This document shows, piece by piece, positions 1 through 64,000 of a DNA stretch of 64,000 nucleotides (within the stretch, counting starts at the first letter, position 1; each line of letters begins with the position of its first letter). Source of the stretch: Geosiphon pyriformis uo1 (lineage: Eukaryota > Fungi > Glomeromycota). Below the pieces are notes generated by a model that was not told the origin of the DNA, did not search any database, and worked only from the letters and a program-made list of their open reading frames with translations. A program made the translations under genes and the position numbers. The stretch is taken from positions 1,433,538-1,497,537 of the forward strand of contig JAAOMT010000128.1 of assembly GCA_016748015.1 (NCBI GenBank), read 5' to 3'.

Positions 1-1510
1 AATAATAATTAACAAATGACAATACAAAGCTTTTATAAAATACAAGTGCAGATTAGTAGTAGATTTATTTGTAAAACCAGATGTCATATATAAGTTAGAG
101 TGCCAAACTAAAGAAATCTGATTCCAATTCACATTTTCAATCATATTTGTACTAATAACATTAAACCCAAATCTAAACTTCTAATGAGCTCAATGAATAG
201 TCCTAAAAACACTGTAAGTAAAATAACAAATATTTCCAAACACCTTCACTTTACCAGCTTTAATATAATTCTCTTTAATAAGAACAAGAAATACAAAATT
301 TGAACATAAAGCTAAGTCAGCCAGCTTGTTGACATATTTATTATCAGATATACCTGAGTGGCCCTTAATCTTAAACTAAAATATATTAAATCTTTTGTTT
401 TTAATAGAATTCATTATACTATACTTTTTCATTTAATATCAATTATAGAAATCCAGCAGAGCCAATTTTGATTCAACAGCACAAGCATTTAGAGCAGTAT
501 GACTGTTTAAATGCATTATAATACTACTATTGGTTGGGACATATTCTAAAGCTAAGGCAATAGCCTGTAATTTAATTATCATGAAAAAAACCAATTCACT
601 AATATTCAGATTTAAATTTGCAAAAAATACAGCCACATCACACTTTATCTTATGCATTTTTAAGTTCTTAAGTAAACCATTTATGTAAACATTAATAACA
701 TTCAAATTAGTATTAAAAAAATACTGCTGCATTAAAGAAAAACTACCAGAACTGAAAACACTCAAAAGCTGAAAGCTGTTAGTAAAAGACTGCAAAACAA
801 AACTGCAAAGAGAGTTGACCAAATATTTGTATGCCAATCTGAACACAGAGACTGAACCTCTAGGATTGAGTCTCTTTCAACAAAAAAAGCTTTTTTAATT
901 GAAAATTAATCTCTTTTTATTGTATAATTAGTCAACAAAAACAATACTAAACTTTTTAAACAATTTGAAAACATTATAGAATACTGAATTCCTTAAAACA
1001 GAAGACATTAAAGTGCTTTTTGAATACCAAAATGCAGAAAAAAGATTATTGTTAAAAGACATATTATAATTCAGAAAAATTTTTACTTTACCAGTCAGGA
1101 AGTTGTTAACTGGACTGATTTTCAACCTAATAAAAATCCACAAAAGATGCACTGAAAACTAACTTGAAATTTGCAAATCCAAAGACATATGGCTAAACAA
1201 ATGACCAAAAATTTCATCAGTATTTAAAAAACAGAGCACTAAAGCTGACTTACTCTCTGTTTGTATCTGTTTAAAAGATTTTAAACCATACAAAAATAAG
1301 TGGTAAAGGGTTTCATTGAGAAAGTCTCTGAACAGACTAGTCTTTATTCTCAATTTTTTCTTGATTAGTGTATTCTATTTATTACATACATTCTTGAAGA
1401 CAAAACTAAATTGGGTTCTATAACTAATAATAAGATGCAAAATTGTTGAAACCAAATAAAGAAACTATTTATCCAAAATAGTTTTTTTAAAACCAAACAA
1501 TAATATATTA
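1..1510 (-). mobile_element. Degenerate LINE (non-LTR retrotransposon) ORF2 fragment incl. RNase H domain, 5'-truncated, runs off window start
   Basis: ORF 439-846 has RNase H-like 'VYINGLLKNL...KLQAIALALEYVP...LNSHTAL'. At ~310-375 the minus strand reads 'KIKGHSGISDNKYVNKLADLA' (WVKGHSG..N..AD motif). 1160-1510 matches the post-RT region of the LINEs at 48300-48700 and 58200-58600. Confidence 0.8.
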
Positions 1511-2063
1511 CTAAATATTTATAATTATAATAAAACTTTGAAAATTTTATTATAAATACTAAAAACTATTTTAAAATTGTACACAAATATATTTAAAAAC
1601 ATATTATATAAAATAATAACAAAAAAAAATTTCAAAAATTATTAAAAATTTGGCTATTTTAAAAATAAAAAAATTAAACCAACAAGTTCAATTTAAAATA
1701 TAGTATTTAAAAAATCTTAAAAAGCAAACTTTATACAAAAAAGCTTAATATTGTTTTTAAACACAAATTTAATATTAATAAAACTATAAACTAAAATATA
1801 GTTTTAATAAAAACTATTTAATTTAAAAAAAAAAACAAAAAAATTTTGAAAAAATATTTTAGTATTTTATTTTTTTCTAGTTATTTCTTTTAATATATTT
1901 TTATTTATAGAACTAAATATAATGGTAAAAAAACTTTTTTTCTTTTATGTCTATAATTTCTTAAAGAATAATTTTTATAAAAAAAGTTTTTTGGTTTTTT
2001 TGTTTTTATATTTTATAATTTTCTAAGAAACAAACCTTTTTGTTGTTGAATTAACTGCCATTA

Positions 2064-3918
2064 TGAGTAGTTTTGCAGCTAAAAAAAACCAATCCGAATT
2101 TTGGCTTTTGGTTCAGTTAGTAAGAGTTTAGCACAGAAGCAAAAAGCTTTTTTTAACAAAGTAAAACATTCAGATGCTGAAGTAAATTTAAGTTTTACTG
2201 GTTTAGAGCATGTTGTTGGTCAGTTTGCTAAAATAAACACAAATAAAAATACTTCTAAAGTGGTCTTTTTGGATGGTAATATTAGTTATAAAGAAAGTAG
2301 TAAAAAGAAAAAGTGGTTCAATTCTAAAACAAATACTCTTAAAGTTAAGCAAGTTAATACTAATACTGTTTTTGGTTCTCTAATTAATTCTTTTAACTTT
2401 AACATAGATAATGATAAGATTTTTTTCTTTTTTATTTACCTATTTCTTTGAACAGAAAATGAATTGATTTCAAAATAACTAAGATTTAAGTGAAAGTTTC
2501 TGTTAGGAAGTCTTTTGTCTTGAACATTAATCTCTTAATCATAGATAGTAAATTAATAAATGTAAAAACTCAAATAGTCAAAAAACTTTTTTTATCAATC
2601 AATAATTTTGGAAGGACTATTATCTTCTTAAAATTTGAAGAAATCATCTGATTAATATTTATATTTGAAGATAGTATAAATAAGATCATATTATTGGCTA
2701 AAGATAAGAGAATTATCATAAACAATAATGTCAAAAGACAAGAATTTTGTTTAGATCAAACTATAATCATTAAAAAAATTTTTATAGATATACCAAAAAA
2801 ATTGATTATTGCCACAGTATCTAAATTTGGCCAAATTAAATTGATCCAAGTGTGACTAATTGGGTTATGTCAAAAAATTGTGATAAAATTCATTAAATTA
2901 GAGCAAGCTAATCAGTTGGCAGCCAGATGGTTATTCTTAATAGGTAAAAATTCTGTACATATGGCCAAAATTATAAAAAATTGTGAAACTTGAATGTTAA
3001 GAAATTATTTCAGTGTGTTTTTGTTTACTTTGTCAGTAAAAACAACTGTTTATAATTTTCATGCTCTTTTAAAGAGAGCTAATAAAAAAACATATGTTAT
3101 TAATTGGTTATTTAAAACTGGTAATAGGATTTGTTATGCTATAGTTGGTTTTGGTTCAAATGATAATCTAAATTTTGTATTTTGCACAGAACCAATTTTT
3201 GGTGATATTAAACTTTTTTGGACTAAATTGGATCTAATTAGGTATAAAAAGTGTGGTTTTTTGGACATTCTGCTATAAAATATGATGTATTTAATGTATT
3301 TACTTGTTTAGCTTCTAAGACATATAAAAAAGTTGTATTATGATTAGTTGGCCAAGCTATATACTAAAAAAAATATTTTCATCTCATATTCTGCTACCTT
3401 TGGTGGCAAATCTTGGACTTAAATAGTTTTGTTAATTTCTGTTTCAGATGATGTTTTTTCTGGTTCTGGTTTTGGCTTTCTTTTTTTTGGTGGTTTTTAT
3501 GTTGTTGATGCTCTTTTATTTTTATATAATGTTTTGTTTATTGAAGCTTATTTGAATTCTCTAAAATGTTTGTTGGAATTGTTGGCTGACCAAATTTCTG
3601 AAATTCTATGCAAGTTAAGTAACATAGAATTGATTTTTTTGGTCTTTGCTTCTTAATCTTTGATTCTAATTTCTTCTTTGGTATTAGACTTTATTTTAAA
3701 TTTGAGTATGATAATAAATATCTCACAGATTTTGCTTCTTTTTTTTTCTTTTATGGTATTTGATGCTTCAGTTTTAAGTTTAAACAGTTCTAAAATTTTG
3801 ACAACCAAAGTTGGTAGTCTAAAATTAAAACTCATGTTTGAAAGTACAATTGGTTTAGTTTTGGCTAAGTTGAATTAAATGATTGCAAGTTTGAGTTCCT
3901 TAGCAATACTTGTATCTT
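2064..3918 (+). pseudogene. LINE-1 ORF1 (many stops)
   Basis: Fragments 2101-2451, 2994-3278, 3429-3656 and 3660-3878 align with LINE-2 ORF1 (e.g. 'LNSSKILTTKVGSLKLKL' vs 'LSSSKVLTIKIDSLELKL'). Decayed CxxC knuckle near 3245-3280. Confidence 0.65.
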
Positions 3919-4168
3919 AATAACCAATTTTATTTGAAAATTTGCAATGTATAATATAAAAAAATTAAATAATGTTGCTAAATAGGAAGATATCATTAGG
4001 TAATATATTAATTTTGGCAATTTGGTTTTAATAATTACTGAAACTTAACAAATTAAGTCTTGAATTAAAGCCAAATTTCCAGATTTAAAGATTTTTATTT
4101 TCAGTTTAAATTTTGGTTACTTGAGCTCAGAAGTGGCCATAATTATAAACAATAATCTTGCTCAACAT
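3919..4168 (+). pseudogene. LINE-1 ORF2 N-terminus (APE endonuclease start)
   Basis: 'NFI*KFAMYN' resembles the APE N-terminal strand, followed by 'IITET' and 'SSEVAIIINNNLAQH'. Homologous to 55706-55970. Confidence 0.65.
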
Positions 4169-5033
4169 TGTTACAGGTGATTATTTGGGGTCTTAAAGCA
4201 AATAACAAACTCGTAACGTGGTGCTCAATTAATATAATGCTGTTGGTTTCTGAAAATTAGCTGTATCTAAAAATTTTCATGATCTGAAGGTTTTTGTTGA
4301 GTCTTTTGTATAATAAACAAAGATTCAATAGTTGTTTTTCTATTACTTCCCAAAATCACAATTCTGTCGAATTTCTTTCTCAGCATGATGACTGGTAATT
4401 CTTCTGATAAGCTATTCTTAAATCTATGAGTTCTCTACTCTTGTTTTATGAGTCTTTTACTAATCCCTATAATGTTTGTAACTCAGCATTTTTTAATTCT
4501 TAATCAATTAGTAAAACAAAAAGAAATAACAAAAGAAAATAAAAAAAAATAAAAGAAAATAAAGAAATAAGCCAAGACAATTACAAGTTAGTATTCTGTC
4601 AATAGCTGTGATCAAGAGCTATTGTTCCAGTGAATTTAAGTATTGATTACTATCAACATGAAGAGTTGATAATGAAAAGTAGATTTAAGATAGTAAATAA
4701 GTTTTTATTGATATTTGTGATATAAAAAGTTGTTTAGATCAAATCTAAACTCAGAAGTCTGTTTTTTTTTCTTCTAATGCTACCATTATATATACATAAT
4801 TAAGATTCTTTAATTCCTTGATTTTTCACACCAAGAATTCTGGAATTTCTGGAATCTTGCAATTCCTCTTGAAAAGAATTCTGGAATTTTGTAATTTCTT
4901 GTTTAAGAATTCTGAAATTCCTGGAATCCTGCAATTTCTCTTAAGAGAAATCCTGAAATTCCACATTTACTATGGCTACTTCTGATTGGTTAATTTTATA
5001 TGCTAATATACTTTTTATATTTTATGAGTAACA
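4169..5033 (-). repeat. Element A 3' LTR
   Basis: TGTTACA...GAGTAACA termini. Followed on + by TTATTCCCTCCTTTT, the reverse complement of a PPT (5034-5048). Homologous to 34776-35206+44942-45253 and 60796-61664. Confidence 0.9.
4833..4962 (-). promoter_or_regulatory. U3 tandem array of GGAATT(C/T)CTGGAAT-type motifs between a CCAAT box (~4982-4991) and a TATA-like box (~4787-4796)
   Basis: Repeated gaattctggaatt / gaatcctgcaatt units seen directly. Same array in G LTR at 61458-61592. Regulatory role inferred from position. Confidence 0.55.
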
Positions 5034-5700
5034 TTATTCCCTCCTTTTTAATATTGAGCTCTGTCAAAATCTTCTAATTCTAATTTTTTGTTTTTAAGTA
5101 TTTCTTGAACCTCTTTTTCAAGAATTACTTGTGTTATCTTGTTTTGTAATTTCTTAAATTGGGCATTGGTTATTTTTCCCATTTGGTTAATGGTAATAGA
5201 ATCTATTGTTGGATTGAGTAAGATCTCTGGTCAGTCTTGAAATCCAGTATGTAGCCAATAAATGGCTCTTGCTTATGTGGTCAAATTGTTTTTCTTTACA
5301 AATTGTTCTAGTTGTTGCAGTATTGTTGTGTCAAATAATCATTTTGTTTTATCTGTATATAAATTCTGAATATTTAAGTGTTGTCCCAAGTAAAAATAAC
5401 AAAAGTTTGTTGGAATTTGTTGTATCCACCAATTCCAAGTTTCTATAGTCAACTTTTGATATTGTGTGACTTTTGGTTGTGCTTCTATTACTAATTTTAC
5501 CTTTGTAATTATTTTGTCAATAGTGTTTTCTGTTTTTTTCCGTATTTTATCTTATGGTCTCTTTTTGGTGTTTTTATATCTGATGATTTGTTGATTAATT
5601 GTAATTTCCATCTTTTGTTGTTGGATTATTTGAAAGAGTTGTTGTGCTAATAAGTGGATGTTACTGGTAATTTTTATTTCTGCTGTCTTTTGTTACATAT
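5034..5700 (-). pseudogene. Element A ORF3 (accessory ORF after integrase)
   Basis: Minus strand reads 'IHLLAQQLFQIIQQQKMEITINQQIIRY...FCYF.LGQHL...ARAIYWLHTGFQD.PEILL...ITINQMGKITNAQF'. Homologous to ORF 61679-61894 and 21889-22212. Confidence 0.7.
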
Positions 5701-5731
5701 ATTGTGTCTTTATATATATTCTTTTGGTTGT

Positions 5732-6756
5732 TTAATTTGATGTGTTTGGTTTAATAATTATAATTGGTTCCAGATTTCATGGAATCTTATTTGGTTAGAC
5801 TAGTATTCTCTGTACTCTCAGTTGTAGAATATTATTGGTGGATGTTGATACTATATTTTGATATAGTTTCAGTTGATTTCTATGTGCTGCTTTGGTTAAG
5901 ATTTTGTTGTTTTATCTTAATTTATAAGCTTTATTTCCTAGAATTTCTTTTATGTGAAATAGTTCATCTCATTTGGGGTCAAATTTTTCACTCCATTGTT
6001 TTTCTGCTTTGGTACAATGTAAGAATACTTTGTCTCTAATCTTAAATTCAACTGGTTTATCTGGCAGCTGGTTATTATGTCTTTCTTTTTGTTTTTCTTG
6101 TGACTTTTGGATGTTATTAGCTGCTTTTTGTCATTTGTTTTCTAGTGTTTTCATTAAGTTATATGTTCTTCTTAACAATGTTCTTTAGAAATTTTCTTTT
6201 GTTATTGGTTCTGTTAAATATGGTTTGACTTTTATCTCAACTGGTAATGTTGCTGTTCTACTGTATACTAATTCAAATAGTATTGCTTGTGTAGTGTCTT
6301 GCTTTATTGTTCAATAAGCAAATAATACTAATGGTATGAACAAATCCCATTTATTCTGGTTTTTTTGGCTGATCTTGGCTATTGCTTCACACAATGTTCT
6401 GTTGAATCTTTCAACTAACTCATTTGTTTGTGAATAGTATGATAATGATAATAGTCTTCCTATTCCAAATTTTTGACTTAATTCTGCTAATGTTCTATTT
6501 ATAAAATGAGTTTTTTGGTCAAATAATAATTCTTTTGGACATTCATGTTGACAAATTAGATTTTGATGAATGAATTCAGCAATAGATTCTACATCTGCTC
6601 TTTGAATGGCTTTTGCTTCTGGCCATTTTGTAAGATAGTTTATAGCTACTGCAATATATCTGTTGTTTTTACTGGTAATTGTTAGTGGTCTGACTAAGTC
6701 AATTCTAATGTGATCAAATGGTTGTCCTACTTTGATTGGTCTCAATGGTTCATTGA
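5732..6756 (-). pseudogene. Element A integrase, core and C-terminal part (N-terminal part at 16512-16689)
   Basis: ORF 6311-6745 'PFDHIRIDLV...YLTKWPEAKAI...LLFDQKTHF...QTNELVERFNRTL' is an rve core. ORF 16439-16711 carries the HHCC region. Confidence 0.9.
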
Positions 6757-7728
6757 TGTTACCAGTAAAATTTTAGCTATTAATTAGCATGAAATTACTC
6801 TTATAATTCTTATTATTAATTAGCATACATTATTATTAATTCGATTATCACTTATTATTTAATCAAATTATCAAATATCATTACTCAATCAATAATCCGA
6901 TTTGTACTCTAGAAATTAAGATAATCAAATTACACAATACCCTGAACCTTTTAACATAGTCAAAATTCGCCGAAATTAATGAAAATTTGCCGAAATAATC
7001 AATAGTTCAGTGAAATAACTTGTAAATTCACCAAAATATATTTTTAGTTTACCCAAAGTATAGCAAAGAGAAAAGTGCAAGTTTAAAGACTAGTACTACA
7101 ACAAGTTGTATAAAAGAAAAGCTTTTCTCTTCAAGGAAATGTATCTTTTCATAGTACTTTACCATAGTATTTTACTTTAGATATCTTAATTGAAACAAAT
7201 CATCTTTTACAAAATCAAATAAAAATTAAATATTTAAAAACCAAATTCTTAAATTATTACACTTGAAATTTCCTCAACACAACTAACGTTTTGAAATTGA
7301 TTAGCTACCAATTTCAATAAACTGTTAGTGACTCCAGGCCTGAATAGAAAACGTTTTCCTTGATAAAATCCTATTTCTTTTACAATTTTTTTATTTTTCT
7401 TTTATTTTCTTATTACAAATTATTAGGGTAGCCTACAGACAAGATTTCTGTAGAAGAGTTGACTTTCACAGCAAAGTAACTACACATTTTAGTGAGCTTC
7501 CAGACAAGCAATTCCTGGGAAAGAGTTGATGTTTACTACAATGTAACTACATAAAGTAACTGGCAAGAAATTGGCCATTCCACTTATAAGCCCAGCAATT
7601 CAAATTATAGGAGATAATTTGAAGATAAATTCAGTTACTGGAGGTTCAACTACTTCTAGAAAACATGAATTTGCAACCAACAGACATTTACAACATTCAA
7701 AAAAAGAGACCAAAAACCTCTGGTAATA
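6757..7728 (+). repeat. Element B 5' LTR
   Basis: TGTTACCAG...TGGTAATA termini. Near-copy at 15540-16511. TATAAAA at 7109-7115. Confidence 0.93.
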
Positions 7729-7729
7729 T

Positions 7730-7747
7730 TTGGTACTCTCCTATAGA
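7730..7747 (+). other. Primer binding site of B (decayed TGGTGCTCTCCCACGGAA)
   Basis: 'tggtactctcctatagaa' directly after the LTR. Intact version at 27313-27330. Confidence 0.75.
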
Positions 7748-7773
7748 AATAACACAGTAACAACAAATTCAAA

Positions 7774-9560
7774 GTGGCGACCACACCAGACACAACAACT
7801 CTAAGATATCATCAGTCAATTTACACCCACTGCAAGCAAAGATTCAACATCCCAGACGGAATTGAAGTTGTTAAGAAATTAGTATACCAATACATTGAAA
7901 ATCACATCAACAATTATCTTTTTGGAAACTACAACATTTCAGAAGTTAGAAGCAACCTCTACAATAATTTAGTGTACTATTCACAATTGGGAACAGAAAA
8001 CCTGAACAGTAAAACACTTGCTACCTACTTCCAAGAACTTAATTTTAATATTATTGAGTATTGTGAAGAAAAATACCCAGTACAGCCCAAATACTCTTTT
8101 AACTTTGAATCAAAAACAGAGACAAGCAACAAAGACAAACAAAAAGTAAAACAATACTCAAGAACCACTCCAAACACTCCAATACTACCAAAGACAACTG
8201 CCAAACACTTGTAAACACCTGAACAAGAACCCAGTATCAAATTAGCACTTTCTATTACACCATTTCCAATTTTACTTGTTCAACCACAAACACCAAGTTT
8301 ACCACTTAACTGTTTCTCCAAACCAGAAGATTTTCAGTCACTTAGAAATCCTACTCAACAACAAAAACCAATATCAACAAGTGCCAATATCATTAATTAC
8401 TTACAGAAAAACGAAAATAATCATTCAGAAAGCTTGGAAAGTGAAGAAACTAAATCAAAACCAGAAGAAATCACAAGAAACAAAGAAGAAATGGCAACTG
8501 CTTACATTGCAAAAATTCCAGAATTCACTGGTGAAGACAATAATACCAGTCTTTAAGAATGGCTTGACAAAGTTTAAAAAGCAGAAGATGCAAATGGTTG
8601 GATTGCAGCAAGAATGCTTAAAGCAATTCCCTACTTTCTCCAAGGAACAGCAGAAGAATGGTTTGAAAATTTAGAAGAACCATTTGAGAACTGGCAAGCA
8701 TTCAAAGATGCTTTCTTACAACAATTTACTGACAACAACACCTCTATTACTCTCCACAATCGCTTTTGCAATATTAAACAAGAAACATCTAAAACTGTTA
8801 TAACCTATCTTGGAAGATTCAACAAACTTCTTCAACGAATTATGAAATGACTATGGAAGAAGCAAATCACACCAAACTCATCAATCTAGCTATTGGAAAA
8901 ACCAGTTCAACAGCTGAAGAGAAAATAAACCAACTTACAAAGAAGGTTGAAAGCTACTTCACAAACCAACAACAACAGCAACAACAACCACAAAGATATC
9001 AACTCTTACAACAACACAACCAAAACAATTTTGGATCACCATCCAACAACCAACCTCAAAATTGTCATTATTGTGGAATTCCAGAACACTAGAAACGAGA
9101 TTGTAGAAAATTACAAAGAGACCAACAAAACAGAAGTAATCAATGTTACTTTTCACTACAACAATCTTATTACCAATTTCCACTACCAACCTATTATTTA
9201 CCAAGACCACAAAATTAAAACAGTTACTATTAACCAGCTTCACAACCAATGTAGCAACAATATCAGCAACCTTTACCAATTCAGTCATATCAGACACCAC
9301 CCATTTAACAATATCAAGTACCAGCAAAAAAATTGGTTCAACATAACCAATTCACACCCCAAAATCAATTTCAGAATAACAACAACAGAATCAATTTAAA
9401 TAACCAGTTGGTTCTCTGAAATTCTGGTCAACAAAGACCCAATTACTATCACACTCAACCCAGTTATCTTACAATACCAGAGAAATCGGATTTTCAACAA
9501 CCTGCACTTTCTGAAGGTAAAGTTGTAGCACCCAGATCAAACCTTTCCAACAACACTATT
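7774..9560 (+). pseudogene. gag: Element B gag (N-terminal extension, capsid-like core, CCHC knuckle, Q/P-rich tail)
   Basis: ORFs 7774-8214, 8614-8850 ('AIPYFLQGTAEEWF...FLQQF') and 8847-9092 ('CHYCGIPEH*KRDC'). Intact homologue at 28006-29049. Confidence 0.85.
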
Positions 9561-9638
9561 TCACCAGCTCAAATTGCCCAAAATGCCAACCTTTTAAATA
9601 TATTCTCATTCGAATTTGAAGCAAATGAATCACCATTT

Positions 9639-10064
9639 TTGCTTAGTAATGCAGCAGCTAATGAACAAAGAGCTATCACTGTCATGTACACTAAAGCTAC
9701 AGTAGAAGGAAAACCCATCCAACTAATTCTAGACAGTGAATTAGCTGGAAGTATTATCACCTACCAGTTAATACAACAGCTTCAAAGAACTGTTGACAGA
9801 CCAGCCCAAACTGTAATTGTTACAGCAGATGGTATGAAAAAGACACCAGTAGGAGAAATTGACAATTTTTCATTTACCATTAATGGAATCACTATTTCAG
9901 TCAAAGTTTTAGTCATAGATGCACCCCAATACCAAGCTCTGGTCGGAAATAATTGGCTTTTTAAGGCCAATACAAACTTGGACTGGGAAACTCAGGAATT
10001 AAAAATTTCATACCAAGGACAATACACCATAGTACCTGTTACTTGTGGTACTTTTAACAAATAA
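9639..10064 (+). pseudogene. Element B aspartic protease
   Basis: 'IQLILDSELAGSII' (DSG decayed by G>A) and 'ALVGNNWL' retropepsin motifs. In frame with the end of gag. Confidence 0.85.
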
Positions 10065-10239
10065 TCAGAAAAAGCCCCAGTATTTGAATTTGAAGAGGAG
10101 AAAGAAATGCCACTTACTGAAATCTACATGGCTCTTGGATCAACATCCAATTGGGCTGAAGAAACAGAACAGGAGATTTTTGAAGAATCAAGAAAATGGA
10201 AGAAAGTTAGATATTCTACACCAAAACCATAGAAACAAC

Positions 10240-10870
10240 CACCCTATATTTCACTCAAATGCAAAGATTACAACAAAAAACTTTCATTAATGTGAGCATG
10301 TATTTTTCCAGAAGAAGAATATGAAACTCATACCTGTTACTTTTGCAAAGCATGCCATAGAGAACGATTTGAATCTCCAAAAAGAAATGAAAAATAGGAC
10401 AACACACCTTGTCTTACATGTAGAGATATGTTACCAGAAGAATACAACTGGATTGATATTGCAATAAGAGAAGGAGTATGTGATCAAACCTGTTAATATG
10501 CTCTATCAATTTCGGAAAAAGTCAGAAGAGGAACACCATTTGATGCAGCATACAACAGTGCTCTCAATAAACTTTACCATTACCCTCATGATACTGAAAT
10601 GATTTTTGACTTAGCAATGACATTAATTAATAGAGCCACCCAAGAAGATGTCCACCAAATGAAAGAAGCTGAATACATTGAGTATACCATGAAATTAGCT
10701 GGAGTTGATTATAAAAATGAAGTAGAAACTTACCACCAAATTGCAAGCCACACATACCCAACTCAAGAAGCTTAAATTCAACGATTAGAGCAAATGAACA
10801 TTCAATTGTGTGAAGAATACATCATGCCTTGTGATGACAAATAGTGTCCAGAATGCTATGCTCTTAGCAT
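10240..10870 (+). pseudogene. Element B Cys/His-rich domain of unknown function between PR and dUTPase
   Basis: 'LKCKD..', 'CYFCKACH', 'PCLTC', 'VCDQTC', 'LCEE.IMPCDDK.CPEC'. Also present in E, C and A. Confidence 0.6.
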
Positions 10871-10989
10871 TCCCCTGCCAGAGAAAAATAATGAAAATGA
10901 AATTGAATTTGGAGTATCTGAACTGGTAGAAGAACTACCAACCACCCCTATCTATCTTCTTAAAAAGCAATCATCTCTATAACTTAAAT

Positions 10990-11410
10990 ATTTCGACAAC
11001 CATGGTCAAGGAATCAGACCAGAAAAAGCACACGAAATTGATGCTGGATATGACCTAAGATATCCAGGAAAAGATACTTTGGTTCTCCAACCAAAGTCCT
11101 TAACAAAAATCAATCTCAAAATTGCTTTTGAAATTTTACCTGGAGCAATGGTTCAAATTGCATCCAGATCATCATTGGCAAGCAAAGGAATCAATGTTAA
11201 AGAAGGAGTTATAAATACAGGATATACTGGAAACATTACCATCATGTTACAAAATGAAACAGACAAACTATTCAGAATTGAACATGCTGAAAAAATTGCC
11301 CAAGCAATTTACCTACTCCTAATTAACATTTCGGAGTTACAATCAGTTAAAAACAGAGAACAATTGGGAAAAAGTGAAAGAGAAACTCAAGGTTTTGGTT
11401 CAACTGAATG
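10990..11410 (+). pseudogene. dut: Element B dUTPase
   Basis: Trimeric dUTPase motifs 'DAGYDL', 'ASRSSLA', '(G)GVI(D).GYTGNI', 'KIAQAI', 'R.TQGFGST'. Confidence 0.88.
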
Positions 11411-11869
11411 ATTTACAGTTCCAGTAAACATAGTTTTTAATACACAGAATGAATCTTACCAGATTCTTCAACTTCCCCAACCAATTACCATTTCACCTTT
11501 TAGTAAACATCACGAAATTTACACTTGCTCAAAACCCACCACTACCCAACAAATCTTTAAATCCAATAAACAAATCTGTTTGAAGCATGAAATCTCAATC
11601 CCAAACGTTTATATTCTTAAAGGAATGAAAAAATTTTGAGTTACATTCTATAACCTCAATAATTACCCCATTGTCTTATTGAACAAACTAGAGATTGGAA
11701 TCATACACAGTAACATTTTTCAAGATAAAAACCCTCAAATTGTCTCTAATTTCATCGAAATTATAAGACATACACTACTTCCAAATCTAAACATCATTTC
11801 TACCACTGAAAACTACCACTTTTTGGAAGAAAAACTCTCTCGAATCAACATGGGTCTCTTGGAACCCCA

Positions 11870-13254
11870 ACAACAAAGACAATTGAAACAATTGATAGCT
11901 GAATTTGCAGATATATTTGCAAAAGACAACAATAACCTTGGAAAAATGGATATTGTTTAACACCAAATTCATACAGGAAATGCTCCACCAAAATGACAAC
12001 AAGCCTATTGAGTTCCACCTGCTAGCCACCAATTTATTAGAGAAGAGGTCCAAAAAATGCTCAATAACAGATTAATTCAATCATCAAGAAGTCTATGGGC
12101 CTCACAGTAGTTCTTGTCAAAAAAAAAAACGGAAAAATCAGATTTTGTGTTGATTATCAACAATTGAATAGTGTCACAATTGGAGATGCCTACCCTTTCC
12201 CAAGAATTGATGACATGTTAGATGCTTTAGGAAAAGCCAAGTTTTTCTCAACTTTAGACTTGGAAAGTGGATACTGACAAGTCGAAATAGACCCAAAAGA
12301 TAAACCCAAAACAGCATTTACCACCCAAAAAGGAAACTATGAGTTCAATGTTATGCCTTTTGGACTTTGCAATGCATCAGCAATATTCCAACAACTCATG
12401 GATGTTGTATATAAAAGACTCTTATGGCAATTAGTAGTTGTTTACCTTGATGACACTGATGTGTACTCACCAAGCTTTGAAGCCCATTTTATTCATCTGC
12501 GAGAAGTTTTTCAATGATTACAGAAAGCAGAATTGAAGTTGAATATTGAGAAATATTATTTTGGAAAAACAAGCTTAATTTTTCTTGGACACATAGTTAG
12601 CAAAGATGGAGTCAAACCAAACCCTAGAACAATTAGTGCTGTCAAAAACTTTCAAACTCCCAAAAATACCACAGAACTAAGAGGATTTATAGGATTAGCT
12701 CCTACTATTAGAAATTTATAAAGAGATTCTCAGAAATTGCCAAACTATTCAATTATCTTATCAACAAAAATGTGCCATACAAATGGACAGAAGAATAACA
12801 AAAAGCTTTTAAAATCCTCAAAACAAGATTGACAACAGCCCCAGTTCTTGCTTACCCAGACTTTAACAAATGGTTCCAACTAGCCACTGATGCTTCACAC
12901 ATAGCTTTTGGTGTCATCCTATTACAATTGGATAAAAATGGCCAAGAACAAGTCATTGCCTATGCTAGTAGAACACTCAAGCCAACAGAACTCAAATATG
13001 GCTCAACAAAACTAGAAGCTGCCACAGTCATTTGGGCTCTCAAACACTTTCAACAATACCTAAAGAATGGAAAAGAGTTTGACATCATAACTAACAATAT
13101 TGGCCTCAAATGGCTCAATAAAAATAAAAAAGAACAAAGTACCAAACAGTCTCAATAGAATGATTTTTTAGCAGACTACAAATATATAGTACATCACAAA
13201 CCAGGAAAACTACACACTAATATTGACAGCCTTTCAAGAATAAGACAATATTAA
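11870..13254 (+). pseudogene. Element B reverse transcriptase + RNase H, ending at TAA 13252-13254
   Basis: '[19 protein letters not shown]', 'LDLESGY', 'MPFGL', 'VYLDD' (~12445), 'FLGH'. RNase H 'TDAS', 'AYASRTL', 'N.DSLSR'. Confidence 0.92.
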
Positions 13255-13313
13255 TACCAACATTAACACCAACAAAACACCAACAAACTTAAACAGCAGA
13301 ACAAATAACAACA

Positions 13314-14697
13314 ATAGATTCAGAAAACTACAACAACATTAAAAACTATTTGGAGACTCTCACCATGCCAAAAAATTGGTCTTCAAGTGAAAAACATTAA
13401 TTACAACACCAATCCAAACAATATTTTATACACCACAACAAAATCTATTACAAAAATCGTAGAAATCCAAACCAATCACTCAGATTAGTACAAAAGAATG
13501 AAAAAGAAACAATCTTATACAACATGCACATAGATCCTTCTTCAGCACACTTGGGAAGAGATGGAACAATACAAAGAACTCTTGAACATTATTTTTGGCC
13601 TCAAATGCAAAAAGACATTCAACAATATATAGAATCTTGTGATAGTTGTCAAAGAAGAGGAGGAACTCGCCCCATAGAATCTTTAAATCCAATCAAAGTT
13701 GGACAACTTTTTAACAGAGTTGGAATTGATTTAGTCGGACCATTACCTATTACAACTCAAAAAAATTGTTATATTGCAGTCACAGTAGATTATCTTACCA
13801 AATGGCCTGAAGCTAAAGCCATCCAAAGAGTAGATACAAAATTAGTAGCAAATTTCATCTATAAAGACATTATTTGTAGACATGGATGTCCAATTAAACT
13901 TTTATCTGATCAAGGAACACATTATAAACAACTTGATACAAGAAATTTGTGAACAATTCAATGTCAAAAGACCTCTATTATCACTTTATCATTCTCAAAC
14001 AAATGGACTTGTAAAACGTTTCAACAGAACATTGTGTGAATCTCTAGCCAAAGTCTCAACAGACTTTGAGCAGGAATGAGATATCTTTATTTCATCAGTG
14101 TTATTAGCATACAAAACACTAAAACAAGATACTATGAAACACATACCATTTGATTTAACTTATGGAAGGACAGCAACATTACTAATTAATTTCACAATAG
14201 AAACATACCCTGTACAACCAATTAATGAAGAGAACTTTCAAAAAACACTCCAAAGAAGGGCCTACACTCTTCTTAGTACACTGGAAGGAAAAAGAAGAAC
14301 AGCAGCAACTCATATTGAACATTCTCAAACTCAACAAAAAGAAAGACATGACAACAAACTACCACCCATAACCAACGAATTTAAAGTTGGAAATAAAGTT
14401 CTCTTACACAGAACTAAGGCTAAAAAACAATGGAGTAGAAAATTTGAAAACAAATGGAATGGACCATTTTATATTCACAAAATTCTAGGCAATAGATCAT
14501 ACAAGTTAAGACTTGATGACAAAATACTAGCAAAAGTTGCACATGGAGATAGATTGAAACACTATCACTTCAAAAACAATTATAAATCATTAATTCCACA
14601 AATTGGTACACATTCCCCTTTAATTAAACCTGAAGATATTCCCCGAAATTTAGAACCAATAATTATAATAGAACAACAGCCAAACTTGAACACTTAA
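13314..14697 (+). pseudogene. Element B integrase (separate ORF: HHCC, DDE core, GPY/F module; no chromodomain seen)
   Basis: ORFs 13524-13952 and 14098-14697 ('KFENKWNGPFYIHKILGNRSYKL'). Start codon decayed to ATA at 13314; it is ATG in E. Confidence 0.88.
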
Positions 14698-14851
14698 ATT
14701 CAATATAATTTTACAATAATCTTTTTAATAACACACAAAGACAAAAATAATAATTAAATTACAAAAACACACAAACCCAAAAACAAATAAAACCCCATAT
14801 CCAAAAATAATTTTTTTTATTCTCCTTTTTTATTAATTAGTCAATTTTATT

Positions 14852-15559
14852 ATGATTATTCCCCAAAATATTCAACAAATATCCCAAAAATTAATGTTAG
14901 CTTTGAAAACACTTCCTGACTTATCCATAATGATTAATGGAAGTCAAATTAATTACATTTAAAAAGAAACCACAGCCCCAATAGTAAATAATTCTTAAAA
15001 CTACCACCCCTATAGAAGAAAAACAAAAGATCATTCTGAAAAAAGGTTACCAGAACTTTTGAAGCAAGCACTGAAAAAAAACTTTTAAATTGCCCCTATT
15101 GACATTCCACCAAATGCCACAATTCAACAGAAACTTTTACTATGTCTTAATGAACAGAACAATGAACATACTCTTATATATAGATATTTTCATATTGGGA
15201 AAACACTTTACGAACAAAAACTGGAACTTGAAGCAACCAACATCACTCCTAAGACTATACAAAAACAAATTCGCAATGAATTTAAGACAGCAGCTGTATT
15301 AACAAACACTTGCTACAAACTTAGAGCAGCTTTTAGACTTTATAATTTATTTACCACTTGTGAAAACATCTTACAAAATTCAATACTCCAATCAATGAAA
15401 GTTCAATACATTGGAAAACTCACAAAACTGAAATTTCAACAATTTTCAGACCAAATCACTTCAATTATCTTGGACCACTATTTTAACATCACAGATAGTG
15501 CTTGGACTTTGACAGAGCTTAGTCTTAAGGAGGAGATTATGTTACTAGTAGAATTTTAG
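14852..15559 (+). pseudogene. Element B ORF3 (accessory), overlaps PPT and ends inside the 3' LTR
   Basis: ATG at 14852 'MIIPQNIQQISQKLMLAL...IYRYFHIGKTL...KLRAAFRLYNLF...QYIGKLTKLKFQQF...LTELSLKEEIMLLVEF*'. Homologous to 29190+ and 36258-36665. Confidence 0.75.
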
Positions 15560-16511
15560 CTATTAATTAGCATGAAATTATCTTTATAATTCCTATTATT
15601 AATTAGCATACATTATTATTAATTCAATTATCACTTATTATTTAATCAAATTATCAAATATCATTACTCAATCAATAATCCGATTTGTACTTTAGAAATT
15701 AAGATAATCAAATTACACAATACTCTGAATCTTTTAACATAATCAAAATTCGCTGAAATTAATAAAAATTTGCTGAAATAATCAATAGTTCAGTGAAATA
15801 ACTTGTAAATTCACCGAAATGTATCTTTAGTTCACTCAAAGTGTAACAAAGAGAAAAGTGCAAGTTCAAAGACTAGTACTACAACAAGTTGTATAAAAGA
15901 AGAGCTTCTCTCTTCAAGGAAATGTATCTTTTTATAGTATCTTACTATAATATCTTACTTTACATATCTTAATTGAAACAAATCATCTTTTACAAAATCA
16001 AATAAAAATTAAATATTTAAAAACCAAATTCTTAAATTATTACACTTGAAATTTCCTTAACACAACTAACGTTTTGAAATTGATTAGCTACCAATTTCAA
16101 TAAACTGTTAATGACTCCAGGCCTGGATAGAAAACGTTTCCCTTGATAAAATCCTATTTCTTTTACATTTCTTTTATTTTTCTTTTATTTTCTTATTACA
16201 AATCATTAGGGTAGCCTACAGACAAGATTCTTGTAGAAGAGTTGACTTTCACAGCAAAGTAATTACACATTTTAGTGAGCTTCCAGATGAGTAATTCCTG
16301 GGAAAGAGTTAACGTTTACTACAACATAACTACATAAAGTAACTGGCAAAAAATTGGCCATTCCACTTATAAGCCCAGCAGTTCAAATTATAGGAGATAA
16401 TTTGAAGATAAATTCAGTTACTGGAGGTTCAACTACTTCTAGAAAATGTAAATTTGCAACCAACAGACATTTACAACATTTAAAAAAAGAGACCAAAAAT
16501 CTCTGGTAACA
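15540..16511 (+). repeat. Element B 3' LTR (PPT AAGGAGGAGATTA at 15527-15539)
   Basis: Direct repeat of 6757-7728, ending TGGTAACA. Confidence 0.93.
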
Positions 16512-17689
16512 CTGGGTTTTGTTCTTTTTCTTCTCTGAAAAGCATCACAATTTTGAAAATATTGAATGATATCTGAATACATTGATGGCCAATAGTATCT
16601 TTTTTTGGCTCTTTCTATGGTCGCTTCTTTGTGAAAATGTCTTGTTGTTGGGTCTGAGTGCATGTTGAACAATATTGTTTCTTTTTCTGAACCAGAATGG
16701 CCAATACACACATGTATCAGCCATATGTGGCCATTTTAAGACCACCAAATCGACAACACCACTCATCGAGTTTGAGGAAGAAGAAAAAAAACCTACCTAG
16801 AAAGCCTATCAAGTGTCATGGGCTAAAGAAGATCATAACAAGTTACCACCAATACTCTCCTAGAATGATAACAGAAAAGGAAAACAAAAGAAAAAACTTA
16901 CCTAGAATGCTGACCAAGACTGGGAAACCAACAATGACTTAAACAAACTACCAACCTGGGAATGGGAAAAAACTAACAAAAAAAAAAGAAAAAAGAAAAA
17001 AGAAAAAAGAAGATATAATCAAAGAAACCACCACCACAAAAAAAATAACTAGTGGCTGGGAAAGAGAATACTCATGAGAACTAATTAAAGAGCCACCATA
17101 TATATCTCTCAAATGTAAGAACTATGGGAAGAAACTTTTTTCTATGGGAGCTTGGGTTGCGCCAGACAAAGATTACTGGATGCGAATCCACTATTATTGC
17201 AAGCCTTGCCACCACAAATGCTATGGCTACCCAAAAAGACAAGACAAATAGAACAACAAACTCTATCTCACTTGCAGTAAACAACTACTAAATGAAGGAA
17301 TGTGGAATGACATTCCTGGATGAAAAAGAATGTACGATGCTTTATGCCAATACACAATTCTTATCAGCAATTGGGTAAGTCATGGTATGCCAATAACTGC
17401 TGTCTGGCACTGTGTAATATCTTGCTTGGATAGTTATCTACATGACAAAGACAAGATTTGGCAAATGGCAAATGCCAAAGTAGTAAGTACTATGTCTAGT
17501 AAAATATTGGAAATCAAAAACAACTCTCTGGAGCCAGTCAATATTGTTCTGATTCCCAATCCAGACACTTTCCTGGACCTGGAAGCAGGCCCAGAAGAAT
17601 TCCATGAGCACTACCAAAATTTGGCATCAACAAAAGAGGAATAAGAGCAGCATTTAGCCCAAATAAAAACCCAACTATGTGATTATTGT

Positions 17690-18943
17690 TTGATCCCATG
17701 TGACTTTCAAAATTGTAATAAGTGTGACCTTATTTACAATCCACCACTACACATGATCTACACAATTTCAGAGGAAGAACCAATTAGTAGCTGCACATTA
17801 AAATTGGAATTAATTTTCAATCCTGATTCAAACTCTGACAACAATGACGACAAAAATAATGGTTTCAGCTCTGCTCAATATGGCAACAAAGATAACAATG
17901 ATTTGGACTCTGATTCAAACCCCAAAACATACATTGCACTCTCTGATCTCACCAAGAAACAAGAACTCAAATGGTTCAGTAATAATAATAAAAGTATTAT
18001 GCCAGAATGCACACATGATACTAATGCAGGATTTGATCTGAAATATTCAGGGAAATATCCCATCAAATTGAAACCACATTTGTACACTTGCATCAATCTG
18101 AAAATAGCACTGGAAATTTTAGCAATGACAATGGTTCAATTAGCATTCAGAAGTAGTTTAGCGAAAAAGGAGATCAACATCAGAGGAAGAATAATTGATG
18201 CAGAATATGTAGGAAATATCATTGCTATGCTACAAAATGACTCAGAAAAAGCATATATCATAGATCCCAATAAAAAGATAGCACAAACAATTTTCCTACT
18301 TCTGGTGAAAATAACTCAACTAGTGTTAGTGAAAAACAGAGAAGAATTAGGGATCACAGCTAGAGGGATACAGAGATTTAGATCAATGAATAGAATAGAT
18401 GTACCAGTTAATATGGCAAAGGAAGAAATTGTTGACAAAAGAGAAATTATCTCAATCTGTCAATCAATTTCTATTCTACTATACAACCAGTACACAGTAG
18501 TTATAGAAAAAAAAGTGAAAGATCAGATGCAAATTTTTGAGACAGAAGCAACACTGTGTAAATCAGGAGAAATTGGACTTACCAATCTTTACATACCAGC
18601 CAAAAACCATAATCACATCAAAATTCCCATCTACAACAACACGGGAAATGTTTTAAAAATACCAGAAAGAATCATTATTGGCTATTTAACCATTGAAATT
18701 GAAGACCAACAGCCAGATACCATTTCAGATTTTCCACAACTATGCAGATATGTGGATATTACATCACAAACCATATATGGACAAGAAAAATGTTATCTGC
18801 TTCAACAGAAACAGTTGGAACAGATGAATATAAGGAACTTAGACTCACTACAATGTATGCAACTTATGATGTTACTCAACAATTTCAATGACATCTTTGC
18901 TAGCAAAAACGAATTTGGCAAAACTGACATAATTCAGTATTAA
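17690..18943 (+). pseudogene. dut: Element C pol segment with dUTPase (~17970-18390)
   Basis: 417-aa ORF with 'TNAGFDL', 'AFRSSLA', 'IIDAEYVGNI', 'KIAQ', and decayed 'RGIQ(G)F(G)S'. Confidence 0.85.
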
Positions 18944-20223
18944 ATCAAGACCAGAGATGCAATGCCAATCAAACAATAAGCATACAGAGTACCACCAGCC
19001 AGCCATGAAATCATTTATCAAGAAATCAACTGGATGCTTAACAATGGGTTAATTCAACTATTAATAAGTCCATGATTATTACCAGTAGTACTGGTCCATA
19101 AAAAGAATGGAAAAATCCATTTTTGTGTGGACTACTGAAAACTGAATGAAGTAACTAAAGGTGATAGCTATCCAACACCAAAGATCCAAGAATTATTCGA
19201 TGCTTTCAGCAGAAAAAAATGGTTCTTAACATTAGATTTAGACAGTAGTTACTAACAAGTAGCCATGAAGCCAGAAGATAAGGAGAAAACAGCTTTCACA
19301 ACACAAGAAAAAAATTTTGAATTTGAAGTTATGCCATTTGGCTTGATGAATATACCAGTAACATTCCAATGGCTTATGGAAATTGTCTATACTGGACTAC
19401 TGTGAAAATCAGTAGTTGTTTACTTAGACAACACCAATGTGTTCTCAAAAACATTTGATGATTATCTATATCATTTTCAACAAATGTTTAAAAGACTAAG
19501 AAGAGCCAGATTAAAGCTAAATACAACTAAATGTTTCTTTGGCAAAACTAAACTTAAGTTTTTGGGGCATGTTGTAAGCAAAAATAGAATCAAAATGGAT
19601 CTGGACAAGATTGAAATTGTTAAGAACTTTTCAGTACCAAATAATCTTACAGAATTGAGAGCATTCTTGGAATTTGCTGGATACTACTGCTGCTTCATTA
19701 AAGACTTTTCCAAAATAGTTCAACCACTACACCAGCTCCAAACAAAAAACACCAAATATGAATGGACAGAAATCCAACAAGAAGCTTTTAATACATTAAG
19801 AAGAAAGCTTATTCAAGCCCCAGTACTAATCTATTCGGATTATAATAAGCCATTCATAATTACAATTGATGCATCTGGTCAAGCATTGGGAACAGTACTA
19901 TCACAAAAAAGACCAGATAGAAGAGAACATCCAATAGCTTACACCAGTAGAAGCTTAAGTCCAGCGGAAAAGAACTATGGAACTTCAGTACTGGAACACT
20001 TAGCTATTTATTGGGCCGTTATCAAATGGAAAGAATACTTGAGTCAGAAGTTTGATGTATACACTGATTACAAAGGATTGACTTCAATTCAGAAGCAAAA
20101 ATTTGGAGATAATTGCCATACCAGATGGAAAATAAAACTTTTACCATTTAATTATACAGTACATTATAAAAAAAAAAAAACAATGAAAATGTTGACGGAT
20201 TGTTGCAAATGAGACAAATCTAA
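18944..20223 (+). pseudogene. Element C RT + RNase H, ending at TAA 20221-20223
   Basis: 'FCVDY', 'MPFGL', 'VYLDN' and ORF 19439-20212 ('FLGHVV', 'IDAS', 'YTDYKGL'). Confidence 0.9.
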
Positions 20224-20253
20224 AAACATTTCAACCCAAAAATATAACAAAAG

Positions 20254-21638
20254 ATAAATATACAAAAATACCAACAACTCTAACATTATATAAATACTCA
20301 ATTGTTTAAGGAGAAATTATCTCAACAAGAACAAAAAAGCATAAAACAACAATCAAAATATTTTATCAACCATCAAAATATATTTTACCAGAAGAACAGA
20401 AGAAATCCAGATCAACCAATCAAAGTAATCACTGAACCAGAGAAAGAAACAATACTATTTAACATGCATTTAGATCCAACAGCAAGACATTTTCATAAAA
20501 AAGCAACCATAGAAAGAACCAGAAAAAAATACTATTGGCCATTAATGTATCCAGACATTATTTAATATGTTCAAAGTTGTGATGCTTGTTAAAGAAAAGA
20601 TAGAACAAAACCCAGTGAACCATTAAGACCAATCAAAGTAGGACAACCATTCAACCATATTAAAATTGACTTAGTAGAACCATTGACAATCACCAGTAAA
20701 GGCAACAGATATATTGCAGTAGCCATGGACTATCTCACTAAATGGCCAGAAACAAAAGCCATTCAAAGAGCAGATGCAGAATCCATTGCCAAATTCATTC
20801 ATCAAAATTTGATTTGTTGATATGGATGTTCAAAAGAACTACTATCAGATCAAGAAACCCACTTTGTGAACAGAACATTGACAGAATTAAGTCAAAGATT
20901 TGGAATTAAAAGACCATTATCATCACCATACCATCCACAAATGAATGGATTAGTTGAAAGATTTAATAGAACACTGTGTGAAGCAATAGCCAAAATTAGC
21001 CAAAAAAACCAGAATAAATGGAATTTGTTTATACCATCAGTATTATTTGCTTATTAGACAATGAAGTAAGATACTACACAAGCAACACCATTTGAATTGG
21101 TATATGGTAGAACAGCAACATTACCAGTTGAGATAGAATTCAAAACATATCCAACAAAACCAATAACAGAAGATAATTTCTAAGAAACATTGTTGAAAAG
21201 AACATATGACTTAATAAAAACACTAGAAAACAGATAACAAAAAACAGCTGATAACATCCAAAAGTCACAAGAAAAGCAAAAAAACGACACAATAACCAAC
21301 TACCAGATAAACCAGTTGAATTCAAAATTGAAGACAAAGTACTATTACATTATACCAAAGCAGAAAAACAATGGAGTGGAAAATTTGACTCCAAATGGGA
21401 TGGACCATTTCACATAGAAGAAATTCTAGGAAATAGAGCTTATAAATTAAGATGGGACAATAAAATTTTAATCAAAGCAGCACATAGTGATCAACTGAAA
21501 CCATATCACCAGATAGCATCATCATCATCTACCAATAACATTCCACAACTGGGAGTACAAAAAATACTAGTTCAACCAGATGAAATTCCATGAGATTTGG
21601 AACCAATCATAGTTATTAAACCAAACACGTCAAATTGA
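20254..21638 (+). pseudogene. Element C integrase (separate ORF)
   Basis: ORFs 20302-20565 and 20866-21057 ('SPYHPQMNGLVERFNRTL'), plus 'KWDGPFHI'. Confidence 0.88.
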
Positions 21639-21671
21639 ACAACCAAAAGAGTATATAAAGACACAATATAT

Positions 21672-22345
21672 ATGACAAAAACAACCAAGAAAAATAGAAA
21701 TACCAGATTATATTCACACTATAGCTCAACAATTGTTCCAAACCTTAAGTTAACAACAGTTAGACATGGAAATTGTTATTAACAACCAAATAATTTACTA
21801 TTAAAACACCCAAAAAAAAACAAAAAATACACCATATTAGTGGCCACCAAAGAATGATAAAAACTAAACAGATAACTTAATAGAAAAAGTGAAAAACATT
21901 TTTGGAAAAATACCTATTATGATACTAACAGAAAAGCTTACAAAAAAAAATTGGAAGCAATGGACAAAACGACTTCCAATATCATACTGCTACTATCAGT
22001 TAAGTCAAAAGTTGAATATTCAGGAGTTGTATATCAATAAATCCAAGAAAATATTCAATCAAGACATAATACAACAAATTGAAAAATTTATTGGAAAGAA
22101 AATGAATTCAACACTACATGTTAAAACAATGTACCAACTATACAACATATTTCAGAACTATCCAGAAATACTGTTACACTTAGACATGGAAACCATAACC
22201 ATTAACCAATAGAGAAAAATGAACAATACACAAGTAGAAAACATGAGAAACAGAGTCGAACAAACAATACTTGAAAAAAAAGTATTAGAATTAATTCAAA
22301 CCAAAGATTTTGATAAAGCTTAATATTAAAGAAGAAGATAATATT
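21672..22345 (+). pseudogene. Element C ORF3
   Basis: 'IPDYIHTIAQQLFQTL...MEIVINNQIIYY' and ORF 21889-22212 'YCYYQLSQKL...MYQLYNIFQNYPEILL...ITINQ'. Confidence 0.7.
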
Positions 22346-23196
22346 ACTCATAAAAGAAGAAAAACAGATATAGAAAAATAGTAGACCAATAAGAAAGTAG
22401 TAGTTAGCATATGAGCACATTGCTCAGCAATGTGGAGCAATGTCAGAAATTATGGCACATTGCTCAGCAATATGGAGCAATGTCAAGAAAATATGACATA
22501 TTGCTCAGTAATATGAACATTGCTTAAGAAATTATAGCACATTGCTTGGAAATATAAGTGATCTTGTAAAACCCAAATTATGTATATATAGTGGTAGCAT
22601 TAGAAGTAAAAAAGACAAACCTCTCAGTTTAGATTTTATTTAAGCCACTTTTTAATCCACAAATATCAATAAATAATTATTTTCTATCTCAAATCCATTC
22701 TTTACTATTAATACTTTATGTTGATAGTTATTGACACTTAACTACACTAGAACAATAGCTCTTGATTATGGCTATTGATGGAATACTAACTTGTGCATTG
22801 CCTTGGCTCATTTTTTTATTTCTTTTTATTTTTCTTTTCTTTGATTTTATTATTGCATACTAATTGATTAAGGATTAAAGCACTGAGTTATTGATGTTAT
22901 AGACAGTCTGGTAAAAGACCCAGAAATAAGGGTAGAATTATATATATATTAACAGATAGTTTACCAGAAGTGCACGACTGCCAGAATAAACCAGCCACCA
23001 TGCTAAAGACAGAAATTGGGAAAACAACTTACCAACCAACTATATTATTATTAAATCTCTGTCCATTATACAAAAGACTCAACTCTAAAACCTTTAGATA
23101 CACCTCCATACCAGTATTACCAGCATTATTAAGATATTGAGCACTAAGTTACAGATTTGATATTTGATTTAAGACCTCAAATAAACATCTGTAACA
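22342..23196 (+). repeat. Element C 3' LTR
   Basis: T(G>A)TTACTCA...CTGTAACA after a purine tract. The 3' two-thirds is homologous to the A/G LTRs; U3 differs. Confidence 0.88.
22413..22552 (+). promoter_or_regulatory. U3 array of CACATTGCT/AGCAATGT motifs, incl. palindrome CACATTGCT-C-AGCAATGTG (22416-22434)
   Basis: Seen directly. Lies between CCAAT (22386) and TATATATA (~22583). Function inferred. Confidence 0.55.
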
Positions 23197-24092
23197 CCAT
23201 TTTTGCTTACAACATGTCCCAAAACTTGAGTTCTATTTTTTCAAAAAAATACTTGGTTTTATTTAATTTTAATCCAGCTCTTTTTAGTCTTTTGAATATT
23301 TGCTGAAGATGATGTAAATGATCATTAAATGTTTTAGAGAACATGTTGATATTATTCAGATATATGACTATTAATTTCCATAGCAGTCCAGTATAAACAA
23401 TTTCCATGAATCATTGAAATGTGGCAGGAGTATTTATTAAGCCAAATGGCATCATCTTAAATTCGAAATTTTTTTCTTGAGTTGTAAAAGCCATTTTCTC
23501 TTTGTCTTCTGGTTTCATTGCTACTTGCTAATAACCACTGTTTAGATCTAAAGTTGAGAACTATTTCTTTTTTCCAAAAGTGTCAAACAGCTCTTGGATC
23601 TTTGAAGTTGGATAGCTATCTCCTTTTGTTATTCTATTCAGTTTTCAGTAATCTACACAAAAGTGAATTTTCCATTTTTCTTCTGAATTAATACCACTGG
23701 TGATAACTATAGACTCATTGATGACTGAATTAGCCTGTTGTCAAGCATCCGATTGATTTTTTGATGAATGATCTTATGGCTGGCTAGTAGTATTTAGTAG
23801 GTTCTTTGTTTAATTGGCATTGTATCTTCAGTCTTGATCTGGTGCTAGATTATGTTAGTTTTGCCAAATTCATTTTTACTGGCAAAGATGTTATTGAAAT
23901 TATTGAGTAATATCTTTAGCTGTATATGTTGTAGTGGGTTTAGATTTCTCAAGTTCATCTGTTCTAATTGTTCTGATTAGAACAAATAACATTTTTCTTG
24001 CCCATATATTGTTTGAGATGTAATATCTATATATTTGCACAGTTGTGGAAAATCTGGAATGGTGTTTGGCAGTTGGTCTTTAATTTTAGTGG
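23197..24092 (-). pseudogene. Element A RT, N-terminal half
   Basis: ORF 23207-23407. Reverse complement matches C 18720-19585. Confidence 0.85.
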
Positions 24093-25071
24093 TGTTACCA
24101 GAGGTTTTTGGTCTCTTCTTAGCTCTTGTATGTTTGTTGTAATGCTGTTAATTCATGACTATGGGAAGTGTTTGAACCTCTGATAACTGAATTTTATCTT
24201 CAAATTATCTTCTATAATTTGAACTGCTGGGCTTATAAGTGGAATGGCCAATTTCATGCCAGTTGCTTCATATAGTTACATTGTAGTAAACATTAACTCT
24301 TTCCCAGAAATTGCTCATCTGGAAGCTTACTAAAAATGTGTAGTTACTTTGCTGTGAAAGTCAACTCTTCTACAGGAATCTTGTCTGTAGGCTACCCTAA
24401 TGATTATAATAAGAAAATAAAAGAAAAAAAATAAAAGAAATGTAAAAGAAATAGAATTCTGTCAAGGAAAACGTTTTCTATTCAGGCCTGGAGTCACTAA
24501 CAGTTTACTGAAATTGGTAGCTAATCAATTTTAAAACATTAGTTGGATTTTGGGGATTTTTCAAGTGCAATAATTAAAGAATTTGGTTTTTTGAATTATT
24601 TGATATTTATTTCTTTTTGTGTGTGTAGAAATAGTTCTAAGTAATAAATCTAAGTAAGATATATTTTCTTGAAGAGAGAAGCTCTTTTTTTATACAACTT
24701 ATTATAACACTATTCTATAAACTTGAACTTTGTTTTTTTCTACAATTTCACTAAATTAAAGATACATTTTAGCAAACTACAAGTTATTTCTGTGAACTAT
24801 TAGATATTTTGGTGAACTGTCAATTATTTTGGCAAATTTTTACAAATTTCAGCAAACTTTTGAATGTTACATATTTTGGGATATTGCATGATTAATTATC
24901 GCATTTAGATTACATTTGTGTTATGTACAAATTGGATTATTAATTAAATGATAATTTCGGACATTTTGCTAATGTAATAGGTAATAATTTGAAACGATAA
25001 TATATGCTAATTAATGATAGGAATAAAGATAATTTCATGCTAAATAATATCTCTAATTTTGTCTGGTAACA
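24093..25071 (-). repeat. Solo LTR, family 2 (E-like subfamily)
   Basis: Homologous to the E LTRs. Perfect TSD GTGG (24089-24092 / 25072-25075). Confidence 0.92.
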
Positions 25072-26240
25072 GTGGTTAAATATTCAATAATAGTTCTTTT
25101 TGGTATTTTAATAATGTTTCCCATGTTGTTGTAAATGGAAATTTTGATGTAACTGTAGTTCTTAGCTGGTATGTGTAGATTTACTAATTCAATTTCTCCT
25201 AATTCACAAAGTGTGGCTTTTGTCTCAAAAATCTAAACCTGATCCTTCACTTTTCTCTTTATGGTTAATATGTACTGGTCATATGATGGAATGGAAATTG
25301 ATTGCCAAATAGAAATAATTTCTTTCTTGTCAACAATTTTTTTCTCTGCCATATTAACTGGTACATCTATTCTATCTGTGGATCTAAAACTCTGTATCCC
25401 TCTAGCTGTAATTTCTAATTTTTTCCTGTTTTCTACTGATACTAATTGAGCTATTTTAACTAAAGACAGGAATATTGCATGTGCTATCTTTTCATTTGGT
25501 TCTATAATATAGATCTTTTTTGAGTCATTTTGTAGCATTTTGATGATATTTCTTACATATTCTGTGTCAATTATTTTTCCTCTGATGTTGATTCTTTTTT
25601 TTGCTAAACTACTCTTAGATGCTAGTTGAATCATTGTTGTTGTTGGGATTTCTAGTGCTACTTTAAGATCAATGCAGATATGCAAATGTGGTTCCAATTT
25701 AATGGCATCTTTTCTTGAATATCTCAGATCAAACTTTATATTAGTATTATGGGTGCATTTTGACATAATACCTTTATTATTATCACTGAATCATTTCAGT
25801 TTCTGCTTCTTGGCCAGATCAAGAAGTGTGATATATTGTTTAGAGTTTAAATCTGAGTCTAAATCATTATTGTTGTTGTTGTCAATTTGCATAGAACTAG
25901 AACTATTGTTTTTGTCATTGTTATTATTAGAGTTTAAATTAGGATTGAATGGTGATTCCAATTCTAATACACAGCTGCTAATTGGTTCATCTTTCTCTGA
26001 AATTGTGTAGATTATGCATGATGGTAGATTGTAAATGAGGTCACACTTATTACAATACTGGAAGTCATAAGGAATTAAACAGTGGTCACATAATTGGGTG
26101 TTAATTTTTTCTAAGCATTGTTTCTGTTTTTCTTTGATAGATGCTAATTCTTAGTAGTGCTTGTAAAATTGTTCTGAGTTCATAGACTCTAGAATAATAT
26201 TTGGGTTTGGGCCCCAGTCAAGTTTTATGAATTCTGATGG
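25072..26240 (-). pseudogene. dut: Element A dUTPase region and end of Cys-rich domain
   Basis: ORF 25233-25766 'KFDLRY...ASKSSLA...IIDTEYVRNI...KIAHAI...RGIQSFRST'. 'LCDHCLIPYDFQYCNKC' at ~26045-26095. Confidence 0.82.
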
Positions 26241-26449
26241 TGTTACCAGTAGAATTTTAGCTATTAATTAGCATGAAATTTCCTTTATAATTCCTATCAT
26301 TAATTAGCATATATTATTATCGTTTCGAATTTCACTTATTATTTAATCAAATTAGCAATTATCATCATTTAATCAATAACCCGATTTGGACCATAGAAAT
26401 TGAGATGATCAATTTACACAATACCCTGAACCATATAACATAGCCAAAA

Positions 26450-26539
26450 TTCGCCGAAATTAATGAAAATTGGCCGAAATAATTCATAGTTCAGCGAAAT
26501 AACTTGTAGTTCGCCGAAATGTATCTTTAGTTCACCGAA
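26450..26539 (+). promoter_or_regulatory. U3 phased array of TTCGCCGAAAT motifs, 20-21 bp period
   Basis: Motifs start at 26450, 26470, 26490, 26510 and 26531. Decayed copies at 6966-7057, 15749-15840, 24807-24858, 35846-35956 and 44609-44720. Confidence 0.6.
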
Positions 26540-27312
26540 NNNNNNNNNNNNNNNNNNNNNNNNNNNNNNNNNNNNNNNNNNNNNNNNNNNNNNNNNNNNN
26601 NNNNNNNNNNNNNNNNNNNNNNNNNNNNNNNNNNNNNNNNNNNNNNNNNNNNNNNNNNNNNNNNNNNNNNNNNNNNNNNNNNNNNNNNNNNNNNNNNNNN
26701 NNNNNNNNNNNNNNNNNNNNNNNNNNNNNNNNNNNNNNNNNNNNNNNNNNNNNNNNNNNNNNNNNNNNNNNNNNNNNNNNNNNNNNNNNNNNTCTCAAAT
26801 AAAAATTAAATATTCGAAAACCAAATCCTTTGATTATTACACTTGAAATTCTCTCAACACAACTAACATTTTGAAATTGATTAGCTACCAATTTCAGTAA
26901 TCTGTTAGTGACTCCAGGCCTGGATAGAAAACGTTTCCTTGACAAAATTCTATTTCTTTACGTTTCTTTTATTTTTCTCTTTCTTTTCTTATCATAATCA
27001 TTTGGGTAGCCTACAGACGAGATTCCTGTAGAAGAGTTGACTTTCACAGCAAAGTAACTACACATTTTTTTAGTGAGCTTCCAGATGAGCAATTCCTGGG
27101 AAAGAGTTGACGTTTACTACAACGTAACTACATAAAGTAACTGGCACGGAATTGGCCATTCCACTTATAAGCCCAGCGGTTCAAATTATAGGAGATAATT
27201 TGAAGATAAATTCAGTTACTGGAGGTTCAACTACTTCCTGAAAACGTGAATTTACAGCAAATCAACATTACCAACATTTAAGAAAAGAGACCAAAAAACC
27301 TCCGGTAACATT

Positions 27313-27330
27313 TGGTGCTCTCCCACGGAA
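27313..27330 (+). other. Intact 18-nt primer binding site TGGTGCTCTCCCACGGAA
   Basis: 2 nt after the LTR end. The reverse complement has the layout of a tRNA 3' end (T-stem CCGTG, acceptor GGAGAGC, A, CCA). Confidence 0.82.
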
Positions 27331-27355
27331 ACAACACAGCAACAACAACTTCAAA

Positions 27356-29049
27356 GTGGCGTCTGCTTCAGACATAACAACTCTAGAGTACTACCAGTCA
27401 ATTTACACTCACTGCAAGCAAAGATTCAACATCCAAGACGGAATTGAGGCATTTAAGAAATCATTATACCAATACATCGAAAACCGATTCAACAACTACC
27501 TACTTGGAGACTACAACATTACTGAAGTCAAAAGCAACCTCTACAACAACTTACTACACTATTCTCGTCTAAATACTGAGGAGCTCAACAGTGAAACAAT
27601 TGCCACCTACTTTCAAGAACTTGANNNNNNNNNNNNNNNNNNNNNNNNNNNNNNNNNNNNNNNNNNNNNNNNNNNNNNNNNNNNNNNNNNNNNNNNNNNN
27701 NNNNNNNNNNNNNNNNNNNNNNNNNNNNNNNNNNNNNNNNNNNNNNNNNNNNNNNNNNNNNNNNNNNNNNNNNNNNNNNNNNNNNNNNNNNNNNNNNNNN
27801 NNNNNNNNNNNNNNNNNNNNNNNNNNNNNNNNNNNNNNNNNNNNNNNNNNNNNNNNNNNNNNNNNNNNNNNNNNNNNNNNNNNNNNNNNNNNNNNNNNNN
27901 NNNNNNNNNNNNNNNNNNNNNNNNNNNNNNNNNNNNNNNNNNNNNNNNNNNNNNNNNNNNNNNNNNNNNNNNNNNNNNNNNNNNNNNNNNGAATGGTTCG
28001 AAAATTTGGAAGGACCATTTGAAAACTGGCAAGCATTCAAAGATGCTTTTCTTCAACAGTTCACCGACAACAACACCTCTATCACACTCCGAAACCGATT
28101 CCGAAACATCAAGCAAGATCCATCAGAATCAGTCATGACCTACCTTGGAAAGTTCAACAAACTACTCAGAAGAATTCGCCAATTGGAAACCGATGAATAT
28201 TACTCCAACGCTCAGATTTTGGATCAATTTATTGCTGGACTAAAGGACAAACTGATCAAGAAAGTTCGCCCACACAACCCAGAAGATTTAGCTACTGCCA
28301 TTCGCCATGCGAAAAATTATGAAATGGCTATGGAAGAAGCTAACCGCACAAAGCTTGTTAACCTTGCCATTGGTGAAACCAGCTCAGCAGCTGAAGAGAA
28401 AATTGACCAGCTTACCAAGAAAGTTGAAAACTACTTCACCAATCAACAACAACCGCAGCAACAACCGCAAAGATATCAACCACCCCAACGACGGAACCAA
28501 GGAAACTTCTCATCAGCACCCATTGGTCAACCCCAGAATTGCCACTATTGTGGAATTCCAGGACATTGGAAACGAGATTGTAGGAAGTTGCAAAGAGACC
28601 AGCAGCAAAGGAATAATCAACGTCATTCCCAACCACAACAATCATACTATCAATTTCCACCACCACCAGCTTATCATTCACCAAGACCACAGTACCAGAA
28701 CAACTATTATCAACCCGCTCCCCAACTAATGCAACAGCCATACCAACAACCTCCACCAATTGCACAATATCAACAACCACCTCCAGTTCAACAATACCAA
28801 GTACCTGCTAGGAGAATCACTCAACAAAATCAATTCACACCACAAAATCGTTTTCAAAACAACAACAACAGAACTAGCTCCAACAATCAATTGGTACCCA
28901 GAAATCCGATTCAACAGAGACATAATCATTACCAAACACAACCAAGTTACTTAACAATGCCAGAGGAACAGAATTTTCAACAAACTGCACTTTTTGAAGG
29001 TGAAGTTGCAGCACCAAGACAAAACCCTTCTACCAACAACCAAACTTGA
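27356..29049 (+). CDS. gag: Element D Gag, no stops in the sequenced parts (spans an N gap)
   Basis: ORFs 27356+ and 28006-29049: retrotransposon capsid-like 'IKQDPSESVMTYLGKF...QFIAGL', knuckle 'CHYCGIPGHWKRDC', Q/P-rich tail. Confidence 0.85.
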
Positions 29050-29189
29050 ACACTTAATTTAGCATATTATAACCCCTTTAATAATACAGAAAAAAATAGT
29101 AAATAAATTCAAAAGAAAACCCAAAACCAAAAACAAATAAAAACCCTATACCCAAAAATAATTTCTTTATTCTTTTAGTCATTTTTATC

Positions 29190-29587
29190 ATGATTATCCC
29201 CCGAAATATTCAACAAATATCCCAAAAATTAATGTTAGCCTTGAGAACACTTCCTGACTTATCCATAACAATTAATGGAAGTCAAATTAATTACATTCAA
29301 AAAGAAACCCCAGCCCCAGCAGTCAACAATTCTCAGAATTATCACCCTTATAGAAGAAAAGCTAGAAGTCAGTCTGGAAAACAATTACCAGAACTTGTAG
29401 AGCAAGCGCTAAAAGAAAACCTCTTATTTGCCCCTATTGACATTTCACCAAATGCCACAATCCAACAAAAACTTCTACTACTGCTTAATGAACAAAACAA
29501 TGAACATACCCTTATTTATAGATACTTTCATATTGGAAAAACACTTTATGAACGAAAACTGGAACTTGAAGCAACAAACCTCACTCC
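29190..29587 (+). CDS. Element D ORF3, open until the N gap
   Basis: 'MIIPRNIQQISQKLMLALRTLPDL...IYRYFHIGKTLYERKLELEA', 132 codons with no stop. Confidence 0.8.
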
Positions 29588-30535
29588 NNNNNNNNNNNNN
29601 NNNNNNNNNNNNNNNNNNNNNNNNNNNNNNNNNNNNNNNNNNNNNNNNNNNNNNNNNNNNNNNNNNNNNNNNNNNNNNNNNNNNNNNNNNNNNNNNNNNN
29701 NNNNNNNNNNNNNNNNNNNNNNNNNNNNNNNNNNNNNNNNNNNNNNNNNNNNNNNNNNNNNNNNNNNNNNNNNNNNNNNNNNNNNNNNNNNNNNNNNNNN
29801 NNNNNNNNNNNNNNNNNNNNNNNNNNNNNNNNNNNNNNNNNNNNNNNNNNNNNNNNNNNNNNNNNNNNNNNNNNNNNNNNNNNNNNNNNNNNNNNNNNNN
29901 NNNNNNNNNNNNNNNNNNNNNNNNNNNNNNNNNNNNNNNNNNNNNNNNNNNNNNNNNNNNNNNNNNNNNNNNNNNNNNNNNNNNNNNNNNNNNNNNNNNN
30001 NNNNNNNNNNNNNNNNNNNNNNNNNNNNNNNNNNNNNNNNNNNNNNNNNNNNNNNNNNNNNNNNNNNNNNNNNNNNNNNNNNNNNNNNNNNNNNNNNNNN
30101 NNNNNNNNNNNNNNNNNNNNNNNNNNNNNNNNNCTTTTATTTTTCTCTTTCTTTTCTTATCATAATCATTTGGGTAGCCTACAGACGAGATTCCTGTAGA
30201 AGAGTTGACTTTCACAGCAAAGTAACTACACATTTTTTAGTGAGCTTCCAGACGAGCAATTCCTGGGAAAGAGTTGACGTTTACTACAACGTAACTACAT
30301 AAAGTAACTGGCACGGAATTGGCCATTCCACTTATAAGCCCAGCGGTTCAAATTATAGGAGATAATTTGAAGATAAATTCAGTTACTGGAGGTTCAACCA
30401 CATCCAGAAAACGTGAATTCACAGCAAACAAGCATCAACAACATTTAAGAAAAGAGACCAAAAAAACCTCCGGTAACAATGGGTTGTTTTTGATTATTCT
30501 TATTTCTTCTGATAACACTTCTTTGATTTTGGTAA

Positions 30536-31352
30536 TGTTATGGGAGTGTTTTTTTAGTATATTTTAATTGTTAATTTCCCGTTTTAATTGCAATCAGTCT
30601 CTTATGAATTTTTCTATTTTATGTGTTAAATATTAATAATAATGTACTGAAGGTTTTTTTTTGATATTGTAATATAAGTCTTCTTTTTAATTCTAGTTGT
30701 CTTTGTATGTTGTATACTCTTTTCCAGAGGCTAATCTGAAATCTACCCACTGTTTGGAGTTTTTTTTGAAGCCATCCTTGCAATTGCCTGATGTGTTTCT
30801 CTAATCTAGAAACATGAAATATTAATGGCCTTTTCGCAATTTCCTTAAGTATATAATAAAGCTTTTTCAATTTAATTAGTAATCACATAAATAATCTTGA
30901 TCAGGAATTATTCTTCCAAAGAGTTCAAAGATGGAATGATAGTTTCATTCACTAGAGAGAGTATGTGAATTCCATTGTTAATCTTGTAATTGTGATGTTC
31001 ATTCAATTTATTATTTTTATTAATTCTTTTTTTTGAATAAGATTTTATTTAGATATTTGTTGCTTTGAGTTGAAGCTGTTTTTTTTTTATTATTAAAAAC
31101 TATTGTATATATATATAATTATTGTTTTACAAAATAACATCTTGTAATACTCTATTTCTGTTATTTCTAAATAGTGCTTATTGCTATTATGAAATAGTGC
31201 TTGCTGCTTTTGCATAATAGTGCTTGCTGCTATTATATGGTAGTGCTTACTGTTATTTGTAAATCATTTCTTTTTATAAATTGTTGCTGTGCTATTTTAT
31301 GATTGCTAATTTATATTATTTATAATTCTTATTAAATTCTTGAACTGTAACA
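30536..31352 (-). repeat. Solo LTR of a third family, inserted in A
   Basis: TGTTAT...CTGTAACA termini and perfect TSD GTAA (30532-30535 / 31353-31356). The A reading frame 'WQIVLT|KIKEV' rejoins across it. ~23-bp tandem repeats at 31168-31259 next to a TATA run at ~31107. Orientation inferred. Confidence 0.78.
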
Positions 31353-32600
31353 GTAAGTACTATTTGCCAAATTTTATCATTATTGTGTGGACAACCATTC
31401 AAGCATTTCACTATTCTTCTTCAGGCAGTTTCTATGGAAGTCTTTTTTCTTATCCAGTCACTAATTAGAATCATATATTGGCACAATTTGTTACAGGTTC
31501 CTCCTTATCCAGAAATGTTATTCCACATTTTTTTATCTAATAGGGTTTCTCCACAAGTGAGACAAGATTTGTTGTCCTATTTTTCTTGTCATTTTGGTCA
31601 TCCAAAGTGTTTTAAGATACATGGGTGGCAGTAGAATTTGGTTGTGGTAGAATATTCTTCATTGTCACCACAGCATATGCCCATTGATGACAATTTTTTG
31701 CTGCAATTAACACATTCTAGTTTTGGTTGGCAATAGTTAGATTGATGTAGTAAAGAGTAGGTATATAGTATATAAGTGGAGGTAGTGGCTAACACTGATT
31801 CTTTTTCTTTCTTTTTTCCTTTTTCTTTTTTTCCCCAAGTCCAAATTGGTAGCTACTTACTTTGGTCATTATTATTCCAATAACTTTGGTTAATTTCTCA
31901 GGTAGATTTTTCTTCTCTTCTTTCCTTTCTTTTGTCATTCCATGATGATATTGGCAGTAATTTGTTGTGATTGGCATTGGCCTAGGAAACTTGGTATGCT
32001 TCTTAAGTAGGTTTTTTTTCTTTGTTATCAAATTTGATGAGTAGTACTGGTATATTGTTATTGGGTTTGAAATAATCACACATTGCTGGTATTCATGTGT
32101 GTTATCCATCCTGACTGAGTTGCAATTCCTGGATGATCCAGTCAAGTGTTACATTTGTTTTGTACAACCAGTTGTTGCCAATGAGTGCTTGGTACTAAAT
32201 GGCTTCTATAACTAATACCTTGATTGGTATAATAATATCATTGACTTCTATAGAGAGGTCATCAATCTTACTAATTGGAGTTTTGGTCACTCTATTGGCT
32301 GTTATAATTCAGGTGCTGGCAATGTGATCAACTCAGCAACCTAATTAGTTCATGAGTTGTCATATAATAATGTTGCCTGCTAATCTACTATCTAATATGA
32401 GTTTGATAGAGTGGTCATCAATTTTAGCATCAGTATATATAGTAGTAATTAGTTTCTTTTTGAGCATGGCCCTACTAAACAAGGATGTGGATGACAGTTC
32501 CTCAAATTCAAATGAGAAAATTGCCACTAGTAATTTGTTATTGGTAATAGTGGCTGAAGGTATGTTACTAATAAGTGGTTGTGTTTGGTTGGTTTCCATA
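31353..32600 (-). pseudogene. Element A Cys-rich domain and protease
   Basis: ORF 31598-31795 'CVNCSKKLSSMG...FYCHPC'. ORF 32360-32599 'IKLILDSRLAGNII'. Confidence 0.8.
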
Positions 32601-34720
32601 TAATTGGATAAGGCATCTTTTGAGGTAACCAGAAGACTTAAATAGTTCTGGAAACTTGGGTTTTGGGTATACTCAGTTCCTGAACTCTGCTGGCATAATC
32701 CTAATAGCAGGTTGGATGAACTGAAAATCAGTTAGTGAACAATCATTACTGATCTTCAGTTTTGAGTAACTCTTGATTTGGGATTTTCTGATGTCATCTG
32801 AACTGAGTTTAATAGCAGTGTAGAAATTTGTTGGAGTTAATATATTATTTGGGCTGTGGTTGATAAATAACTGGTGCTAAAATCTGATAAATTGGTAACT
32901 GCATTACTGATATGTAATTTGATTAATATATTTCTGGGTTGGATTGATACTTTGAAGTTTAAAACTGGCAATCAGAGTTTCAATATTGATTTCCCAATTG
33001 TTGGTTATTTATTCTTAATCTGCAGTCAATTTTCAAATGTTTTTGTTTACCACAGTAGTGGCAAACACAAGTCTTCTACTGCTACTGTTAATTAATTAAA
33101 GAGGATAGATGCAATTGATTCTGGAAACAATTTGCATTTTCTTGATTATTGCATCATTGTGAAAGTTGATAAATTGCCTGATTGTTAGCTAAGTATTTTT
33201 CTAATTTTTGATTAATAGAATTACTGAATTGTTTCAACTTAGGATCCAATTCAGATGATTTATTCATTACTAGATTAATGGCTTGAGCATGATTAGCTTC
33301 AAGTTCTGTGAATTTGAAATCTTGTGTATTGGTAACTGTGTCTTAAAGAGTTTGTGGATGTATTGGGTATATGCATTGAAGGATACTACTGCATAATCCA
33401 CAGATAAACTGGTTCAGAATCTGTAATGCTGTAAAGTAATTCACATTAATTGCTTGTATTTGGTGCAAGTTTCTATGGAAGCATCTTAAGTAAGTAGTGA
33501 CTGCTTTAGTTTCTCTTTGTTTGATAGTGGTAAAGATATTGGCTAAGTAATTAATACTGTTATTATTGCTAAAATATCTCAAGAACTCAAGCTTGAATGC
33601 ATTGAAATTCTGAGGTTTGTTGACTAAGCTCTGATATCATGAGTTAGCAATATCCTAAAGGAAGTATAGAATGGCTTGCATGATTTATGCATCATTCTAT
33701 CTGTTGGCTGTGATGGCTTTTTTCACATTGTTCAACCATACTTGGGCATTATTTTCTTTACCAATGAATTTTTTGAGTTTTGCTATTGGGATGTAGACCA
33801 TTAGATCCAAGTTTGGTTGTTGTGGTGGTTGAAGTGGTAATTGCTAAGATAATATTAGCAGCTGTTGAAGTTGTTCAGCAATTAAATCAATTGGTTATTG
33901 ATTAATAATGATTTTTGGAGGTAAGTTTTGCTGATTAATTAACTTAGGGTTTGGGTTGTTCTGAGTTTGTTGGGTTTGAATATTTGGAGTTTCAACTTCT
34001 GGATTTTTTGTGATCAGATTTTGATAATTAAATTCTTGATCCTTATTTTCTTCTTCTTTAGATTCCATCACTTTCTAAGAACTTGTGATTCCAAAATCTG
34101 GTAGAGGTGGCAGTGATCGAAATTCTAATGGCATTGGTGATTGCAATTTAAATTCTTTGAAGTAATTGCTATAGGTTCCTAATAATTCCACTTTTTTTTG
34201 TTTACTTTGGAATGGTAGTCATTCAAATGTTGATGTTGCATTTGATGTGGATGCACCTGCTGATGTGATATTGATGGTACTTCTAGGTGTGTGATGATAT
34301 GATGGCTTTAGTGAAGATTCAATTCTTTGTTTTTTCCACATTAGTAATTGTATTTCTTTTGGAGTTACTGCTAATGTTTATAGCTTTTCTTTACCTTTAT
34401 CTGCATAGGTAATAAGAAATTGTTGTTGAGTGTATTTTTCAATTTCTTGATTAATTTCTTTGATAATTGGTGCAAAACTGTAATTTCATGGTAAGCTGGT
34501 GTGTTGAATTAATTCTGTATAGAAATTTTCTTTTGCTGATTTGATGTCAACTGGTCTTCCCAGAAAATCTGTGATTCTTTCATTGATGTAAAAGTTGAAG
34601 GCTGATTCTACTGGATAATAGTTGTTGGTTAAGCCCAATTGTTGGCTGTATTGTTAAAATAAAAATTTAGCAAATCCTAAATGGTTTGTTTCTATTATTT
34701 CTGATTCTGCTATTTTTAAA
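32601..34720 (-). pseudogene. gag: Element A gag
   Basis: ORF 33343-33582 'IKQRETKAVTTYL...QFICGL'. Knuckle 'CHYCGKQKHLKIDC' at ~33021-33062. 'AIL.FL.DIANS.Y' at ~33640. Confidence 0.78.
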
Positions 34721-35206
34721 TGATTGTTGTTGGTGCTGGTTTTTTGTAGAATTATACTTCATAAAAAGCACTAAATATTACAAGTGATTATTTGGGGTTT
34801 TAAAGCAAATAATAAACCCATAACATAGTACTTAATTGATATAATATTGTTAGTTTCTAAAGGTTAGCTGTATCTGAAGATTTTCATGATTTGAAAATTT
34901 TTGTTGAGTTCTTTGTATAATGAACAGAGATTCAATAGTTGTTTTTCTATTGCTTCCTGGAATCACAATTCTATCAAATTTTTTTCTCAGCATAGTGGCT
35001 GGTAATTCTCTTAGTAAGCTATTCTCAAATCTATAAGTTCTCTATCCTTGTTTTACAGGTTTTTTACCAGTTCTTATGATGTTTGTAACTCAGCACTTTT
35101 TAATTCTTAATCAATTAGTAAAACAAAAAAAAATAACAAAAGAAAATAAAAGAAAATAAAAAAATAAGCCAAGGCAATTGCAAATTAGTATCTTGTCAAT
35201 AACCAT

Positions 35207-36172
35207 TGTTATCAAAGGTTTTTGGTCTCTTCTTAGCTCTTGTATGTTTGTTGTAATGCTGTTAATTCACGATTATGGGAAGTGTTTAAACTTCTGATAA
35301 CTGAATTTATCTTCAAATTATCTTCTATAATTTGAACTGCTAAACTTATAAGTGGAATGGCCAATTCTGTGCCAGTTACTTTGTATCGTTACATTGTAGT
35401 AAACATCAACTCTTTCCCAGGAATTGCTCGTCTGGAAGCTCACTAAAAATGTGTAGTTACTTTGCTGTGAAAGTCAACTCTTCTACAGGAATCTCATCTG
35501 TAGACTATCCTAATAATTGTAATAAGAAAATAAAAGAAATGTAAAAGAAATAGAATTTTATCAAGAGAAACGTTTTCTATCCAGGCCTGGAGTCACTAAC
35601 AGTTTACTGAAATTGGTAGCTAATCAATTTCAAAACATTAGTTGGGTTTTGGGGATTTTTCAAGTACAATAATTAAAGAATTTGGTTTTTTGAATTATTT
35701 GATATTTTTTTTTTTGTGTGTATAGGAATGGTTCTAAGTAATAAATCTAAAGTAAGATACATTTTTTCAAAAAGAAAAGCTCTTCTTTTATACAACTTGT
35801 TGTAACACTATTCTATGAACTTGAACTTTGCTCTTTTTTACAATTTCACTGAACTAAAGATACATTTTGGTGAACTACACGTTATTTCTGCAAACTATTA
35901 GATATTTCGGTGAACTATCAATTATTTCAGCAAATTTCTACAAATTTCAGTGAACTTTTGAATGTTACATATTTCGGGGTATTGCATGATTGATCATTGC
36001 ACTTAGGTTACATTTGTTTTATGTACAAATTGGGTTATTAATTAAATGATAATTTTGAACATTTTTCTAATGTAATAAGTGATAATTTGAAATGATAATA
36101 TATGCTAATTAATGATAAGATTTATAAGGGTAATTTCATGCTAAACAATATCTCTAATTTTGTCTGGTAACA
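35207..36172 (-). repeat. Element E 3' LTR
   Basis: Direct repeat of 43959-44937. Confidence 0.92.
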
Positions 36173-36860
36173 TAATCTCCTCCTCAAAACTGAGCTCCAT
36201 TGAAGTCCACATACTGTCTGTAATTTTCAAATAATAATCCAAAATTATTGAAGAAATTTAGTCTGAAAATTGTTGAAATTTTAGTTTTGTGAGCTTTCCA
36301 ATGTATTGAATCTTCAAAGGCTGTAAAATTGGGTTTTGTAGGACGTTTTCACAGATGTAGAATAGGTCATAAAGTCTAAGAGCAGCTTTTAGTTTATAAC
36401 GACTGTTTGTAGGTCCAGTTGTTGTCTTGAATTTATTGTGGAGTTGTTTCCAAATAGCTTCTTTTGTGAGGTTTGCTGCTATAAGCTCCCGTTTTCGTTC
36501 ATGAAGTGTTTTTCCAATGTAGAAATATCTATATATTGGAGTATAGTCATAGTTTTCTTCATTAAGACACAGTTGAAGTTTTTGTTGAATAGTAGCATTC
36601 GGTGGAATACTAATAGAAGTGAGCATTAAGTTTTCTCTTAAAGCAAGTTTTAAAAGTTTTGGCAAGTGAATTCCAGAATAACTTCTTGTGTTCTTCTTAT
36701 ATGAATGGTATTTTCGTGAATTTGGGGCTAAATTTGTGACTACTTCTGTTTAAGTATAATTAATGTGGTTTTTAGTAACAGTAATAGATAATTCAAGTAT
36801 TATTTTTAAAGCTAACATTAGTTTTTGGGATAATTGTTGAATGTTTTGAGGAATAGTCAT
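36173..36860 (-). pseudogene. Element E ORF3
   Basis: ATG at 36860 'MTIPQNIQQLSQKLMLAL', plus ORF 36258-36665. Confidence 0.78.
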
Positions 36861-36982
36861 TATAAGAGATTTGAAAATAAAAGAAAATTATTTTTGGTGT
36901 ATGAGTTTTTATGTTATTTTTGTTTTGTTTTTGTGAGATTGTTTCTAAATTATAATGATATAACTATAATGATAAATTTAAA

Positions 36983-38371
36983 TTAAGTGTTCAAGTTGGG
37001 AGATTGTTCAATGACAACTATTGGTTCTAATTTTCGGAGAATATTTTCGGAATTGATTAAAAGGGAATGTGTACCAATTTGTGGAATTAATGGTTCAGGA
37101 TTGTTTCTGGAATTATAGTGTTTTAAACAATCTCCATATGCAACTTTTGTTAGGATTTTGTCATCAAGTCTTAGCTTGTATGATCCGTTGCCTAGGACTT
37201 TATGGATAAAGAATGGTCCATCTCATTTATTTTCAAATTTTCCACTCCATTGTTTTTTAGCTTTAGTTCTGTGTAAGAGAACTTTGTTTCCGATTTTAAA
37301 TTCATTGGTAACTGGAGGCAATTTGTCATCATGCTGTTCTTTTTGTTAAGCTTGGGAGTGTTTAATATGAGTGGCTGCTATTCATTATTTTTCTTCCAAC
37401 ATGCTAAACAGAGTTTAGACTCTTTGTTGTAGTGTTTCCTGGAAATTGTTTTTATTAATTGGTTGTGTTGGGTATGTTTTCACAGTAAAACTAATTGGTA
37501 ATGTTGCTGTCCTTCCATAAGTTAAATCAAATAGTGTGTGTTTTGTGATATCTTGTTTTAGTGTTCTATATGCCAGTAACACTGATGAAATAAAGAGATT
37601 CCATTCTTGCTTAAAATCAGTTAAGACTTTGGCTAATGATTCACACAATGTCCTGTTGAAACGTTCTACAAGTCCATTTGTTTGTGGATGGTAGAGCAAA
37701 GATAATGGTCTCTTAACATTAAATCGTCCACAAATTTCCTGGATTAAATTGTTCATGAAATGTGTTCTTTGATTAAATAAAAGTTCTATTGAACATTTAT
37801 ATCTACAAATGATGTCTTCATAGATGAAGTTTGCTACTGATTTCGTATTTGCTCGTTAAATGGCTCTGGCTTCAGGCCATTTGGTGAAATAGTCTACAGC
37901 TATTGCAATATAATGGTTTCCTTGGTTTGTGATAGGGAGTGGTCTGACTAAATTGATACCAACTCGGTCAAATGGCTGTCCAACTTTGATTGGGTTTAAA
38001 GGTTCTGTAGGGCAAGTTCCTTTTCTTCTTTGACAACTATCACAAAACTTAACATATTCATGAATGTCTTTTCTCATTTGAGGCCAAAAATAATATGCTA
38101 GTGTTCTTTGGGTGGTACTGTCTTTTTTTAGGTGTGCTGATAAAAAGTCTGAATGCATGTTATATAAAATAGTTTTTTTTTCATGTTCTTGTATTAATCT
38201 GAATGGATTGTCTGGGTTTCTGAAGTTTTGATAATAAATAATGTTATTGTGTAAGAAGTATTGTTTGGCTTGTTGTTGTAACCAATGTTTTTTATCTGGG
38301 GACCAATCTGTTGGGATTGTTAATGTCTCCAGATATTGTTTTTTAAGATTGTTGTAGTTTTCAGAGTTCAT
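36983..38371 (-). pseudogene. Element E integrase (own ATG at 38371)
   Basis: ORFs 37856-38371 (HHCC, 'PFDRVGI.LV') and 37415-37756. Confidence 0.9.
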
Positions 38372-38417
38372 TGGTTGTTGTTTTGTTGTTAATTCAAATG
38401 GGTGTTGTTTTTATGTT

Positions 38418-39560
38418 CTAATCTTGCCTTATTCTTGAGAGACAATCAACATTGGTGTGGAGTTTTCCTGGTTTGTAATATACAATGTATTGGTAGTTGG
38501 CTAAAAATTCTGTCTATTAGGTTTGTTTGGCATTTAGCTGAGTGTTTTTGTTTTAAAGCCATTTGAGTCCAATATTATCAGTAATAATATCAAATTCTTT
38601 GGGTCTGAGATAAAGGTTGAAGTAATATAAGGCCCAGATTACTGCTGCAGTTTCTAATTCTGTTGCAGGGTAGTTCTTTTCAGCTGGCTTCAATGTTCTG
38701 CTAGCATAAGCAATTACTCACTCATTTCCATTGTCATCTAACTATGATAGGATGGCACCAAAAGCAGTATAAGAGGCATCTGTTGCTAACTGGAATTGGT
38801 TGCTGAAATCTGAATAGACGAGAATTGGAGCTGTGGTTAGTTTTTCTTTGAGGATTTCAAATGCATTTTGGTGTTCAGCAGTCTATTTGTATTTGACGTT
38901 TTTGGTAATAAGCTGGTTGAGAGATTTTGCAATTTCTGAGAATTCTTTGATAAACTTCTGATAGTAGAAGGCTAACCTTATGAATCTTCTTAATTCTGTA
39001 GTGTTTTGAAAAGTTTTGAAGTTTTTGACAGTGCTGATTTTTCCAGGGTCTGGTTTGATTCTATCTTTACTAACAATGTGACCAAAAAAGGCCAAGCTTG
39101 TTTTTCCAAAGAAGTCCTTTGTACACAATATTCATTAATCTTTGAAATGTTGCTGGTGCATTGCATAATCCGAAAGGCATTACATTGAATTCGTAGTTTC
39201 TTCCTTGGGTTGTGAAGGCTGTTTTGGGACAATCTTCGGGATTCATGGCAACTTGCTAGTATCTGCTTTTTAGATCTAGTATTCAAAAGTATTTGGATTT
39301 TCTAAGAGCATCTAACATGTTATCAATTCAGGGAAGAGGGTAGGCATCTTCCATGATGACGCTGTTGAGTTGTCGATAATCAACACAAAATCGTATCTTT
39401 CCATTTTTTTTCTTAACTAGGACCACAGGCGAGACCCATGGACTCATTGATGGTTGAATAAGCCTATTGTTAAGCATCCATTGTATTTCTTCTCAGATAA
39501 ATTGGTGACTTTCTGGAGCAACTTAGTAGGCTTGTTGTCACTTTGGTTTGGCATCTTCTG
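38418..39560 (-). pseudogene. Element E RT + RNase H (YLDD segment deleted), ending at TAG 38418-38420
   Basis: Colinear with B 11990-13254 except for a deletion at ~39110. Confidence 0.88.
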
Positions 39561-41118
39561 TATAGATTTGGTGTTGAACCAAATCAGTTCTTCCTAAGTC
39601 ATTGTTGTTTTCAGCAAAGATATTGGCAAATTCTGCAATTAGCTCTTTAAGCTGGTTTTGTTGTTGTGGTTCAAGTTGTCTCATGTTGATTTGAGATAGT
39701 TTTTCTATAACAACATGGTAGTTTTCAGAGCTGGTGTTTGGGTTGATTTTTGGTAGTAAATGTCCAATAATTTTAGAAAAATCAGGGATTGTTTGGGGTA
39801 ATTCTTGTTGAAAGATATTACTGTGAATAACTCCAATTTCTAAGTTATTTAATAAAACTATGGGGAAATTGTTGGGATTGTAAAAAGTAACTCGGATTTT
39901 TTTTGTTCCTTCTGGAATATAAATGTTTGGGATTGAGATATTATATTCCAAGCAGATTTGTTTGTTGGACTCAAAAATTTGTTGTATGGTTGTTGGCTTT
40001 TCACAAGTGTAAATTTCAGAGTGTTCTCCAAAGGGTAAAATGGTAATTGGTTGTAGAAGTTGTAAAATCTGGTGAGATTCTTTCTGTTTGTTGAGGACTA
40101 TGTTTATTGAAACTGTGAATCGTTCAGTTGAACCAAAACCTTGGGTTCCTCTTTTACTTTTTCCTAATAGTTCTCTTTGATTGACTAATTGTAAACCCAA
40201 AATGTTGATTAAGGGTAAATAAATGGCTTGGGCAATTTTCTTAGCATGTTCAATCTTAAACGGCTTGTTAGTTTTATTTTGGAGTATTACTGTTATGTTA
40301 CCAATATATTTAGCATCGATTATTCCTCCTCTAACATTGATTCCTTTGCTTGCCAGAGAGAACCAGAAGGCGATTTGAACCATTGCTCCTGGCGGAATTT
40401 CGAAAGCAATTTTGAGGTTGATTTTTGTAAGAGATTTGGGTTTGAAAATGAGAGTATCCTTGTCTGGATATCTTAGGTCATATCCAGCATCAATTTTATG
40501 TGCTTTTTTGGGTTTTATTTCTTGTCCATTGTTGTTGAAGTATTTGAGTTGTAAGACAGACTGGTTTTTGATGAGATAGATGGGTGTTGCTTCAATTTCT
40601 TCTGTTGCTTCAAATTCTCCAAATTCAATTTCATTCTCATCATTTTTACTGGGCAGAGAAATGCTAAGAGCATAACATTCAGGACACCACTGTTCATCAC
40701 AAGGCATAATGCATTTTTCATATAGTCTAATGTTTATTTGTTCTAATCGTTGAATTTGAGCTTCTTGGGTTGGGTAAGTGTGACTTGCAATTTGGTGGTA
40801 GACTTCTATTTCATCTTCGTAATCAAATTCAGCTAATTTCATGGTGTATTTAATGTATTCTGCTTCTTTCATTTGACAGACATCTTCTTTGGTAGCTCCA
40901 TTAATTAATGCTATTGCTAAGTCGAAAATCATCTCAGCATCATGGGAATAGTGATAAAGTTTGTTGAGAGCACTGTTGTATGCCACATTAAAAGGTGTTC
41001 CTCTTTTTACTTTTTCTGAAATTGATAAAGCATATTGGCAGATCTGATTACAGACTCCTCCTCTCATTGCTACATCAATCCAATTGTATTCTTCTGGTAG
41101 CATATCTCCACAAGTCAA
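39538..41118 (-). pseudogene. dut: Element E pol segment: Cys-rich domain + dUTPase (~40120-40540) + linker
   Basis: 526-aa ORF with 'DAGYDL', 'GGIIDAKYIGNI', 'KIAQAI', 'RGTQGFGST'. Confidence 0.9.
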
Positions 41119-41499
41119 ACAAGGGGTGTTATCCCATTTTCTACTTCTTTTTATTAAATGGCCCTATTGTTTTCTGTGGCAAGCCTTGCAGTAATAACAA
41201 GTATGATTTTCATATTCTTCTTCAAATGAAATGCAGGCTCCCATTGAGGAGAGTTTCTTGTGGCAGTCCTTGCATTTGAGTAAAATGTAGGGGCGTTGTT
41301 TTTGTGGTTCTGGTTTTGAATAGGAGACATTCTATCTGGTTGTCACTGGTTCTTTTGTTTCAAGAGAATCATTTGTTGAAAAGTACTGTTGTTCAGTTTC
41401 ATCGGCCCAATTGGAGGTTAATCCAAGTGCCATAAATGTTTCAATGATGGGCTTTTCTTCTTCCAGTTCGAATTCAAAAGCCGGGGCTTTTTTGGAGCG

Positions 41500-41900
41500 T
41501 TTGTTGAATATACCACAAGTGGCAGGTATCCAGGCATGTTGTCCTTGGTAGGAGATTGTTAACTCTTGTGTCTCCCAATTCAGATTAGCATTGGCTTTTT
41601 GAAGCCAATCATTTCTGATGAGAGCTTGGTACTGGGGCATGTCCATTACAAGAACTTTGACTGGAATAATAATTCCATCAAGAGTGAATAGAAAATTGTC
41701 AATTTCTCCTACTGAAGTCTTTTTCATACCATCAGCAGTAACAATTACTGTTTAAGCTGGTCAGTCGACATTTCTCTTTAACTGTTGTATTAACTGGTAG
41801 GTAATGATGCTTCCGGTGGATCCACTGTTTAGGATCAAGTGAATTGTCTTTCTTTCAACTTCTGCTTTAGTGTACATAGCAGTGATTGCTTTTTGTTTAT
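41500..41900 (-). pseudogene. Element E protease
   Basis: 'LILNSGSTGSII' at ~41805-41840, plus ORF 41332-41727. Confidence 0.82.
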
Positions 41901-41949
41901 TGGCGGCCACATTGCTAAGCAGGAATGGTGACTTATTTGCTTCAAACTT

Positions 41950-43914
41950 AAAAGAGAATATGTTTGAAAGGTTGGCGTTTTCAGCAATTCTGGCTGGTGG
42001 GATTGTGGTAGGAGTATAGGAAGGGTTTTGTTGTTGTGCTGCAGCTTTACTTTCCGAGAGTGCAGTATGGTGAAAATCCTGTTCTTCAGGTATTGTAAGA
42101 TAGCTAGGTTGAGTATGATAATAGGTGGGTCTTGGCTGAGCTGAATTTCAGGAAACTAATTGGTTATTCGAATTGATTCTATTGTTGTTTACTTGGTATC
42201 AGTTTTGTGGTATAAATTGATTTTGTGGGATTAATCTTCGAGCAGGCACTTGATAATATTGTGTAGATGGTTGTTGGTATTGCTGTTGGATTGGCTGTGA
42301 GACAGACTGATAATAGTTACTTTGATATTGGGGTCTTGGTAGATAGTAAGCTGGTGGTAGTAGTTGATAATAAGATTGCTGTGGTAGAGAGTAACATTGA
42401 TTACTCCTATTTTGTTGGTCTTATTGTAGCTTTCTGCAATCTCTTTTCCAGTGGCCAAGAATTCTACAGTAATGGCAACTCTGAGGCTGGTTATTAGAGA
42501 GTGATGTGAAGTTGTTTTGATTCTGTCTTTGAGGTGGTTGATATCTTTGGGGTTGCTGTTGTTGTTGGTTGGTAAAATAGTTTTTGACTTTTTTTGCGAG
42601 TTGGTCAATTTTTTCTTCAGCTGCTGAGCTGGTTTCTTCAATGGCTAAGTTCATGAGTTTTGTATGATTGGCTTCTTTCATGGTCATTTCATATCTCTTT
42701 GCATGCTGAATGGCAGAGTTTAAATCTTCTGGGGCATGTGAGTGAACTTTTTTAATCAGTTTATTCTTTAAACCAGCGATAAATTGATCCAAAATTTGAG
42801 TATCGGAATAATAATCATTAGTTTCAAGTTGGCGAATTTGTCTGAAAAGTTTGTTGAATTTCCCAATATAAGTCATAACAGATTCGGAGGGTTCTTGTTT
42901 AATATTGCAAAAATGATTTTAAAGAGTGATTGAGGTGTTGTTATCGGTGAATTGTTTTAAGAAGGCTGTTTTAAAAGCTGTTCAGTTATTAAAAGAGGTG
43001 GTCAAGTTTTCAAACCATTTGTCTGCTGTTCCTTTAAGAAAGTAGAGAATTGTTCTTAACATTCTGGCAGCATTCCATCTATTTACATCTCCAGCTTTAG
43101 TAATTTGGTCAAGCCATTCTTGGGGACTGGTCTCAATGTCTTCTCTATTGAATTCAGGGATTTTTGCAATGTATGCTGTCATTTTGTCTTCTTTGTTTTT
43201 ACTGTTTATTGATTCTTCTTCAGATATTTCAGAGTCATTTTCTTCATTCGCTGCTGTCTCAGAGTGTTTACTTTGATTTTCAGCTAGAAAGTCAAGGAAA
43301 TTGGAACTAGTTTGAAGGAGTTCTTGTTGTCTGGTGAGACTTCTGAGTGATGTAAAATTTTCTAGTCTTGTAAATCAATTTAAGGGTGAATTAGGTGTTT
43401 GTGCTTGTGCAAGTGAAGCTGGAAAAGGTGTGATAGTAAGTAGAAGTTTTGAACTGGTTCCTTGTTCAGGTGTTTGTAAGTGTTTGGCAGTTGTTTTTAG
43501 TAGTATTGGGGTATTTGGGGTGGTTTTTGAGTATTGCTTCAATTTTTGTTTGCCTTTGTTGCTTGTTTCTGTTTTTGATTCAAAATCAATGAAGTATTAA
43601 GACTGCACTGGATATGTTTTTTCACAGTACTTGATAATATTAAAATTTAGTTCTTGAAAGTAAGTGGCAAGTGTTTTACTGTTAAGGTCTTTAGTTTCCA
43701 ATTGTGAATAGTGTACTAAATTATTGTAAAGGTTGCTTCTAATTTCTGAAATATTGTAATTTCCAAAAAGATAATTGTTGATGTGGTTTTCAATGTATTG
43801 ATATACTAATTTCTTGACAACTTCAATTCCGTCTAGAATGTTGAATCTTTGCTTGCAGTGGGTGTAAATTGATTGGTAATACTCTAGAGTTGTTGCATCT
43901 GGTGTGGTTGCCAC
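41950..43914 (-). pseudogene. gag: Element E gag
   Basis: ORFs 43597-43914, 42982-43182 and 42421-42876 ('CHYCRILGHWKRDC'). Confidence 0.85.
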
Positions 43915-43958
43915 TTTGAAGTTGTTTTGCTGTGTTGTTTCTGTGGGAGAGCACCAAA

Positions 43959-44937
43959 TGTTACTGGAGGTTTTTGGTCTCTTCTTAGCTCTTATATGTT
44001 TGTTGTAATGCTGTTAATTCACGATTATGGGAAGTGTTTGAACCTCTGATAACTGAATTTATCTTCAAATTATCTCCTATAATTTGAACTGCTGGGCTTA
44101 TAAGTGGAATGGCCAATTCCGTGCCAGTTACTTTGTATAGTTACATTGTAGTAAACATCAACTCTTTCCCAGGAATTGCTCATCTGGAAGCTCACTAAAA
44201 ATGTGTAGTTACTTTGCTGTGAAAGTCAATTCTTCTACAGGAATCTCATCTGTAGACTACCCTAATAATTGTAATAAGAAAATAAAAGAAAAATAAAAGA
44301 AATGTAAAAGAAATAGAATTTTATCAAGGGAAACGTTTTCTATCCAGGCCTGGAGTCACTAACAGTTTACTGAAATTGGTAGCTAATCAATTTCAAAACA
44401 TTAGTTGGGTTTTGGGGATTTTTCAAGTACAATAATTAAAGAATTTGGTTTTTCAAATTATTTAATATTTATTTTTTTTTGTGTGTATAGGAATGGTTTT
44501 AAGTGATAAATCTAAAGTAAGATACATTTTCTCAAAGAGAAAAGCTCTTCTTTTATACAATTTGTTGTAACACTATTCTATGAACTTGAACTTTGCTCTT
44601 TTCTACAATTTCGCTGAACTAAAGATATATTTTGGCAAACTACACATTATTTCTGCGAACTATTAGATATTTCGGTGAACTATCAATTATTTCAGCAAAT
44701 TTCTACAAATTTCGGTGAACTTTTGAATGTTATATATTTTGGGGTATTGCATGATTAATCATCATACTTAGGTTATATTTGTTTTATGTACAAATTGGGT
44801 TATTAATTAAATGATAATTTTGGACATTTTTCTAATGTAATAAGTGATAATTTGAAACGATAATATATGCTAATTAATGATAAGATTTATAAGGGTAATT
44901 TTATGCTAAACAATATCTCTAATTTTGTCTGGTAACA
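43959..44937 (-). repeat. Element E 5' LTR
   Basis: Adjacent PBS (reverse complement 'ttctgtgggagagcacca', 43939-43956). Confidence 0.92.
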
Positions 44938-45253
44938 CCATAATCAAGAGCTATTGTTTCAGTGGGTTTAAGTATCAATTACTATCAACATAGAGAGTTG
45001 ATAATAAAGAGTGGATTTGAGATAATAAATAAGTTTTTATTGATATTTGTGATATAGAAAGTTGTTTAGATCAAATCTAAACTCAGAGGTCTGTTTTTTT
45101 CTTCTTCTAATGCTACTGCTATATATACATAATTGAGATTCCTCAATTTCTTAATTTTTCACACCAGGAATCCTGGAATTCCACATTTGCTACAGCTACT
45201 TCTAATTGGCTAATTTTATATGCTAATATACTTTCTATATTTTATGAGTAATA

Positions 45254-48200
45254 ATATGTATACAAGATAATTAAGATCTTGAATCATTTTCTTTTTATTT
45301 GTTTATTATTTAGCAATAAGTTTTTGGTTATGATTTTGGGTTTTTATGCTAAAGTTTCAGCTAACATGTGGTTTAATTAGGCTTATAATATAAATGCTTG
45401 TATTGCCAAAACTGTTAATTCAAGTTTTTATGTAATATTAAGAAGTAATTTCAATGAAAATAGTGTGGGATAAAATACAAGCTTTAAGAAATATTTTAAT
45501 ATGGGTTTGCACAACTCTCTGACTGGTAATTTGGTCATTTAACTTCTGACATAATACAATTTAAGGGGTGTGAAAAAGACTATTGATTATATTTTTGTTA
45601 GTAAATATTTGTTAATATTTGTGGTCAGATAAAAAGTTAATGGAGTTTCTGATTTTTTTGATATTGATTATTTGGCTGTCATAGTTTTTTTTAGTTTAGG
45701 AGATTTTCTAAACAAGCATCTTGATATTGTCTAAAGACATACTAACAAAATCATTGGAAGTTTGATTTCAAAAATGCAGATGTTTCTAAGTAGACAGAAT
45801 TTAAAAATTGCTTATCTAAGAGAATGCTTTGCATAATTGTCAGCTTCCATGTTATGATAGAACAAAACAATTTAAATATAATATAAAATCTCTTAAAGAT
45901 AATAATAGTTAAGTTAATAGACAGAATCTTCTTAAAAAAATAGTTTAGAAATTTTAGTGATTTTAGAAACAAGCAGTTTTTTAAATTCCACAAGATAAAA
46001 GTTTTGGTTTTAAAGATCATTAAGACATTTTTTTCAGACAATGCCATTGGGTTTGATGATTTCAGAAAGATTTGGTTAAGATTGAATACTGGTAATTCTG
46101 CTGGTTTGTTTGTTTTAGTAGAAGATAAGACTAAAAGTAAAAAAGTTTTTTTTTATTAATTAAAAATCAAAAAAAAATATCAGGTATTTAAATATTAAAA
46201 ATCTAAAACAGTTAAGATAACTGCAATTAGAGATGTAATTAATAAAAAAATAGAAGACTTTTGTACAAACAAAAGTTGTATAATTAGAAGTATTTTGAAG
46301 AAGCTTTTTTAGAAAGTAATTTTAGATTATCTGATAATAGGTGAAAATTTGGTTTTAGAATCTAAAAAAGTGAAAAACAGGATAAATAAAATAATAAAGG
46401 CTGAACTAAGAAGAAATTAATAGCCAAAAAGGTGTTAGCTTTGTGGTTTCAACAATATATGTCTTTGAATTGTGTTAAAAATAGAACTTTTTCTAATATT
46501 ATAAAACAAATCAGCTTTAAAGAGTTAACACAAACTGTAAAGAGTTTATTTGATAACAAGACTGTTGATTTGTTTGGTATCTTAAATAAATTGTAGAAGC
46601 ATTATTGTTCAGAGGTTATGGGATGTTTTTTGGTTTTTTTAAATTGCTGTTTAAAGATTGGTATAGTTTTTGCTATATAAAAGAGGACTTGAGTTTCTAT
46701 GATTCCAAAACCTTATAACTGAAACAATTTGTTAACCAATATTAAACCAATAGCATTAATAGAAACAGTTAAAAAAATTTTATCAAAAATTCTTTCAAAT
46801 TAAATTTTTTATGTGTGTAATAAATCTGGTATTTTCTAAAGAAACAATTTTTTAGTATTAAAAAGTATATCAACTTGTTTTTTAGTATTTGCAGTTGAAT
46901 CAATTATTAAGAATGTTTTGAAAAAAAACAAAAAATTGTGGCTGGTTTTACAAAACATGTATAAAGCATATGATTTAGTTGATTGGTATTATTTAAAAAA
47001 TAGTTTAAGATACATTAAAATGTATAAGTGTTTTATAGAGTTTTTTGGTAACATATATTAAAACAAAGTAAACAAAATTATGATAAATTTTGGTTTCTCA
47101 AAAAACTATTGTTGTTACTCATAAAAATTAAAAATTATAATAATAAGTAAAATAACCAATCAAAAAGAAGTGTAATAAAAAAAAAATTACTGGATTTCAG
47201 AATTCCTGTTAAAAAAATTGAAAAATTTTAAGAAATCTCATATAATATAAATTATATATATATAATAAAAGTATTAAAAGCAAAAAACTTAGACAAAACA
47301 ATAACTAATAATAACTACTTATCTCGTATTTTTTATTTTAAAAAATAGTTTTTTATAACTTAAAGCAAAATTACATTAATATCAATAAAATTATTTATTA
47401 TTATCTAATTCATGTTATCATTACTTAATTAAAGAAATATTAATCACTTTTATACTATCAACACTTTATGTTAATAAAATTTAATATTTAACCACATTAA
47501 ACTAATAGCTCTTAATTATAGCTATTAATAGAATACTAATTTCTTATTTTTTTATTTTTTTTTATTTTGTTTCTTTGTTGTTTATTAATTAATTAAAAAG
47601 ATTAAGCACTAAGTATTTAACATTAAGAATAATCTGGTAAAAAACCTAAGAACAAGAATAGAAAACTTAAAAATAACTTACCAGAAGGGTATAACTATCA
47701 AAATAAACCAGCCATTATATTGGAAAAAAAAATTCACAAAAAAAATCATTAATTGAATTTTTGTTCATTATAGAAAGAACTCAATTAAAACCTTTAGACT
47801 CCAAAATCTTTAGAAATTACCAATATTCTCAGCTATTGAGCACCAAGTTACAAGTTTGTTATTTATTTAAACATCTCAAATAATTATCTGTAATATTATA
47901 TACATAATAAGTTGAATCAAAATAAAGTTTTTTCATTTATTTTTTAGAGGATTTTTTATAACTTTCTTTTGTGTAAGATCAAAAGACATGAAAATTTGTG
48001 TAGATACCAGATTAATATAAAGTTTGTGGCTAAAACTGGCAGATTGAAAAATACAGGAAGAAGGACTTCTTTTTTTATGATTGAAATGTTTATTAATAAT
48101 ACTATTTGGGTAGAAAATGACCAGACTTTAACTTAATACATTTTGAATATTACCAGTAAGTTTTTTAATATTAATAATATTTTAATTAATATTAAAAAGA

Positions 48201-50435
48201 CAGTGGCCATTTTTATTAACTGGAAAGTTAAAGATGTCTTTTTGAAAATCAGCAAAAGTTTTATTTTAATTACAAAAAAGGGTATTTTATACTAATATTT
48301 GGGAATTTTTTTCTCTATTAAAAGTTTCTTTAAACCTAATTTGGCCAAGATCTATACAGATATTAGGTTTTTTACTAATGTGATTTTGAGAAAGGCAATT
48401 TCAGATAAACAGTTTTGTTACTTGGTTTTAACTGTTTTACAGCTTATTATTAGTTATCATATACAATTCAATTTTATTTTAATTAATGTTTACCACAAGT
48501 AAGATATTCTAATTAGAAAGAGTTTCAAGTTAAAAGCTGGTTTGTTAAAAGATTTTTCCAATAAAGCTTTGCACTATTTACTGCTGTATTATTTAAAGAC
48601 TTTTGAACATTTACAAACTAAGGATAAAGTGGCTGTAATGGTTTTGTTTGCTAATTCTGAGAGGATTTTTGGCCAACTCTTTGTTCATCATTTTTTGAAT
48701 CTACAGACTTTAAAATAGACTCTTTTTAACTCTTTGTAACATTTTGTTAAGTTAAAAATCAGTTTTGTAAACAATTTTCTTGTTAACAAACAACTTGCCA
48801 CAAGTGTTTTACAGTCTAAACAAGTTTTTAATGTCTAATATCTTGAATAAAACAGCTTACTACAAGATAGTGACTTTTTTGAGACAATTTAAGGTTTTTT
48901 TTAGGAACAAACTCTTGAACAAACACAGTATTTTAATGTTTTAAAGAACATTTTGCTGCTAAAAAAGACTAAATCCAAAGAGTTTTATTCTATCATAGTT
49001 TATTAATGCTTTTGGTTTCTTAAGCAATATAAGATTGGCTGTTAAAAATAGTGTGAATATTATAAACTCAGTATTTCACAATGTTTTGGATTTGAATGAT
49101 TTTGGATTAATCAAAAATCTTCTGTATAAAGTTTAGGCTAATGTCTTTAAGATATACACAGATAGTTTTCTTAAAAATTTGGACTTATTAGAAATAACTG
49201 AAAAGATGGCTGTTTTCTTTTCAGATGTAGATTTGGATATAAGCATTGGAATTTCTGAGTTAATATTTTCTACAATAGCTGAATTACATACTGTGGCTTT
49301 GGCTTTAGAATATGTGTTTTTTTTTAGTACAATAGTTTTGTATTTGAACAGTTAAATAGCTATTAATGTATGTATTTTGAAACTTGGTTTGTTTAGACCT
49401 AACTTTTGCAATAAATATTGAATAGAAAAACACTATATTACTAATTTGGTAAAGAACAAGAATTTGAGAGTGGTTTGATTAAAAATTAAAGATTATTTAA
49501 GTGTTTTTAATAATATTTAATCTAATAAGCTGGCTGAAACTACTACTTATTTGTCTTTGTTTTTTCTTGTTGAGATTTTAGAACAGTACTTGATGGTTAA
49601 TGATGTGGCTGTTTCTAGTAACATGTGTTATTTTGTTTAAGATATTTATAAGACAATTGCTAATGCACATTGAAAAACAGATTCTGGTACCAGAATTGTG
49701 GCTGACTCTCTTGTTTGTAATGTTAATTGGGTGTAAACAGATTTGGTTTAACACTCCAACTCTTATATGCTTATTGGTTTAACCAACTAGACTATAGTCA
49801 ATCTTAGAACTTATATAATAAAAACTGTTTATAGAAAATTATTAATAACTATTCATAAAAAGTTGTATGATAAATTATACTCAAGTGTTTTTGTGTTTGC
49901 TCTATAGAAAGATGAAGTTTTTAAATCATTCATTTACATGCTTAGAAGACATAAATTGTTGTAAAAAGTTAATAATAAATCACATCAAGTCTTGGTTATC
50001 TTTGACTGTTGAAGAAGTGCTTTTGTTTTTATTTGTGTTAAAATTTCTATATTTATGTTTTTTAAATATTAGGTTTTATATGATGCTTTATAAAAGTTTG
50101 TTATAAAATATTGACTTAAAGATGCTTTGATAATGTTTAATAAGAAAGAAGCAATTTCTGTGTTAGTAATTTTTTTTCATCATTTGGTTGATTCTTATTG
50201 TTAAAAAATATAATTGGTAAAAGCTGAATTTAGATCAAAGATAAAGAAAACTAAAATAATAGGAGATATTAGTATGATGTTTGTGGTAATTAATAAATTG
50301 TGCATGAATTTATTAGATAGAGTAATTTATATTTTGGATATTGTTAAGTCAATGACAGTAAGTTTTAGAAGGCATTTGTCTTGTGCTTTTTTTTCTGGTA
50401 TTAATGATATTTCTTTAGTACATATAAATAAATAG
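45254..50435 (+). pseudogene. LINE-1 ORF2 remainder: APE, RT, RNase H, C-terminal Zn finger (interrupted by solo LTR 47113-47895)
   Basis: Decayed RT motifs 'IKPIALIETVKKILSKIL' (~46741), 'LQNMYKAYDLV' (~46950) and 'FINNTIW' (FVDD, ~48088). RNase H 'IYTDSFLKN' (~49153) and 'AELHTVALALEY'. 'CLLYRKMKFLNHSFTC' at ~49894. Confidence 0.75.
47113..47895 (+). repeat. Old solo LTR, family 1, in LINE-1 RT
   Basis: TGTTACTCA...CTGTAATA termini, homologous to the C/A LTRs. TSD TTGT/TTAT. LINE frame 'KNYC|IHNKLNQ' rejoins across it. Confidence 0.82.
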
Positions 50436-52868
50436 TATTATTTAAATTGACTCAAGTAGTTAATTATATATAGTAAGTATGTAAGTTGTATTTAGTTAGA
50501 ATTATTTAGTTTAATTCTGCATACTAAATAATAACTGGACTGTATTTGTTAAATAATAATAAAAATATATATATAATAAACATATTTGTTATTAATATAA
50601 TTAAATATAAAAAAAACAAACCAAAAAATTAAATATTAAAACAATAATAAAATTTTTTATTAGTTTATTAAATATAAAAATAATAAAAATTTTAAGTTTA
50701 TATTTTAAAATAGTAAAATTAATAATTATATTAATAATATTAATAAAATTAGATATTAAAAATATAAAAAAATAATTATTAAAAAAAACTAGTTTTATTA
50801 TTAATAAAAATACAAATAATTTAATGTTTATAAATAATATAATTTTTTAAAAAATTTGTATTTAATATTATTTGTTAATAATAAAATTTTAAATTATAAT
50901 TTTTTGTGTTTAAAAAGTTGAAGTTTTTGCTTTGACTTTTATTAAAAAAAATGTTTAATTAATCAAAATTGTTAAAAAATTGTTTTTTTTAAGAAAATAA
51001 TTATAAAAAAGTTTTATTTTCGAAAAATTTTATGAAATTATTTGATTAATATAAATTTATAAATTTATAAATTAAAAAATAATTATTAAAAAATTCTAAT
51101 TAGCTTTTTTAAGTTGGTTATAGAATTAGTTTTTGCTAAATTTAATAAAATAATATTAATTAAATTGTAATTTATTAGTTTGTAATATAAAACTATAATA
51201 AAATTTACTAATAATAAAATTATTAAATCAATAAGTTTTAAATAATCTGTTTTTATTAAAAAAATTTAATATATATAGTAATAATTATATTAATAAATAA
51301 ATTTAAATTTAAAGTAATTAGACATTTTTAGAAATATTATTATATTTATTAAATAATAATATATATATATATATTATATATAAAAAAACAAATTTTTATT
51401 ATTTATTTTGTTTTTTTGACTAAATTACAAATTATAGTTTTGGTCTCAAAATATATTTTTTTTTTGCAATATAATAATTAACTTAGATAATTAAGTTATA
51501 TTAAATATGTATACAATTAAATTGAACTTGATTTTATTTAATTTTTATAATTATTATTAGTTAAAAAAATATTATATTTTAAATATTATTTGATTAAAAG
51601 TTAAAAACCACTTAGATATTTTAAAAAATATAATAACAAACAAATTGACTAGCAATACTTTATTTTTGAATTTAGTGCTGTTAGTAAAATTTGTAAAAAT
51701 TTTATTAAGACTAGTAATATAATAGTATTAAAAAATATGTAATATCTTATTCATGATATCTTCAAAAAAATCAATCAAATATGTTGAAAAATTGGTTGTA
51801 ATTTGAAAATTCTGAATAATAATTTATTTAAAACATTAATTAAATTTAGTCATCTTTAGTTTAATATTTTAATTCTTATATAACTGTAAGTTTAATAAAC
51901 AGACATATATTTAACTTATATTATTACCTATCTATAATTGTTTATAGATAACTATATAACAAATTTTATTATAGCATATTATGTTTTTTTTGTAACAAAA
52001 TTAAATTTTTTGGTTGTTTTTTTTATATAGAATTAAATTTAATAATTGTATTTAACTATTAAATTTTCATGCTATTTTATAAGATTTATTGTCTAACTTA
52101 TATTAATTTACTTTTTGTATATTGTAAATGCTATTTTTATGTACCTTTAATAATGCTCTATATGTAGTTTTTAACAAAAATTTTGTTTTTAAAAATTGTT
52201 AGTATGAATTTTTTTTTGTTTTCAAAAAATTTATATTGGTTTTAAACAAGATTGTAAATTTTGTTTGGAATTTTAATATAGTTTACTAAAATAAAATCTA
52301 ATAAATTAAGTCAAAATATAGAGTAATTATAGAAAAAAACAGTTTAATACTTTGTAATAATTTAATATTTTCTGTTATTGGTAATTTGTTATTTTTATTT
52401 TTTAATAGTATTATAAAACTTCTTGGAATTTTTAATGTTTTTGGAATTTGTTTTGGAATATACAGTAAATATTTGTTTTTTTTGAATATAAATAATATAT
52501 TTTAGCTAATATTACTATATAGTATTGTTTTGATTGGTTTAAATTACTGATTAAATACATAATTTATACTTAATATAAATTATTTTTGTTAATATATTGT
52601 ATTAAGTAGTATTTGGGTTTTATTTATAAAAATTAAAATTCTGTTTTTTTTTAATAATACTTTTTTTAAGTTTTGTTTGGTGTTTTTTTAATAATAATTT
52701 AATTATAAATATCAAATTTTTTTTGTTAATTTTAAATAAAATTTTATTTCTTATATTTCAAATTTTCTAAAGAGCATAATTTTGATAAAGAAGTTTTTTG
52801 TTTTTTGTTTTTGTTTTTATTAATATTTTTCAACTCAATAACTTTTTTGTTGTAAACTTAAAAGCTGT

Positions 52869-53848
52869 TGTTACAGATAAACTTGGTGAGATATGATGAT
52901 AATGTTTAGTATTCTAATTTAGTATTCTAAGGTTGTATGTTTTTCATAGGGTTGATGTTTATTAGTCTCTGAAGGTCTTTTCTGGATGAGAATTTATCTG
53001 TTGAGTTCTTTGGTTATAAGGCATAGAGTTTTGGTTTTCACTGATTACAACTTCTTATAATGATGAGCTTTCTTTTTCAAGCTAACAAGTGCAGTCATTA
53101 GGGTCTGGTGTTGTCTTTTTACTCTTCTGGTAAGCTATCAAGATAATGTTAATATTCAAAAACCTAAGAGGAGCTTTTCTCTTTTATCAGGCTATTATGA
53201 AGTCTATTTCCAGACAGTTGATTTTTTTATGTTGTCAGTCTACAAGAAAAAACAAAAAAAACAAAAAAAAACAAAAAAAAATAAAGAAAAAAAAAACAAA
53301 AGAAAATAAAGAAAAAAAAATAAGAAATAAGTGTCCTGTCAATAGTTGTGATCAATAGCTATTGTGCTAGCAGATTAAGTAGTGGATAATAACATGAATT
53401 TGAAGAATTGAAGAGATATTTTATTAATATAATTCCATTTTGGTTGATAGCAACTATTTTTGAAAGGAAGAGTATTTAATAATTATGACCTGTGAGTCTA
53501 ATTGACTCTGAGAGTTTAATTGACTTCTAAAAGTCTAATTTTCTCTCTGGATGTTTTTTTTTAACTTCTACAGCTACTTGTTTTTATATATTTTTTTTGT
53601 TCTACAGGATTGCTTTCAATTGCTTTACTATTGCTAGCTATTGTTTTGTTATTGCTAGCTATTGTTTTGTTATTGCTAGCTATTGTTTTGTTATTGCTAG
53701 CTATTGCTCATTATTGCTAGCTATTGCTCATTATTGCTAACTATTGCTTGCATTTGTCTTATGTTACTTCAAGTTGTAATGTGTTTTTCTTGTCACATTT
53801 TTTTGTCATGTTTTCTCATAACTTTTTGGTTTTTCTACTCAAATAACA
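52869..53848 (-). repeat. Solo LTR of a further subfamily, in LINE-2 ORF1
   Basis: TGTTACAG...AATAACA termini and perfect TSD CTGT (52865-52868 / 53849-53852). Shares the 'tgtcaatag.tgtgatcaa.agctattg' block with family-1 LTRs. Confidence 0.85.
53609..53752 (-). repeat. 20-21 bp tandem array (TTATTGCTAGCTATTGTTTTG / TTATTGCTAGCTATTGCTCA) in the solo LTR U3
   Basis: About six units seen directly, upstream (minus sense) of a TATA-like run at ~53583-53591. Confidence 0.8.
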
Positions 53849-56800
53849 CTGTTTCAAGTGGCAATATGTCTAAAAAAAAGCACTTAAGAAAGCTTTTTAT
53901 GGTTCTGTTGGTAGTTTTTTTTCTTAAAAAAAAAAAGTAGTTTTTGATAATATTAAACACTTTGGTAATAAAAAATATCTTTTTGGTTAAGTTTAATTCT
54001 AGCAATAGTGTATTTTCAAATATAGATAGTAATTCTAGTAACAATAAATATGGTGGTTTTATGATTGATATTGGTGGTAGTTCTCTTTTTGGTTTAGCTG
54101 TTATCACTCTCAAGACTAGAAAAATAGCTCTTGTTGTGATTTTTGGCTTTCTTTTTAGATCTTTTGATTTTGATATGGATTAAAAAATTAGATCTCTCCT
54201 ATCTCTTTTCAGTATCTTATTGGACAAAAAATAAATCGACTCTAAAATCACTAAAACTTAAGTAGAAATATTTGTTAAGAAATTTTTTGTATTGGAAATT
54301 AATTTTTTAGCAGTAAAAAGAAAATTAGCAACAACAAAAACTTAGTTTATTAGAAAAAAAAATTATTAATTAATGGTTTTAAGAAAGCCACTACCTTCTT
54401 AAAATTTGAAAAAATTATTTGATCAATGTTTATATTTGAAAAAAATATGAAAAAAGCTGTGTTATTGGCTAAAGATAAGAAAATTATTGTAAATACCAAT
54501 GTTAAAAAACAAAAAATTTATTCAGATTAAATCATAATTATTAAAAAAAATTTCATAGATACATCAAAAAAAATAATTGTCACAGCTCTTTCTGAATTTG
54601 GTCAAGTAGTATTAATCTAATTACAACTAATTGGGCTGTGACAGAAGACTATAATAAAATTTGCCAAATTTAATTAAACTAATTAATTGACAGCAAAATA
54701 GTTATTCCTTATTAAAAAAAATTTAGTGTGTATAGTAAAAACTATGAAAGATTAAAATATTTAGATGTTTAAGAATTAATTCAAAACATTTTTGTTTATC
54801 TTGTTAATAAAAACAACTGTTTATAATTTTGGTATTCTTGTTGAAAGAACTGGTAAAAAAACATGTGTTATCAATTAATTATTTAAAAATGGCAATAGAA
54901 TTTAATGTGCTATTATTGGTTTTAAATTAAATAAGACATTGGAATTTGTCTTTTACATGAAACTTATTTTTGATAGTATTAAGCTCTTTTGAGCCAGATT
55001 AGATATGATTTGTTGTAAAAAGTGTAAGTGTTTTGAATATTCTACTTTAAAGTATAACATTTCTGGTTTCTTTATCTCTTTATTTACAAAAGTATTTAAG
55101 AGAGTTACTTTGGATGAAAATCATTTTTAATTAACCAAATTGTATGTCAAAAAAAATGTTCTTATTTCTCACTTTGCTGTTTTTAGTAACAAATTATAAA
55201 CTTAAGTGGTCTTAGTGGCTTTAGTTTCTAGCATTTTGTTATCTAGTTTTGATTTTGGCTCTCTTTTTTTAAGTGTCTTAGATTTTGATAGAAAAGTTTT
55301 ATCTATTTTGCTAAATAATTTATCTGTGTATACTTGTTTGGCTTTTTTAAAATATTTCTTAAAACTGTTAACTAATCAGATTTCCAGTGTAATATGTAAA
55401 CTCAATGGTATAATTTTAGTTTTAATGGCTTTTTCTTCTTTTTATGTTTTTATAGACTTACCAGTATCTGGTTTTGATCTAGATTTGAGCATAATATTAG
55501 ACAACTCACAAGTTTTATCTCTTTTTTTTTCTTTAATTTTTGCTAAAATATTAGTATTGGGTCTAAGTAGTTCAAAAGTTTTAACCATTAAGATAGACAG
55601 TTTAGAATTAAAGTTAGTAGCTCTTAAGGCCTTTGTTAATTTAGTTTTAATAAAGTTAGATTTGTTATATACTGGCTTAGATTTTTTGGCATTTCTTTTG
55701 TCTTAATAAGTAATTTAATTTAGAAAATTGTGACTTGTAATACAGAAGTATAAACAACTTAGTTAAACAAAAAAACATTGTTAAATAACATAAGAATTCT
55801 GGCAATTTAATCTTTATTGTTATTGAAATAAAGCTTAAAAACTAAACTAGACCTTAAATTAAAAACAGGTTTTTTGGTTTGAAAGTTTTTAGCTTTGAAT
55901 TGAACAATAAGCATTTGGGTTTAGAGGTAATAATTGTATTAAATAAGAGTCTTATTCATTATGTGTGCAAAGTTTTTAAGATTCCTGGTTATTTTTTTTT
56001 TATTTATTTTTTTTTGCTGGTAAAATTTTAGTAACAATTTTGGGTTTGTACACTGATGCTTTAGTTAGTGTAAAATTTAATCAGGTCTGCAAAATAAATT
56101 CATTTATTGTTAAGACTATTAATTTAAGTTTATATATAATATTTAGTAGTAATTTTAATAAAAATAGAGTAAAATATAGTACAAGTTTCAATAAATATTT
56201 GAATATAAAATTGTACAACACATTTTTGAACAGCTTTTTTTCTAAAAATCTAACATGAAACAATTTTAAAGAAGTAAAAAAGATTATTAATTACATTTTT
56301 ATCAATAAGTATTTTTTAACAGTTATAATAAGACAAAATATTGATAGTGTATCTGATTTTTTTAATACTGATTATTTAGCTGTTTCTGTCTTTATGGATC
56401 TAAGTGGTCTTTTAAACAAGTATTTGAATATAATACAAAACAAGCTAATAAAAATCAATGGAAATTCAAATTTAAGACTCAAATATTACTAAGTAGACTT
56501 ATTTTATGAATTGCTTTTTTGCTAAAATATTATTAATAATAAATGGATTTTTGAATACCAAAAAGCTTGGCTGTTTAGATTCTATGTAAAAAATACTAAA
56601 TAAAATAACTCAGCATATTTGATTTTTTTTAAACAATAATTCAATATTTTTAATTGTTCTAGGAACAAATATTTTTCAAAGTTTTATAGACTCAAATTGT
56701 TAATTGCTAAGATAATTAAAGCTTTTAGCTCAGATAATGCTTCAGAATTTGCTTGTTTAATTAAAGTCTGGTCAATTTTTGATGAAATAAAGACTTTTAA

Positions 56801-59800
56801 AGTCAATAGTATGCTTAGTGTAAATGCTAGTTTCTTGAATATTATCAAACAATTATCAATAATCAAGAAAAATTATTGTAAATCCAAGTATTGTAAATTG
56901 GAGCTGGTCAAAAATGCATCTATCAACAGAACAATCAAAAAATATATGAAAAATTTCAGTTCAGATAAGAGAAATATGATTAGAAATATTTTAGAACAAC
57001 TTTTTTGTAAAGTGATACTAAATTATTTGGTGGTTGGAGAAAAAATAATTTTGAAGCCAGTTGATATAAAACTCAAGTTTAATAAAATTATAATAAATTA
57101 AACAAGAAAACAAAGGATACTTGTAATAATACCAGAACTATAATTTTATTAATACAAACTTTTGAGCTACATAAAAGAAAACATTTTTTTGGTATTATGA
57201 ATAAAATCAACATGAATAATTTGGCTTTGGTTATTAATAACCTATTTGATGACAAAACTGTTAGCCTATTGAATATCTCAAATAAACTCTAAAAACACTG
57301 TAGAAATATAATATTAAAATGTCTTTTTGAATCTGTTAAACTCTTATTTATTATATAATAATATTCTAATACTTTAAAAAAATGCTTGGGTTTTAATAAT
57401 TCTTAAGCTCTATAATTGGAATGAAAATATTACAAACACATAACCAATTGCTTTAATCAAAATGGCTTAAAAAAATTTGTTAAAAATTTTATCAGACCAT
57501 ATTTTTTCAACATATAGTAAATTTAATGTTTTTTAAAGTAACAATTTCTTAGTTTTAAAAAATACTTCAATCTAGTTATTTGTGTTTGTTATTGGTTTAA
57601 TAGTAGAGAACATTTTAGAAAAAAGCTAAAAACTTTGGTTAATTTTATAAGATATAAGCAAAGTTTATAATTTAATAAGATAATATTATTTAAAAGCTAA
57701 TTTGAAACAGATTAAAATATATAATAAGTTTATTAAGTTTTTGGAAATATTTACTTTAACAGAATCAACAAAATAATGATTAATTTTGGTTTTTCAAATA
57801 ATTACAAAGTATTAGATAAACTTAATTAAGATGAAATCTTTTTACCTCTTTTCTGAAAAATTTTTTACAATCCACTTTTATATAAAGTTAAAAGACATGA
57901 ATATTTATGTGATTACAGAATTAATTTGAGTTTATAATAAAATTTGGCAAAGTAGAAACTTAAGCTAAAATAACTATTTACTTTGTTATTAAAGCATTTA
58001 TGGATAATACAATTTGAATAGATAGTAGTCAAACTGTTATACAGTATATTTTGAATATAGCCAATAAATTTTTTGCAATTAATAATATTTTTATAAACAA
58101 TAAAAAAACTGTTGTCATCTTTATTAATTAGAGAGTTAAAAATACTTCTTTGTTTATCAGCAGCTCACTAATTGTAATGGCTAAAAAGAGTAAATTTTAT
58201 TAATATTTGGAAATATTTTTATCATCAGAAGAGCTGTCAAAGCTTAGTTTAATTAAAGCACAATCAGATGTACAGTTTTTTTTAAATACAGTTTTGTGTA
58301 AAGCTATTTCTGATAAACAATTGTATTTTTTGATTTTTTCAATTTTGCAGTCCATTATTAGTTATAGAATGCAATTTAGTTTTATTTTTAAGAGTGTTTG
58401 CATTAAATGGGATGCTATAATCAGAAAAAACTTAAAACTTAAATTGGGTCTTCTATGTAATTTTTCTACAGAAGTTTTGTTATATCTATTTCTTTATAAA
58501 ATAAAAACTTTTAGCCAAGTATAAGTCAAAAGTAAGTCTTCTTTTATTATGAGTTTTGCAAATGCTTTTGATATTTTAAGACAGCTTTTTATTCATTGGT
58601 GTTTAGATTTGCAAATTTCTAGTTGATTACTAGTACATTTTTTATATTATTCTATTAGATTAAAAATTAGTTCTAAGAATAATTTTTTTATTTTGTGGTC
58701 TGTCTTTTTTTGTGGCTCTATCAAGTGCTTTTTGTTTCTTTGATAAAACATCAATGTTTAAGATTCTTGGAAGCACAGACTTCTTTAAAATAGCTTATTT
58801 TCTAAAATACTATAGCACAATATTTATAGAACAATTGTTGAACAAAAAAAGAGTTTGTTTTGATTAGAAGTGTTTTAAACACTAAAAAAATCTAAATTTA
58901 TAGAGCCTTGTTTTTGCTTGGTTTAGCTTAGTCATTCAGTTTTTGAAAAATAAATTAGCTACAACTTGTAATATGTTTTGATCTCTAATATAAGCTTTTT
59001 TGACTTCAACACAGCAGATTCAATTAGTCTTACTAAAAACAAATTGCTAAAATCTGATTTAAGTTCTTTTAATATGTATACAAATAATTTTATTAAAAGT
59101 TTTAGTTCAATTTTGGTTAGTGAAGAAGCTATAGCATTTTTTTTCAATGTTGATTTTGGTATTGGGATTAGAGTCTATAATATTATGTTGTTAACTTTAA
59201 CTAAACTTAAGACTATTTTTTCACATTTGCTTATATGCCTGTAAGTTGTAGTGTGATTATAAATTTAGCAGCCAAACTGCTATTTACATTTGTATTGATA
59301 AGTCAAAATTGGTTTCATCTGATTTCAGAAAGTGCTAGTAAATAAAATAACATTAAATTATCAATTTTATATAAGAGAGCACACTTATGGTGTTCTGAAT
59401 TAAGATCAAGAGATATGCTAGTATTGTAAAAAACATGTATATTAATAAATTAGCATCTAATGTTTGTTTTTTTGGTTTAATCTTTTTTACTGTAATCTAT
59501 AAGCTTTTTATGCTTTTAGATGATATGATATTGTCTTATAATATTTGTTACTATATTAGAGATTTTTATAGGATTTTACATTATGCTAGATGAAAGAATA
59601 AGTTCAAATCTATAATAAAAATATTTGTAATATTCATAAAATAAACTGGAAAAAACTTTTAAAGTCTGGCATTCTGGTAAGCACATGGCTTTTGGTTCTA
59701 CAAGCTACTTATTGGCTGTTTTGCAAACTTATCTTATAAAGACTTTACATAGGCATTTGCCAATAATTGTCCAAAAACATTTGTACAGTATATTATATCC

Positions 59801-60795
59801 AAATATAAAGTGTGTATTTTGTAAAAAAATCAATACTTCTAATCATGTTTTTGAGTACTTTTATGATAATATCACTTGTGACAAGATTTTATTTGAGTTT
59901 GGAGAGCAGTAGGCATTTTTGTTGAGTATTATAGCATTATCTTCTGTGGTTATTTGGAATTTATTTTCTTATAAGCATGATATTGGTTTGTATTCTGCTT
60001 TGATGAAAAATTTCATGCTTAAAAGTTAGTACTATAAAGTTTTGGCTCTCATGAATAATTCTGAGCTGGCTGAAATAAAAGTTGTTTTGTTTATAGATAA
60101 CTTAGTATTAGTTTACAGATCTGAGTATAAAGCCAATATAGAAAAAAATAGACTAATATTAGCCAATAATGGTGTTTTATCTAATATTATTAATAATGTG
60201 GACAAATTAAGTGATAAAATAGTTATACTGCTTAATGTAGAAAAAAATAGAAATGTTTATTTTGGCATGTGTTCTAAATGCTTGTTTTTTTTGGATTTAA
60301 ATAACAATATAGTGGTTTTAGTAAATTTATAATGTAGTTTTAATTGGTCTGAGTGGCTGGTTATATATAGCAAATATGTAAATTGCATTTAGTTTATAAT
60401 ATATATATGTTGTATATTCTTAAATAGTAATTAGACTATACTTGTTAAATCAAAAAAAAAAGTTAATAAGTTAAAAAAATATTAGATTTATTTATATTAT
60501 TGATCTTAATTTATTTTAAATTTAAATTATTAATAATTTTTTTTTATATTTAATAAGTATGAACTAATTACTATTTAGTGCTTTGAAACAAACTAAATAT
60601 AGTTCATGTATTTTTTACATGTAACCAGTTATTTGAGCCAGTTTAAACTATGTTATATTGCTACAATAAAAGTAAACTTACCCAAAACTAACATTTTTTA
60701 AACCATATTAAATAATTTAACACTATAAAAGATTAACTTAACCAGTTATTAGCAGTCTTTAAGAGATTAGTCTTAATACTATTGGGCTTATGTAT

Positions 60796-63700
60796 TATTA
60801 CAAATGATTATTTGGGGTCTTAAGTCAAATAACAAATCTGTAATCTGATGCTCAATTAATGATGTTGGTGTTAGTAACGTTTGTAAGTTGTTTGTATCTG
60901 AAGGTTTTGGTTGAGTCCTTTGTATAATGAACAGAGATGCAATAGTGGTTTATCTATAGCTTCCCAGAATCGCAATTCTGTCAATTTCTTTCTTCAGCTT
61001 AATGGCCAGCAATCCTCTGATAAGTAATCCATAATTCTTTACATGTTCTATCCACTTGCAGGAGTCTTTTACCAAGCAATTCTTGATGTCAATAATTTAG
61101 CACTTAATCTTTAATCAATTAGTAAACAAAACAAAGAAAAAAAAATAAAAAAAATAAAGAAAAAATAAAGAAAATTAAGCCAAGATATTTACAAGTTAGT
61201 ATTCCATCAATAGCTGTAATCAAGAGCTATTGTTCTAGTGTGGTTAAGTATCAATTGTTATCAACATAAAGTGTTGATAGAGAAGAGTAGATTAGAGATA
61301 TAAAATAATTATTTATTAATATTTGTAATGCAAAAGGTTGCTTAGATTAAATCTAAACTGAGAGATCTCTAACTAAAGAATTCTGTCTTTTTTTTTTTCT
61401 AATACTACTGCTATATATACATAATTGAGATTTCTCAATTCTTCAATTCCTTACACCAAGAATTCTGAAATTTCTGGAATCCTGCAATTCCTTTAAGAGG
61501 AATTCTGGAATTCTGGAATTCTGTGATTTCTTGTACTAAAATTCTGAAATTCCTAGAATTCTGCAATTCTTTTTAAGAAGAATCCTGGAATTTCACATTT
61601 ACTACAGTTATTTCTGATTGGCTAATTTATGCTAATATATACTTTTTATATTCTATGAGTAACATTATTTCTTCTTTTTTAATATTGAGTTCTGTTAAGA
61701 TTTTCTAAATCTCCTAACTCTAATTTTCTGTCTTTGAGTATTTCTTGAACTTCTTTTTCGAGAATTAGTTGAGTTATTTTGTTCTGTAATTCTTCAAATT
61801 GAGTGTTAGTTATTTTTCTTATTTGGTTAATTATAATGGAGTCTATTTCCAGATTAAGTAAAATTTCCAGTCTGTCTTGGAATCCAGCATGCAATCAATA
61901 AATGGCTCTTGCTTGTGTTATTAGATTGTTCTTTCCCACAAATTGTTCCAGTTGTTGCAGTATTGTTGTGTCAAATAATTGTTTTGTTTTATCCATGTAT
62001 AAGTTCTGAATATTCAAGTGTCATCCCAAGTAGAAATAACAAAAGTTTCTTGGAAATTTGTGTATCCACCATTTCCACATTTTTTTGGTCAACTCTTGAT
62101 ATGTAGTGACACTTGTTGGTTCTTCTATTGCTAATTTTATTTTCAGAACCATTTTGTTAATAGTGTTTTTTGTTTTTCTTTGACTTTTGTATTTGGGTAT
62201 TTTTCTGGTATTTTGGTATCAAATGGTTTGTTAATTGATAGTAATTTCTATATTCTGTTGTTGAATTAGTTGGAAGAGTTGTTGTGTTAGTGAGTGGATA
62301 TTGTCAGTGATTTCTATTTTTTTGAAGTCTTTTGTCACATTTATCATGTCTTTATATACTTTTTTTATTGTTCAATTTTATGTGTTTGGTCCAATGATTA
62401 TGATTGGTTTCAGATCCCATGAAATCTCATCTGGTTGGATTAGTATTCTCTGTACTCCTAATTGTGAAATATTACTGGTCGATGGTGATATTATATGGTA
62501 ATATGGTTTCAGTCAATCACTATATGCTGCTTTGGCTAAAATTTTATTGTTCTATCTTAGTTTATAAGCTCTATTTCCAAGAACTTCTTCTATGTGAAAT
62601 GGTCTATTCCATTTGGAGTCAAATTTTCCACTCTATTGTTTTTCTGCTTTGATATGATGTAAAAGTACTTTGTCTTCAATCTTGAATTCAACTGGTTTAT
62701 CTGATAATTGGTTATCATGTCTTTTTTTTTGTTTCTCTTGTGATTTTTGAATGTTATCAGCTGCTTTTCGCCATTTGTTTTTTAATGTTTCCATTAAGTC
62801 ATATGTTCTTTGGAAATTCTCTTTTGTTATTAGTTCTGTTGGATATGTTTTGACTTCTATCTCCACTGGCACTGTTGCTGTTCTACCATATACTAATTCA
62901 AATGATGTTGCTTGTGTAGTGTCTTGCTTTATTGTCTGATAAGCAAATAATACTGATGGTATAAACAAATTTCATTTATTTTGGTTTTTTTGGCTGATTT
63001 TGGATATTGCTTTACACAATGTTCTGTTGAATCTTTTGACTAATTCATTTGTTTGCAGATGATATGGCAATAATAGTGGTCTTTTGATTCCAAATCTTTG
63101 GCTTAATTCTGCTAATGTTTTATTTACAAAGTGAGTTTCTTGATCAGATAATAATTTTTTTGAACATTTGTGTCAACAGATCAAGTTTTGATGAACAAAT
63201 TCAGCAATGGATTTTGCATCTGCTCTTTAAATGGCTTTTGCTTCTGGCCATTTTGTGAGATAGTCCATGACTACTGCAATATATCTGTTGCCTCTGCTGG
63301 TGATTGCTAATGGTCTAACTAAGTCAATTCCAATGCAATCAAATGGTTGTCTTATCTTGATTGGTCTTAATGGTTCACTGGGTTTTGTTCTTTTTTTTCT
63401 CTGACAAGTATTACAATTTTGAACATATTGGATGATGTCTGAATATATTGATGGCCAATAGTATTTTTTTCTAGTTCTTTCTATGGTTGCTTCTTTATAA
63501 AAATGTCTTGCTGTTAGATCTGTGTATATGTTAAACAATATTGTCTCTTTTTCTGGTTCTGTAATTACTCTGGTTGGTTGATCTGGATTCTTTCTGTTTT
63601 TTCGGTAAAGTATATTTTGGTGATTGATAAAATATTTTAATTGTTGTTTGATGTTGTTTTGTTTCTTTTAAGATAATTTCTCCTTGAACAATTGAGTATT

Positions 63701-64000
63701 TATATAATATTGAAGTTGTTGGTATTTTTGTATATTTATTTTTTGTTATATTTTTGGCTTGAAATGTTTTTAGACTTGTCTCATTCATGACAATCCATCA
63801 GCATTTCCATTTTTTTTTCTTTTTTGTAATGAACTGTATAATTAAATAGTAAAAGTTCTATTTTCTATTGGGCATGGCAATGATCTCCAAATTCTTGCTT
63901 TTGAATTGAAATCAATCTCTTGTGATTAGTGTAGACATCAAACTTTTGACTCAAGTATTCCTTTCACTTGATAACAGCCCAATAGATAGCTAAGTATTCT
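60796..64000 (-). mobile_element. Ty3/gypsy element G (family 1, A-like), 3' part; continues beyond window
   Basis: 3' LTR 60796-61664, PPT 61665-61680, ORF3 ~61665-62340, integrase 62372-63739, RNase H 63770-64000. Confidence 0.88.
62372..63739 (-). pseudogene. Element G integrase
   Basis: ORFs 63227-63538 and 62633-62968. Confidence 0.88.

Follow-up and report, generated by a model that had tools for sequence, protein, structure and literature searches.

The integrase (IN) of a lineage of Ty3/gypsy-type LTR retrotransposons is encoded in an open reading frame (ORF) of its own, downstream of a gag-pol frame that stops just after RNase H (RH), and we are close to certain that this split layout is real, ancestral and widespread in the lineage. 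The elements were found in a 64,000-nucleotide stretch of Geosiphon pyriformis DNA (contig JAAOMT010000128.1), which we call the window, and were compared with further copies and with relatives in protein and metagenome collections. To our knowledge, the rule for LTR retroelements is that the element's protease frees integrase from Pol, which is how integrase gets into the particle; a widespread lineage that breaks this rule must express and package the enzyme in another way. For canonical Ty3/gypsy elements, the accessible text of two descriptions places IN within the pol polyprotein (PMC3248453, PMC5911963). We file the lineage as a Ty3/gypsy variant in which IN lies outside Pol.

The AT-rich DNA of the window consists of nested, decayed LTR retrotransposons. 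Family 1, with LTRs of 970 bp, is represented by two full-length copies (B and E), one solo LTR and a deleted copy (D), and family 2 by C, whose 5′ end is missing, by G and by an older fragmented copy. The annotated features are as follows (window coordinates):

6757–16511, plus strand: element B, full length, family 1
6757–7728, plus strand: 5′ LTR of B, TGTTACCAG...CTGGTAATA, then the PBS-like TTTGGTACTCTC; 94% match to the 3′ LTR
7760–13254, plus strand: decayed gag-pol frame of B, ending in TAA 13252–13254, start not fixed (Pfam, tblastn)
13255–13313, plus strand: non-coding spacer of B, 59 nt, A/C-rich, unstructured, without ATG
13314–14697, plus strand: integrase gene of B, start reading ATA, with internal stops and one frameshift
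14852–15559, plus strand: ORF3 of B, a helical protein; its end overlaps the polypurine tract and the LTR start
15540–16511, plus strand: 3′ LTR of B; 4-bp target duplication TTGA/CTGG
20221–20253, plus strand: pol stop TAA and 30-nt spacer of C (family 2), with a second in-frame TAA at 20245–20247
20254–21638, plus strand: integrase gene of C, start reading ATA
21672–23196, plus strand: ORF3 region and 3′ LTR of C, the LTR from about 22343; boundaries partly by eye
24093–25071, minus strand: solo LTR of family 1; target duplication GTGG
26241–30478, plus strand: element D, internally deleted family-1 copy with assembly gaps; target duplication ATGG
35207–44937, minus strand: element E, full-length family-1 copy, LTRs 44937–43959 and 36172–35207; target duplication ATGG
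36150–36860, minus strand: ORF3 of E, with an ATG; end approximate
36983–38371, minus strand: integrase gene of E, with its own ATG; one frame of 462 codons with internal stops
38372–38420, minus strand: pol stop TAG (38420–38418) and 46-nt spacer of E
62498–63739, minus strand: integrase gene of G, aligned part, start reading ATA
63740–63772, minus strand: pol stop TAA and 30-nt spacer of G (family 2), with a second TAA

Pfam and tblastn searches gave the domain order of the elements as capsid, zinc knuckle, protease, dUTPase, reverse transcriptase (RT), RH, H2C2, DDE core, SH3-like region and third ORF. In element B, the gag-pol frame carries capsid, protease, dUTPase, RT and RH domains, and the integrase gene carries a YPYY-type N-terminus, H2C2, DDE and an SH3/GPF region, its alignment reaching residue 1 of P0007, a standalone Rhizophagus IN; element D lacks RT, RH and the IN junction altogether. 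C and P0007 retain their integrase catalytic residues, which have decayed in E and G. Ty3/gypsy (Metaviridae) hallmarks are present: like Ty3, DGLT-A and fungal chromoviruses, the elements have direct LTRs with TG...CA ends, PBS-like and PPT sites, a Ty3-type capsid and RT_RNaseH in the order gag-PR-RT-RH-IN, and a GPF/Y motif accompanying H2C2 and DDE in the integrase, together with a short target duplication. They differ from canonical Ty3/gypsy elements in the separate IN ORF, a dUTPase in pol, a third gene and the want of a chromodomain match; on IN, the search for a chromodomain returned only an SH3_Tf2-1-like match below the cut-off (B and C) and nothing among the 120 standalone matches listed. 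The closest named protein among the matches listed is from Geosiphon pyriformis itself (80% identity over one third of the query), and further named matches come from Rhizophagus, Cetraspora and Entrophospora, so that the lineage probably belongs to fungi of the Glomeromycotina type; Rhizophagus irregularis is among the species with standalone IN entries.

Three-frame translation located the junction of B at DSLSRIRQY-TAA (13252–13254), followed by the 59-nt spacer and ATA at 13314, and that of E, on the minus strand, at DCLSRIRQD-TAG (38420–38418), followed by 46 nt and ATG at 38371. In family 2, C reads MRQI-TAA (20221–20223), a second in-frame TAA (20245–20247) and ATA at 20254, and G, on the minus strand, reads MRQV-TAA (63772–63770), a second TAA (63748–63746) and ATA at 63739; the D.LSR motif at the end of RH has decayed to DGLLQ in C. 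The stops, spacer lengths and start codons thus lie in all four copies where the preliminary description had placed them. The window spacers are 58–63% A, contain one or two G and have neither ATG nor GT inside, and the folding energy of junctions B, E and C is about 0 kcal/mol. As had also been noted, the B and E spacers cannot be aligned better than by chance (shuffles scored as high in 404 of 2000), in contrast to their coding flanks, which are 78–82% identical (0 of 2000 shuffles as high). The C and G spacers are identical at 28 of 30 positions, so the four junctions represent two independent families and not, as first described, four independent copies.

A trivial explanation would be that the pol stops arose by CAA>TAA decay in dead copies, making the split an artefact. 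Decay stops are indeed plentiful in the window copies, the differences between LTR pairs being mostly transitions (55 of 58 differences in B and 42 of 43 substitutions in E) and CpG observed/expected being 0.17; with copies so riddled with transition decay, the window alone is insufficient to exclude this explanation. Other copies were obtained as contigs of DNA run X1, possibly the source sample, with depth summed over contigs that include thousands of related pieces. At the C junction, to which 3,047 contigs were aligned and where all 35 differences at ≥8% were examined, both TAA codons (20221–20223 and 20245–20247) were without variation at ≥8%, while CAA stood in place of the internal stop at 20281 in 74%, which serves as a positive control for decay. 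The start codon ATA (20254–20256) was ATG in 455,352 of 634,021 depth (72%), which for C bears out the earlier proposal that ATA is a decayed ATG. At the B junction (3,890 contigs; 40 of 115 differences examined), neither the pol stop at 13252 nor an ATA>ATG change at 13316 was among the differences examined, so the start codon of B rests on E and the relatives; other copies carry majority letters (53% and 69%) that contradict the internal IN stop at 13398. Across the B spacer the depth falls, with unrelated spacer ends and loose ends at 13307/13310, and one base at 13291 is missing in 75% of the covering depth. Runs X2 and X3 gave almost no coverage of the B junction.

The same layout was recovered among predicted proteins. 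A search with the E integrase, using a length window that admitted RH-IN fusions and left out full Pol fusions, passed 863 proteins. Among the best 120 analysed, 91 begin no more than two residues from the same Met, 24 start downstream of it and five carry 5–16 extra residues, and an RH motif was found in 0 of 120; in alignment A1 the rows were chosen for having this Met1, whose invariance there is hence by selection. From the RT-RH side, the best 120 of 7,783 matches were analysed, of which 98 have at least 54% identity. IN is missing in 92 of these 98, some of them perhaps cut by contig ends, and 81 of the 86 proteins with a locatable RH motif terminate 1–30 residues past it. The six that carry IN comprise four Rhizophagus clarus gene models and two proteins that group with animal-type elements. 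In the R. clarus models RT is joined to IN at differing points and the conserved RH D-x-x-S-R is deleted, as expected of prediction artefacts. A search for longer proteins (best 120 of 838) returned mostly more distant fused elements. P0126 and P0127, which lie among split elements, truly continue in frame from RH into IN, and the fused pair P0132 and P0139 is sister to the split locus L069; the split is therefore not universal.

To examine the junctions as DNA, the best 80 of at least 548 confirmed loci (at least 598 stretches) from a metagenome scan were analysed: the IN 5′ end is missing from 14, an ATG from one and a recognisable RH end from 27, which leaves 38 with both the end of RH and the start of integrase. 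The split is present in every one of these 38. In 18 of them the open frames reach at least 400 aa for pol and at least 395 aa for IN, and Pfam found no IN domain in the nine long pol ORFs inspected from those loci and their neighbours. Stop and start overlap in 15 loci, by −14 to −1 nt (−14 in two, −11 in four, −10 in one, −8 in three, −4 in three and −1 in two), in forms that include TAATG and ATGA; the remaining 23 have spacers of 24–827 nt, the longest from a broken copy, four measuring 24–30 nt and none 0–23 nt. Some relatives have spacers of 156–461 nt with ATGs inside. All three frames of IN relative to pol are used (13/11/14). Two IN queries found no relative in viral contigs.

Taken together, these data show that the separate integrase ORF is ancestral and not a product of decay. 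Both stops of C are fixed in contigs in which the decay control reverts, the 18 loci with long open frames are nonetheless split, which refutes the decay explanation, and the protein lists obtained from either side of the junction also show the split; we give that explanation practically no credence. Young copies reading from RH into IN in one frame, which the preliminary description had named as the observation that would overturn its claim, were seen neither among the contigs nor in any of the 38 metagenome loci.

The full-text literature searched yielded no account of an LTR retrotransposon whose integrase has an ORF of its own; Repbase, GyDB and most subscription journals, which lie outside that body, may contain annotated cases. 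The accessible portions of PMC12440569, PMC11673190, PMC5751038, 10.1101/2021.03.30.436303, PMC7947760, PMC9040795, PMC13468544, PMC13465315, PMC11952901 and PMC4427930 describe none either. Lokiretroviruses, Odin and Troyka were considered as precedents and rejected, all three encoding IN in Pol according to the portions of their descriptions available. The window INs share an N-terminal motif upstream of H2C2 with the YPYY-type integrases of Athila/Tat, Cer1, Gypsy-1-I_RO and DGLT-A1, as these are presented in the accessible text of PMC2836005; unlike the window elements, those elements have IN fused to RH, and that text does not mention a separate IN ORF for them.

How, then, is integrase made and packaged? 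The split layout means that IN needs another route for both, and the elements are tricistronic, as had been proposed, with gag-pol, IN and a conserved ORF3. From the arrangement of the junctions, and with modest confidence, we consider it likely that integrase is made by ribosome reinitiation after the pol stop on the same RNA. Translation of gag-pol would terminate just past RH, and the 40S subunit would remain on the RNA and use the nearest AUG in good context, either one overlapping the stop or, as in the window, one past a short, AUG-poor and unstructured spacer; ORF3 would be reached by the same restart. More tentatively, integrase made in cis on genomic RNA might reach the particle through contacts with that RNA or with Gag instead of travelling within Pol. 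Foamy virus Pol and the hepadnavirus polymerase offer parallels for such contacts.

Junction statistics were computed after five near-duplicate loci had been dropped. ATG is avoided in spacers of 20–100 nt (4 observed versus 12.3 expected, P=0.003; 15 spacers), whereas codons that create an ATG are not avoided in pol over the 120 nt leading up to the IN ATG (49/63 versus 347/458, P=0.88). Avoidance confined to the region past the pol stop fits scanning from the pol stop or from entry in the spacer, not from a far-upstream 5′ end. Furthermore, a purine at −3 is enriched at the IN ATG (50 of 60) relative to internal ATGs (202 of 319; P=0.003). A short subgenomic leader would account just as well for the ATG-poor spacers and the good Kozak context.

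Counting against reinitiation, only 14 of 22 spacer loci have the IN ATG as the first one downstream of the pol stop, and the long, ATG-containing spacers of some relatives weigh on the same side. The motif TGGGA, which we take to be the TURBS motif complementary to 18S rRNA, occurs in just one of the 15 overlap loci and one of the 23 with a spacer, which counts against reinitiation of the TURBS type. According to the accessible text of PMC10275272, this motif is not required in every fungal example, UAAUG/AUGA overlaps are a documented form of reinitiation after long ORFs, fungal viruses included, and TURBS-type reinitiation weakens past roughly 30 nt; the window spacers of 30, 30, 46 and 59 nt are at or beyond that limit. 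The overlaps of the relatives resemble the TAATG/ATGA stop/start overlaps described in the same text for caliciviruses, influenza B, HvV190S, CHV1 and the non-LTR element SART1, from which our elements differ in the scarcity of TGGGA and, in the window copies, in the presence of a spacer. No LTR-retrotransposon integrase is among the coupled-translation examples given there.

In 18 of the 80 loci a candidate hairpin of about 40 nt precedes the integrase AUG, mostly ending within about 10 nt of it and lying farther away in L014 and L077. In the model, built from 17 of the 18 loci, 95% of the cells of the aligned rows pair and both partners change in 7 of 13 named pairs; the covariation score was unmatched by any shuffled or slid control, a score that kinship of the sequences can inflate. 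An independent RNAalifold prediction also yields a hairpin; its 5′ bulge of 12 nt is conserved, and 8 of its 12 pairs are compensatory. Because RNAalifold pairs columns 23–44, with one compensatory change, we read the structure as a single bulged hairpin and not as one with a small second stem. None of the window junctions carries the motif. Rfam gave a single unrelated match for the 17 loci (E 2.7), viral contigs gave none, and two matches in prokaryotic genomes were taken as chance (15–21 bits versus 50–73, stems broken). Where contigs extend far enough, the hairpin elements also have an extra Cys/His-rich domain past RH, for which no PDB sequence match was better than E 0.5 and whose model has a pLDDT of 40. 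The putative covarying hairpin before the integrase AUG of these 18 relatives is new here; it would act in cis in this subclade, signalling either restart or the loading of integrase.

Several other routes to integrase have to be weighed against reinitiation. It is possible, though we think it unlikely, that IN, and ORF3 with it, is translated from its own subgenomic mRNA, produced from an internal promoter near the end of RH or by splicing from the 5′ LTR, much as the Pol of foamy viruses is expressed from a separate RNA. The strong −3 purine and the ATG-poor spacers agree with such an mRNA, as do the tolerance of spacers of up to 461 nt and a drop in total ATG density over the final 100 nt, from about 1.3 per 50 nt to 0.71 and then 0.44. 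A splice acceptor is not conserved, however, YAG occurring in the last 25 nt of only 7 of 23 spacers and in none of E, C and G, and in the overlap class ATG-forming codons within 60 nt upstream are not avoided (16/17), which would restrict the subgenomic 5′ end to the few dozen bases before the AUG. A separate mRNA also leaves the stop/start overlap of 15 of 38 loci unexplained. That overlap class likewise has no spacer to house a ribosome entry site, and internal entry independent of pol translation, via the A-rich spacer or the subclade hairpin, accordingly seems doubtful to us even though A-rich entry sites occur in yeast, A makes up about 60% of the unstructured window spacers, and the covarying hairpin lies close to the IN AUG in most of its loci. 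The hairpin is missing from the window junctions and the other 62 loci, and can equally be read as a packaging or protein-binding signal.

Production of a Pol-IN fusion, by programmed frameshifting, stop readthrough or an intron across the junction, is very improbable. Its attractions are that the spacers of B (58 nt with its common 1-nt deletion) and E (46 nt) both put IN in the +1 frame, that family 2 is in frame 0, that four frame-0 loci have a single stop and that some NCBI gene models join RT to IN. But across the 38 loci every frame is used, 9 of the 13 frame-0 loci have at least two stops, as does family 2 with its two fixed ones, and of the near-identical loci L039 and L042 one has a spacer 1 nt longer than the other; the window spacers offer no GT donor, the R. 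clarus joins have the artefact-like properties described above, and a conserved Met1 would be superfluous in a fusion. Reinitiation at or shortly after the pol stop thus remains our preferred reading, and the natural variants of the lineage (overlaps, short spacers and the structured hairpin) allow direct testing.

Downstream of IN, 27 loci have an ORF of about 110–270 residues. About 21 of these ORF3 proteins align as one family with the core YxLG...R.Y.LF, and in four loci the IN/ORF3 junction is itself coupled (−8, −4, −1 and +2). The model of one relative is all-helical (pLDDT 94). Pfam gave nothing better than E 0.01 for the 21 members, and Foldseek searches of PDB and viral libraries gave no match; the best VIA score, Z 4.6, was uninformative. 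A role of ORF3 in restart or packaging is a guess on our part.

The origin of the split was evaluated with RT-RH trees built from database hits and few named elements. The unfused state clusters strongly in the tree (6 changes versus 25.6 when shuffled, 0 of 500; 76 rows picked from 247), and a FastTree clade of 122 rows contains 120 unfused or gene-model rows and all window copies tested (B, C and E). A single-clade origin was not rejected (p-AU 0.595, for a group named after the trees were inspected); L079 falls outside the clade, and the rooting is uncertain. In a careful IN tree of 57 hand-picked rows, the split INs lie in a polytomy on the same side of a 100/99 branch as 12 Ginger1-like rows and six plant-type fused rows, the label 'Athila/Tat-like' for these six being an inference from motifs and hosts. 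The Ginger link raised in the preliminary description is compatible with this shared branch, but the window INs lie outside the Ginger1-like rows, which form a clade of their own (99/99); capture of IN from Ginger1 was not rejected (p-AU 0.77). The layout is not that of the Gmr1-type elements named alongside Ginger, because Gmr1-like elements have IN upstream of RT and the window elements have it downstream of RT-RH.

Like the window elements, Ginger1 has a free-standing YPYY-type integrase gene, YPYY preceding the zinc finger in the window INs as read by eye, and the OTU/Ulp1-bearing proteins P0128, P0451 and P0492 start at the same profile column as the split INs. Ginger1 differs in being bounded by TIRs, in lacking RT and in ending with an OTU or Ulp1 domain; neither a TIR-bounded, RT-less structure nor an OTU/Ulp1 domain was found in the window elements. 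The target duplications of family 1 are 4-bp NTGG in 4 of 4 cases (CTGG/TTGA, ATGG, GTGG and ATGG; chance 0.029 each). We infer that they were NCGG before CpG decay, which would bring them near the CCGG and CCGT/ACGG that the accessible text of PMC2836005 gives as the target preference of Ginger1. The resemblance is new here and, as a link to Ginger1, suggestive only. Bao et al. 2010 call the step from LTR retrotransposon to Ginger1 unclear (PMC2836005, accessible text), and the lineage offers a concrete route for it. In a speculative scenario that we hold to be rather improbable, a polycistronic lineage would translate IN in cis and load it via the bulged-hairpin RNA signal, and the free-standing, NCGG-targeting IN would be the intermediate to the Ginger1 DNA transposon. 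For annotation, gene predictors appear to invent introns across the RH/IN junction, and counts of Ginger transposons or host genes in mycorrhizal fungi may wrongly include free-standing 'integrase' proteins.

Directly 5′ of the integrase AUG, 18 related metagenome loci carry a bulged, covarying hairpin (for example L017:1134-1187 and L011:5186-5239), which is a candidate for a new cis-acting RNA; a search of 17 hairpin loci against Rfam returned no match. Relatives within this hairpin subclade (L011:4345-5163, L014, L015, L017 and L037) also encode an additional tail of 240-315 residues C-terminal to RNase H. Part of the tail is acidic, and the motif C-x3-CD-x2-N-x-H-x-H-x2-C-x2-C within it is invariant and likely to bind metal. 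No matching family was found for the tail. An in-frame ATG four codons upstream of the pol stop is common to both window families (13240-13242 and 20209-20211), being found in 62% of the depth at 13242 among B-type copies of the first family and in elements C and G of the second; it may provide a short upstream ORF.

Downstream of the integrase gene, a third gene, ORF3, is conserved between the window (14852-15559, element B) and its relatives, and its 3′ end runs across the polypurine tract. Its product was confidently modelled as all-helical; a family was sought for it and none was found. Among six relatives (L020, L024, L029, L030, L041 and L071), several have a polypurine tract and an LTR-like start close behind integrase, with no ORF3 listed after it, so one subgroup of the lineage may be without the third gene.

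The pol genes of both window families place a dUTPase between protease and reverse transcriptase, at the following window positions:
10983-11411, dUTPase
17645-18943, dUTPase
39538-41163, dUTPase
25236-25790, dUTPase
The domain is also present in relatives L063 and L079, and some related database proteins (P0258, P0267, P0268 and P0332) have a NUDIX domain listed in its place. The protease-dUTPase interval holds a Cys/His-rich insert of no recognised kind (window 10200-10900), whose counterpart in element E had no Pfam match. The gag-pol junction varies across the lineage, as a single ORF, an in-frame stop or overlapping frames:
L029:3292/3293, gag-pol junction
L054:3360/3361, gag-pol junction
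L048:3132-3147, gag-pol junction

Outside both LTR families lie two diverged repeat pairs with 65-70% identity within pairs, whose ORFs gave no useful Pfam match:
2369-4043 with 54140-55828, diverged repeat pair
45255-48604 with 55960-58512, diverged repeat pair
An older family-2 copy (4169-45180, minus strand), missing its RNase H/integrase junction, appears to have been interrupted successively by E, D, a solo LTR, C and B. LTR flanks carry 4-bp target duplications of NTGG form, including 6753-6756 and 16512-16515; the right flank of element C reads CCAT. The family-2 LTR region additionally contains a tandem repeat:
22409-22546, 3.4 copies of a 41-nt unit

Follow-up and report, generated by a model that had tools for sequence, protein, structure and literature searches.

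The 64-kb stretch of Geosiphon pyriformis DNA analysed here (the window) raises the question of what is done by ORF3, an additional gene that follows integrase in its retrotransposons, and whether this gene is functionally paired with the repeat arrays in the U3 regions of the same elements, as an earlier note had proposed. By self-BLAST, the window proved to be a nested set of decayed Ty3/Gypsy LTR elements, identified as such by a PR-RT-RH-INT order and the presence of LTRs, a PBS, a PPT and gag; the domains encoded comprise Ty3-type gag, protease, dUTPase, RT, RNase H and integrase. LTR elements make up 41.2% of the Geosiphon genome (excerpt of PMC11952901). The elements are designated by the letters of the earlier note, as matched to it in the present analysis. 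Element D (+ strand), for example, comprises a 5' LTR (6757..7728, with an array inside at 6966-7037), an integrase (13401..14697; H2C2, rve and a weak SH3) in a reading frame separate from RT-RNase H, a PPT within the ORF3 frame (15527..15539) and a 3' LTR (15540..16511) with 94% identity to the 5' LTR. Because LTR pairs differed almost only by transitions (transitions:transversions of 53:2 in D and 38:1 in E, with 11 and 14 transitions, respectively, at CpG) and the CpG observed/expected ratio was low (0.17 for the whole window), all divergence tests used transversions. Element B is interrupted by N gaps (26540-26792, 27625-27990 and 29588-30133), and several long ORFs listed in it were discarded as artefacts of N stretches.

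ORF3 is a conserved and selected accessory gene

The earlier note had described an ORF after integrase in every element with a 3' end, running through the PPT into the LTR. The gene itself was recovered in all six such elements (A, B, C, D, E and G) by one profile (E 1e-32 or better), which includes the D/E, A/G and C types by construction and had no other match in the window below E 11. Its copies lie at 14852..15559 in D (+; profile match 14852-15556; 235 codons, 3 internal TAA stops), 29190..29587 in B (+; profile match 29190-29585; 132 codons, no stop, truncated by an N gap), 36141..36860 in E (-; profile match 36860-36150; 239 codons, 2 internal stops), 5048..5680 in A (-; profile match 5677-5069; decayed), 61679..62347 in G (-; profile match 62317-61718; 4 internal stops) and 21685..22329 in C (+; profile match 21694-22305; a divergent type, decayed), with 4-5 or more internal stops each in A and C. 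The gene is universal among these elements but the open frame is not, as D, E, G, A and C carry internal stops. The passage through the PPT likewise held in part: the final codons of the D copy read through the PPT into the LTR and the E copy also enters its LTR, whereas the A, G and C copies (and, likewise, database relatives of this group) end just before the PPT, because a DNA motif shared there is read in another frame.

Homology of ORF3 across two divergent families was confirmed by profile comparison, in which D/E and A/G were colinear (187 columns, 86%, E 4.7e-6); tblastn gave no link between the D/E and A/G families and pairwise BLASTP a weak one (E 0.006), and a third ORF3 type, P0189, matched both by tblastn. 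A further search raised the number of types to at least eight. Among the matches listed for the D ORF3 query (120, of which 29 were full length) and the G ORF3 query (51), all were Geosiphon pyriformis hypothetical proteins. The profile had 115 matches among 1.84 billion representatives, and the ten looked up comprised seven Geosiphon and three metagenomic proteins. No Pfam family reached the cut-off (25 and 12 members scanned), no relative was found among viral contigs, and the papers searched contained no account of this gene. That ORF3 is merely a neutral or spurious frame, as the stops in all complete window copies might indicate, is extremely improbable in view of the transversion-only pN/pS (0.26-0.57 in 6 of 6 window pairs, bearing out the selection that the earlier note had asked to see measured), the third-position excess, the intact relatives and the confidently predicted fold described below. 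ORF3 is a real, conserved and selected accessory gene of a Ty3/Gypsy clan found in fungi related to Geosiphon.

U3 arrays and their exchange together with ORF3

Every array was located directly upstream of a TATA box, and a period of 20-23 or 40-41 bp was significant in 11 of 12 U3 regions, the exception being that of L004, a metagenomic locus described below. The D 3' LTR contains four TTCGCCGAA-like units spaced by 20-21 bp (15749..15820, +; TATA at ~15892) and the B 5' LTR five CpG-rich units (26450..26539, +), this being the only B array visible because the N gap at 29588-30133 covers both the B ORF3 end and the 3' U3. In E, arrays are present in the 3' LTR (35845..35955, -) and 5' LTR (44600..44720, -), and an E-type solo LTR (24093..25071, -) has one at ~24740-24856. 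ATTCC/GGAAT units with 8 and 40 bp periods make up the A array (4830..4960, -); the G array lies at 61450..61591 (-); and the C array (22416..22556, +) consists of CACATTGCT-C-AGCAATGTG units spaced by 40-41 bp. Two LTRs without a visible ORF3 also had arrays: one from another family (~31352-30484, -; its own 23-bp array at 31158-31264), sequence related to which follows ORF3 in P0189-type gene models, and a probable solo LTR (~53795-52870, -) with a very regular 21-bp array (53629-53746).

Relative to shuffles, the B/D/E motif TTCGCCGAA had 19 matches (0.93 expected), the A/G motif GGAATTCTGGAAT had 18 (2.6 expected) and the C palindrome had 5 (0.02 expected). The A/G motif is not, as the earlier note had it, a perfect palindrome as written; the array units are ATTCC-N-GGAAT and GAATTC-NN-GAATTC. 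A cross table over 12 LTRs was near-diagonal. The D-type motif had 4-7 occurrences in each of the six B/D/E LTRs and was absent from the remaining six; A and G had 10 occurrences of the A/G motif and C had 5 of the C motif, and outside their own types each of these two motifs was present 0-2 times. The claimed co-variation of ORF3 type with U3 array is upheld. D-type motif matches at the end of integrase (14639 and 37033) were excluded from the count because the codons there are shared with A/G/C. The B/D/E arrays had CpG observed/expected ratios of 1.5-2.4 in 4 of 6 cases, versus 0.11-0.25 elsewhere; the A, G and C arrays are now without CpG, and array CpGs decay between LTR copies.

Element C provides the most direct view of how gene and array move. 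Its LTR had been called A-like apart from the array, which holds downstream of the TATA box, and its integrase and R/U5 are A/G-like, whereas a foreign block (21680..22576, +) spans ORF3, the PPT and the U3 array. In a three-segment fit, the left edge of this block (21674-21684) coincided with the ORF3 start and the right edge (22563-22588) fell beside the TATA box, with C-specific transversions at 9/1035, 169/820 and 34/550 sites across the three segments (dLL of 121.5, compared with 15.3 or less in 4762 permutations). Synonymous transversions in integrase placed A, G and C nearly equidistant (0.021-0.034); in ORF3, C differed from A and from G by 0.43-0.44, and A from G by 0.093 (Fisher P for the contrast between integrase and ORF3 of ~1e-11 for C and 0.049 for A-G). 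For D and E, which share a motif, the corresponding values were 0.21 in integrase and 0.26 in ORF3 (P 0.36). Consistently, A, G and C were not separated in the integrase tree, and C fell outside A+G in the ORF3 tree. As synonymous sites are affected, the divergence of the C ORF3 reflects different ancestry and not positive selection: ORF3 and array entered element C as one foreign block, with no crossover in the conserved PPT region that separates them. During reverse transcription, U3 is templated by the RNA 3' end, and any switch of template ahead of ORF3 would therefore leave a right edge of this kind; moreover, as ORF3 and U3 are adjacent at the RNA 3' end, one switch carries both, and co-variation is no proof of coupling. 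The gene and array travelled together in C, the one clear joint exchange, from which a need for joint travel does not follow.

One metagenomic locus (L004), from among 594 candidates listed in a metagenome scan, supplied an additional pair; three other loci (L001-L003) were chance pattern matches and were dropped. L004 contains, in order, RT-RNase H, a stop, integrase, a 316-base spacer, an intact 230-codon ORF3 whose frame continues into the LTR as in D and E, a PPT and an LTR. Its U3 motif, the near-palindrome TTTGC-N6-GCAAA, is the fourth ORF3-linked motif, so that gene and array are both available for only four ORF3-array types. Of 10 matches to this motif (at most 3 mismatches, either strand, near variants), 3 were in the spacer before ORF3, where the exact heptamer has P 0.005 for one copy; the two exact spacer copies represent one 21-bp duplication and the third, a near-copy, is on the other strand. 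The spacer also contains a TATA-like stretch, and comparison ruled out that it is as a whole a duplicate of U3. Own-motif copies upstream of ORF3 were not found in D, E, A or C. In D and B, a pyrimidine tract and AG precede the ATG by 11-13 bases, suggesting that ORF3 may be expressed from spliced RNA in B/D/E, and a TATA-like box ~40 bases before the likely ORF3 start in A, G and C suggests that an internal promoter could serve in A/G/C and, by its spacer, in L004.

Predicted fold and look-alikes of the ORF3 protein

The earlier view of ORF3 as non-env agrees with hydropathy: no transmembrane segment was found in 10 of 10 proteins (highest 19-residue hydropathy of 0.27-1.29), and a secretion signal, judged by hydropathy alone, was likewise not apparent, with no hydrophobic stretch in 10 proteins. 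A model predicted for P0209 from 57 sequences (pLDDT 83.5, core above 90) replaced a first model from 25 sequences (pLDDT 48), which was discarded together with its fold searches. The predicted order is a small helix-hairpin, helices 105-122 and 129-144, a conserved turn, helix 149-163, two short helices and one long helix, that is, a helical core in which two helices are joined by a conserved G-K/P-x-N turn.

The DNA-binding fold that the earlier note had hoped to find did not emerge as a significant match (VIA-align best Z 4.2, none at 5), and Foldseek returned a best E of 0.26 against the PDB and of 0.043 against viral structures, none at E 0.001. The helix order of ParB/Spo0J/KorB and sigma region 4 helix-turn-helix domains resembles that of model residues 84-210, but their scores are within noise, at Z 3.3-3.8 among unrelated bundles (Spo0J, Z 3.6, rmsd 5.5, 96 aligned; ParB, Z 3.4, rmsd 3.0, 59 aligned; KorB, Z 3.3, rmsd 4.7, 92 aligned; sigma-F, Z 3.8, rmsd 2.4, 56 aligned). 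A filamentous-virus coat chain appeared at Z 4.0 (below Z 5), and a language-model atlas gave 0.91-0.92 for the closterovirus coat family (138-150 of 256 features, below the atlas feature threshold), with Mucoromycota proteins as the nearest clusters (0.93). Two sequence-based candidates were rejected: importin-5, from a PDB sequence search, had E 0.0012 with one profile and E 1.3 with a deeper one and was taken as chance; and DUF1016_N (YhcG N-terminal) had a best Pfam E of 0.037 in 3 of 25 members and, in hhalign against 70 members, reached 0.5%, with 5 of 40 shuffles scoring higher.

Within the model, one segment stood out in the comparison of C with A/G. The first half of helix 149-163, directly after the conserved turn (22108..22131, +, in C), was the least identical of 189 eight-residue windows (0.03, mean 0.41), bearing in mind that overlapping windows are not independent and that one residue is inserted at the turn in C. 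For D and E, whose motif is shared, identity in this half helix was average (0.68-0.72, mean 0.67), and the dip was absent between distant types (18% in the segment and 21% overall for D versus A/G; 28% and 26%, respectively, for A/G versus the P0206 type). In helix-turn-helix proteins, bases are read by the first half of the recognition helix, and we infer, on the strength of the model, that the first half of helix 149-163 may be such a DNA-reading segment. C-type ORF3 was found at 3 further loci; within-type counts for this helix are used solely as evidence of such copies, because sorting the types by that helix makes the counts partly circular. With the joint movement of C ORF3 and array against integrase, the peak at one helix and the fourth pair in L004, the co-variation is stronger than first claimed.

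Candidate functions of the ORF3-array pair

Together, these results define a new family of accessory proteins, closely paired with promoter arrays and, in one clear case, exchanged jointly with the array. In all six window elements and in L004, ORF3 is a sense additional ORF (aORF-3S), resembling those described in excerpts of PMC7264820 and, for bdelloid ORF3s, PMC5408684 in being an extra conserved gene between integrase and the 3' LTR. In the excerpts compared, however, known sense additional ORFs are env-like or enzymes and those of Retand are antisense, whereas ORF3 is in sense orientation and has no Pfam family. Retand TRP28 probably binds DNA, and a regulatory role has been proposed for some extra ORFs (excerpt of PMC11963269). 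Most extra ORFs of LTR retrotransposons are described as lacking a known function (excerpts of PMC7264820 and PMC11728184), and none in these excerpts is tied to a type-specific U3 array, as ORF3 is.

Two established regulators, both named in the earlier note, offer closer parallels. Foamy virus Tas/Bel1 is, like ORF3, the product of a 3'-located accessory gene, and it binds both the LTR and an internal promoter (excerpt of PMC4929722), an arrangement that L004, with its U3 motif also upstream of ORF3, may resemble; no such copy was found in D, E, A or C. Tas, however, belongs to vertebrate retroviruses, no Pfam or viral fold match was found for ORF3, and binding by ORF3 is putative. VANC proteins of Arabidopsis VANDAL elements occur in types paired with fast-evolving tandem target motifs (excerpt of PMC5735166), as ORF3 types are with arrays; the type-specific tandem motifs are present here and their role as targets is putative. 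VANC proteins contain DUF1985/DUF287 domains, neither of which was found in ORF3 (25 and 12 members), and act in a Mutator DNA transposon, whereas ORF3 resides in a Gypsy element and its candidate targets are confined to U3 and helically phased. ORF3 is therefore assigned to neither system; the likeness would be by analogy, through a working model that we hold at a little under even odds. Another analogy, and only that, comes from lambdoid phages, in which the immunity region exchanges regulator and operator as a block between otherwise alike genomes, the phage case being a prokaryotic repressor switch.

In that working model, to which we assign a probability of roughly 45%, ORF3 is a self-encoded, sequence-specific LTR regulator that binds its own U3 array and activates the LTR. 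A soluble, DNA-binding ORF3 would occupy the phased repeats of its own U3, with the helix after the G-K/P-x-N turn reading DNA and dimers sitting on inverted half-sites (ATTCC, ATTGC, WTTCG or TTTGC); several sites on one helix face could allow cooperative activation, and the bound protein would turn on transcription from the LTR. The gene and its repeats would travel as one exchangeable specificity cassette, and private protein-site pairs would let a lineage activate itself and not its decayed or competing relatives. The fuller version, a regulator of a new family and possibly a new fold, in which a single helix carries the recognition code and which is swapped between lineages as a cassette together with its operator array, is more tentative.

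Close behind the LTR-regulator reading, as a credible but somewhat less probable account, is the possibility that host transcription factors bind the arrays (heat-shock factor those of A/G, other factors those of C and D/E), with ORF3 having a different task, such as the export or packaging of RNA or entry into the nucleus, and co-varying only as a neighbour. The heat-shock element consensus is three alternating nGAAn pentamers, and near matches to it occurred in the A and G arrays (4 and 2, shuffle mean 0.04), with one perfect triplet, in G, so that a host factor could read them; yet two also occurred in E and none in C or D, and the pattern was not enriched across the window (34 versus 30.6). 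A single template switch would account for C, and the weak coat-protein look-alikes (in the atlas and at Z 4.0) fit a different role for ORF3, as do a Rev-like accessory protein in the Cer1 retrotransposon (excerpt of PMC10309623) and, for the arrays, the commonness of host-factor sites in LTRs (excerpt of PMC13547354). This account, however, requires that each of the array types, at least six in number and similarly phased, has a host factor of its own, and leaves the one-helix dip and the L004 upstream motif unexplained.

An ORF3 that bound its array as a VANC-like anti-silencing factor, keeping or making the LTR unmethylated, is unlikely, although the strong transition decay of the LTR pairs and low window CpG, the CpG-rich B/D/E arrays, CG methylation of transposable elements in Rhizophagus (excerpt of bioRxiv 2021.03.30.436303) and the evolution of VANC targets as tandem repeats (excerpt of PMC5735166) would all suit it. 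The A/G/C arrays, in contrast, have no CpG, array CpGs decay between LTR copies, and ORF3 lacks a VANC domain; the present data favour anti-methylation no more than plain transactivation. Still less likely is array binding that serves repression or the control of copy number, or binding of LTR DNA that escorts or targets the integration complex: the pairing evidence suits any binder and insertions show a 4-bp target bias, but the arrays lie directly upstream of TATA, an enhancer position, and the bias is common to elements with different ORF3 types (B, E and C).

With a candidate protein, a candidate site and a natural swap all in hand, the question is directly testable. If the regulator reading is true, it would describe a self-encoded transactivator in a fungal retrotransposon, and thus a new control system; it would offer a possible reason why LTR elements occupy 41% of the Geosiphon genome (excerpt of PMC11952901) despite heavy decay; and it would provide a natural library of orthogonal activator-promoter pairs.

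Several further features of these elements were observed. A stop after RNase H fell at one shared place in five of five elements (D, 13310-13400; E, ~38440; C, ~20290; G, ~63700; L004, 774-799); integrase then starts in a frame of its own, which in E and L004 has a Met. Such a split would be unusual for Ty3/Gypsy. A dUTPase lies between protease and RT (10983-11411, 17645-18943 and 39538-41163), as previously described for some fungal Gypsy elements (excerpt of PMC2864245). Target duplications of 4 bp were biased (ATGG in B and E, CCAC at the solo LTR 24093-25071, and CTGG/TTGA in D); the 3' flank of C is CCAT, and those of A and G, ATGT and ATAC, fit the bias less. The PBS begins TGGTGCTCTCC in B and E and is decayed in D (sites 7729-7745, 27310-27335 and 43930-43958). 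Decayed repeats of another kind (2300-4050 and 53900-57300) are mutually similar, possibly non-LTR elements, and resemble parts of gene model P0187 that are fused to ORF3. Finally, a GAGCTCA-like motif directly precedes the PPT in all families (15515-15548, 5033-5062 and equivalents; 3090-3125 in L004); it is kept although the ORF3 frame in which it is read varies, which makes a role as a cis signal probable.
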